This document shows, piece by piece, positions 1-64,000 of a DNA stretch of 64,000 nucleotides; position 1 is the first letter of the stretch, and every line of letters starts with the position of its first letter. This DNA comes from Giardia intestinalis (taxonomy: Eukaryota), in NCBI GenBank assembly GCA_000002435.2, contig CM018792.1; one strand, given 5' to 3'. The notes below the pieces were generated by a model, which worked only from the letters and a program-made list of their open reading frames with translations, was not told where the DNA came from and did not search any database. The position numbers and the translations under genes were made by a program.

Positions 1-936
1 TGTTATAAGACAGGTCTCTGGGGGCCTGCAGTGCCCATTGCAGAACGACCGGAAAATATCAGTGGCTGGAACGAGCCGCAAGAGCTTAAGAAGCGCAAAG
101 GACGGCCAATCCAGAGTGTCTCAGAGCTGGTTCCACACAACGTGGTCGACGACGTACACAAGCAGCCCTATCAGCTTTCCGAGGGGGTAATAAGTAGTGC
201 AGCATTGTGGTATAACCGCAATTTTGAGAGGAAGGTATGTGCAGTTAGTATTGTGACAGTACGTTTGGACGACGGTATTGGGAAGTATCTTTGTGCTTCA
301 AATGGCGAGGGAACATGCGACCTCCTTTCTTTAGAGTCAGGGAAGCTTTGCAGGCGCTTTAACAAGCACGGAGGTGCAGTGAAGTGTTTCGCTAGTCTCC
401 GACTTAATGAAGTATTAGCAGCTCATATGAACAAAAGCTTTTCTAGGAAGATACAAAGACTCAATGACGACCAATCAGCTGATAGCGACTCTACTGACTC
501 CACAAGCAATAGTCTATCTTCGGAGATTTCTGAAGATGATGCCGACCAAAAGTCTGTTGCAGCGGTCGTGCTGGGGAACTCCTCAACAGCTCACAAGGAT
601 ATGAAGACAACTGACACGCTGATATTCACTGGATGCTTGGACAAGTTCCTACGAGTGTATATACCTGGATCTAGAGAGCCCCTGTGCAGCCATTATGTTG
701 TCAATAGCCCACTAGTTCTGTTGGCTTCATTTGGTAAGATGCGTTATGAGCGGGCTCTAGAAGAGTCAGGAGATTCACCTGAAGAAGCTACATCCTCAGA
801 ATCAGAAAGTTTTGACGATGAAACAAAACGGCCTGCGGACCTCCCAGAAGACTCCATTGATAACATAGACCTAAACCTTAATATTACGACGTCCGTTTTG
901 CAAAAGAAGAACACGCAAAAGGTTATTAAGCGATGA
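1..936 (+). CDS. C-terminal part of a WD40-like repeat protein with an acidic Ser-rich tail; partial, the ORF is open to the window start
   Basis: The frame has no stop from nt 1. The track start at 31 is a GTG. WD-like blades are visible (VTVRLDDGIGKYLCASNGEGTCDLLSLESGKLCRRFNKHGGAVKCF; IFTGCLDKFLRVY), followed by an S/D/E-rich tail. Confidence 0.35.
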   Translation, partial: CYKTGLWGPAVPIAERPENISGWNEPQELKKRKGRPIQSVSELVPHNVVDDVHKQPYQLSEGVISSAALWYNRNFERKVCAVSIVTVRLDDGIGKYLCASNGEGTCDLLSLESGKLCRRFNKHGGAVKCFASLRLNEVLAAHMNKSFSRKIQRLNDDQSADSDSTDSTSNSLSSEISEDDADQKSVAAVVLGNSSTAHKDMKTTDTLIFTGCLDKFLRVYIPGSREPLCSHYVVNSPLVLLASFGKMRYERALEESGDSPEEATSSESESFDDETKRPADLPEDSIDNIDLNLNITTSVLQKKNTQKVIKR

Positions 937-951
937 ACTGGCTTCGCTAAA

Positions 952-1398
952 CTAATCTGCAACTGGCTCGTGCTTAGATAGGAGTTCTTGGTACTCAGCA
1001 GGCTCGTTATCCAGTACAGTCGGGTCTATAGCCACAGCGCTGAATAAAAATTCAAGCGCCTCCTCTATCTGCCCTAGCTTGAAGCAACTCTGCCCCAGAC
1101 GCATGTTGATATGGGCGTCAATAATGCCCCCGGGAGATGAAATTGCCCACCTGAAGAATTCGTCTGACGCCTCATAATCCTTCTGCTGAAAGTATAGCTC
1201 GCCTGTGTTCGCAAAAAGCCAGCAGGATATTCCCCATTCCTCACGCGGATCTGGGAGGAGTTGAATAGCCTGTTCCCATGAGTAAATGGCCTCGTCAAGG
1301 TCATTCTTCCCCTTGTCTTCGAGTCCCTTCTTGCACAGCTCCTTGATACGCTTCAAAACGTCACTGGGAAGGTCATTGAACGTGTCATCTGGCTGCAT
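952..1398 (-). CDS. Small TPR-like helical-repeat protein (hypothetical)
   Basis: Re-anchored to the internal ATG (MQPDDTFND...), so that it no longer overlaps the divergent gene at 1423. TPR-like paired helices: EAIYSWEQAIQLLP..., YEASDEFFRWAI..., EEALEFLFSAVAIDP. Confidence 0.4.
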   Translation of the reverse strand: MQPDDTFNDLPSDVLKRIKELCKKGLEDKGKNDLDEAIYSWEQAIQLLPDPREEWGISCWLFANTGELYFQQKDYEASDEFFRWAISSPGGIIDAHINMRLGQSCFKLGQIEEALEFLFSAVAIDPTVLDNEPAEYQELLSKHEPVAD

Positions 1399-1422
1399 TA
1401 GCGAATAAAAAATACAAAAGAG

Positions 1423-2805
1423 ATGAGCGGCCTTGAAGCAAAGCTCCAGGGTATGCTGGCTAGCGCGTGCCAACGCTCTGTAAGGGTGTCTGCTACAGAT
1501 CAAAAACCAAGTTCTCCGCGACGCAGTACGCGTATATCGGGTATTCGGCCCTTTCTTCCCGGAGACACCTCCAGACAAATTCCAGGGTATATGCTCCCGC
1601 GAGAAACTGTCCAGCAGCGTGAGGAGCGACTCGAAGCACTCAAAGCAGAGCGAGAGGCGCAGGAGCTGGCCGAATGTACCTTCCGGCCTGCAATTAACCC
1701 AGAGAGTGTCTACTACGCAGGAGAAAGATCTGGGCCAGCATATGAAAGGCTATATAACCATGCACTAGATAAGCAAGAACGAGAGCAGGATTTATTTGAG
1801 ATGGGCGACGTCCTTGACGAAACAGTCTACACATTCAAACCTCAGCTCAAGGCTAAGTACGTACCCAAGTCAGATAGCTCCAAAGTGGTAATACGTATGG
1901 CCGATGTTCCCAGTGAGATGAAGCAGTGCGTTTTCAAGCCAAAGCTATCCCCGACCAGCGAGAGAATATGCAAGAGAAAGTTTGGAGACACACCGGTTTT
2001 TGAGCGTCTTACACGACCACCCGAGCGGCCCGCCAGTGCGTCAGATAAGTGCCCGTCAAGTGCAAACACTAGTATAAATGGATGTACAAGTCCAGATACA
2101 ATTGAGAAGACGGGTACGAGAGGGGCCTCTGGAGGACCTAAGAGGAGGTCAACCGTTGAATCTTTCAACGAATTCCTCAGCAGACAAGAATATATAGTGG
2201 CCAAAAAGCAGTTGACTGCATCTCGAGTCAATAAGGAGGAGCTTCGCGAGTGTACATTCAAGCCAAAGATCAGTGAAACAAGCAAGCTTATAGCTCAAAC
2301 TATTGGAGCACGTGACCCTCTCTATGAACGTACATATTCTGCTGATACCAGAGGCTCAAGCCCAAGAAGGACTGCTGGGACGTATCCTTCGCTAGACGAC
2401 CAAGACACCTTCATACCCCATATAAATGAAAGATCAAAGAGAATTATGTCCGCCAAGTGTGACATACCTGTATATGACCGGCTCTACCAGGATTCAGAGA
2501 CGCAGCACCGCTTAGAGCTCTTGAAGAAACAGCAGGACCAGCTTAGTGCAGATGGATGCACATTTCAACCTGCCAAGATTGCCAATCAGCCCGAGCACAT
2601 AGCAAGTACCATTAAAAACCTTGACGAATACATGGAGGAGCGAAAGCAGATGCGCCTCAGGATGGAGCAGGAGCGGCAAGCCAGAGCTGACCAGCGGGAG
2701 GATTTCGGAGAGTGCACCTTTAAACCCAAAATTATTAAAGCACCATCCTCCATCCGCAAAATAGTTTCTGAATTAAGGAAAAATGATATTCACGCACGCC
2801 TGTAG
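1423..2805 (+). CDS. Hypothetical charged protein carrying six spaced C-x-[FV]-[KRQ]-P-[KA] motifs
   Basis: ATG start. The motifs are ECTFRPAIN, YTFKPQLKAK, CVFKPKLS, ECTFKPKIS, GCTFQPAKI and ECTFKPKIIK, separated by K/E/R-rich stretches. The family was not recognised. Confidence 0.5.
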   Translation: MSGLEAKLQGMLASACQRSVRVSATDQKPSSPRRSTRISGIRPFLPGDTSRQIPGYMLPRETVQQREERLEALKAEREAQELAECTFRPAINPESVYYAGERSGPAYERLYNHALDKQEREQDLFEMGDVLDETVYTFKPQLKAKYVPKSDSSKVVIRMADVPSEMKQCVFKPKLSPTSERICKRKFGDTPVFERLTRPPERPASASDKCPSSANTSINGCTSPDTIEKTGTRGASGGPKRRSTVESFNEFLSRQEYIVAKKQLTASRVNKEELRECTFKPKISETSKLIAQTIGARDPLYERTYSADTRGSSPRRTAGTYPSLDDQDTFIPHINERSKRIMSAKCDIPVYDRLYQDSETQHRLELLKKQQDQLSADGCTFQPAKIANQPEHIASTIKNLDEYMEERKQMRLRMEQERQARADQREDFGECTFKPKIIKAPSSIRKIVSELRKNDIHARL

Positions 2806-2837
2806 AGATAGCTAAAAGGGCTTTTGTGTAAATTTTA

Positions 2838-5800
2838 ATGACCAATGCAGGGTTTTATCGCACTCTATGGAAGACAGGCCTCTTTGACACTGACATGCTG
2901 AAGCGGCAAGTCCAAGAAAAAGACGAGGATGTTCAGCTCTGGAGTAGTGCGGAGCTGCTATTAGATCTTATCAGATCTGATAGACCACGTCCCCCCTTTA
3001 CCAAAGTCAGTGCAGAGATCTTTTTTGATGGCTCCCAATCCGCAGAAGCTGATGAGAAACCTTCCATAGACGTTAAAGGGGCCACTTTGAACCTTTTCTT
3101 TGACATCTTACATCAGTCGTCAATCTTGACCAGTAGCCTAGTTCAATACTTGACCACCAAACTACTCCTTAATTGGAGTGATGTGGATACAATTTCAGCG
3201 TCCCTAGATCCTGTGGGATACGTTTGTTTACTGCTGGTTTACCACTCAATGGTCTCATCAGATTCGGCACTCGTCCTTTTAATAGAGAAGTTAATTACGG
3301 CAACTATCCATTCAATCAGTAATAAGCGCTTCAATGAGACTTTAGGAACGTTTTTGGTCATTTGTCGGGGAACTCTAGTTGACATTGAGGAGCTAATAAT
3401 ACGTCACTCCATCTCTCTGCAAAACCTTGCACAGTATGAGAGGAATCTTGCCTTTCTTTCAGGGATGGCACACGGGTACACATACCTGCAAATAGAGTCC
3501 CATAAGTTCGCTGTTTTAAGCAAGCACTGCGGCTTCTCTCGCGGGGATACATTCGCTCTATCACAATCACTAATGAAAGTGCTGCCGGCAAACCAGTGTT
3601 TGTTACAATATCAATATATGGATCTCCTTGCTATTGTTCTGTCCGTCAATCTGTGGCAACCTCAAGCGTGCAGCACTCTTACCGATTTCCTAAATCACAT
3701 TCAGGCATTAAGTCATCAAGCAGGCTATAAATTAAAGACTGCAATGCGCATCAATCCCCATAGCTTCTTAGCTGTTTCTATTATCCGTCTATGCTCACGA
3801 CTTAAAAGCTTTGTCAATGGATCTCTTGAGCAATTGCAAGTGAAGACTCCAGCGCAACAAAATATTCTCGTCACGCTGCGCACGCTGCTGCAGCGGATGC
3901 AGCTATTGATCACTGATGCCCTCAACGGACAGGCAACCGTGGCAGCTAAGAGCAATATTTTTCTGAAGGACCTTCGATCAACGTTCCCGACCATGTACAG
4001 TGAGTTTATACGGCCATATTGTTGCGCATTTATAGTACTGCTTGATGTATGTGCATATTTGAATAAGAGAGGCGTAGAGATCGGACTCGACACGACAGAC
4101 ATGCAAGAGTCTTTGCTTATCATCTGGAGGTCACTTATTGTCTTGGATGCTCCTTATCTGGGCCATAAAGACACCAAGAAAGGCCTTTACTTCCATCTCT
4201 CCTCGGGCTTCTATTGTGATTCCCTGTTAGACTTTCTACTAGAACATCTCAACATTTCTACGTCAGACAACAATTTCTTCAGTAAGTTAACTGAGGTAAA
4301 TTGGTCCACACTATTCAAGCACCTTGCCTTTCATACAGAGCCAGTTCCGTTTGTCTTTTCTTCCGATAGGAAATATAGTTTAGAGGAGGAAATGCCGGCC
4401 GGAAGTCTGCATCACCTACGTGAGTCCCTGATAGCCGAGCTTAACTCCCGGTCGTTGTCTCATCGGAAGACGCGAGATGCGGTTAACTCCATTCCTGATG
4501 GATACATCTGTGGGCTCTACGCTCTCACTCTCATTGAGATTTATTCTGCGCTTTGGTCTGGACGAGGTTCATTGAGTCTAGCGTTCAACAAGAAAGAGAA
4601 ATCCGTAGTGGGCAGACTTAGTCGATATAATATCTATGGATACTTGCCTAAAGAACCTTTCAATGAGCTTATTAATTTTGAAAAGGAGATTGTAAGGCAG
4701 AAGTCCGAGGATAAAGGTGGTATCTACCTCCTCAATGAATCAGCAGGAGATGTTCCACTATACTTTTCATCTTCTAGCCCGTTAGATGCAGAGAACTGCA
4801 TTGTCTCTGTAGGGCCCATACCAGATGAGCCCCTTACAAATAATAAGAGCTCTGCAGGGATTTCTTCAACAAACTTTTTTAAGTTCTATGCCGAGCTTTT
4901 CTGTTCGGTGTATGAACAGCTCTCTTCATACACGTTTTTGGAAGAGCTTATCATTCACCAAGAAGTAGCACACAAATGGACTTCAATTTGCTTTGCTAGT
5001 AATCCTAAGACACACACTCGCACAATCCCTGTCTTTCTTGTTAAGGACGTGGACATCCCTGACCCTCTGCCAGACCTTTTATTTCGCAAGATTGTTTTTG
5101 AAATTGTCAATCTTCTTGTGAGCGCAGAAGACTCTATGTCGCTCACTGAAATTAATATCTATCTCGACTTCGCAGGCACACTATTGCAGAAGCTTCCCAA
5201 TATAAAGCTTAGCCCGTCTATACTCAGTCAATATATTCAAACAGGGGTTTCAATTTATAACAAATTTAATTTCATATTTGGTGTCACGGCAGATTATTTT
5301 GCATCCATTATGTCGAATTCTTTCTTTTTTGAACAGCTCTTAACGAGTGCATTTATCTGCAATGACAGACAGAAGATGCTCATGGTGGTACCAGCCATTA
5401 ATGAATTTTTCTCGAAGCTTTTCTCACACAATCGTTTTATCTCCGTCCTGTATGCACATGCTATTAATCATGCTGCCCTGAAACACTCAGATGTTAATTT
5501 TTCCACTGCAAACTTGCCCACTACCCTGTCGATAATTTTAAGCAACATATTCCTGAAGTTTACTCGTAACTCCTTCTTAGTCCAGCAACCTCAAGTTCAC
5601 AGTACTGAGGAATCCAACCAAGAGGGGTACAGATACATAGTTACAAGTCAGATTGAGTTCTCTTGTCTCATGACGGAGCTCAGAGAGCACTTGTGTAGCC
5701 TGCCCATTTGGGAGTACAAGCAGACGGCTATTGCGTGCCTAGAGTCCATGCTTGATATGCTGACAACTCCGCCCATAGCCCTAAACTTGGGCTCTAGCAA

Positions 5801-8800
5801 ACAGGCTTGCCGATATATATCTGTAGAGGACCATTTCCTTGCTAAATATATTCCTGATACCTTCTATCTTCTGAATCAGAAGCGGTTGTCTGTGTTAGTG
5901 CCCACAGACTTCGGATTTACCGAACTGACAACAACCATGCACGGAATCTGTATCGATGGACATACAAAGAAGTGTGGTATACAGCTCACCCTTTACTTTT
6001 CATCGCATTTGATGCGTCTCATTGTTATGATGAAGCGGGGAGCAAGCCCACTTTTACGCCCGATCATAAAGGGGCAAAATTGTACTCTTGAAACGAGCAT
6101 GACGCAGATTCAGCAGCCTGCAGAGGCTGATGTCAATCCTCTGCTGATAGATCTTGACGAGGGTTGTGAGTTACTCAATGCCCTTCTGATATTTGCAAGC
6201 AATGAGCTAGATTTCGACCTTGCAGTGCGAGCCTCAATCTTTTGCAGCGACTTCATATATGTTTTAGCATCCACCTGGCCTGTTATGCTCTTCATTCAAA
6301 AGTTTTCAACAAACATGTTTCTTTCCCACTCGTCTTCAAATGTAAAGCCGTCTATGGTACTGCCACTAATCTCATTAAAAGATACAGGTATGTCAGGGTA
6401 TACACTACTGACAACTTTGCGCACATTGCAAATAATTTTATACTTTAATCAATTTTTTATGTACAATTCAACCAATCTTCATCTTAGAACAAAGTACAGA
6501 TTTCAGCTGTATAGATATTCTTATAAAACGGTGGTTGAGTTGAACAGTATCTGGACAAAACCGTCTCGTTCATCAAAAGGCCCCAGCAAGCGAGGATTCG
6601 ACTCGTCCCTAATAGCCTGTTACTTGGCCTTCTACTACACAAAGGCAATTATTGCTAAGCTACTGATCAATCTTGTATTCCTTTTGCGTTGTGACAAGTC
6701 TAACCTTCTGACCTACACTGATAGATACTTTGCTGATTGTCTTTCTGAGCTGCACCAGATTGTCCCATACTTTTGTGATGTACAACGCAATGAGGCATCG
6801 GTAAGGTCTGCCCTGGATAATCGTCAACACTCTGACCGCAAGACCACAATGGATCACGGCTTTTCATTGAATACAAATAGGTTTTCTCGTGAGCTATCGT
6901 TCTATGTTTCAAATATTATGCCACTTATTGCCGAAATATCTCATTGCAGCATCGCAAATCCGGCGTCTCTATATACCAATCAAACAGGAGCCAGTGGTTT
7001 TAGAGTCTTGGAAGACGACACAATCTCAACCTCCATCCTGAAGATCGTCGCCTTGCTCGGTCGAAGACATGGAGAAACCTTAGACGCGAGTCTCCAACTC
7101 ATGCGGAACTTTATCCCGCTTATGGATGGAGCCAAGATTGCAATAGGCTGGCTTGTGGACGTCCTTCAGACATACCTAAATCCTCTTCGGGCTATTCTAC
7201 CAAAGAATAGTAAGGTATTTACATTAGCCTCAAACATTAATCGCTCCTGTAATAGCCTGCCCAACTTTGCTCCAATGTGCGCTGAAACAGGTAGTGAAGC
7301 ACGCCATATGACGGCAGCGACAGGCCTGTTATGGTCTTATCAGCGCCAAGATACTCTTTTTGCCCAGTACTGCGTGTGCAAGAATGCCTTCGTTAACACA
7401 CTTTATGAGAATATGTTCAGCAAGGAAACCATTTCCGCACTCATTCATACCACTTGCTACATGGATAACCGGGACTATCAAAAGTATATGAATCCATATT
7501 ACATTTCTCGATCACGGTCAGGACTTGAACAGCAGTACCAACAAAAGTACGAGCATGACCATTTTCTAAAAATCACCACACCGGCCATTTTACCTGATAG
7601 AATCCCTTTATCTGCCGATATTATAACCAATTCATCATTTGTCATGACGATTCTTCAAATATTAGCGTCTGCTGATCTCATTAATGCGAATATACTAGCT
7701 TCTTTTGCAGATATGATAAATAAGAAAAGCGTCTTCACAGAGCTGTCAAACTACACGGAAAGCTGCTTGCTACCGTCTAATAAAGAGAGTGCACGGTACC
7801 CAACCGCTGCCATAGAGCTCCATGCTCATCCTTCCAAAAAGATCCATACAGCCCGCCAGCTTCTCTGCATGGCGGTTCCATCAATATCCATTGCGTGTTC
7901 CCTCCTCAATAGCTACTCCTGCCAAGAGATCCGCTACGTAGCTGCTCTAAAATTCTATTACCTCTCGCACATAGGGAAAAGCAAAACAATCCTGGCATAC
8001 CTTCTTTTCCTCACCAATGCATTACACTTCGACATGTACTCCGGTGATTTGCTCATCAACATAGCCTCTCATTCGCGTCTTTTTGGGCTCTACACGTTGA
8101 TTCAGCTTAGCTCTTTATATTCTCAGTTTCTCACACAACAGCACAGTGAGATCTTTCTCAGTGTTGCAGTTGGCGGAGCTGTTGCAGAAGAGCTGCTATC
8201 AATTATAAAAAGTATGACATTAGACAAGCTGGTTGTGTACATCCACGGTAATCCATTTTCCAAGCAGATCGAGCAACAGAAATATTTAGCGTTGCAGGAG
8301 GTAATAACGAAGAAGCTTTCTAGTAAAGGAGTCACTCTACAGACCATAAGAACTAATCTGATGACATTCTTTGGCTATACGAAAGCAGGGGCTGCTCCAG
8401 ATAACGGTCCCATCTATGCGCTCTATCAGCAACTAATGCTTTCGATACCAGATACGAATCATATTGTTATTCGTGCATATCTATTGTACCTCCTTATCCT
8501 AACATCAGGTTCTAAGGAAGATGCCCTATTTTATATAGCCAATCTTCATTTTTATGATACTATGACGAACTATTCCGCTGAGTTACTACGAATAAATGCC
8601 GGAAACAGGGATCCAGTCCTGGCCCAGAAGCTGAAGGAGTTCAGTGCAGTACTAAATGCAAAGAGCAACATCGTGCTACTTAGCGACCCTGATTACACAA
8701 TAACAGGGATTTGCTATCAGAAAGCGAAGTGCTTGAAATCTCATGCAAAGGCACCCTATCTGGTGTTCTTTAACACTCTAAAGACCAACGCCACCCACAA

Positions 8801-9617
8801 AGCAGCTGTTAAGGGAGGAATATTCAAAGCAGGAGACGATGTCTCGCAAGATCAGCTAACAATGGTGTTGATCTCGCTGTTCAAACAGGTCTTCGAGCCA
8901 TTGAAGATGTGGCTTTCTCCTTACATTGCACTTCCAATAGGAAAGGACTACGGCTTCATAGAGCTTTTAAACAAGGCCAGCAGCCTTGACCAGATAGGTG
9001 CAACTTCGGACAACTTCTTAGTGGGATACATAAGTAGCATTACCGAAGCCAGTAGAGAGGAAGCTACTGGCACCCCGCACGCTTCACAAAAGCTAAGTCT
9101 TACCGTCGCCAAACGGCGCTTTCTATTATCTTACGCTGGGTACTCAATTCTTAGCTATCTATTATCATTCAAAGATAGACACAACGGAAACATCATGATT
9201 AACGAGTACTGCAACGTAATTCATATAGATTTTGGGTTTCTTTTGGAAATAGCCCCTGGGGGAAAGTTTAATACTGAAAGCGCACCATTCAAGCTGACAA
9301 AGGCGTTTAAAACGATATTAGGTGGCGAAGAATCAACGTCATATACACTGTTTCAGCACATCTTCGTTAGAGGCCTGCTCTTGTCTAAAATATTTGGGAA
9401 GGATATTTCTTATTTAATTGAAGCCATGCTGAAGTCAAATCTCCCTGCAATCAAGGGCAGTGGGTCCATCACACAGTTCAGACAAAGGATGTTCCTGGAA
9501 GATTCGTTTGGGTCTGCTGCGGAGCAGGCAGTTCAGCTAATCAACGAGAGTTCTAAGAAAGGGTATGGGGCGTATGATAAGTTCCAGAGCTGGCAGAACA
9601 ATATAACCTATGGCTAG
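2838..9617 (+). CDS. Phosphatidylinositol 4-kinase, type III alpha (Stt4/PI4KA-like), 2259 aa
   Basis: The C-terminal PI3K/PI4K catalytic domain is present: IFKAGDDVSQDQL (the GDD-x-RQD box), FKDRHNGNIMI (catalytic loop; DRHNGNIM is the PI4K flavour) and HIDFGFLLEIAPGG (activation loop), then APFKLTKAFKTILGG. The large helical N-terminus fits PI4KIIIalpha. Confidence 0.85.
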   Translation: MTNAGFYRTLWKTGLFDTDMLKRQVQEKDEDVQLWSSAELLLDLIRSDRPRPPFTKVSAEIFFDGSQSAEADEKPSIDVKGATLNLFFDILHQSSILTSSLVQYLTTKLLLNWSDVDTISASLDPVGYVCLLLVYHSMVSSDSALVLLIEKLITATIHSISNKRFNETLGTFLVICRGTLVDIEELIIRHSISLQNLAQYERNLAFLSGMAHGYTYLQIESHKFAVLSKHCGFSRGDTFALSQSLMKVLPANQCLLQYQYMDLLAIVLSVNLWQPQACSTLTDFLNHIQALSHQAGYKLKTAMRINPHSFLAVSIIRLCSRLKSFVNGSLEQLQVKTPAQQNILVTLRTLLQRMQLLITDALNGQATVAAKSNIFLKDLRSTFPTMYSEFIRPYCCAFIVLLDVCAYLNKRGVEIGLDTTDMQESLLIIWRSLIVLDAPYLGHKDTKKGLYFHLSSGFYCDSLLDFLLEHLNISTSDNNFFSKLTEVNWSTLFKHLAFHTEPVPFVFSSDRKYSLEEEMPAGSLHHLRESLIAELNSRSLSHRKTRDAVNSIPDGYICGLYALTLIEIYSALWSGRGSLSLAFNKKEKSVVGRLSRYNIYGYLPKEPFNELINFEKEIVRQKSEDKGGIYLLNESAGDVPLYFSSSSPLDAENCIVSVGPIPDEPLTNNKSSAGISSTNFFKFYAELFCSVYEQLSSYTFLEELIIHQEVAHKWTSICFASNPKTHTRTIPVFLVKDVDIPDPLPDLLFRKIVFEIVNLLVSAEDSMSLTEINIYLDFAGTLLQKLPNIKLSPSILSQYIQTGVSIYNKFNFIFGVTADYFASIMSNSFFFEQLLTSAFICNDRQKMLMVVPAINEFFSKLFSHNRFISVLYAHAINHAALKHSDVNFSTANLPTTLSIILSNIFLKFTRNSFLVQQPQVHSTEESNQEGYRYIVTSQIEFSCLMTELREHLCSLPIWEYKQTAIACLESMLDMLTTPPIALNLGSSKQACRYISVEDHFLAKYIPDTFYLLNQKRLSVLVPTDFGFTELTTTMHGICIDGHTKKCGIQLTLYFSSHLMRLIVMMKRGASPLLRPIIKGQNCTLETSMTQIQQPAEADVNPLLIDLDEGCELLNALLIFASNELDFDLAVRASIFCSDFIYVLASTWPVMLFIQKFSTNMFLSHSSSNVKPSMVLPLISLKDTGMSGYTLLTTLRTLQIILYFNQFFMYNSTNLHLRTKYRFQLYRYSYKTVVELNSIWTKPSRSSKGPSKRGFDSSLIACYLAFYYTKAIIAKLLINLVFLLRCDKSNLLTYTDRYFADCLSELHQIVPYFCDVQRNEASVRSALDNRQHSDRKTTMDHGFSLNTNRFSRELSFYVSNIMPLIAEISHCSIANPASLYTNQTGASGFRVLEDDTISTSILKIVALLGRRHGETLDASLQLMRNFIPLMDGAKIAIGWLVDVLQTYLNPLRAILPKNSKVFTLASNINRSCNSLPNFAPMCAETGSEARHMTAATGLLWSYQRQDTLFAQYCVCKNAFVNTLYENMFSKETISALIHTTCYMDNRDYQKYMNPYYISRSRSGLEQQYQQKYEHDHFLKITTPAILPDRIPLSADIITNSSFVMTILQILASADLINANILASFADMINKKSVFTELSNYTESCLLPSNKESARYPTAAIELHAHPSKKIHTARQLLCMAVPSISIACSLLNSYSCQEIRYVAALKFYYLSHIGKSKTILAYLLFLTNALHFDMYSGDLLINIASHSRLFGLYTLIQLSSLYSQFLTQQHSEIFLSVAVGGAVAEELLSIIKSMTLDKLVVYIHGNPFSKQIEQQKYLALQEVITKKLSSKGVTLQTIRTNLMTFFGYTKAGAAPDNGPIYALYQQLMLSIPDTNHIVIRAYLLYLLILTSGSKEDALFYIANLHFYDTMTNYSAELLRINAGNRDPVLAQKLKEFSAVLNAKSNIVLLSDPDYTITGICYQKAKCLKSHAKAPYLVFFNTLKTNATHKAAVKGGIFKAGDDVSQDQLTMVLISLFKQVFEPLKMWLSPYIALPIGKDYGFIELLNKASSLDQIGATSDNFLVGYISSITEASREEATGTPHASQKLSLTVAKRRFLLSYAGYSILSYLLSFKDRHNGNIMINEYCNVIHIDFGFLLEIAPGGKFNTESAPFKLTKAFKTILGGEESTSYTLFQHIFVRGLLLSKIFGKDISYLIEAMLKSNLPAIKGSGSITQFRQRMFLEDSFGSAAEQAVQLINESSKKGYGAYDKFQSWQNNITYG

Positions 9618-9620
9618 GTT

Positions 9621-11498
9621 CTACTTAGTGCTCTTGGGTGCACGGTGCTTTGGCATGGTCTCTACTCCGGCTATGCGTGCAGCAAATTTGAGAGAGCTTA
9701 CAGCCTCCTGGTAGTTGCTCTCCTCTGGGGCCAGAGTGACAACGACCATTGTCTTGCTGTCCCCGGAGAGCGATGGCTGCAATATACTTGTTAGTTTAGA
9801 GTCTCTATAAGGAACATGAGGGGTCTTTGTAACCAGACTACATATAACACTAGAAAGTGCAGTTAGTGACTTGTTGATAGCAATTGCCTCTGCAAGGCGC
9901 TCTTCCTTTGCCCCGCTCTTCTCGACATTCTCGCTCCCAGCCAGATCTATGAGATTGAGCTGTCCGTGCAATTGCTGATTGTGTTCTTCGTTAGACGCGT
10001 TGATGTCCAGCTGAAAAATCGCATGTGAACGTGACGAGCGCGCATTCATATCCGTAGAACCAACTGCCCTATTATCAAAAGCTTGGCATAGGAGCCAGTT
10101 GAGCTCTTCTGGTGATGCTACATTTTTCTTGAAGAGGTTGTCGACGTATGCGTTCCCATTAGCATCTCGCATTATCTGGCACTTCTTCCCCGTGTTGCTG
10201 CCTGACTTTTGAACAAGAAGATCCTGTACTGTGTCATTGTATATCTCAAAGAATGAGGCGGTTAGCTCGTACGACCACTTATCCCGCGCCGTCTCACTAG
10301 CAAACAGGAAGATCTGCTCTACTGCACGAGGCATGATGCCCTTGTCTTCCGGAGCCATGGTTGCCCACGATCCAGAGCTAGGACCAAGCATTGTATGTGT
10401 TTTACCCGAAGCTGTCTGGCCATAAGCAAATATGCAGACTCTGAAGCCATCTAGTGCCGACTGCACTAACTCACTGACATCGTTCCAGATGTCCTGCTGT
10501 GTTGCATCCATGGAGTACACTCGGTCAAATTCATAAGAATGCTCTGCTCTTCTGACCTTCATGCCATCAAGTGATTTTTCTGCTCTACCAAAGAGTGAAA
10601 TTAGCCGCTTATCTGTTGCACTATCTGGGAACTCAAACCGTATGCCGCCATCTGTACCACCTGGAGACGTGACAGCCGTACTGGGTCGGAGCCGAACCGC
10701 AACACGAATGGCGCCTCGCAGATCTTGTATAATGTTGTGAAGCCGTCGGCGTTCTTGCATATCTAATTGACGCTGAGCGAGAAGGTGGCGTGTTTCTTCA
10801 CGCAGCTCTTCTAGCTGAGCGACTATGGTCCCCTTCTCCTGAGAGGATGTGGCCAAGTGTGTCTCCATCATGCGCTCCCGCTCCAGAAGCCTCTGGTTGT
10901 CGTCTTTCAACGTTGCATTTGTGGCCTGTAATACAGCTATTTGTTCCTGCAAACTTTCTACGTCCACGTTACCAATGGCCAACAGTTTGGTGTGCTCGGT
11001 CTGGAGTTCAGTAAGCCGTTGCACCATGCTTGCCAGCTGTTGCTCCAAAGCATCCTTCTCAGCTGTTAAATTACATGTTACCTGTTCTTGAGCCCGAAGT
11101 TGTCCTTTAAGCCTGGCAATCTCATCATTAGCTCTATCGGATAGTTGAATAAGGGGTCTAGAAAAGTCTGTCGCATTCAGCTGTTCAATAAGCGCTTTTG
11201 CCTTGGAGTTTGTGGTCACCGCATCCTCTGTCGTCTTCATGATGTCTCGTAAAGCTTGCTTCTTACTCCCCCTGGTAGAATGCCTATCATGCTCAATGCT
11301 GTGAATTTCACTCAAAGATGCTCCAGCTAGGGTCTTTGTGGCAGTCTTGCCTAGGGTACTCATCATCTTTGCTGTCTTGTGAGAAAATAGAGCTTGACTT
11401 GACTTCTTCATGACCGACGGACTTACACCGGATTCCCTGGTTTCGCTACGCACGCCACTTTCTACAAAAGAGCGAGATCCGCGGAGCGAATTCGGCAT
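9621..11498 (-). CDS. Kinesin-14 (C-terminal motor kinesin)
   Basis: N-terminal coiled coil. The kinesin-14 neck signature is RRLHNIIQDLRGAIRVAVRLRP. Motor motifs are YGQTASGKTHTM (P-loop), SSRSH (switch I) and LIDLAGSE (switch II). The ATG was verified at 11496-98. Confidence 0.85.
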   Translation of the reverse strand: MPNSLRGSRSFVESGVRSETRESGVSPSVMKKSSQALFSHKTAKMMSTLGKTATKTLAGASLSEIHSIEHDRHSTRGSKKQALRDIMKTTEDAVTTNSKAKALIEQLNATDFSRPLIQLSDRANDEIARLKGQLRAQEQVTCNLTAEKDALEQQLASMVQRLTELQTEHTKLLAIGNVDVESLQEQIAVLQATNATLKDDNQRLLERERMMETHLATSSQEKGTIVAQLEELREETRHLLAQRQLDMQERRRLHNIIQDLRGAIRVAVRLRPSTAVTSPGGTDGGIRFEFPDSATDKRLISLFGRAEKSLDGMKVRRAEHSYEFDRVYSMDATQQDIWNDVSELVQSALDGFRVCIFAYGQTASGKTHTMLGPSSGSWATMAPEDKGIMPRAVEQIFLFASETARDKWSYELTASFFEIYNDTVQDLLVQKSGSNTGKKCQIMRDANGNAYVDNLFKKNVASPEELNWLLCQAFDNRAVGSTDMNARSSRSHAIFQLDINASNEEHNQQLHGQLNLIDLAGSENVEKSGAKEERLAEAIAINKSLTALSSVICSLVTKTPHVPYRDSKLTSILQPSLSGDSKTMVVVTLAPEESNYQEAVSSLKFAARIAGVETMPKHRAPKSTK

Positions 11499-11544
11499 GG
11501 GAAATCAAAAGTTTTAGCAAAGTTTTAGATCTGGGAATTTACTA

Positions 11545-13968
11545 TCACTTGTCCAACTTCTTCAGCAGCTCACTGTTTTCACGCGTAAGACGCTTAACTG
11601 TATTCATTAGCTCTGTACGCGCAGCTATGGAGTAGATCTCTCCCTGAGGCATGCCTTCTACCTCAAAACTATAGAGAAAATCGTCAATTCGAATCCTTTT
11701 ATAGTCAAGCATGTAGAATGCTCTGATCATTCCGAAGAGCTCCATAAACGCTCTGAGCCGCTTTTCCTTGTCCTCTGCATGGTTGACGCCAATCTTGACT
11801 CTTCTTCGACTTTCATTAGCAAAGATTGAAAGCGTACTCGACGAATTGGGTAGTGGTACGGGATTTAGAATATATCGTATCAATGATATTGTGCTTATTT
11901 CGGCCATAACATTCCTCTCAATGGATGCATCACGTGACTGATCCCCTTTCGCAAACACATCTGAGAGTGCTGCATACTCCTTGGTAAGCTTCCCAAACTT
12001 TTCCTTAAGTACCTGGTATTCCATATATACTTTTCTAAACTCTTCTACAGTAAGCCCGCTATCCTTTTCACTTTGTTTGTATAACAGATCCCTCTCTTGA
12101 CGCAACCGATCTGCGTCTTCCTTTAGTGCACAGTTCTTGTCTGTCAGTTTCCTATTTTCTGCTTTCAAAATGATATTAGATTTTTGTAACTCTGCAATGG
12201 TACGTTGCATAGTGTCTTGCCTCGTCTCCATCTCCTTGATAAGAAGAGTGAGACTGCTTTCCTTTTTGTCCATCTCGAGCTTTAGCTGCTCCGCTACTTC
12301 GACAGACATATGTGTGGCAGAAGTTAAGGCGGTCGTAATTCCACTAGCAGCTGTGGAAGAGCTGATGAGTTGATCTATGTTACCATCTGGCCGGCTACTC
12401 TTGTTCAGCTCGGCACGAAGCTTCTCGTTTTCATTCTTCAGTGCCATATATGCGGAGACAGAGACATTGGGTACCGATTGGAGACTTGCTTCCTCTAGAG
12501 TACGCTGGGTTGCGTGTAGCTGCTCAGATTTTTGGATGACTTCCTTTTCCAATGCATCTATTCTTTCCAGCAAGCGTTCATAGGCCAAAGGTAGCTCTGT
12601 TTGAAGAGCGGAACTAGACGGTGTACCAGGAGAAGTGTAGCTTTTTTGTCCATGTTCATGCAGATGCGTACGTGTTCCCTTCTCTTTTGTGGTGATGCTG
12701 CCGTTCCTGGTTGCATCAGGTGACTCTCCCGTGCTACCAGACTCTAGCGTGCTATTCCCCAGAGATGCCAAAGCAGCCACACTGAGAGGCGACTCTTCAA
12801 ATAGTTGCTTACAGTTCAAACAGATCGCTTTTCCATTTAGAAACCGGGACATAGTCATCGCCAGCTCATTTATAAAGTTCTTTACCTGGCGCAATGTCTC
12901 GTTAGACTCATTAATCCCGTTCATAATGTAATCCTGATCAGACTTGGCGTGAAATGAGAGCTGAAGAAGTTCGGTGAGCATGTGGATGGGGTCTTCTGCT
13001 AGACTAGTGGCCTGTGGTTTGGCATGTGACTCATCTCGACCCGAATTGAGGCGCATTAAAGAGTCAGATTGATTTAGACGCGTGCTGTTGTGTGGACTAT
13101 GTAACTCTGTAATAAGCTGATCTTGAATGCAGTCTCTAACCAGTGCGCTGGCAGCGGAGTAAGTTACCTCGTCAAGAGAAAGGTCTTGCAACAACGTGTC
13201 GTTGTGGGCTATTAGCGTCAAGAAAATGTGCCGCTGTACAGTCCTGTTGGGAGACGAATCCATGGAGAATCTGTGTGGGCATGTTATAATGTGGTCATTA
13301 TATAATTTAAATAGGGTATCTGAAAATGTGCAGCCCTTCTGTGCATAAGGACAGCGGGTTATCAATCTTGTTTGTGTTTCTTCTAAAAGTATGGCGTCAA
13401 CTAGGGCCAGACCTATTCTGTCTGTACAAGCAGGGCACGAAAAAGATCGCTGATCAATGGAGGCAACCCCCTTCTCAATGCAAGTGGAACATACAACGTG
13501 GGTGCACGGATAGATAATTATGGGCACAAACAGGATCTCTTTGCAATGAGCACATCGAGCTAGGGAAGCCTCGGTGTCATGCGATTCTGATAGTAAAGCA
13601 TCATGCTTTAAAGGACCAGAAGAAAGAGACATGGGATCTGCTCCTTCTTGATTCAGAGGTACTCCAGCTGAGGTAGTACATTCACTAGAAACAACCGTTT
13701 CCGTATTTAACGCCACAGGTTGCACATCCCCCCTCAGATGGTAAAGCAAATAGTCGTTTGGGAGCATGATCAGTGGGTTGAACCTACCATCATTGAGTAG
13801 GCAAACGAAGTATTTGAGGACTTGGGATAGATGAGCCATCACTTGCTGGTCCACTTCAAAAGTCCGAATGGCTCCCGTGCATTTCATGATAAGAGTCTGA
13901 ATACAATGGGACTCGACGTTACTATCGCCTTCTATCCCTAGTGCAGACAAAATACCGAATGCAGACAT
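11545..13968 (-). CDS. RING-finger / TRAF-type zinc-finger coiled-coil protein (putative E3 ligase)
   Basis: C3HC4 RING CAHCKEILFV...YPCTHVVCSTCIE...FSCPACTD, followed by a C/H-rich element RCPYAQKGCTFSD...HIITCPHRF and ~400 aa of coiled coil. The track start at 14046 is TTG; the first ATG is at 13968 (MSAFGIL...), so the start is uncertain. Confidence 0.55.
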   Translation of the reverse strand: MSAFGILSALGIEGDSNVESHCIQTLIMKCTGAIRTFEVDQQVMAHLSQVLKYFVCLLNDGRFNPLIMLPNDYLLYHLRGDVQPVALNTETVVSSECTTSAGVPLNQEGADPMSLSSGPLKHDALLSESHDTEASLARCAHCKEILFVPIIIYPCTHVVCSTCIEKGVASIDQRSFSCPACTDRIGLALVDAILLEETQTRLITRCPYAQKGCTFSDTLFKLYNDHIITCPHRFSMDSSPNRTVQRHIFLTLIAHNDTLLQDLSLDEVTYSAASALVRDCIQDQLITELHSPHNSTRLNQSDSLMRLNSGRDESHAKPQATSLAEDPIHMLTELLQLSFHAKSDQDYIMNGINESNETLRQVKNFINELAMTMSRFLNGKAICLNCKQLFEESPLSVAALASLGNSTLESGSTGESPDATRNGSITTKEKGTRTHLHEHGQKSYTSPGTPSSSALQTELPLAYERLLERIDALEKEVIQKSEQLHATQRTLEEASLQSVPNVSVSAYMALKNENEKLRAELNKSSRPDGNIDQLISSSTAASGITTALTSATHMSVEVAEQLKLEMDKKESSLTLLIKEMETRQDTMQRTIAELQKSNIILKAENRKLTDKNCALKEDADRLRQERDLLYKQSEKDSGLTVEEFRKVYMEYQVLKEKFGKLTKEYAALSDVFAKGDQSRDASIERNVMAEISTISLIRYILNPVPLPNSSSTLSIFANESRRRVKIGVNHAEDKEKRLRAFMELFGMIRAFYMLDYKRIRIDDFLYSFEVEGMPQGEIYSIAARTELMNTVKRLTRENSELLKKLDK

Positions 13969-14163
13969 GAAAATCCAGAACCCTGTCGATCTATTTTTAA
14001 CTTTGGAATTTGCCTTTCTGTCTTTCGCTTTTTGGATGTCCTTCAATCTTATTTCAAAGAGCTCTCAAACATGTACGCGTCCGCTGGCAACCTTTTAGGA
14101 TACGTTAGTCTGGTCACAAATCTTTAGCATCAAATTTGAGTGTCTGGCTTGCATAGAGAAAAA

Positions 14164-14664
14164 ATGGCGCTCAGCTCGTCCCAAGTAGCCATTCTGAAGG
14201 AAGTCTTTTATATTTATGAAGATCCCGCTAAGCGTAGTGGTCCTGTTCGGGATGATAGTGTAGACCCTACTGGACGAATACGAAAGTCTGACCTTCTCCG
14301 CTTCCTACGTGCTCTGGGGTTGCCATTTACTCTTAAAGATGTTGCTGATTATACTAGTCAATACTCAATAACTGGTAACTCTATATCGTTTACGGATGCT
14401 GTTACATTGGTGACGGCTTGGAAGCGCTCCAGCCACCCTGATCCCTCTGATGCCGTCTCTGTCATCTTCAATGCATGTACTCCACGAGACGGTGTAATTA
14501 CAATTCAAAAGTTGAAATCTGTCATTTGCAGTTCAGCCTTGGAAGATGGCATCACGCCTATGGACTTTGATCTTTTGATCTCCGATCACGGGTTTTCTGG
14601 GAATTCAGTGCTTACGCTCCCGGATCTCGTGAAGCTTCTTGGGCCTCCTACTCCGTTGATATAG
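14164..14664 (+). CDS. Small EF-hand-like (calmodulin / light-chain-like) protein, probably with degenerate Ca-binding loops
   Basis: The track start at 14140 is GTG; an ATG lies at 14164 after an A-rich leader. LKEVFYIYED...GRIRKSDLLRFLRALGLPFTLKDV resembles the EF-hand pairs of myosin or calmodulin light chains. Confidence 0.35.
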   Translation: MALSSSQVAILKEVFYIYEDPAKRSGPVRDDSVDPTGRIRKSDLLRFLRALGLPFTLKDVADYTSQYSITGNSISFTDAVTLVTAWKRSSHPDPSDAVSVIFNACTPRDGVITIQKLKSVICSSALEDGITPMDFDLLISDHGFSGNSVLTLPDLVKLLGPPTPLI

Positions 14665-14692
14665 AACCTTTGTTAAACCTAAAAAGTAAACG

Positions 14693-16291
14693 ATGGACGA
14701 GAACGGCCGTAAAATACGTCCGTTCCCGCCCACGGGAATAGGTGCAGACTCTCGGCAAGGATCCATTAGTAGCACAGGACCAGGACAGCGGTCACGGGGT
14801 GCATGGCCCCACGTTTCTCAATACTCTACCACATATCCAGATGCTGCTTCTGCCTCCCTTTGCAACCCCTATCAGACGAACTTTACGTCATCTCAAGCTG
14901 GGCAACCCAGATATTCAGAGCACAGCGTCTATCCTAATACTCTAATTTGGACCCCTTCTACCAGCTCTTTGAATCAGGAAATACCCAATGTTGAGCAGCA
15001 GCAACAGCAGCAGTACGTGCCAAAAGATCGAACAGCTCTTCCACGACACTCCTTGCAGCCAGGTCAATCACATTTTGTGGGGCCTTTTCAAGATCCATCA
15101 TCCTATACAATCTCGTCATTTGAGAACAATCCACAGTTTCAACCGAATAACCCCAGTGCATATCCACAGTCTCAGACACCGATAAGTAACATTATCACAC
15201 AGACCCCCAGTCTAATGTATCATCCCCAAGCCTATGTCCCCGTGCCATCCATGTCCATGCCTCCGCAGTTGTACTCACACCCCCCTGCCTTGGCTGACCA
15301 GCAATCGATCGGCTATGACACAATTAGTATGGGATCCGTGCAGCCAGTTGCGTCCAATTCCTTGATACAAGAGATTCTTGCCCGCATGCGAATTCTTTAC
15401 ACCTCTCTCTTTAATCTATACACAAATTCTAATAAGGTTATGCTAGCATATCGGAATTCTCAGGTGTTTCAGGTATATTACGACATATCTATGACGATGT
15501 GGTATCTTGGGAAGACTACTTCAGAGATAATTCAGCTAATCACTAGTTCTATCGCGTCCTCGTCAACGTTGCCTCTTTCCATGGACGCAAATTTGGGCCT
15601 TGGCAGCACCTCAAATTCTATATCTCGCTTGGCAAATCCTCGGACCAAGGAGGACTCTGTAATAGAGACGGAGCCCAAGGCCACTATCGACGCCTTTGCC
15701 TCAATCATCACCCATACAAAAGACTTTCTTGGATCAGACCCGGTTTATCCGCATGCAGAAATTACATTCGAAAAGAAGTCCACTGAGGACCGGATTGCAG
15801 AGTTAGAGTCTAACTTACGAAGGATGATTAAGCACATCTATGGCGAATTAGACGTTGATGCAGTGCTGGAAGCAGCCGGGTTAGCCTCGCTTGTTGCCGA
15901 GAAGGCTACCCCTAGTGCAACTATAGGTTATCTCACAGGAGCTGATGAGGAACCGGTTTATTCTAAGGATGTCCTCTTGGCAATGGATAAGAGCCAATTG
16001 GTAGAACGGATAGAGGCGCAGAATGCAATCATTGACACTCTACGACACACTTTTAGTCTAGTAACTGCAAATATTACGACGCTATCTCGAGCCTCAGTTC
16101 CTTCGAACGCGATGGGCGCGACTGATGAGCTGAGCAATACTACACCACCTGCTGTCAGCACATTAATGAAACAGTTAACTGAGCGCACTACGCAGTTGGC
16201 ATCTGCCCAGAGACGGCTCTTGACAGCAGAAGCAGAGCTACGGTGCCTTAGAGCTGAACGTGAGCAGCAGCACCCAGTGTCTACAAGCTAG
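14693..16291 (+). CDS. Q/P/S-rich hypothetical protein with a C-terminal coiled coil
   Basis: ATG start. A low-complexity Q/P/S-rich N-terminal half (including EQQQQQQYVP) is followed by a heptad-like C-terminus (RIAELESNLRRMIKHIY...; LTAEAELRCLRAEREQQ). Confidence 0.45.
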   Translation: MDENGRKIRPFPPTGIGADSRQGSISSTGPGQRSRGAWPHVSQYSTTYPDAASASLCNPYQTNFTSSQAGQPRYSEHSVYPNTLIWTPSTSSLNQEIPNVEQQQQQQYVPKDRTALPRHSLQPGQSHFVGPFQDPSSYTISSFENNPQFQPNNPSAYPQSQTPISNIITQTPSLMYHPQAYVPVPSMSMPPQLYSHPPALADQQSIGYDTISMGSVQPVASNSLIQEILARMRILYTSLFNLYTNSNKVMLAYRNSQVFQVYYDISMTMWYLGKTTSEIIQLITSSIASSSTLPLSMDANLGLGSTSNSISRLANPRTKEDSVIETEPKATIDAFASIITHTKDFLGSDPVYPHAEITFEKKSTEDRIAELESNLRRMIKHIYGELDVDAVLEAAGLASLVAEKATPSATIGYLTGADEEPVYSKDVLLAMDKSQLVERIEAQNAIIDTLRHTFSLVTANITTLSRASVPSNAMGATDELSNTTPPAVSTLMKQLTERTTQLASAQRRLLTAEAELRCLRAEREQQHPVSTS

Positions 16292-16411
16292 CTTTGCTGA
16301 CGAGAAAGTGCTTATCATGACATGCATGATTATCTAGTATAGCTGTATCAGCAGTACTGTTAGGTTCTTCTTGTATCATGGAAAGAAGGCGGTTGGTAAA
16401 AAATAATTGTT

Positions 16412-17818
16412 ATGGCCAGTCGTCAGACTCAGTTTGCCTTAGAGAAAATGGTACCAGAGTTCACCGCATACAAGCGGGCTAAGGTGTTCCAGCCAGAGGA
16501 GTTGGTCAAACTCGTTCGTCGGCGAAAGGAATTTGAAGAAAAACTTAATGCAGATCTGCCCCCCTTAAGGCTCTTCCTCCAGTATATTATGCATCTGCAC
16601 TCTACATACAAGCTTGCGGCAGATCGATGGGTACAGCTAGGAAACTCGAAAGAGGAGCTATTTGAGGAGGCCCGGAGTGTTTATGTTAGGGCAAGCGGAG
16701 TAGTGGATCTCGCCATTAGACGTTATAGAGGGAACCCAGAAGCGTGGCAGGCTCTTCTAGAGCTACTTGGACGTATCAAAATGTTGGATAAGCGAGCCAC
16801 TGTTGCTCAGCTTTATCTGCAGACTTTTCCATCAGATGCCGAGCCTTGGATCTTGGCGGCCCATATTGCTGAAGAGACTGAGGGCGTCACTCATGCACGT
16901 AGTATTTACCAGCAGGCAGTCAAGTCGATTGGCTTACTCTCCGGAGTCACACTGAATGGCCGATACCATGGATCGGGACGCTCAGGAATCGCCAACACAG
17001 AAACAAACAAGCGCATTGTTGAGGTTGCTATCCGCAGGAAATTGGATTCTGTTCGAGCAAGTACAGACCCCCAATTGATGCTGTCTCCCTGGAAGCGATA
17101 TTCTTCACTTATCATCAATTGGGCCTGCTTCGAGGTGCGGCATATAGCAGCGTTACGCGGAAAACACAACGAGAAAAACTACCTCTCTGATTACATCATT
17201 GATAAAAGATTTGATGGGTCTCCATATATGCAGAAGATACTTCAAGGGGAATTGGTTGCCATCGTCCTGAGACGAGGAATTATCGCCGCCTTAAGTGTTA
17301 CTAAGCTACCAGGCATACCCGATAGCATTGAATTTGATCTTCTAAGTGCGTATGAGCAGGGGAAAATGCCATACCTAGATCACCCGACAGAGTATAGAGC
17401 GATTTGCTACACGAGTATTGACAGGATATTGAGCTCTCCACTTGTTGAGGCCTTTCTGAAAGATGTGTATGAAGCACTAGAGCCCATTTGTGTGCAGAAC
17501 AAATGGGTGTCTTGGTGGACCGATAGAGTGCTGAATTGGGCTCTGCAGAAGACAGCGGCAACGCTTCAAAGAGCCATTGAAACAGAGGAGCTTTCTGTTT
17601 TGAAGAGGTATCAGGTTGAGACCAGCGCTGTTCATCAGTCTGCGTTTGACTGGTTAAGACATCTTAATAACGATGATTATAGTAACGATCCGCTCAGAAA
17701 TGTAGCTGATTCTATCTCCCTGGAGGACCTTCAGCGTTTGCAGGAGAGGATCAGCACTGCAATGTTAGACTTGACCGAGACACAACACAAAGACCTCGAT
17801 GTACAAAATCTCGAATAG
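16412..17818 (+). CDS. UTP6: Utp6-like HAT-repeat protein (U3 snoRNP / SSU processome component)
   Basis: The N-terminus MASRQTQFALEKMVPEFTAYKRAKVFQPEELVKLVRRRKEFEEKLNADLPPLRLFLQYIMHLH matches the conserved Utp6 N-domain pattern: vQ..LE.mvPEle.lerkg.F...Ei..i..kR..FEykL.rr...k.dfl.YI. HAT/TPR-like repeats follow. Confidence 0.6.
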   Translation: MASRQTQFALEKMVPEFTAYKRAKVFQPEELVKLVRRRKEFEEKLNADLPPLRLFLQYIMHLHSTYKLAADRWVQLGNSKEELFEEARSVYVRASGVVDLAIRRYRGNPEAWQALLELLGRIKMLDKRATVAQLYLQTFPSDAEPWILAAHIAEETEGVTHARSIYQQAVKSIGLLSGVTLNGRYHGSGRSGIANTETNKRIVEVAIRRKLDSVRASTDPQLMLSPWKRYSSLIINWACFEVRHIAALRGKHNEKNYLSDYIIDKRFDGSPYMQKILQGELVAIVLRRGIIAALSVTKLPGIPDSIEFDLLSAYEQGKMPYLDHPTEYRAICYTSIDRILSSPLVEAFLKDVYEALEPICVQNKWVSWWTDRVLNWALQKTAATLQRAIETEELSVLKRYQVETSAVHQSAFDWLRHLNNDDYSNDPLRNVADSISLEDLQRLQERISTAMLDLTETQHKDLDVQNLE

Positions 17819-18853
17819 TGTAAAGTAAATCCCTCTGGGTTTAAGGATTTTGTACGCGCCCGTTAAGATATTAGCGGAAAGAAATGCCCACTGCCCTCGG
17901 ACAGGTGGGACTGAGTCATGAGGGCAATGTACGGTGAGGATCCAACAGCAGTATGTTGTTGCCAACAAAAGAAACACAACAGCGGGAGACATAAAATGGG
18001 CATTGACACCCGCCTGGGATGGGAAGTAGAAGAGACAAAGTAGGACTAGGATCATTAGATGTTTCAGGTTCTTATTAGAATGATCTTGGGCTATTGTGAA
18101 TATAAGCTGCGTGAGCACATGTAGCGGGAAGTACCCTAGCAGCGCAGCCCATGGTCCTGCAAATCTCAGTACTGGGTTCTGCGGATAAAATGATAAAATC
18201 ACCTGGTTTAATCCCATCAATGTACCTATACATAATAGGCTTTGGGTTCTTTTTAGACGCTTTGCCAGGAAACCGAGGACGCGCACCAAAAGCATTGTTA
18301 GAAAGGAGTTCCAATATGGACCGTACTCTTCCTTATCAGCGCCTGGAAGATAGAAGCCAATACAAACCCGCACGATCCCTGCAACTAAAAGATATAGTTG
18401 TCCCTTCCAGTATGGACAAGAGCGATTGATAGAGCTCAGTGAATCACTAATTATGAAGTAACCTAGACCTGTATCCATTAAGCTTAACTGGCCTGCTTCC
18501 CAAGTGCTTTTTCTATGTTTTGCTGGAAGAATTCCCGTATCAATCTCATGAATACAGACGGCCGTAAAGCCAAGGGTTGCTAATCTTAATGCTCGTCTAA
18601 AGTTACTGGAAGTAGAGGCGGTTGCAATTTCAGTTCCTGTACAGTGCGATCGAAAGTACCTGGTTACCGCATATAACGCTATACATTCAATGGCTCCCCC
18701 ATAGGAGGAAAGTAGTGTCAGAGTTACAAGAACGCAGAGCCGTCCGCGAGGAGCAACTAGAACGACCATGTATCCAGAGATCACAGTAGTTATTGTGTCA
18801 ACAGTCTTAAGTACCGGTGGAGAAACGTATAACAAGGAACCTACCCACGCCAT
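17765..18853 (-). CDS. Multi-pass membrane protein, GWT1/PIG-W-like (GPI inositol acyltransferase) candidate
   Basis: About 10 predicted transmembrane segments. The motif EEYGPYWNSFLTMLL resembles the conserved EYGvHWNFFfTL box of GWT1/PIG-W. The ATG was verified. Its 3' end overlaps the convergent Utp6 CDS by 54 nt. Confidence 0.45.
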   Translation of the reverse strand: MAWVGSLLYVSPPVLKTVDTITTVISGYMVVLVAPRGRLCVLVTLTLLSSYGGAIECIALYAVTRYFRSHCTGTEIATASTSSNFRRALRLATLGFTAVCIHEIDTGILPAKHRKSTWEAGQLSLMDTGLGYFIISDSLSSINRSCPYWKGQLYLLVAGIVRVCIGFYLPGADKEEYGPYWNSFLTMLLVRVLGFLAKRLKRTQSLLCIGTLMGLNQVILSFYPQNPVLRFAGPWAALLGYFPLHVLTQLIFTIAQDHSNKNLKHLMILVLLCLFYFPSQAGVNAHFMSPAVVFLLLATTYCCWILTVHCPHDSVPPVRGQWAFLSANILTGAYKILKPRGIYFTLFEILYIEVFVLCLGQV

Positions 18854-18928
18854 TTCTATTGCTCACTGACTGTAGAGAGCAGACTGTTTAGCCTAGAACC
18901 ATATTATTCAGTAGTCAAGTTCACTCAA

Positions 18929-19855
18929 TCAGGGGGCACCTGACCCCAGGGCGGCCCGCAGGCCCGCGACCTCCCCCCGGAGCCGGGCGACCTCGTCCTC
19001 CAGGGCCTTGAAGCGCAGGGCCGTCGCGACCGCAGGCGCCCCGCCCTCTGCGTCGAGGAGCTCCACGAGGGCCGCGGCGGTGAGGCGGCGCTCCGGCTCC
19101 AGGACGAGGAGGTGGGCGAGGACGCCCCGGACGACGGGGTCCCCGACCGCGCCCAGGTCCGGCCGCCAGCCCGCGACGTAGACCTCCGCGGGGGCCCGCC
19201 CGGAGAGGAACGGGGGCCTGCCGCCCGCCGCGAGCTCGTAGGCGACCATCCCGAGGCTCCACATGTCCGCGGCCGGCGTGTGGCTCCCGCCCCGCAGGAC
19301 CTCCGGCGCGGCGTAGACGGGGACGGCCATGGAGGCGAGCCCCCCGGGGCCCTCCCTGCAGAGCCCGAAGTCGGAGATGGCGAACTCCGCCCCGGCCTCG
19401 TCGAGGAGGACGTTCGCGGGCCGCAGGTCGCAGTGCGTGAGGGCGGGGAGCGGGGCGCCCGCGGCGTCGGTCTTCCCGGGCCGGTGGAGGTAGGCGAGCC
19501 CCGCGCCCACCTGGCGGAGGACGGCGACGACCATCTCGCGCGGGGCGAGCTGCCTTCTGCGGCGGAGGCTCCGGATGGCCCCGTCGAGGGAGCCTGCGTA
19601 GCGCCGCATCTCGACGTAGATGTAGCCCTCGTGCCGGACGACGCGCCCGTACTCGACGACGTTCGGGTGGCGGAGGCGCGGGAGGGTCCGGAGCTCGAGC
19701 TCGAGCGAGGCCTGCGCGTCGGGGGGCAGCCCGTCGGTCGGGATCTCCTTGACCGCCCGGTCGGGGGCGCTCTTCAGGCCGTAGACGGTCCCGTGGGCCC
19801 CGCTCCCGAGCTCTGCGCCCAGGTCTTCGAGGAGGGCGTCGATGGCCTCGGACAT
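18929..19855 (-). CDS. NEK-like Ser/Thr protein kinase with a C-terminal coiled coil; extremely GC-rich
   Basis: GSGAHGTVY (Gly loop), AVKEI (VAIK), HCDLRPANVLL (catalytic loop), SDFGL (DFG), APE, DMWSLG, then LEDEVARLRGEVAGLRAAL. ATG at 19853-55. Codon third positions are almost all G/C. Confidence 0.7.
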   Translation of the reverse strand: MSEAIDALLEDLGAELGSGAHGTVYGLKSAPDRAVKEIPTDGLPPDAQASLELELRTLPRLRHPNVVEYGRVVRHEGYIYVEMRRYAGSLDGAIRSLRRRRQLAPREMVVAVLRQVGAGLAYLHRPGKTDAAGAPLPALTHCDLRPANVLLDEAGAEFAISDFGLCREGPGGLASMAVPVYAAPEVLRGGSHTPAADMWSLGMVAYELAAGGRPPFLSGRAPAEVYVAGWRPDLGAVGDPVVRGVLAHLLVLEPERRLTAAALVELLDAEGGAPAVATALRFKALEDEVARLRGEVAGLRAALGSGAP

Positions 19856-20906
19856 CTTTTTAATCCGCGACTGGGCGATTGGGTGGGCTCAATCGCTTGG
19901 GCTCAGATCGGGGCCTGTATAGGTCTACAATGGTCACCGTGGCAGTCGTTGTCTCCCTTCTCATCATAGCGGCCGTCGCCCTCACATGCTGGCTCGTCCT
20001 GCGGAGGCGGCGGGGATCGAAGCCGATCTCGAAGAAGAGGGCAGCGGCCGAGAACGTGGAGCTCATGGGGACGGTGGACGAGTTCTAGCTCTGCGGCTGG
20101 CGGGCCGCAGCTCATAGAGAGTGAATGCTTAGGGCCCGGATCATCCCCTGGACTGACGCCCAGCCCCTTGCAAGCGCCTCCCGGACCGCCAGATCGTGGC
20201 CTGCCCCCAGCGGGTGGGTGCCACCGGCCTCTCAGTGCACAAACCTCAAGCTAGGGTGCAGGTAAGAAGACAACTTTGGTCATCGCGCCTCAGATGACCA
20301 TACTGCTGCCACAGCAGCGAAGCTGAGAGTGTACTAGGTACTATGTTGCCACGTTCCTGGTCGAGAGGCCAGCCGTGATATCCATAGGACCGGACTCTCA
20401 GGGACTGACTAATACTTGATTCAGCCAACGGATTGTATTGGACGTAAAGAGGTAGCGGACATCTACCTTTACGACTCACTATAGATCAAGATACAGGAAC
20501 CCATTGGGCTGATCCTTGGTTTCGCACGTAGCTGACGGTGAAGTACACGATGGATACCGCGACAGTCGAGAAGAGAGAGTATTGCTGTAGATTGTATTGT
20601 GATTGAGATACACAATCAGCAGGGCAAAAATCTGCAAATAAGGAGCACAATATGATACAGAAGTAACAGAGATTGCAGGGAGCAGTACTACTTAAACACC
20701 TTGTAAATGGATTGGACAATATCAGGATTTTCAATTTCAATTCATAGATCCTCGTATGTAATGTTGTGGATTTACTCAAGTTTCCCAAAAACTAGTATCA
20801 GCATCCAATAATATGGTAAAAAGATACACAGCAGTATTATTCAGCACTATTAAGGTCAAAGATTTTCTAATGGATTTATTATTAAGCAAGACAACAATTT
20901 CTCTGA

Positions 20907-22418
20907 ATGCTGGTCTTATTACTTCTCTCCGCCATTTTATCATGTGACATGAATACACCTTTCACTGAGGAGCCCAGCCATGGGATGGGTGTGCGTTTCA
21001 CTCAGCGTGGATTGGAGAAGTTTTGTCAGAAAGGTTATGCTATTATTCCTGATATCATCTCTGCAATGCCTTCACTTCAGGTCCCAGAAGTAACTGTTGG
21101 ACCTCTCAAGTTTACTTTGTCAAATGTCAAACCTCGCGCAGCGCGCGTCTCGACTATGAAGGTTCATTTGCAGGACAACAACTTTGTCAAGATGGAGGCC
21201 CGGGACGGCATCATGCAGATCTCGATGCGGCTTAAAACTACCATCACTGGGATCACCGGGACCGTCGACTGCACCTTCACCCTCAAAGACTTCGGGGCAG
21301 ACATCTCCCTGAGGATCGGAGATGACCCCACCTGTCCCTATCACTTCGGGCTCTTCGAAATATTGAATGTCATATACTCGTCTGGGCTCGACATCGATGC
21401 CATCGGACTCGACACAGGCGGATCTGTCCTTGCAACTGCCATCCAGGGCATGGCGCCCACGTTGGAGACCTTAATAAAGGACACCGTACTGCAGTTCCTC
21501 TTAGATACCATCTTTAAGTCGATAAAACAGTCAATGCTTAATTTGGGCCTTGTTGCTTATGTTGGTAATTATTGCACTGATCAGCGTTATATCGGCGGGA
21601 TCAATATCATCGACAACAAGATAGTGGCAAACCAAGGAGGATATTCTATGATTGAAGATCCAATGGATTGGCCCATCCAAAAAGTCTATCCAAACAAGAT
21701 CACCTCTCCTCCTCCAAAAACAGTCTACACTAATCGAGACTATGAGTTCTATCTTGACAGAGAGTCTTTTAACTCTTACTTATACATCTGGCATACGAAG
21801 TACGACAAGTTCAAGGCAGACGGTCTCACTGTTCCGTACAGCACCATCAGGGCGCAGAACATACCCGGCCTTGCAGAGGCTCTTGTGGAGGCCGGACTAC
21901 TAAACAATGTTAACGACCTTGGACTCGGGGTCACCTTGACTCTGTCGGTCAGCCCCTCCAAGGACACTGCTCCCCACATACCGTGGATCGGGGCGGCTGC
22001 ACTACCGGTCAACCTCACGGGGGCACTCGTTGTGACAGCCAGCAAGGCTTCCACCTCTGCTTCTAAACTGTTGGTTAGTGCAGAAGGCAATGTGCTCTTC
22101 TCTGCTCGACCTCGACTGAGAAAGCACACGTATGGGTTTAACAACGACCAAGCCCGTGCATACTTAGAACTCACTGAGCTAGCTAATATCACCATAACTA
22201 AGGAGGATAGAGGAGCCATGCATGAGTCCGAGCCCCTGCTGAAGTATCTAGTTCTAAACAAGTACCTCCCTTTTGTCAACAGCATTCTCATTGACCCAGG
22301 AGTATGCCTCATGAACGGGAACTTCATTGATCTTGCTAGCGTCACTCCTGTTCAGTTGTGCGACGAGGACAGGGTGCTTTTCGTCGCCGACATTGAGAAG
22401 AATCAGTACTTCACTTGA
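20907..22418 (+). CDS. Secreted BPI/LBP/CETP-family lipid-binding protein (BPI-like)
   Basis: ATG after an AT-rich leader. Signal peptide MLVLLLLSAILS. The N-terminal region (GLEKFCQKGYAIIPDIISAMPSLQVPEVTVGPLKFTLSNVKP...) resembles the BPI N-terminal barrel (ikipd.sg...lg...y.f.sl.i..f.lp). Its ~500 aa length is typical of the family. Confidence 0.55.
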   Translation: MLVLLLLSAILSCDMNTPFTEEPSHGMGVRFTQRGLEKFCQKGYAIIPDIISAMPSLQVPEVTVGPLKFTLSNVKPRAARVSTMKVHLQDNNFVKMEARDGIMQISMRLKTTITGITGTVDCTFTLKDFGADISLRIGDDPTCPYHFGLFEILNVIYSSGLDIDAIGLDTGGSVLATAIQGMAPTLETLIKDTVLQFLLDTIFKSIKQSMLNLGLVAYVGNYCTDQRYIGGINIIDNKIVANQGGYSMIEDPMDWPIQKVYPNKITSPPPKTVYTNRDYEFYLDRESFNSYLYIWHTKYDKFKADGLTVPYSTIRAQNIPGLAEALVEAGLLNNVNDLGLGVTLTLSVSPSKDTAPHIPWIGAAALPVNLTGALVVTASKASTSASKLLVSAEGNVLFSARPRLRKHTYGFNNDQARAYLELTELANITITKEDRGAMHESEPLLKYLVLNKYLPFVNSILIDPGVCLMNGNFIDLASVTPVQLCDEDRVLFVADIEKNQYFT

Positions 22419-25400
22419 GTATTCATATTTATCCCATCTGGCACATACACAAGGAACCAAGCTATATCCGCGAACGGCCTCCTTTGAATAAAGAACGCCA
22501 TCTCCGGTTTAGTTTTTAATGTAAACTCTTGTGCAGACTCTCGAGCGTGTGCTGACCACGGCAGCCGGTACCGTTGTCTAGCAGTCTCATACTAGAATGC
22601 AGGGTCATGCATTGTTTCAATAGCAGGTATGAGCAATACCGCACTGAGAACTGCACAGGCCAGAAAGATGATGGTAGCTAGCGAAGATGCTCAGTGTTTA
22701 ATAAGGCCTCGTACTCACAGACCATGGTCCACACCAATACGTGGCTAAGATATACACAGATCGATGACTTCTCAGGAGAGAACTAGACAAACTAGTGAGC
22801 AGGAGCACAGCAGTGTACGGTTAGCATTGCACAAGCAAGGTAGCAGACAACACAATGGAGTCGGTGAGAATGGCGTCTAAAAGGGAGATGGTGCATGCAG
22901 GACCGATACACGAGCGCGCAGGATAGCGCAATCCTTCTAACAAAACTCGAGACGCTTGGGACCGAGCAAGAACTGGAGATGGCCATGCATGAAGTTCAGC
23001 TCCCTTGCGGCTATGGAAGGACAGTAGCATGCTAGTCGTTACATACACGTTCCCAAAGGTTGTGATATCACGATGCATACAACCAGCAGATCAATAGGAT
23101 GGTTTGCTGGACAAAGTGCCTTCCCATCGTATTGAGAACTTCAGTGTGCAGATGAAGCAACGAGGCGCACATCCCCACACTATAGGTGACGGATGGACGA
23201 GACGATATGAGAGCCTGAGGAGAGGCAGCAAATAAGTGCCCGGTGGTATTAGCAATACCATTAGTCTCTATGCCCATAGTAGCGTTCTACAGTGGAAGGA
23301 CCAGATGTTCATGGTACTAACGGGCAGTGGCTCGATGGGTAGATCAGTCGTAGCTTGTAGACTCCTAAGGCTATCCAGGTGGAGCGGTGGGTCAAGGCAA
23401 GGACAACTCCAAGCTGTACTAGAAGGTAGCGCTGGGTACCATTCCAACCCTCGGAGGATGCTTCCAAAACGACTGCACAACTCGACGAGGAGACACGTAG
23501 TCGTGCTAGAAGTTGCTGGTCCAGGCTGGTAGCTCTGGATAAGAAGTTGTCTCCCAGTGTTGTCTGCAGCAATAAGATGGACCTCGAGTGCGCGCACGCT
23601 GCCGCGGACTGTCGCCCTGCCACTCGGAGGGATGCGGTGGACCCGCTCGTGGTAGAAGGCAGCGAGGGCCTACGACGTCCTTCCAGTGGGCGCAGGAGTG
23701 GCCAGCGTCAGCTGTGGGGCCGCTCGAACAGGCTCAGCCCTCGTACCGGCTCCTCCCCGGCCGCTTCATTCACGGTGCCACCGAGAAGACGCGTGCCCTG
23801 ACTCGCGAACCAAGGCGCTGACCATGGAGCAGCGACATGCGGTAAGTAGAGTACAAAAAATCCACAACACCGGCAAGCGATGCACTCGGGCAAAGGTGCC
23901 TCCTGCCTCGGGAGATCATGCATCTAGACACCGATGCTGCTCTTCCGTTGCTGCGGCTCCAGGCTTCCAGATAGTCCGGCCCTTTCCAGTATCACACATC
24001 CTCTTCTATCTGACATGAGACCAGGACTACGGTGCTCTGAGCTCTGAACGTCGCCCTATGGGTGTGGCGGAATTTTACAGCCCTCACTGTCGAGCGGCCT
24101 TACCCATAGGCATCCCCACAGCTCAGGGCCAGCAGGCGTAGGTGGCGCCCTTGCAGTGAGCCCCAGAGAACAGCCAGCGCGGAGTTTGATACGATCCTTA
24201 TCATACCTCGCCAGACCTGGTCGAGAGCGCCCCCATTTTCCATAGAATGGCCCCCAACACAGTCCCAAGGCTGGGCGTAATGGGCAGCCTTTGGATTGCA
24301 GGGCGACACAGTGGATACTAGTGCACCCCGGCGAGACCTTGTGACCTGCTTCAGAGGTTGCAAGAAATGCCCGTCTCTGGCCTACGTTTGTGCTAACGCT
24401 ACGGTTTCAGAACGAAGCGAGGGAAGAACGCCTTGCCAGGCTCCGTGGTAGCCCGTCTGTTTGGGAGACTGCAGATTACTGACTTGTGCGAGGCAACCGG
24501 AGGAGCCTGCTAGGCCAGACTACGAGGACTATGAGAGCCGCGGACATAGCAGCCACACGGCCCCTACCTTCTTTCGGCTTCTCGAATCTCAGTTGGCGCA
24601 TCTGGCTGTGCACGACTCTATTTCCCTTTGTCAGGTGCATGGCGCGAGGGTAGAGCAGCCCAGTCACAGCGTTCAACGCGTCTACTGCTGGATGGGCCCG
24701 AATAGTAGAAGAATGCCTATGGGTGTAATGACAGCGGCGATTCACGGGCAGTCCACGATTGTACGTTCCACAGCCACCGACCGGAGTAGCCTTCGACTGG
24801 GCGTGTCTATACTAAGCCGTGGGCTGCTCTTCGAGGCTCTAGATGCGTTTGATCCCTGCTCATGCATCCTGGCCTTATGCCTGCGGGTCTTTGGCTCGCA
24901 GCTATCTGGGCTTTGTCTACCATGGACCGTTCGCTATGTATCCTTGTTCCTGGAAAGCCCTCTAATGGCTGACAGAACAGGATCACAGGCTCCTGTGTCG
25001 CCGCAGTACGTGTCCGTTTCCTTCACCAGGTGATCGTACTCTCGCAAATGACTCTGCCACCGGCTCTGTCGTCTTGGAAGAGTCTATACTGCAGGACTTC
25101 CCGTGAACTGTTTCTATGCAGATTAGAAATCTTACGTGCTTACCAACGTAGGGATCCAATAACATGGCGCCATGCTCACAGTCCCAGGGTCACCAGACAA
25201 TGGAGCACGGGGCTGAGAAACTCAGATTGCAGCAGTCCAGCTCTTGAGAATCCCTGCATATATTAGGACAGAGTGACTGGGCTAGCACACAGTGACATAT
25301 TGAACCAGCCAGAGAGGCAAACAATCTCCTCTCATGTAAGACCCCTGTATATCTAGGGCGCCCAGACCATCTGAACTCGTAGGCATGCATCCAGTTCAAT

Positions 25401-26869
25401 ATCGGTAATCTAAGCACTGATAGACCGGTTGTGAGGCAGAGCCAGTGCCGACCCCAAGAGCTCAACTGCTCTGAGGCAGCACATTGTAGGCTATAACATT
25501 CTACACACTTCTGCTGATCGACCTCGCGCTCCAGCTGGCGGCAGAGGAGTGCACAGAAGTAGCTGATGGCCGCCACAGCCACTGCACGGGCCTCCAGGGC
25601 AGGGGGTCTCTCTGCCACTGCAATCTGCAGCAGCGTGGGGGCCGCCCCGTGTGCTGCCCCCTCTGCCGTAGCGGGGCTTCAGGCATGCCATCGGGACTGT
25701 CCGACGGTCGCCGGTTGGGCCCTGTGTGACAGCAACAGACGAGAAGACTGTCCCACAACGACATGCCCTCGCTGGAGGACTGTCAGCAGGGCGGGGGAAG
25801 CTGCGGCCCACTGGGCGGGTGAACGATCTCCGTGGGTCCAGGCGCACTTCACTGCGGGTCTGTCGGCTCAGGCTCTGATGGGCGCCGCGATCGCTCTGCC
25901 CGGTCTGGCAGATCACGGGGGACCTGAGGCCGGCCTATTGGGAGGAGGACCGGGACCCTCGCTGATGGTCGAGCAGAGTCACCACAGGGGGGCATGAGCT
26001 CGAGTGAATGAGGGCCCTCTTAGCAGCGCGCATGTCAACCGAGCAAGGAGAATGACATAGCAGACACCAAAGGAGCCATGACCTTCTGAGCCCTCTGAGG
26101 TTTGTACTAGGCTCGCTGGGCTTATCAATCTCAGGCTCTGGTTCGCTCGAGTGAGCACTGCAAGGGTGGGAAGGGAACCTAAATGGAGATAAGCCTCCAC
26201 AAGTGGCGGACAGAGTATCTGTGATCGACACTTGCCACTGATGCTGTCTGGCAACTTGGCTTCGAGAGGCCCATTGAGTAGGCACTCCAGGCAGTAACAA
26301 CGCAGTCAGCTAGCCACTGCTCTAGACTGCTCCTGGAGACCTGCAGCGAGGAAAGGCGAAGTCCCTAGAGCTTACCGATGCAGTGCCAGAGCTTATGCTC
26401 TTCTTCGATGATCTGCTGAGGCTATCTCAACGGCTCCAAGATTATGGAGAGGGAAGCTTGATAGTAGGAATTCATAATCAGTGCTGCTCAGGACCCAGTA
26501 AGCCCTCCTCTCCAGTCATGGCGAGCTGCCGGGCCCTGGGAACGTCAGATGGCCTTGCCGATGTGCATGGGCGGTGGGTAAGAGTTCCTCAAATGTCTAC
26601 GGTTCACCGGAGCTGTTTTACTACAGGCTGTCAGGCTTCTTCCATGACATCACAGGGTTTTTGAAGCAGAGGCCCGGCAGAAAGAAGGTGGTGATAAGAT
26701 AGCCAGGTCTCCAGCAGTGCAACAGAGAAGACCCTTGCTCTATTAACCACGACTCGCTTCTGTTTCTGGACACAATCGAGCATTGACTGAAGTTACTCAC
26801 GGGATCCTTGGGGTGTGCTCGTAGGCAAGGGTCCTAGCAGCACAACGCTGAAGATGACTGGTAGACGGA

Positions 26870-27775
26870 ATGAAGAAGTCCGAAGCTCTAGTGCCCACCC
26901 TGCACTGGTGCCCAGCCGGCTACAACCCCACAATTGAAGTCATCTCTCATTGGGCACTTGCCACACAAGGCAAGAAGAGCAGAGGGGATCCAGGGCGTAC
27001 AATCCGTGTTTGGTGCGCTATCTGGATGATCTGTAAACAATACCGTGAATCGCAAGCTTACCAGTACACGCGTTTCCTTTGTGACCATGGAATAAAAATG
27101 TCGTCTACAGATTATTCAGGTCAATTCCTTCAGGAGCACGACTGCGCCCCACCCCTCATGTCTGAGAAGAACACCGACGATGAGTATACGAGCGAAGACA
27201 GTCCCACCGAGTCTTCAGAGATGGATGGTGAAGATGGCGTGGACGAGGACGGCGTCACTGAGCTCATGAAGGCGGCCAGACGAAACGACGTAGATGCAGT
27301 GAAGCGCTATATTCCTCAGCAGGCGGGAATGGTGGCGAAGTTTTTCAGGGCAAGGATGGTAGATATACACGGGGGGACGGCCCTGATGGTCGCCGCGGTG
27401 CTTGGACACGCTGAGGTGGTGAAGCTGCTGATGAAGCACGAGAGCCGCATGAGGAGCAGCAATGAGTACACGGCCCTCATGTGGGCGACAGCCAACGAGC
27501 GTATCGAGGTTGTGAGGCTACTCCTGGATGCTGAGGGCTGCATGGAGAGGGACAGGGGCTTTACTGCCCTCACAATTGCAGCATACTTTGGTTGTTTGGA
27601 CTGTGTCAAAGTGCTGTTGGAGAAGGAGAAGTACATAAGCAGCAGGTCTGCTCTTTGCGTAGCTGATATGAATGGTCACCCCGAGGTGGTGTCTCTTCTC
27701 AAGAGTGAAGGCGTTGGACTGGAGGAGCCCCGTCTACGGATGCCGCCCAGAAAGCCCGTGAGTGAACGCGCCTAA
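26870..27775 (+). CDS. Ankyrin-repeat protein (Giardia protein 21.1-like)
   Basis: At least five ankyrin repeats: GVTELMKAARRNDVDAVKRYI..., GGTALMVAAVLGHAEVVKLLM, YTALMWATANERIEVVRLLL, GFTALTIAAYFGCLDCVKVLL, ...DMNGHPEVVSLLK. The start is uncertain; the N-terminal 100 aa lack repeats. Confidence 0.6.
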   Translation: MKKSEALVPTLHWCPAGYNPTIEVISHWALATQGKKSRGDPGRTIRVWCAIWMICKQYRESQAYQYTRFLCDHGIKMSSTDYSGQFLQEHDCAPPLMSEKNTDDEYTSEDSPTESSEMDGEDGVDEDGVTELMKAARRNDVDAVKRYIPQQAGMVAKFFRARMVDIHGGTALMVAAVLGHAEVVKLLMKHESRMRSSNEYTALMWATANERIEVVRLLLDAEGCMERDRGFTALTIAAYFGCLDCVKVLLEKEKYISSRSALCVADMNGHPEVVSLLKSEGVGLEEPRLRMPPRKPVSERA

Positions 27776-28077
27776 CTGTTGATTGCATCCGACGATGGAC
27801 TAGAATCTCCCTCAGCTGTGCAGCAAACAGACACCTCAATGAAGTGGTGGCTGTCAGTGGATCACGCAGCTGCCCGTTTCCGCAGAGGCCAGGGAGAGCA
27901 GGCCTCCTTGCCCCTGGCCAGCACTGGAACGCCGGTGGGTGAAACGGTCGCACGGGTGGCCTTCTCGCTCCTGATGCAGTAGTCCTCCGCAAGCATTGGT
28001 CACTACAGATCTGTAGACATAAACCTCTGTGGAAACAGATCGTTTCCAAAACGGTAGATTACCAAAATAATACCAGG

Positions 28078-29374
28078 ATGGACACTGCCTTGTCTGGGTC
28101 TGCAACAACAGCTGTCAGTGTCCCACCGTTCACCCCTAGGGAGGTTCATGAGCGGTTAGGTGATGTGCTTAATGAAAACACCATGGGGACAGTCTACTCT
28201 CTCAAAGCTATCTGGGCCTCGCTGTAAAGGTCATTCAGCTTGGAGACCTGGACAAGGATGACGTGGAAATCATCAGACTAGAGCTGACCACCCTCCCCGA
28301 CCTCTCCAACCCAGGGGTTCTCAGGCACCACCAGGTGCTTACGGACGAGGGCTTCACCTACATCGTCATAGACCGCCACGACAAGACCCTCGAGCGCCTC
28401 CTTATAGAGCACAAACGAAGGAAGACTCTCATCCCTATCGCTGTGATCCTCTCCGCCATGAAGCAGGTCGCTGCCGCCCTCGCCTACCTCCACGGCCTCA
28501 GCGAGGTAAGTGCTAACAGGCTTGTCCACCGCGACCTCAGGCCTACCAGCATCCTTATCAGCGCAGACGGAGAGCGCTTCGTCATTGCTGATTTCGGCCT
28601 CTGTAAGGACGCCCTGTGGAGTGGGAGCACTCTCATGGGAATAATGGCGTACATGGCCCCCGAGGTGCTCCTCCGTAATGAGACCAGCCCTGCTTCCGAC
28701 GTGTGGAGCCTCGGGGTCATCCTCTACGAGATGGCCACTCTAAGGAAACCGGACTTCCTAGAAGGTAAAGACCCAGCAGAGGTCTTCGTGACGGGTGGAG
28801 GCCGGACCTGAGCGGTGTCACTGATGGCTTCATAAAGAGTGTTCTGGAGAGGATACTCGTGCTGGAGCCAGAGAGGAGGCCGATGGTCAGGGAGCTGCAC
28901 GAGACGCTCGCTACATTCGACATCCCAGTTAGTGAGCTGGGGCATCGGTGTGTGGCGCTAGAGGACAAGTGCAGCGCCTTGGAGACTGCGATGAGTAATA
29001 TTAATGACAGGATTGCTATTCTTGAGGCGGCCCTCGAGAGCAAGCCGACCAGGGACCGCGCCGAGCTCTGGATGCATCGATGGAGAGGAGCTCTTAGTAT
29101 GTTATCCACAACCAGCCATCGTCTCCGGACGGTCGAGAAGTGGGCGCAGCTTACCCATGAGACCTCTGAGCGCACCTGCAGGCGGGCCCAGCGATACAGC
29201 GACAGCAATGTACAGGAGTGCGCCCCGAACAATCACTCCACAAAGGTGCGTTCTGAGTCTGGCCCTCACCGATCCTGTTCCTATCGAAGCCAGGGGGAAC
29301 TGCGCTATCAGCCGACCTCTGGTGGGTGTGCTCCTATCTTGTCCTTCTCCAGTACAACTGATCAAGGAGAGTAA
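28078..29374 (+). pseudogene. NEK-like kinase paralog disrupted by at least two frameshifts (pseudogene, or assembly indels)
   Basis: Frame 1 reads MDTAL...RLGDVLNENTMGTVYSLKAI and then hits TAA at 28225. A second frame carries AVKVIQL...YIVIDRHD...AAALAYLHGLSE...LVHRDLRPTSILI...ADFGLCKD...YMAPEVL...DVWSLGVILYEM...AEVFVTGG. A third frame (from ~28793) carries GWRPDL...LVLEPERRPMVRELHETL plus a coiled coil. The colinear, intact paralog is the kinase at 18929-19855 (GWRPDLG...LVLEPERRL). Confidence 0.5.
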
Positions 29375-29447
29375 GAGCGGCTGTCTCTCACTGCTCGCGG
29401 CAACACACCAGCCTGACGGAAGAGCAGTGGCACGTGTACTCCGGCTA

Positions 29448-38566: not shown

Positions 38567-39073
38567 TTATGTTTCGTTGCTTTTGAGTATTGCTGCTGCA
38601 TATGCTACGCCAAGCAGTCCGGCTGCACCATATGTGATCATTGTGAAGGTAATAATATAATATACCTTCCCGCCATGGAAATCTAGCAAGATAAAGTCCC
38701 AGATAAGGCCTAGACAGATGGGAATGACGACTGAACGGATGGACATGGTTGCCAAGAATATCGTTAAGGGCTCTGGAGGCGTCGGAATCTCAAGCCTGCG
38801 CAAACACTGATTGGTTCTTTTCCTGGTGAAGTATGTTGTGATGGATATGACGACGGCGTTGAATAGAGAGACACCGATGATGACAATTAACGCTATAGGA
38901 ATGCTATATTTAATATACCCAGTCAACTCATTCTGCAGGAAGTTATTAGTTAGTCCGAAGTATGCCAATATGAACAGCGCATTGCTACTTAGGAGGTTAT
39001 CTAGTCTAGCTACTGTGATCAGCTCCTGGTGCTCAATCCTCTCTATCGTCCACTTTGCAGTGTGAATCTGCAT
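38567..39073 (-). CDS. Hypothetical small membrane protein (about 4 transmembrane segments)
   Basis: ATG verified. Hydrophobic segments ALFILAYFGL, IPIALIVIIGVSLFNAVVISI, VVIPICLGLIWDFILL and ITFTMITYGAAGLLGVAYAAAIL. No family was recognised. Confidence 0.35.
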   Translation of the reverse strand: MQIHTAKWTIERIEHQELITVARLDNLLSSNALFILAYFGLTNNFLQNELTGYIKYSIPIALIVIIGVSLFNAVVISITTYFTRKRTNQCLRRLEIPTPPEPLTIFLATMSIRSVVIPICLGLIWDFILLDFHGGKVYYIITFTMITYGAAGLLGVAYAAAILKSNET

Positions 39074-39158
39074 TTTCCACCCCTAGACGCATCTACAGCG
39101 AAGGGCACCTGTTTACTTCTCCTTACCAACTGATCACTGTACAGCAACTTACAGTGCC

Positions 39159-39602
39159 TTACTCCACAATCTCCTCGTACACTTTGCACCACTCTTTCAT
39201 ACGCTCCAAGAAGGGAGCACTTGTAATAGCCTTCTTAGCTTCCCCGACAAGGTCAGGTGCGTATTTGGCTGGATCTGTTACTTTGAAGGTGAACTCCCAA
39301 TCTTCTGGCTCCGTGTCACAAAACGGCTCGAGGACAGCAGTTCCCTCCAGGGGATCTTTGTCTGCAGCCTTGTAGGTCACATTCATCTTAATCTTGAAGT
39401 CATAGGAAGATCTCAGCTTCCCCTTGCGCACATTCTTGAAGGCCTCACCTTTCGCCTCCGTAACAGACACATCAATGACTTCTGTCCCACTCAACGTGTG
39501 CTGGAACGTGAGTCGCTTCTTTATCTCTGTAATAGCCCAATCAGTAAAATCCTTCTCAGACCAATGCCACCCGTTGATGTTGTGAGCACTAGGACTAGCC
39601 AT
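39159..39602 (-). CDS. Aha1 N-terminal-domain protein (Hch1/Aha1-like Hsp90 ATPase activator, short form)
   Basis: NINGWHWSEKDFTDWA matches the Aha1_N signature NVNNWHWtEKd...W. The rest is compatible with Aha1_N: KGEAF.NVRKGKL..SYDFKIKMN...GTAVLEPFCDTEPEDWEF. It is anchored to the internal ATG (MASPSAHN); the track start at 39629 is also ATG and possible. Confidence 0.65.
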   Translation of the reverse strand: MASPSAHNINGWHWSEKDFTDWAITEIKKRLTFQHTLSGTEVIDVSVTEAKGEAFKNVRKGKLRSSYDFKIKMNVTYKAADKDPLEGTAVLEPFCDTEPEDWEFTFKVTDPAKYAPDLVGEAKKAITSAPFLERMKEWCKVYEEIVE

Positions 39603-39720
39603 CAATTTTCCTTTAATTGATCTTAGCATCCATCTAATGTTGTGCCAAATAAATTAAAATATGGAATGCTGAAAAGTTCCAAGATCTAAATTCCTAAGCC
39701 CGGGACCTAAATTCCAACCA

Positions 39721-40374
39721 ATGCCTTTTACAACGAAGAGTATCGTGCATGAGACAATGATGGCCCCCGGGGTCGAAAACCGCCAGCATGCCTTCGGCGT
39801 GTTCATGGACACATTCAATGCGATGAGGAACTACTTTTTGGAGCACTATGAGAAGGGCATAGGGATGTTCATTCCTAGCCTTGGTGCCTTTTTCTTTGAT
39901 AACATCCACGACGCTAGAACAGACCGCCCAGCCAGAATCCCCCGCTTCGTATTTCTTTCACATTTTCTCACCCGATCGGGGTTGCAGTGTCCCAAAGATC
40001 AGAACGCAGACACGCTCAATCTCAACATGGGTAGCCTCTTTGAAACAAAGGGTCCGATGCATCGTATAAACTGGACAACTGTGGCCGGAAAGGCAGGCCT
40101 CACCCCTGCAGATTGCAAGGAAGCGTGGGACCTCTTATTGAAGACTCTACAAAGTAATATCCTTTCCGGGGTAGATGGCTCTATAGATTTCGGCATTGGA
40201 ACCTTTACAACAACCAATTTCAGAGGGGGTATGAAGCTTAAGAAGTGGGTGCAAGCAGACCTTTGCAACAATGGAACCCTGGGCGTTGTTAAAACTAACC
40301 AGGCCATGACAACATTGGGGACATTCAGGGTTACTGAACAGCTTCCTCGTGGGACGACCATAATTCGCAAATAA
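39721..40374 (+). CDS. Hypothetical protein (217 aa)
   Basis: ATG start, intact ORF and typical spacing to its neighbours. No family recognised. Confidence 0.4.
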   Translation: MPFTTKSIVHETMMAPGVENRQHAFGVFMDTFNAMRNYFLEHYEKGIGMFIPSLGAFFFDNIHDARTDRPARIPRFVFLSHFLTRSGLQCPKDQNADTLNLNMGSLFETKGPMHRINWTTVAGKAGLTPADCKEAWDLLLKTLQSNILSGVDGSIDFGIGTFTTTNFRGGMKLKKWVQADLCNNGTLGVVKTNQAMTTLGTFRVTEQLPRGTTIIRK

Positions 40375-40407
40375 CTCTGCTTGAAGGCGTGAAGAAGGAA
40401 ACGATCT

Positions 40408-41154
40408 TTATATGTTTGTAGATTGGGACTTAGATTGGGCTTTGGACCTTGACCGCTGCTTTTTTGTGCCATACATGCATTGCTTGATCTGGACAGCAGA
40501 CTCTTCGCAACTTCGTAACTCACCCAGGGTAAGCTTGTCCCATTGATCGAATGTTAACAAAATCTGCGCAAACTGATCTTTGAGACTTGTCTTGAGTTGG
40601 GTGATTAAATGTCGCTGAATAAACTGGCGAATGATGTTGGATTCTTTGTTATAGATTATCTCTACTGTAGTGCATGACACATTTGATTCGGCTCCGCAGA
40701 TCCAGTCGTGGGGGATTTTGAGTGTAAGTTCGTCTCTTTGTCGCTTTCTCAAGCAATCTGCGGGTACATCAACGGTCTCCAAATGTTCATTGTCTAACCA
40801 ATTTGGCGCCGGCTCCCCACAATAGCAATCCTGAAAATGGAACCTCATTTCTACTGTGACCCGAGGGTTTCCATAAGGACTCCTTGCCACATAGATTGAA
40901 TAGGGAAACTCAGTAGTGGAATAAATCTTTGTCTTGATCCCTTGATACGCTAAAGGCAGATTGATGTACTCTGGAATATCCTTGAAATGGACCCGGCTTG
41001 CTGAGATTACTCCAGATTGACTTCCAGGCAGATGCTGAATTAGCAGAAGGCGCCTTTGATCCCCAGGAAAGCCTCTGGCTGTAACAAAGCGGAGCCCTAT
41101 ACTAGTTTGTAACGCAGTGAGGGGCATCAGAAAAGAAATGGCCTGTGTTTGCAT
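40408..41154 (-). CDS. Hypothetical protein
   Basis: The track start at 41223 is TTG. In-frame ATGs lie at 41154 and 41127. No family recognised. Confidence 0.4.
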   Translation of the reverse strand: MQTQAISFLMPLTALQTSIGLRFVTARGFPGDQRRLLLIQHLPGSQSGVISASRVHFKDIPEYINLPLAYQGIKTKIYSTTEFPYSIYVARSPYGNPRVTVEMRFHFQDCYCGEPAPNWLDNEHLETVDVPADCLRKRQRDELTLKIPHDWICGAESNVSCTTVEIIYNKESNIIRQFIQRHLITQLKTSLKDQFAQILLTFDQWDKLTLGELRSCEESAVQIKQCMYGTKKQRSRSKAQSKSQSTNI

Positions 41155-41291
41155 TTTAAAATCCTGACGTGAAATGTTACAGGGAAGGATTACCAATGGT
41201 TTACCAGAGAGATTGCGAACCAATACGCAGGGAAAGAGGATTGTAGAAAATAAAAAGTAAGCAACCCAATCTGGTTTGAGTCAAGCTAGGC

Positions 41292-41912
41292 TTATCTATT
41301 TCGTTTGTGCATGGTGGTAATTATTCCCATTTGTACACCGCTAGCCAAGACGACGAGGGCAATTTCGATGATGACAAATATCCATAAGCGACGGGAAACA
41401 GATTTGAGGCCGCCGATAAGCCTATTTTCTCTATACTTAGAATACCTCTGGTCAGCCTGAACATTGGACATAAGTTTGTGTGCTTGATCCACAGTTACCG
41501 TGTATCGATCAACCGACGCAGAGCTAGACGCTCTAGCCACATCTATTCCAAAGTCGCAAGTTGCTACCGTCTCCTTTATACTTGCAGCTCGCGGTTGTGC
41601 ACCAGTAGTATTGGTCTCAGGAGCTTCCTTTAAGATTACCTCAAAACAAAAATGGTACGTCCCTGGCTTTGTGACAGAGATAGCATAGGCTTCGCTGTCA
41701 GTGATGCTTGAGTATATAGGAGCCTTGATGCTGGGGGTGTTGATTGAAAACCGTACCTGGTAAAGGGCTGACGGATTGATGGCAACTCGCCCAGAGACTT
41801 CATCACCAGCAGCCAAGTTCTCGTGCATGCAGAACCGCTTCTTCGGCTTCAAAAAGAAGCTGAGTTCGTCGCAAAGCACCGAACTTATAACTGCAAATAT
41901 GGTTAAAATCAT
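41292..41912 (-). CDS. p24/emp24/TMED-family cargo receptor (GOLD domain)
   Basis: Signal peptide MILTIFAVISSVLC. GOLD-domain pattern: LSFFLKPKKRFCMHENLAAGDEVSGRVAIN...GTYHFCFEV. Luminal coiled coil: VDQAHKLMSNVQADQRYSKYRENRLIGGLKSVSRRLW. A single C-terminal TM and a short tail ...TTMHKRNR. Confidence 0.75.
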   Translation of the reverse strand: MILTIFAVISSVLCDELSFFLKPKKRFCMHENLAAGDEVSGRVAINPSALYQVRFSINTPSIKAPIYSSITDSEAYAISVTKPGTYHFCFEVILKEAPETNTTGAQPRAASIKETVATCDFGIDVARASSSASVDRYTVTVDQAHKLMSNVQADQRYSKYRENRLIGGLKSVSRRLWIFVIIEIALVVLASGVQMGIITTMHKRNR

Positions 41913-41946
41913 TGCTAAGATTTTTTTTCAGACTACGAATAAAGTG

Positions 41947-44900
41947 ATGCGATTCAGTGATCAGTTTCTTGCTCGGGTGGCTTCCCAGCTGGACCTGAAG
42001 CTCCTCTTTAGGTTCCAGGGCTTGTCACAAAGAACATACGAGGCCGGTTATCAAGTTACGGCACTCAACAATGTTGATCTGCATTATCCGGGGCTGAATA
42101 AGGTCTTGATAAAATACAGAAAGGTTCAGCAGGCATCGATAATAAGCCTCTACTCGGCTCCTGCTCGCCCCATTGGGGTCTTATTTTATCGATATTGGGT
42201 TGATCTCAAGTCTCTTTCGTTCACCTTTCAACGCTGCGACATCTTCGTTAACTTTATAAGTACTTCGCTGATTAAAGGAAAGGATGAGACGGAATCGGAG
42301 AAGAGCTTTCTGGCGTTAACAGACCTCAGCATTACTATCTACACTACAGGAGATTCCAAATACTGTTCGCCGCTAAGTGTCTTTCCTCCTGTGCATGCAG
42401 CAAAAATCAGAAGGCTGGTTTATGATTGCAAGTTTGAAACAAGAATTCCTACCGCCTTCAAGAACTTTACTGCGATTCAAGACCTTACCCTCTACGGACC
42501 AAGCGAGCCCAACTTTAGACTAATTAACATGCCAAGCCTTAGAAACTTAAGACACTTTATTGTTCATAAGGCGAACTTATATCCTGTTGAGATTCTTGCT
42601 ATCCTAAAGAGTAATCCAACAATAGAGATTCTTGAGATCTATGCTATTTCTCTGGACCCTCCCCAAGACGATGGCTTTTCCTTAGTGACAATTTGTTCGG
42701 ATTTAGAGCGGAAAGATGGTACTTTATGCGATGAACAAGACAGTCAATACAAACAAACCTTCCGGAAAAAGTACAGACTGAATCCGTACAAGACTGTCAC
42801 CAACCTGAAAAGCATTATGATAAGCACTGCATCCCAGGTCCCTCTCGACATCGTTACCCTTGTTACTGCGTGCAGTCCCCACTTGATCAAGTTGTCTATC
42901 AGCAATTCTGTCTTTATATCGCGTCACTTTATTAAAGAAACTCGCTTCCTAGACATTCTCAAAGAAAACTTCACGTGTCATAGCGTTCTATCTCTTGCAT
43001 GTACTACAGATAAGAAGCAGGAAGAGGAGGAAGAACGAGAACGCAGCAAGTGCCCAGCAGCTTTGCCTGCAGATAAAAATCGTTCTAAGCCTAAGTTACT
43101 ACAGCAAAATGATGTGCCACCGGATGCTGATTTGAGTGGAATCAAGCTCGTTACCCCAACAACAACAACAGCGTCACTATCATCTGGTCAGTCGTCTATG
43201 TATTCTGGTCTAAGCTCTAACACAGACATTGTTAAGCGTCCGCCCTTCTCGTCAACAATTAAGACATGCTGTCAAGATGCTCGGATGACAACTGATAGCA
43301 TGTCTACGCCTGAGCTGACATCCTCAGTAATATTTGAACAGAACGATATGTCTAAGGATGATTTAAAATCCACCTCTCTAAAGAGCTATCTTCCCTGCAT
43401 TGTTACTGACGCTCTCGCGCAGATTAAAACAGATTATCGAAATGATGCTGACCTTTCTTCGGAGGACACTATACCGCCTTCTCTCTTCAAGCATAACGTT
43501 GCAGACAGCTCTCTACCTAGTTTTCAAATTAGATACTCTGAGTCTCAGCCTCATCTGGTAACGTACTCTGCACCCTACTCTTCAATTTCTACTACAACAT
43601 ATGTCGACAACATCCCTGATTCTACATTCAGTTTTCAATCTTCTGTATACTCAATGAGTGCAATGCTCCACAACCCCAGCCTCACTATAGATGGATATCC
43701 CAGGAAATACTATGATAGCCATCTTGCCAGAAATAGAAGTAGACTATCATCAGCTACAAATGGTATTCAAAGTACTTACAATGATATTTACAATAGTGAC
43801 CAAGATAGCACCAGATCATATGTTCTAGTGAACGATGAGCCTTACAGCAGGTCTCCATCAGATGACTCTGACAACTCTGGTACAAATCAAGAACTAGATA
43901 GAGAGCAAGATTTGGACCTGGTCAGCTTTCATCATCCTCGAAACATTGTTTCCAACAAGAATGTATACTCCGGCGCTCTACCTCATCTGTCTAACAATTC
44001 TCATCAAATAACATGGAACTTCTATCCGTTTTTGAATCCTCAAGAACGGATGTTGTCTCACACCCAGAGTCCGTGGCATGCAGATGATCCTATTCATAAA
44101 AGATACCCGTTTGTTGGCCAGCTTTCCTCTCAGAAGAAGGAGCTCCCCTTTCTTAGCAAGCAGTTACAACCACCATATTACTTCAATGATCCTGCACTAG
44201 GTCACAGAACCTCTAATAAGGATGGGGATAGACACGGAGGAAAGTGCTCACAACGTCCAAACTCCGTAGGAAAGTGTTCCGGTACATCTGTAAGATTTTT
44301 CACGAAATGCCAAGACGCAACTGCCCATAAGCAACGGAGTAATGAAAGTAGCCAGCTCTCGCCGCTCAGGCCTGAATCGTGTGCTCGAAGAGCGAGGATG
44401 CACATGCGCGTATATAGTTCAATGAATGATTACAGTGGCTACGGAGTATTTACTACTTCTAGTACACGTACAGACGCATCACTAAATAATTCTGATACTG
44501 CCTCTGTCAGATCAGTGCAGTCAGGTACTCATTTGGATGCCAGTTCAGACGAGAAAGCCAGCTCGTTACCTCCAGCTAACCTAGATACTAATTTTTCCTG
44601 TAGTGCTTCATTGCCTAGCTACAAAAAGACCTGTACTATTCCATTACAGACTGAAGAAGAGCCTCTGAACAACCTAGGAAAGAACTTACTTGATGGCATT
44701 CCAAACAACCCGCTGCTGATAGCAACTGCCAAGGAATCGCCTCACGCAAACACAGCTCCGTCACCTCCTGTTAATTCACTGAGCTTGGAGCAACCATATC
44801 AGCCCTTGCAGATAAATCTATCAAAAACTACCAACGCTTCAGACTCCAGCTTTGAGAAATATGTGACGATGGTAACAGGCGTTTCTGCGAAGAAAAATAA

Positions 44901-47733
44901 GCTCTCTAGTCTTAGTCAGACCTTGAGCCTTTTCGGTGGCTCTTTGCCTGAGGACCTCGAGAGTAATGCTACCGCAAAACTGATACCAGGAAATACTCAG
45001 AATGCTCAAGAGCAGCAAACTACAGAAGGCCAGATAGACGAGGGTTTTAAGCCATATGCCTCGACAACAGATCTAACTTCTCGAGAAACGTCCATGATAA
45101 TACCTCATAATCCAGGACTAACCAATACTTCTACATTCTCTGTGACTAGGAATATCAATTCCTTGTTGCAGAATATGTGCATTCCTCAAGACAGTGAAGA
45201 GGACCTAGATGATGCTGAGGAGGTAATGCCACAACTACTAGTATCACACCTTAGAGCCATTTCCACTCCTATAGTACATCTTCACGAATTTGAACAATCA
45301 ACCCGCAACGCGCTGATTTCGGAACGAGTCCATAATACAAAGTGTTTTACCAGTCACGACGATGCTTGGTCATACATTGGCAAGTGCATGGAGTGGACTG
45401 AAGAAGATAAGATAATAGCAGGGGGCTTCTACCAACAAACTGCCTGGAAAAATGCTGCATTTATGTGTCAGCGGTACGAGAAAACATATATGGACATGGC
45501 CCGCAGTGCGGGGGTGCTAGATGGCAGCACAGATGAGGCCAGCTTCCAACCTATCATCAAGTGGCTTCATCAAGGTATAAGGTTAAAGGGACCAAAGCAG
45601 CTGAAGACAGCATATTTATGGTCCAACTACCATATGTTATCACCAATATACGACGATTGCAAGTTCACCATCAGAGATATGCAGAATGAGCTCTTTCAAG
45701 CCAAGATGAACTCACAGCTCGCTGCTATTGAGCCTTTCTTTAACACCAATATCTCGGGAAAGCCATTTTATCAGACGAAAACGGCTAATACGGGATATGT
45801 AGAGAAGATTATTCTTACGAGCAATAAGCTGCGGGCGTCCATGACCGTTGTTGCTAACGCCTCTGTCAGTACAAAGGAGCGAGGAGTGGATGCCCAAGGC
45901 GAGAAGGCAATTGCAGGTCTAAGCTTGACCTCATTATCCGGTTCTTCACAAAGCATAACGGCACCAGCTATCTCAGATAAGCAAGCAAACGAGAAAATCA
46001 AGTCGATACCTGAAAGCGAAAGCACTAAGCCCTCTAAAAAGAATTCTAGCGGATCTAGAAATGAGCAGTCAATAGGGGCCAGTAAGCTTTCGAGCCTGTT
46101 GGCCGTCATAAGAAATTACAATAAAACAGCGGGTGTGTCACCGAAAGCCGCTAAAACCCAAGCTAAGAATCCGACTCTCATTGACAGCTCTAATCCAGAT
46201 CTGATTCAGGAATCAAGCAATACAAAAACAAATCCATCAGCATCTTCTTCAACTGGCAACTTGGATCAAAGCAAAGAAAATAGAAAAGTATCGGAGCAGC
46301 AAAATACGTCGCAGCTTTTGGACATATTCCGTAAAGACATACAGCTTATCGATTTACACGAAGTTCATGATGTATATAGTCTACCATTTAATAAAAATTT
46401 AGTTGCCGAGCCAGATAAGATGCTCTACTTCGACATGAGGATAAACCCTTGTGTCGATCAAATAATAGGACAAATAATAACACATGACATGCTAGAGCAG
46501 GACAAGAAGGAGCATGTGCAAAAGGTCGGGGATTCCTTCGATGGATTCAGCCAGACCAAGAACAATACCTTATTTTGCAACATTCTGCTTATTTCGACTC
46601 TTTCTAGATGCATTACAAGGATACATATGCCGTCAATCCATTTGTCGGTAGATGATATAATATTAATGGCTACTAGGTTTAAAAACCTGAGATCGTTAGA
46701 GATAGGATCACTGCCCACTCCAACATCTGACTTCCGGGACGCTCTTTCCGTTAGGGACACAACAGACGACGGCCTTGAGCAGAGACCTCGTGCAAAGAGC
46801 GACGGAGGTGCACCAGCCTTAGATGGGGCCCAAAACTCCTCAGTTGAAGCGACAATGGGCTTTATGGTACCAGCATCCTTTTCTAGAACAATCATATCCT
46901 TTCCAAGCATGACAGAACTTTTCCTTCGCAACGGCTACATGGTTGATATTCTTCTTATTCTTCAGCTATTTCCTAATCTCAAGTGCCTCCAGCTTGAAAA
47001 CTGCATTCTCTTGAACACCGTTACAAATGAAATGGCCTTTTGCTCTACCAACGAATTTCGCAAGCAATTTGTTTTAGAAGAACTAACTGTCATTGGCAGT
47101 TTGAAGACAGATCGTATGACTCTCCGCAATATAATGCTGCTGTTACGCGATACTCTTACAACTGTCTATTTGAACAGGACGAGAATACCATTGCATAATA
47201 TCTGGAGAAACAATGTAGTGTATATGCCCAGACTGCGGCATGTAACCCTGCAGTCAGCCATCTACGATGAGACTACTGAGATGGACGAGTACATAGCACG
47301 TTATCCAAAGATGGCCAACTATGGGCGCTGTAGCCTATCGTTGCTCGACCTTTTAGCAGTTATAGCCTGCTATCCTAATTTGGAGACTCTGTCCTTCTCA
47401 CAGCTCCACACGTTTGACTACGGTGGAGTGCATGAGGCTGTTAGTAGCGCTATAATACTACGAATACTCGACCATCTTTCCGAAGCAGATGGCACTTACT
47501 GTCTAAAGCGTCTGAGAACACTGTCACTTAGGGGCGCTTCAGAAGGCGATGTTGACGTGTTTATATTGACAATGGCTAAGATCTGTGACATGAAGAGTCT
47601 GACACGTGTGTCGCTAGAGCTTTTGTTCTGGAATGGCGACATTTTGAAACCAGCTAGTCTCCAGGAATCAAAGCTTTTCTCAGATGGTTGCTCTATTTCT
47701 ATAGTGTTAGATCAGACTAAGGAAACGCAGTGA
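41947..47733 (+). CDS. Very large hypothetical protein with LRR-like N- and C-terminal regions and a ~900-aa Ser/Thr/Asn-rich low-complexity centre
   Basis: The track ORF starts at 41776 but overlaps the p24 CDS by 137 nt. The first non-overlapping ATG is at 41947 (MRFSDQF...). The N-terminal LRR-like region is LTLYGPSEPNFRLINMPSLRNLRHFIVHKANLYPVEILAILKSNPTIEILEIYAISL. The C-terminal F-box/LRR-like region is FKNLRSLEIGSL..., LFPNLKCLQLENCILLNTV..., YPNLETLSFSQL... Confidence 0.5.
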   Translation: MRFSDQFLARVASQLDLKLLFRFQGLSQRTYEAGYQVTALNNVDLHYPGLNKVLIKYRKVQQASIISLYSAPARPIGVLFYRYWVDLKSLSFTFQRCDIFVNFISTSLIKGKDETESEKSFLALTDLSITIYTTGDSKYCSPLSVFPPVHAAKIRRLVYDCKFETRIPTAFKNFTAIQDLTLYGPSEPNFRLINMPSLRNLRHFIVHKANLYPVEILAILKSNPTIEILEIYAISLDPPQDDGFSLVTICSDLERKDGTLCDEQDSQYKQTFRKKYRLNPYKTVTNLKSIMISTASQVPLDIVTLVTACSPHLIKLSISNSVFISRHFIKETRFLDILKENFTCHSVLSLACTTDKKQEEEEERERSKCPAALPADKNRSKPKLLQQNDVPPDADLSGIKLVTPTTTTASLSSGQSSMYSGLSSNTDIVKRPPFSSTIKTCCQDARMTTDSMSTPELTSSVIFEQNDMSKDDLKSTSLKSYLPCIVTDALAQIKTDYRNDADLSSEDTIPPSLFKHNVADSSLPSFQIRYSESQPHLVTYSAPYSSISTTTYVDNIPDSTFSFQSSVYSMSAMLHNPSLTIDGYPRKYYDSHLARNRSRLSSATNGIQSTYNDIYNSDQDSTRSYVLVNDEPYSRSPSDDSDNSGTNQELDREQDLDLVSFHHPRNIVSNKNVYSGALPHLSNNSHQITWNFYPFLNPQERMLSHTQSPWHADDPIHKRYPFVGQLSSQKKELPFLSKQLQPPYYFNDPALGHRTSNKDGDRHGGKCSQRPNSVGKCSGTSVRFFTKCQDATAHKQRSNESSQLSPLRPESCARRARMHMRVYSSMNDYSGYGVFTTSSTRTDASLNNSDTASVRSVQSGTHLDASSDEKASSLPPANLDTNFSCSASLPSYKKTCTIPLQTEEEPLNNLGKNLLDGIPNNPLLIATAKESPHANTAPSPPVNSLSLEQPYQPLQINLSKTTNASDSSFEKYVTMVTGVSAKKNKLSSLSQTLSLFGGSLPEDLESNATAKLIPGNTQNAQEQQTTEGQIDEGFKPYASTTDLTSRETSMIIPHNPGLTNTSTFSVTRNINSLLQNMCIPQDSEEDLDDAEEVMPQLLVSHLRAISTPIVHLHEFEQSTRNALISERVHNTKCFTSHDDAWSYIGKCMEWTEEDKIIAGGFYQQTAWKNAAFMCQRYEKTYMDMARSAGVLDGSTDEASFQPIIKWLHQGIRLKGPKQLKTAYLWSNYHMLSPIYDDCKFTIRDMQNELFQAKMNSQLAAIEPFFNTNISGKPFYQTKTANTGYVEKIILTSNKLRASMTVVANASVSTKERGVDAQGEKAIAGLSLTSLSGSSQSITAPAISDKQANEKIKSIPESESTKPSKKNSSGSRNEQSIGASKLSSLLAVIRNYNKTAGVSPKAAKTQAKNPTLIDSSNPDLIQESSNTKTNPSASSSTGNLDQSKENRKVSEQQNTSQLLDIFRKDIQLIDLHEVHDVYSLPFNKNLVAEPDKMLYFDMRINPCVDQIIGQIITHDMLEQDKKEHVQKVGDSFDGFSQTKNNTLFCNILLISTLSRCITRIHMPSIHLSVDDIILMATRFKNLRSLEIGSLPTPTSDFRDALSVRDTTDDGLEQRPRAKSDGGAPALDGAQNSSVEATMGFMVPASFSRTIISFPSMTELFLRNGYMVDILLILQLFPNLKCLQLENCILLNTVTNEMAFCSTNEFRKQFVLEELTVIGSLKTDRMTLRNIMLLLRDTLTTVYLNRTRIPLHNIWRNNVVYMPRLRHVTLQSAIYDETTEMDEYIARYPKMANYGRCSLSLLDLLAVIACYPNLETLSFSQLHTFDYGGVHEAVSSAIILRILDHLSEADGTYCLKRLRTLSLRGASEGDVDVFILTMAKICDMKSLTRVSLELLFWNGDILKPASLQESKLFSDGCSISIVLDQTKETQ

Positions 47734-47816
47734 GGTATAAAGTAAATGGCCGCTGAGGCCCAAAGCCAGACGGAAGGGGTGGCCGAAAGAGCAAGCTACT
47801 ACAAAAAATAAAAACG

Positions 47817-50800
47817 ATGCAACTCAATCAGTCTTTCTACTTCTCCATGGAGTCGCTATTCAAAGACTTAACCGACGTGCCGGGTGCAGTTGAGCGTTTC
47901 AAAACCATATATGAAAACACAAAGCTAGAAGGCTATAGCTACTTTGTAATAGCTGGTCTTTCACTGCTACTCAACTTGCCCCAGGTTCATCCCGATTATC
48001 CCGCATTACAACTCTTTTTTGAAGTCTCCCGTTTCGTCTTGGAGACCATGGAAGCATTACAACAGTACGTTCGTACAATCCATTACTTTATAAGCAATTC
48101 CTTTATAAGTAATTCCTCTGCTCCAGGGACTGTGGCTCAGCGCATATTGGACCTAACTCGTTTAGATACTCAAGTCCCAAATATAGGCGTCATCACCGAA
48201 TATTTGATGATGGTAATCTCCATTCCTGACTTCCGCTCTCAGACCTCGTCCGAGCAGGCCCACGCAGCTATTACCAGCTTACGCTCCCAGGGAGAGGTGC
48301 TGGCCTATTTGTTCTATGTTGTGTACTGTCATAGGGATTCATATTCTATTCAATGCGGAGAGCTTTTGAAGAGCTATATGAGCCGTGGAATGCAGCCGTC
48401 GCCTTACTTGAATAATCTTCTGACGCATGCCATTAATTACTACGTTGGACCAAACTACCAGATTCAGCAGGGGATGGCTATTTCACCGGCTTATTCTCAG
48501 TCAAGTCCGATGGGAATGCAGCAGCGCCAGCTCCAGTGTACTCCACAATTCAGCAACGCCTTGTATAACAAGGATATTGCCATCATCGTGCTCAATGTGG
48601 GACCAATTTCTATCAATGATCGTCACTTCCTTCAATATGTATTAAACATTTGTCAGCCAATTACGACAGTGAAGCTCGTACATCTTATTATGGCTTTATC
48701 CTCTGTTGCTGGTGATCCTTGCAAGTACATCAATCAGTTGAATATGGCGTACTTCATCCAGACCTATCTTTCATCTGTGAAGATGGACCAGGCATACAAA
48801 GAGTCACTGCTTAAGCAGCAATACAGCCAGTATCATATCAATGCCATCTTTTCTGTTCTCAGAAACGGCAAGGTGGATGTTCAGTGGAAAGACATTCTAA
48901 GTATTTTAGAGCAACAAGTCACGACAATAGATACGTATCTTGCACAGACCATTATCACCGCCTATATTGGCTATTATATCGATAGCAATCCGAACATATG
49001 TCTTTGTGCAAGTTGTGCGAGTACATTCGGCTCTCCTTCTTGTGGTAACAATGCTTCTAACAACGTCTACATTCCCCCGCGAGCACGCCAAGCAATTGAT
49101 AAGCCTTCTTACTCTCCGGTTTTCGGCCTATTTGACTATGTCTTTCGAGATACCGATCGCGGTGCAAACTACCTATACTATTTTGAAGCCAATTTCTTCA
49201 TAGGTTCAATTATCTACTTCAACCAGTTGGTTAGAGTGTTCAATAAGATGCTTCTTACCGACGTGATCCCATATTTGAAGGAAGGAAAGGAACTCCCGCC
49301 TCAGTTTGAGCAACAGTATATCCCTTATTGCAAGGTATTCTTTATTTTTTCGCAGATTTGCTCGCCTAGGGTTACCATCGAAAAGGGGAACATTCATCTT
49401 GTCAAGGGATTTCCCATTCTAGCTGCTATGGATATGCTTTACTACGCATTCAAGCCACAGAGCAACTTATTTCATCCTTGTCTATCTCAGAAAAGCGGCG
49501 GGATATTTACACCAGACCTTCTAGAGTATATCTATGATGTCTTTAACCCGATCAACTTAACTTACCCTGGCAATCCGCACCTTACTCCGGCATCTTCTCA
49601 ATCCTATAATTCGCGCGCGTCGAGACCAGAATCGTGGATCTGGTCTTCTCCCAATTTGGTTAAATCAATCTTCCGGATTTATCCACTGGTTGCGCCTCAG
49701 GTGAGAACCGTTTTTAACGACATTTTGGGTCTCAATGGCAATCGATCTCAGTATGGTCCAGATCCAATTTCCCGCTGTCCAGATCAGTTGCTTGTTACAC
49801 TCACTTTTGCTGACATGGATATGTTGCCTGTTCTACAAGATTCTGACCGGCAACAACAGCAGGTCAAGAAGCCTATTGCCCCCCTATACCTTCTCGCCAA
49901 ACCACACGAACTAATCACAAAAGCGATGCTTCGCGTTTGTACCACATTCCTCTTACAAAAGTATCTCTTCAAGGCAACAAAGCAGCAGACAAATCAAGGG
50001 TATATCGACGCCATCGTTGCAACAAACCCAGACATAGTTCTTTTTGCCTGCGAAGTTTTTTGGAGACGGAACCCAAATAATATGGGGAAGGTTATTGATG
50101 TTATTCAAGAGCTGCGTCTCATTGAGCCAATTGTACGCACCTGGCGGTCGTTTGAATTTGTCTGCGATGCTGCAGCATTTGCTTCCGGGCGCGAGTTTCT
50201 CAATCCAGCCCTTTTCATAATTAATGCAATGCAGACGTACGGGCGCACGTTCGCTGAAGAGTTCTTAATTTTCATTCTGAAGAAATCCTTGCGGACGCTA
50301 CGGAACATTGATGGAAAGACTATGCGTGAAATGTGCTTGCTCCTTACTGAAGAGGATGTCAAACTTTGTAGCATGGTGCTGCTTCCCTACGCCGGGGATC
50401 AGTCTAGATGCAGGCAGAACATTACTGATGCCACCATAAGTTGGAATGGCAATTTATTGGAAATCTTGGACATCTTAGCCAAGAAAGAGTACAGTGACCA
50501 GGCTGCAAAGCTCCGTTTAATGGGTTTGTTAACTGAACCGCTAGTGATCACTGCGCAAGGTAATAGCCTGCAGACTTATCATGACATGAACTTCTTGGAC
50601 ATAGCGCTTACTGCCGTGTTGCCTACGGCGTACAATCAATACAAACTTAGAGCTGAGCAGTATATGCTATCGTCTTCTCCAATAACAGAGTCTATGCAGC
50701 TTGTTTTCTTCAAATTTTCCTATGCATACAGAACATATTTCAAACTAGCTTTTCCCGAAGACACTTATTTGGAATCTTTGTTCAGGCTAGTTGAAAAGGT

Positions 50801-53800
50801 CATTAAACATTGCCTTCCCGAAGCAGAGATTATAGAGAAAAGCCCCATGGGCGTTTTCTTCGATGTCTCCACCACCGAGCAGAACATTTGGAACGAAGCT
50901 ACTACCACCCTCCAGAAGTATCTACAAGGACGGCTAAGCTCTGACGAGATGGTAACGATGGCTGCTACTAGGCAGAAAAACTCCTGTTCCACATTGGCCT
51001 ATCAGATGTCGTATTGTACGCTTATGCACACGATTATTGAGCTACTCGATACGCCGGTACGATGTGCGGAACTTCTCGGCATAGGTGAACATGATGCCAT
51101 GCTAGCTACAAACGCTAGTCGGGACGAGCTGGGTGTTATGCAGGAAACTCCCCTTCTTCGGGCAGAATTATCTCTGGCAGCGCTCGGTGGTCTGCTGATG
51201 GGCTCTGGGGTCCTGTCTGATGTCTTTGTTCCGCGCTTGTGCACACTGTTACTCAAGCATCTTAACTCCACCGTCCCCTTTTTTAATGAAGTAGGCATGG
51301 AACTGTTATGCTGCTTCTACAAAGAGGTTGATGCGGTGGAAAAGGACTCTGTGCGTTCGCCAAAACGATGGACAGCTACCTTTTCACATATTTATAACAC
51401 TAGGTATTTCACCGAATTGTCTGCAAAGAGATATGTACCGCTTTCGGCCGAAAAGCAGAAGTATTGCGAGAAGATAGAATCCGAGCGCTTTGGTATAATT
51501 GAGGAGACCCCCATTGACGTGATCATCGATCGGCTCTTCGGTGATAAAAAGGCTGCGGATTATGATCTGACCAAAGTGTACCAGACATTCATGTCTGGAA
51601 CATCTCTCAATGCACCGACCACACAGGGTCATGCTCCTCAGGTGCTTTATTCTTCTGCTTCCCAAAATCTATCCATTCATAGGGAGCAGGACAAATCTGT
51701 GCCGCATCTGCCCGCACAGAACTGCTTTGCAGGCTTACTTTCGCGATACAGGCACCGTATCTCCCCCACCTTGGTTAAAGCCATGGACGACATCTCAGCC
51801 ATGTCTGTAGTTGTTGCAAAGCAAAAGTACGCCCAGTTTGTCACAAGCTTGTTGGGGGTTCTGTCAAACGGCTCACAGACTTCTCTGGGAGAGCTCGTTG
51901 CGCGTCTTCGGGAGGACGTGGTATTTCAGCAGATTCTGTCCTATTATCTTGTGTCCACCTCTTTGTCCTCTAATGATGGAAGCGCCGTTGGCGTCAGCTA
52001 TCGTTCAGGATCCTTTTCTGCTCAGGCATCTCTTTCGACTGTCTCTCTAATCACTGATATAAATCTATATCTAAGGAATGACGCACTCATAGACAATCTC
52101 GCTAATGTAGCCATTTTATCCAGTCGGTTAGTCGATTTGTATGAAGCCTCTTCTGTGAAACAGAGAGTCAGCCTCAAGACAATGCTTTTCCACTATTCGT
52201 TGGTTATGTTGTGGGATCTGGTTGACTCCATATTGGAAGCGGATGAATCGGGTATTCATAGTGAAAGCTTGGGTAGAAACGTCGGCACTTTAGCACCTGT
52301 TGAGAGGCAGCATGCACACGTGGCACTATTGGCCAAGCGATATAAGAGAGCAATAACCTTGGGGCACTGGCTGGGATTTCTTGTGTTTGGAGCAAGATAT
52401 GCTCCTCTAAAGCAAGACATTAACTTTCTAGAGCTCATAGATATTAGCGCCCATAGAGGGACCTTTATTCTTCTGGTGGTTTTCTTCCGTAGCTTCCTCC
52501 GCCACTCTCTCGATTCCCCCGGTCTCCCAGCGACCTCTGGGCTTGTGATCATGATAATCTCAAAGCTCTATGACACACTATGTAATATTAACCGGTTGAC
52601 AATCAGGTATCCTGTCTATCAACTCGAGATTGCTACGGCTTTAATTGGAGATTTCCAGGAGGAGGCGTACACGTGCCTTGAACACACTAAGTTGTATCAG
52701 CACAACATCACACACAATTCGTCTCTTCAAGGCCTGTTTTCTTCTTCTGAACTCATCTGTACCTCTCATGTCAACGGTGACAGGACAGAATTGGCTCTCA
52801 AGCCTCCTCCGTTCAAGTATATTGACCCCGCTGCAAAGACGCGCCAGGCAAGCAGCATCAATGGCTTGAACATGCTACGCTTAGAAAGGTCCTTTAACCC
52901 TCTATCTGATACTCCCTGTCAAGCATATTGCATTCCTCCACACATCTTTCGATCAGAAATGCGGCTTGGCGTTCTTTGCGAGATACAGCGTAATGAAGAT
53001 CCTCAGCAGACGCCTTTTCCTCTCATCCTCTCTTTCCTAACTGCAAATCCGTCTCTTTACGCCTTTTTTGAGCGTGCTGTTCAGATTATTTGCAACATGC
53101 CCGAGCTGGTTGAGGGAAAGAGACGTGCATGTTTCCATGCTCGTAACTTAGTATATACATTGCTCCAGGAGTCGTCCCTTTCTATATGCTCACGTGGGTC
53201 GTCAACGCCATCTATGGCATCTATCAAGTCGCAGACAGGGCCTTCCTCTTCTTCTGGAAAGTCCTCTCATCTTCCGACGGTAGCGTCCAATATTTCGCTA
53301 AAGAATGCTAGCTCAGATGAGACAAACCCCAATTTTGCATACGTAGCAACAACTTATATAGCGACCTCTCTCTTTCGAGCGTCTGCATATACAATTATTT
53401 GCTCAAAGATCCGACTTCTGCTGCATAAATCCTTCTATTGGGTGCCTACAGCAAGAGAGGAAGATTTGCGCTTACAAAGGCTACTCGAAGACACAATTAT
53501 AGAGGGACTGATCCGTCTCGCCGCAGAGTATGCGCTGAGTCTCTTGCACAAGCAGATTAGGGATTTTAGCGAGGTCATTCTAACATCTAAGAAAGATCGC
53601 CAAATGAAGTTTACGAATGCATGCAACACCTCAACTCAGAATCAAGAGGACTCCGAGTACAGTGAGCTATCTTACCAACAAGGAGATACATTCTCATTGC
53701 AATTTCTTGCCCCGCGCGCTGACACCGCCTTTACGACAAATAGCACACCTCTTTGCTGTGAATCAACTCAGAAATTCTCAACGACCTCAGTAGTCAGTAC

Positions 53801-56800
53801 CGTTAACAAACCGGCCCTGTCCTCAGATCTATTGAGAAACTTATGCAGCATGTATGAGCAATTGGATAGCTGTCATAGACTGAAGGGTGATATGACGATT
53901 TTACGTGACTTAGCCCCTTCTATGGGCCACAGAGTCACCACCCTGTATCCTTACGTTATTAAGGGGGATTCTGTCATGTTCTCCGTTCCATACTCCTACT
54001 TTCAGTTGTATCCTGTTGAAGCCCCTTCTTTAATGAGGGGGGTGTTCAGCCACAAGGATATAGAGCTTATTCTTTCAGTTGTCTTCGGATATAAAATTAA
54101 TGTACTATCGAGCAAACCCATATCTTTGAGCTCTCCTGATTCTGCCAAACCAGATGCTCATCAAATGCTTCACTTGCAGGTAGTGGCAAACAGTTTGGCT
54201 GCGAAAATGAGCACCCACTTTTCCTCACTCAAGTGGACCGACTCTCGCGTGATCAATGGGATTTTGCTCAGTACGTATTCACAGGCAGCTTCTATGTTTA
54301 CGGCTATAAATGACCAGGTTCCATTACTGCCACATTTGGAAGGGGGCTCGCGGAGTACCTCGGGCTTTACTAAAACAGATATGCAACTCAGTATGTACAG
54401 CAGCCTGCTTGTGCTCGGGCAATCCATTTCACAAAGCATGGAGAATATGCCATTGGACGGCTTGCCAGATATTTATTCTCTACAGATTGATCATCCTGTC
54501 TTGATACCCTTACATAGCATCCGTGCAGCTGCCAGCCTTTATGGTCGGAACATGTCGACGCAGACGAGGGGAGCGTTTGTCTCTTTTATTCTTTCCTTCG
54601 GAGAATGGGCTATTTCTCATGTTAGTCTAGATACATCGATGGGGATAGCTGAAGGATCTGGTGACTGGAAGCCTGCCTTCGATATTGCCAATGCCTTTCA
54701 AATGAGTACGGTCATCTCCTCTAAATCTGATCTTCAGTCCTTGGTGTTTAAGGATATTAGCTACTCAGAGATTCTAGACCCTCTCCTGAGTAGCTTTGCA
54801 AAGGTGGCCACACCGTCTTTAGAGCAGGTAGCAGGTAAAGGCTATCGTCCCTTTTTTGACCTACGCTCCTACTATAGCCAGGTACAGTTTATCGATTTAA
54901 TTTGCACAAGCACTAATGATGCTGCGGCTCGGCTCAGGCGACACTTTTTAGATATAGAAAAGCCTCATTCCGAAGAGCTTCTGAGTCTGAATTTCTTCAA
55001 GCATATATGCACATATAATTTGACGACAGACGTTGCTTCTTATTCCTTAAATAGCTCCCTGCCGGTGGGACTATTTAAGATCTTATTGACCGTTGCATTT
55101 GATTTAGATATCCCAGAGCTATGTCTTAAGCTCCTAACCCTGGTTAAACTCCGCCTAGTAACCACCATAGCACATGCGATGCTTTGGGAGCTGTTTCTCG
55201 CTGGTATCAATAAGGGGGAACAGTGTAGGACTGTCGATTCAACCCGGTTTTGGTTTGCAGATGTGCTAGCTATCTTTGGCCTAAATCTAGTTAAGTGTAG
55301 AATAATTCCAGAGAAGATTCTTGATACAACCATTTCTGGTGCGTTTAAATACATATGTAACTATCTGAATAGACACTACGAGAAACGACTCTCATCTTCT
55401 AACAGAGCTTATTTGGCTATAATCCTGACAAAGCTAACCTCGGAATCTGGAGTGTACTTAGCAACATGTTGCCACGACCTTGTTTCTGCTATTTCCAAGA
55501 TAGTCTTGGGTCTCTGCTTCACCGGCTCCATCACCTATCTACCTTCTTGCTGCAATGCCTCAAGCCTTCCGATGATTTGCCACTTTTTAGCTGAATCCTA
55601 CATCAACACGCTTGAGACCATCTCCTTGCTCCAAGCACAAGAAGACCAAGCCTTGGGTGTGCTCTCCTGCTCCAAACTACCACCAGCCTTAGAGCGCTTG
55701 ATGCGGCTCTTTGACATGGTAGGTGATTGTTCCTCAGAAGAGGACGATTATCTAAACCTCTATAGACTATTGATATCGACAGGGTACAATCCTTTTTCGG
55801 CACACGGATTTTCTAGCAATCAATCTGACTTCTTACGGGTGCTTATCAAAACCCCTTCTTCAGACGGTGCAGAAAAGTGTACTATTGAATCACAGGTTCT
55901 CGATCAGTTTTCGCATCTCGAACATCTCCACAACGCCATCCTGGAAGATATGGACCTGACCCAACACTCTGCGCCTCTTTCTCTTTCAGTGCTGGCCTAT
56001 AAAATGCTTACGCACCTGATTACAGTGGTTGTCCCTCAGCTTTCTGACACACTTTCCAAAGAGGACGAGTACAGCCTTATGAGCCATTACATTGCACGCT
56101 TCAATGCGTTGGGATACTTTATGGGAGATACAATCTCCAGCCTTCTTATTGATGCGGTGCTGCACAAGTTGTTGAAGCGCAGCAAGGGAAATAAGCTGTG
56201 CAACATGGCCAATGGCCTGGGTGTCTTCATCTGCTACCTCATCTACGCCTGCCCAGAGCACAACCTTTCATGCAGCTACAACAAGTCGGCCGTGCTGGCA
56301 CATTTCCTTGAGAGGCTTTTGCGGTTTACTTCCTACTTAACGAGCTTTAAGTATAAAAACTCTTACAAGCTGCAGGGGCTTATGAATTTTAGAAGTCTTG
56401 ACCTTTTACCAAACATGACATTACGGACAGACAGTGGCAAGGCAGAGTCTCAGGATGTCGTTGTCGACTCTGCCTGCATTACACTCTATAGAATCCTCAC
56501 AGTTTTGTCGGCTAATTTATTTAGTAAGAGCTCGCCTGTATTCGCTTACAGACACGATTTTATCTATGTATTGACTCACTACCTTCTTTATATAAGTCCC
56601 CAACAGAGCATTTTGTTCAATAACCTGTTCCTTGCAATCATCTCAGAGTCATCGTTTATCGATGCTGCCCTCTCGATGTCAGATCTCGATGCTCTCTCGT
56701 ACTGCAGCTTTAGCTTAGAGTACGCAATACATTATGCTGCAAGCACCATACCGTCAACCCTCAACAATGTCGGCAGTCCAATAGCTGCGTCCTCAGCGGC

Positions 56801-58070
56801 AGCAGAGGTGACTAAGGAACTATGGAATATCTGCGCTGACGTGGGGATAGAGTACCTACCCGGCTCGTCTACATCATCCGGACACGCAGAGTTACTGCTA
56901 AGCTCATCGGCACAGCACCACCTTCTACAAATGAAATCAGATCTTTCCGTTATGAGCCTCAACGCCATCCCGTTGTCCCTTAACCCTGTGTACAACCAGT
57001 TCTTTACTGTCCAAGTGGGGAATCCATCATGGAAGCACTATCTGCGACTTCTTTGTGAGGCACTTGAGTTTATTCAATTGACCCCCCAGATCCTGCGCCA
57101 ACTCAATACCACCGACGTGTACAATGCAAACAACTGCTTTGTTAAGAGTACACTGCGGTTACTTGAGCTCTTAAGACACGATTTTCCTTCATTTATTAGC
57201 TTCTACAAAATGCACCTTGCCTCTCGGATTTCGTCCAATCACAAAGCACTTCGGTGTTTCATACTCTCTGTGCCAGGCTCACCATTAACACACTATCAGA
57301 TTGCTAACTCAATGGATTTGGATGTTGTCCGAGATGTTAAAGAGATTTGCCTTGCCCCGCCGCTTGCGGGCTTTCACACCGGGCTCGCCACCGTTCGTTC
57401 TCCGAGCCAAGTCATTGCGGAGTTCTCTCACAGTATCGTGCCGGTAAAGTATACGATGCAGCGCCATGCTCACCCAGCCGCTGCAGCACACGATTCCTTC
57501 GTCATTCGGTTGCGTGAAACTGGAGCGTTGGCCCAAATCAATGAGCTCAGAAAGCTTGCAGCAAAGGGGACTCAGTTTCTGAGGACGGGTAGTGTGAGCG
57601 ATCTACAAGAAACTAAGAATAAGCTAAACAGAGAACAGGCCTCAGCACTTATAGAAAAGCTGTGTGCGATCTTTGTAGCTAACGCCGCTGATCAATCCGG
57701 GATTAGAGATATGGTGTTCATATACTCGTTTGTCTTCTATGCCTGTAGTGAGCTCTTGAGTTGCATTTTAGCTAGCCAGCGCGCCCTTTCTGCCCCTGGG
57801 GAGATGGTAGTATTTCAGCTCTTTGAGCGTCTGCTCCAACACCAGAGCGTTAGAGAGTATCACCTGAAGCACGTTCTTCATACGCTCCTGATTCATCTAG
57901 GGGAGCCGAATCGTATATCCTATATGTTTGCCTTACTCCTTCGACACTTGATAACAGTTGATCTTCAGCTACGGAGAACCTTAAAGGAATGTGTCGAAGA
58001 GATAAAGCCCGCGGATCCTCCGTGGGCCTTACGGATACTAAAACAAGTAATAAGTGAGGGCGGATCTTAA
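47817..58070 (+). CDS. Giant hypothetical protein (3417 aa), probably largely alpha-helical; no catalytic motif recognised
   Basis: An uninterrupted 10.25-kb ATG-initiated ORF. I found no P-loop, kinase, HECT, Sec7 or FATC motif by eye. The family is unassigned. Confidence 0.55.
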   Translation: MQLNQSFYFSMESLFKDLTDVPGAVERFKTIYENTKLEGYSYFVIAGLSLLLNLPQVHPDYPALQLFFEVSRFVLETMEALQQYVRTIHYFISNSFISNSSAPGTVAQRILDLTRLDTQVPNIGVITEYLMMVISIPDFRSQTSSEQAHAAITSLRSQGEVLAYLFYVVYCHRDSYSIQCGELLKSYMSRGMQPSPYLNNLLTHAINYYVGPNYQIQQGMAISPAYSQSSPMGMQQRQLQCTPQFSNALYNKDIAIIVLNVGPISINDRHFLQYVLNICQPITTVKLVHLIMALSSVAGDPCKYINQLNMAYFIQTYLSSVKMDQAYKESLLKQQYSQYHINAIFSVLRNGKVDVQWKDILSILEQQVTTIDTYLAQTIITAYIGYYIDSNPNICLCASCASTFGSPSCGNNASNNVYIPPRARQAIDKPSYSPVFGLFDYVFRDTDRGANYLYYFEANFFIGSIIYFNQLVRVFNKMLLTDVIPYLKEGKELPPQFEQQYIPYCKVFFIFSQICSPRVTIEKGNIHLVKGFPILAAMDMLYYAFKPQSNLFHPCLSQKSGGIFTPDLLEYIYDVFNPINLTYPGNPHLTPASSQSYNSRASRPESWIWSSPNLVKSIFRIYPLVAPQVRTVFNDILGLNGNRSQYGPDPISRCPDQLLVTLTFADMDMLPVLQDSDRQQQQVKKPIAPLYLLAKPHELITKAMLRVCTTFLLQKYLFKATKQQTNQGYIDAIVATNPDIVLFACEVFWRRNPNNMGKVIDVIQELRLIEPIVRTWRSFEFVCDAAAFASGREFLNPALFIINAMQTYGRTFAEEFLIFILKKSLRTLRNIDGKTMREMCLLLTEEDVKLCSMVLLPYAGDQSRCRQNITDATISWNGNLLEILDILAKKEYSDQAAKLRLMGLLTEPLVITAQGNSLQTYHDMNFLDIALTAVLPTAYNQYKLRAEQYMLSSSPITESMQLVFFKFSYAYRTYFKLAFPEDTYLESLFRLVEKVIKHCLPEAEIIEKSPMGVFFDVSTTEQNIWNEATTTLQKYLQGRLSSDEMVTMAATRQKNSCSTLAYQMSYCTLMHTIIELLDTPVRCAELLGIGEHDAMLATNASRDELGVMQETPLLRAELSLAALGGLLMGSGVLSDVFVPRLCTLLLKHLNSTVPFFNEVGMELLCCFYKEVDAVEKDSVRSPKRWTATFSHIYNTRYFTELSAKRYVPLSAEKQKYCEKIESERFGIIEETPIDVIIDRLFGDKKAADYDLTKVYQTFMSGTSLNAPTTQGHAPQVLYSSASQNLSIHREQDKSVPHLPAQNCFAGLLSRYRHRISPTLVKAMDDISAMSVVVAKQKYAQFVTSLLGVLSNGSQTSLGELVARLREDVVFQQILSYYLVSTSLSSNDGSAVGVSYRSGSFSAQASLSTVSLITDINLYLRNDALIDNLANVAILSSRLVDLYEASSVKQRVSLKTMLFHYSLVMLWDLVDSILEADESGIHSESLGRNVGTLAPVERQHAHVALLAKRYKRAITLGHWLGFLVFGARYAPLKQDINFLELIDISAHRGTFILLVVFFRSFLRHSLDSPGLPATSGLVIMIISKLYDTLCNINRLTIRYPVYQLEIATALIGDFQEEAYTCLEHTKLYQHNITHNSSLQGLFSSSELICTSHVNGDRTELALKPPPFKYIDPAAKTRQASSINGLNMLRLERSFNPLSDTPCQAYCIPPHIFRSEMRLGVLCEIQRNEDPQQTPFPLILSFLTANPSLYAFFERAVQIICNMPELVEGKRRACFHARNLVYTLLQESSLSICSRGSSTPSMASIKSQTGPSSSSGKSSHLPTVASNISLKNASSDETNPNFAYVATTYIATSLFRASAYTIICSKIRLLLHKSFYWVPTAREEDLRLQRLLEDTIIEGLIRLAAEYALSLLHKQIRDFSEVILTSKKDRQMKFTNACNTSTQNQEDSEYSELSYQQGDTFSLQFLAPRADTAFTTNSTPLCCESTQKFSTTSVVSTVNKPALSSDLLRNLCSMYEQLDSCHRLKGDMTILRDLAPSMGHRVTTLYPYVIKGDSVMFSVPYSYFQLYPVEAPSLMRGVFSHKDIELILSVVFGYKINVLSSKPISLSSPDSAKPDAHQMLHLQVVANSLAAKMSTHFSSLKWTDSRVINGILLSTYSQAASMFTAINDQVPLLPHLEGGSRSTSGFTKTDMQLSMYSSLLVLGQSISQSMENMPLDGLPDIYSLQIDHPVLIPLHSIRAAASLYGRNMSTQTRGAFVSFILSFGEWAISHVSLDTSMGIAEGSGDWKPAFDIANAFQMSTVISSKSDLQSLVFKDISYSEILDPLLSSFAKVATPSLEQVAGKGYRPFFDLRSYYSQVQFIDLICTSTNDAAARLRRHFLDIEKPHSEELLSLNFFKHICTYNLTTDVASYSLNSSLPVGLFKILLTVAFDLDIPELCLKLLTLVKLRLVTTIAHAMLWELFLAGINKGEQCRTVDSTRFWFADVLAIFGLNLVKCRIIPEKILDTTISGAFKYICNYLNRHYEKRLSSSNRAYLAIILTKLTSESGVYLATCCHDLVSAISKIVLGLCFTGSITYLPSCCNASSLPMICHFLAESYINTLETISLLQAQEDQALGVLSCSKLPPALERLMRLFDMVGDCSSEEDDYLNLYRLLISTGYNPFSAHGFSSNQSDFLRVLIKTPSSDGAEKCTIESQVLDQFSHLEHLHNAILEDMDLTQHSAPLSLSVLAYKMLTHLITVVVPQLSDTLSKEDEYSLMSHYIARFNALGYFMGDTISSLLIDAVLHKLLKRSKGNKLCNMANGLGVFICYLIYACPEHNLSCSYNKSAVLAHFLERLLRFTSYLTSFKYKNSYKLQGLMNFRSLDLLPNMTLRTDSGKAESQDVVVDSACITLYRILTVLSANLFSKSSPVFAYRHDFIYVLTHYLLYISPQQSILFNNLFLAIISESSFIDAALSMSDLDALSYCSFSLEYAIHYAASTIPSTLNNVGSPIAASSAAAEVTKELWNICADVGIEYLPGSSTSSGHAELLLSSSAQHHLLQMKSDLSVMSLNAIPLSLNPVYNQFFTVQVGNPSWKHYLRLLCEALEFIQLTPQILRQLNTTDVYNANNCFVKSTLRLLELLRHDFPSFISFYKMHLASRISSNHKALRCFILSVPGSPLTHYQIANSMDLDVVRDVKEICLAPPLAGFHTGLATVRSPSQVIAEFSHSIVPVKYTMQRHAHPAAAAHDSFVIRLRETGALAQINELRKLAAKGTQFLRTGSVSDLQETKNKLNREQASALIEKLCAIFVANAADQSGIRDMVFIYSFVFYACSELLSCILASQRALSAPGEMVVFQLFERLLQHQSVREYHLKHVLHTLLIHLGEPNRISYMFALLLRHLITVDLQLRRTLKECVEEIKPADPPWALRILKQVISEGGS

Positions 58071-58355
58071 TGTGGCAAGAGATATGGAGTGAATTTAAAA
58101 GGAGCATGATAAGTGTAGTGTGTCGTAGCATTGCTAGAATGTAAGCGTGGAAGCTTGACTTCGAGGTCTCCAATAAGATATACTTCTGTGAGCACACAAA
58201 GATGATATGTATCAGTGAGCTCAGTACTCATCAGCACATAAAGAATCTCACCCAAAGCAAGCCCTATGAGTCGCTCTAGTGTTTCACCTTGTTTCCCACC
58301 GCCAACAACCAAATCTGAAAGATCCGCGGACAGCGCATAGAGTAAACAAATCTGT

Positions 58356-58724
58356 TCACTCCAGCACCATTCCTGCGTCTCCTGTGAGGTGGAGCCGCTT
58401 AACACACGTGTTGCACTCAAATGCTTTTTGGCCGCCTGGAGGAGATTGCTGCGAAACTACCAGAATTGGCGGTTGCTTTACAGGCTCTGCGTTAAGGAAT
58501 ACGCTTCGTGAGGACACAGTTCCTTCTTCTGCCGTTACCTCCAGCCGTGTCTCTGCTTTAACTTCGATCCGTGCGTAGCCCCTGTCATTCATGACCAGCC
58601 TGATGTTGGTGAGCTTTCCTTGGGCCCCCTTTTTCGACAGCAGACCGACCTCCTCCTCGCTCAGCATGATGAGCATAGGCTCGCACCGCTGGACGTCAGT
58701 CTGAGGGAAATCATATCTGTACAT
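58356..58724 (-). CDS. Small hypothetical ORF (122 aa); low confidence
   Basis: It starts at ATG (MYRYDFPQTDV...). A second ORF on the same strand in another frame (58067..58420) overlaps it, so this may be one gene with a frameshift or an unrecognised short intron. It was not identified. Confidence 0.2.
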   Translation of the reverse strand: MYRYDFPQTDVQRCEPMLIMLSEEEVGLLSKKGAQGKLTNIRLVMNDRGYARIEVKAETRLEVTAEEGTVSSRSVFLNAEPVKQPPILVVSQQSPPGGQKAFECNTCVKRLHLTGDAGMVLE

Positions 58725-58822
58725 AAAATTTACAAAAAAGTTAACATTGAATTATTAATTGGTTGCTTCAGCTAGTAATGAGCAGAAAAAATCCATTCTC
58801 CACTTACTCAGCAGAAGATACT

Positions 58823-64000: not shown

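Follow-up and report, generated by a model that had tools for sequence, protein, structure and literature searches.

The 64-kb window analysed here, a stretch of the Giardia genome, contains between a BPI-like gene and a small ankyrin-repeat gene a block of unique, non-coding sequence (22419..27097) which encodes no protein and from which recognisable domain relics, repeats and known RNAs are all absent. We consider it likely that this block is under no detectable selective constraint and constitutes an extended gene-free spacer within a VSP-associated, recombination-prone and lineage-variable island of Giardia duodenalis assemblage A. It is a drifting spacer, not a recognisable relic of a VSP, a kinase or a retrotransposon, and it varies between isolates regardless of any reading frame.

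A first-pass annotation, made from the sequence alone, had described the greater part of this block (22419-26869) as a 4.4-kb segment without any credible ORF, and this description holds, there being no stop-free run of 200 codons or more and no codon-usage, period-3 or Pfam signal. With the standard stop codons, no stop-free run of at least 200 codons is found across 22416-26857 (4442 nt), which is far longer than any other such stretch in the window (the next longest measure 1443, 1373 and 940 nt). The longest stop-free run spans 193 codons (24452..25030, plus strand) and is a chance ORF, and the longest ORF beginning with ATG is 143 aa. As a run of 193 codons was attained in 9% of simulations under a first-order Markov model of the same composition, its length is within chance expectation. 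At 55.5%, the GC content of the block exceeds that of the window's core genes (43-49%). High GC makes stop codons rarer, and hence would yield the many short overlapping ORFs on both strands. Stop codons number 312 in total, 2.7 sd below the Markov expectation of 359 +/- 18, a deficit that could stem from local GC heterogeneity. The first kilobase is purine-rich on the plus strand.

The right-hand end of the block had been placed at 26869, directly before an ankyrin ORF that opens with an ATG at 26870. In isolate DH, however, this ORF is interrupted by stops, so that its first 76 codons are not open there; the start common to the window and DH is 27098, from the equivalent of which a 222-aa ankyrin protein is called in DH. 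Because of the DH stops within these 76 codons, the gene-free stretch probably reaches 27097, giving 4.68 kb in all, in which 26870-27097 corresponds to an extension of the ankyrin ORF that DH does not share.

Might an unusual, a short or an intron-containing protein-coding gene nevertheless have been missed in the block? It does contain several ORFs of 100-190 aa, and the low stop total noted above points the same way, but we regard this possibility as extremely improbable. The best-frame codon log-odds of the block (-0.068) matches that of shuffled sequence (-0.070) and is far from the gene median of 0.156; codon bias is absent from every 300-nt window of the block. A codon-periodicity test, which the first-pass annotation had recommended, places the block at background, with a period-3 power of 1.3 compared with 9-23 for genes and 7.8 for a neighbouring stretch with a kinase-like fragment. 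Six-frame comparison with Pfam at E<=1 gave no matches at all, whether to reverse transcriptase, integrase, transposase, VSP, kinase or ankyrin domains, or to the endonuclease by which a retrotransposon relic, of GilM, GilT or GilD for instance, might be recognised. When the longest run (24452-25030) was searched exhaustively with HMMER against 1.84 billion representatives, the only match was P0035, itself an 81-aa ORF call from an orthologous ENA contig (L021). A word-indexed search with all 19 stop-free runs of at least 80 aa, joined by X, returned nothing, though it is unreliable in that it missed P0035. Only about eight cis-spliced introns exist in the entire Giardia genome (PMC7000408), which further argues against an intron-interrupted gene.

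Comparison between isolates had likewise been proposed. The block is colinear with positions 11513-16192 of sequence L001 from DH (assemblage A2), where the DH annotation calls no gene, and contig L021, from an ENA metagenome, is colinear with it and covers part of its length; it is present in at least three independent assemblies. This colinearity, with the independent DH assembly as well as with L021, shows the block to be real and inherited, and leads us to reject an assembly artefact. Over 22419-27097, identity with DH is 95.0%, the alignment showing 227 substitutions and 9 gap columns. At the DNA level, core genes share about 99% identity with DH, and divergence in the block (4.9%) is roughly five times that of the core (0.98%) and patchy, with a variance-to-mean ratio per 100 nt of 3.5 against 1.09. 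Some sub-blocks match DH as closely as the core does (about 1%), but these are uninformative on function because the A1/A2-level baseline is so low. GC content is 55.52% in both isolates, and differences between weak and strong bases number 100 in each direction.

The 210 substitutions against DH in 22419-26869 fall on the three positions as 58/79/73 (p=0.19), with no mod-3 pattern, and there are seven single-base indels; in the adjacent BPI-like gene the corresponding counts are 42/28/80, with the third position enriched (p=5e-7). The longest run has two stop codons in DH, and its changes are 10 non-synonymous to 4 synonymous. None of the twelve stop-free runs of at least 111 codons shows constraint: nine acquire stops or indels in DH, while the three that stay intact show mostly non-synonymous changes and, with 4-32 changes each, have too few to show constraint. 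Tallied over the twelve, which overlap and so share sites, there are 162 non-synonymous and 63 synonymous changes, with ratios for individual runs from about 1:1 to 4:1. A protein-coding gene is recognised by a long ORF that shows codon bias and a period-3 signal, and by conservation of its ORF between isolates with an excess of synonymous change; the block has neither.

The block lies within a larger variable island. The window is 99-100% identical to four other Giardia sequences (L006, L015, L016 and L017) as far as 19907..19922, a synteny breakpoint that opens the island. Beyond it, L006 and L015 carry a 157-aa ORF plus NOG1, and L016 carries a different 396-aa gene (P15 has a VSP-like 3' end); DH alone follows the window. 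Exact look-ups of U3_6, the 532-aa ORF and the kinase recovered only short Logan contigs, ending at or before about 19922. From this breakpoint the island extends to a three-gene VSP array, and includes both the block and a truncated NEK kinase; the whole of it is absent from the same position in other A-type and E genomes. Strain-specific insertion or deletion, one of the options raised initially, is supported for the island as a whole only, the breakpoint not being located at the edges of the block. The statement that spacers elsewhere run from a few nt to a few hundred nt is correct for the core but fails for the island, where other ORF-free stretches reach 0.9-1.4 kb. Third-position GC in island genes is 54-65%, compared with 43-49% in the core.

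On the left the block is flanked by the BPI-like (lipid-binding serum glycoprotein-like) gene (20907..22418, plus strand), whose Giardia homologues are named 'Lipid-binding serum glycoprotein C' or 'BPI-like', the best being 88% identical (DHA2_152144). Only its ORF body (20917-22411) matches a paralogue at a core location (L002, 86%). On the right is the ankyrin-repeat gene (27098..27775, plus strand; 226 codons; Pfam Ank_2/Ank). Exact-protein look-up found neither flanking protein on record. There follows a NEK-type protein kinase fragment (28284..28811, plus strand), a pseudogene matching only positions 45-196 of 263 in Pfam Pkinase: a stop cuts the window copy off after some 175 codons, against 648 aa in the DH orthologue. 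DH ceases to be colinear with the window at 29030. The VSP array (29004..35563, plus strand; Pfam PF03302) is linear and head-to-tail, comprising 29004-31829, 31897-33660 and 33722-35563, with CRGKA-stop motifs at 31812, 33643 and 35546 and internal spacers of 67 and 61 nt; within its first gene a 225-nt tandem repeat is present six times. From the block to this first VSP, downstream of it, is a distance of 1.9-2.1 kb, which is occupied in part by the ankyrin gene and the kinase fragment. A VSP array nearby, a synteny break, patchy divergence at five times the core level and no sign of coding constraint all support the suggestion, made at the outset, of recombination-prone filler characteristic of VSP-bearing regions.

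A second possibility is that the block derives from a gene or mobile element, or from several, perhaps of GilD-like non-LTR or BEL/Gypsy/Mariner type, whose remnants have decayed past the point of recognition. Such a reading addresses where the DNA came from, and can hold together with the spacer explanation. Genes are decaying in the island, as the NEK kinase and a kinase-like fragment at 35949-36234 attest, the GC content of the block is gene-like and not AT-rich as in typical short Giardia spacers, and, as noted, its first kilobase is purine-rich. Retrotransposon relics (BEL/Gypsy/Mariner) are moreover known from VSP intergenic regions (bioRxiv 10.1101/2022.03.07.483299; PMC3091692). We nevertheless think such an origin possible but rather unlikely. 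Gene fragments near the block are still detectable, retaining both a Pfam match and periodicity, whereas the block has no codon bias, no period-3 signal and none of the Pfam domains listed above. We found in it no direct, inverted or tandem repeats, and no hairpin-forming arms, terminal repeats or poly(A). With blastn and tblastx, neither the remainder of the window nor 224 kb of other Giardia loci proved similar to the block, and two exact-match scans of JGI metagenomes with fully conserved 27-30-mers from the block were empty. The proposal of a decayed gene or VSP remnant in particular finds no backing: the block has no six-frame match to PF03302 at E<=1, tblastx against the VSPs of the window is likewise empty, and the CRGKA-stop motif, even with two mismatches allowed, occurs only at the three intact VSPs. 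A VSP relic is rejected on these grounds. Recent transfer from bacteria was also considered, and is rejected given that there is no intact ORF and no Pfam match, and that the homologue of the longest ORF is found only in the orthologous contig.

Alternatively, the block could be a functional non-coding locus, such as a lncRNA, a source of small RNAs, or a chromatin or boundary element in the silencing or one-at-a-time expression of the downstream VSPs. Its retention in several assemblies and the wide transcription reported in Giardia (PMC1885649) are consistent with this, but transcription alone is no proof of function because sterile transcription is pervasive in Giardia. Rfam covariance models gave no match in the block at the gathering threshold or even at E<=1, no tRNA was found, and folding z-scores, with a mean of -0.06 and no value below -3, centre on zero and are weaker than those of a coding control. 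Hairpin-forming arms are lacking, as noted above, the block has diverged five times as much as the core and carries indels along its length, and the entire island is missing from the same position in other A-type and E genomes. Our search of the literature on Giardia lncRNA and centromeres found nothing relevant. We therefore judge a functional locus very unlikely; that the block, whose colinearity extends to at least two assemblage A lineages, might be a non-coding element in epigenetic one-at-a-time VSP control is likewise very unlikely. Any role would most plausibly be a passive one, setting the distance or the chromatin context ahead of the array's first, expressible VSP.

If the block is an extended spacer of the island, how might it have arisen? 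Its DNA may have been put together by the ectopic recombination and duplication through which such islands are built and reshuffled; those events would also have copied in the body of the BPI-like gene, truncated the NEK kinase and placed the VSP array adjacent, and the block would have been drifting since. Its GC content may reflect a regional substitution equilibrium common to the neighbouring island genes, and GC-biased gene conversion would be compatible with the raised value. Exchange between haplotypes that are old and diverged is probably the best account of the patchy, elevated divergence.

The significance of the block beyond annotation is small: it should stay unannotated, and neither its short overlapping ORFs nor the 76 codons that extend the ankyrin ORF at its N-terminus are genuine. 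Were it true that such spacers act in VSP silencing or switching, this would be important, but no result here points that way.

The block can be compared with three known kinds of Giardia DNA. The first is GilD, which Arkhipova and Morrison, whose 2001 paper is cited in PMC7000408, reportedly described as a family of 'dead' non-LTR retrotransposons. Like GilD, the block is kilobase-scale, has no intact ORF and lies in a non-syntenic region; unlike GilD, it has no reverse-transcriptase or endonuclease similarity, no poly(A), no terminal repeats and no second copy in the window or the 224 kb of other loci. Second, pseudogenes of Cys-rich (VSP/CRMP) and other families occur in non-syntenic regions, the published ones having been recognised through BLASTX similarity, CXXC motifs, or transmembrane and CRGKA remnants (PMC3091692; bioRxiv 10.1101/2022.03.07.483299). 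The block sits in the same kind of neighbourhood and likewise has no intact ORF, but it differs in lacking any PF03302 match or CRGKA-stop motif.

Third, the surroundings of VSPs are gene-poor and more variable in a genome of 46.3% GC (PMC7000408). VSP-flanking intergenic regions have a median length of 1280 nt and a mean of 2131 nt, compared with 79 and 392 nt genome-wide, some exceed 5 kb, and GC is higher upstream of VSPs (bioRxiv 10.1101/2022.03.07.483299). The block departs from these regions in not adjoining a VSP, and from several published examples in having no retrotransposon relic or VSP-like similarity. In four respects it resembles them: it lies near, and upstream of, the first VSP of an array; it runs without genes for several kilobases against the 79-nt median; its GC is 55.5% against about 45-46% genome-wide; and raised divergence between isolates accompanies a synteny break and members of the NEK, ankyrin and VSP families. 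Since long, GC-richer, gene-poor and variable DNA around VSPs has already been described in Giardia genomes (PMC7000408; PMC2996952; bioRxiv 10.1101/2022.03.07.483299), the block is ordinary, a well-characterised case of the long, GC-richer, fast-diverging spacers that accompany Giardia VSP arrays and synteny breaks.

The first-pass annotation described positions 22419-26869, between a BPI-like gene (20907-22418, +) and an ankyrin gene, as a 4.4-kb GC-rich segment without any credible ORF in a gene-dense genome. The absence of such an ORF is borne out: in 22416-26857 every stop-free run is shorter than 200 codons (standard stop codons), and no other stretch of this kind in the window is as long; the runners-up (1443, 1373 and 940 nt) all lie within the same variable region or close to it. 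The longest stop-free run of the block is 193 codons (24452-25030, +), a length reached in 9% of 500 first-order Markov simulations, and the longest ATG-initiated ORF is 143 aa; the same type of simulation predicts 359 +/- 18 stops, against 312 observed. GC content is 55.5%, compared with 43-49% for the core genes, and the many short overlapping ORFs are attributable to this raised GC. The gene-free stretch is probably longer than first noted. In the window the ankyrin ORF is 301 aa from an ATG at 26870, but its first 76 codons (26870-27097, +) are not open in DH, an assemblage A2 isolate. Because the DH frame contains stops upstream of the gene, and the start codon common to both lies at 27098 (226 codons in the window, 222 aa in DH), the gene-free stretch probably spans 22419-27097 (4.68 kb), the N-terminal extension being probably non-coding.

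Evidence for coding was sought in several ways. On a codon log-odds scale learned from 17 of the window's ORFs, the block averages -0.068 in the best of six frames, the same as mononucleotide shuffles (-0.070) and against a median of 0.156 for genes; its maximum (0.038) falls just under the shuffles' 95th percentile (0.039). Period-3 spectral power is 1.3x background, against 9-23x in genes and 7.8x in neighbouring 35564-37584, a stretch with a kinase-like fragment. Six-frame translations with stops masked matched no Pfam family at E<=1 save two chance-level matches, and VSP, kinase, ankyrin, reverse transcriptase and transposase were all absent at this threshold; the block lacks periodicity and recognisable domains, as had been claimed. 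Within the island the CRGKA-stop motif, allowing up to two mismatches, occurs only at three intact VSP ends. An exhaustive HMMER search of the 193-codon run against 1.84 billion representatives gave as sole match an 81-aa ORF call from L021, an orthologous ENA metagenome contig. When all long runs of the block were concatenated, a word-indexed search returned nothing, but it also missed this 81-aa protein and so provides no reliable negative. An overlooked coding gene can effectively be ruled out. A putative RNA or chromatin role has a low prior probability. Rfam yielded no match in the block, whether at the gathering cut-off or at E<=1, no tRNA was found, and folding z-scores, computed for 120-nt windows of each strand, have a mean of -0.06 and never fall below -3, a weaker signal than that of a coding control. 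Searches for direct, inverted and tandem repeats in the block came back empty, and comparing it with the remaining window sequence and with 224 kb from other Giardia loci revealed no similarity.

The right-flank ORF encodes an ankyrin-repeat protein (Pfam), and the left-flank ORF has Giardia homologues that their sources call 'Lipid-binding serum glycoprotein C' or 'BPI-like'; the exact sequences of both flanking proteins have no record in the collections searched. Downstream lie three VSP genes matching Pfam PF03302 ('Giardia variant-specific surface protein'), at 29004-31829 (+, 941 aa), 31897-33660 (+) and 33722-35563 (+), and a ribosomal protein L10e gene (37585-38217). The first VSP gene carries six tandem copies, 98-100% identical, of a 225-nt (75-aa) unit (29511-30866, +). 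A single colinear alignment joins window 10917-29030 to DH contig AHGT01000038, with core genes ~99% identical. Because of this colinearity and identity, and the VSP, ankyrin and BPI-like matches, we identify the window from its sequence as a Giardia duodenalis assemblage A-type chromosome. A GWT1 (GPI-anchor wall transfer) homologue at 17765-18853 (-) has no gene call at the matching DH position, and in homology searches its NCBI-sourced proteins came from P15 only; in some Giardia genomes the gene may lack annotation.

DH carries the block at the same place, with no gene called there, and L021 spans 23796-25245, matching DH (98.8% identity) slightly more closely than the window (97.7%); from the block's presence in both, we conclude that the block is real and inherited. 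Between window and DH, 22419-26869 shows 210 substitutions (173 transitions, 37 transversions) and seven indels, each of a single base. Substitutions are distributed 58/79/73 by position modulo 3 (p=0.19), as opposed to 42/28/80 in the BPI-like gene (p=5e-7). No constraint is evident in the twelve longest stop-free runs: nine are broken in DH by stop codons or frameshifting indels, the 193-codon run by two stops, while the three intact runs have just 4-32 changes each, mainly non-synonymous. Summed over the twelve, which share sites where they overlap, there are 162 non-synonymous and 63 synonymous changes (~1:1 to 4:1 in single runs).

Comparison of A-type loci places the block in a lineage-variable island. 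Four loci (L006, L015, L016 and L017) are 99-100% identical to the window as far as 19907-19922 and then differ: a 157-aa ORF and NOG1 come next in L006 and L015, an unrelated 396-aa gene in L016. Beyond the breakpoint P15 has a VSP-like 3' end, and only DH keeps the window's order. The same kinase gene has at least three different continuations in assemblage A-type assemblies (these four loci and L012), and L015 is 100% identical to the window across the 11 kb before the breakpoint, yet continues otherwise; structural polymorphism, segmental duplication or assembly chimera could account for this. That kinase gene (18929-19855, -), which abuts the breakpoint, has 76.8% GC and a GC3 of 97.1%, against 43-49% GC3 in core genes; the bias recurs in orthologues, with GC3 values of 92.6% (DH), 95.6% (P15), 95.8% (an A-type scaffold from ENA) and, for a more distant lineage, 75%. 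GC-biased conversion at a putative recombination hotspot would fit. Immediately past the breakpoint, a 52-codon ORF (19930-20088, +) encodes a hydrophobic helix and basic tail (MVTVAVVVSLLIIAAVALTCWLVLRRRRGSK...), and resembles a membrane protein's C-terminal end (transmembrane segment plus tail) severed by rearrangement. The match between the BPI-like gene and its paralogue in a core location is confined to the ORF body. Downstream of the ankyrin gene, a truncated NEK-type kinase (28284-28811, +) covers only positions 45-196 of Pfam Pkinase, stops after ~175 codons where the DH orthologue has 648 aa, and runs into the first VSP; DH colinearity ends at 29030, where this head-to-tail array begins. 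A second NEK-type fragment (35949-36234, +) resembles the first in short stretches, at ~71% identity.

Divergence from DH is 0.98% in the core (10917-19855), with mismatches per 100 nt Poisson-like (variance/mean 1.09), but 4.9% in the block (variance/mean 3.5). There, segments at a 1% baseline are interspersed with clusters in which 100 nt hold 6-17 differences, and overall divergence climbs to ~8.5% in 25500-26869. The flanking genes diverge likewise: the ankyrin gene is 83% identical to DH, and a 250-nt core of the BPI-like gene (21500-21750, +) just 68%, against 93-99% at the gene ends, which suggests gene conversion from one of many BPI-like paralogues. We infer that this patchiness reflects mosaic ancestry, with diverged haplotypes or paralogues having exchanged sequence, and not constraint. 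Block composition is stationary, since the two isolates share a GC of 55.52% and weak/strong differences number 100 each way; this level lies above core GC3 and near that of island genes (54-65%, against 43-49%).

The best explanation, which we consider likely, is that the block is spacer DNA, inert and drifting, in a VSP-associated island prone to recombination; a decayed gene, a mobile element and duplicated non-coding DNA are candidate ultimate origins. Giardia genome GC is 46.3% and mean intergenic length 477 bp, and regions around VSPs tend to gene-poverty and more allelic variation (Xu et al. 2020, PMC7000408). A 2022 preprint (bioRxiv 10.1101/2022.03.07.483299) puts the median length of VSP-flanking intergenic DNA at 1280 nt (mean 2131), whereas the genome-wide median is 79 nt (mean 392); some examples exceed 5 kb, GC is higher upstream of VSPs, and relics of pseudogenes or retrotransposons are frequent. 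Jerlström-Hultqvist et al. (2010, PMC3091692) associate breaks in synteny with VSP genes, Protein 21.1 (ankyrin) genes, NEK genes and hypothetical genes. Although it is not directly adjacent to a VSP and has no detectable relic, the block shares every feature of these VSP-associated spacers that could be tested, and is thus of low interest as an instance of an already-described class of VSP-region DNA.
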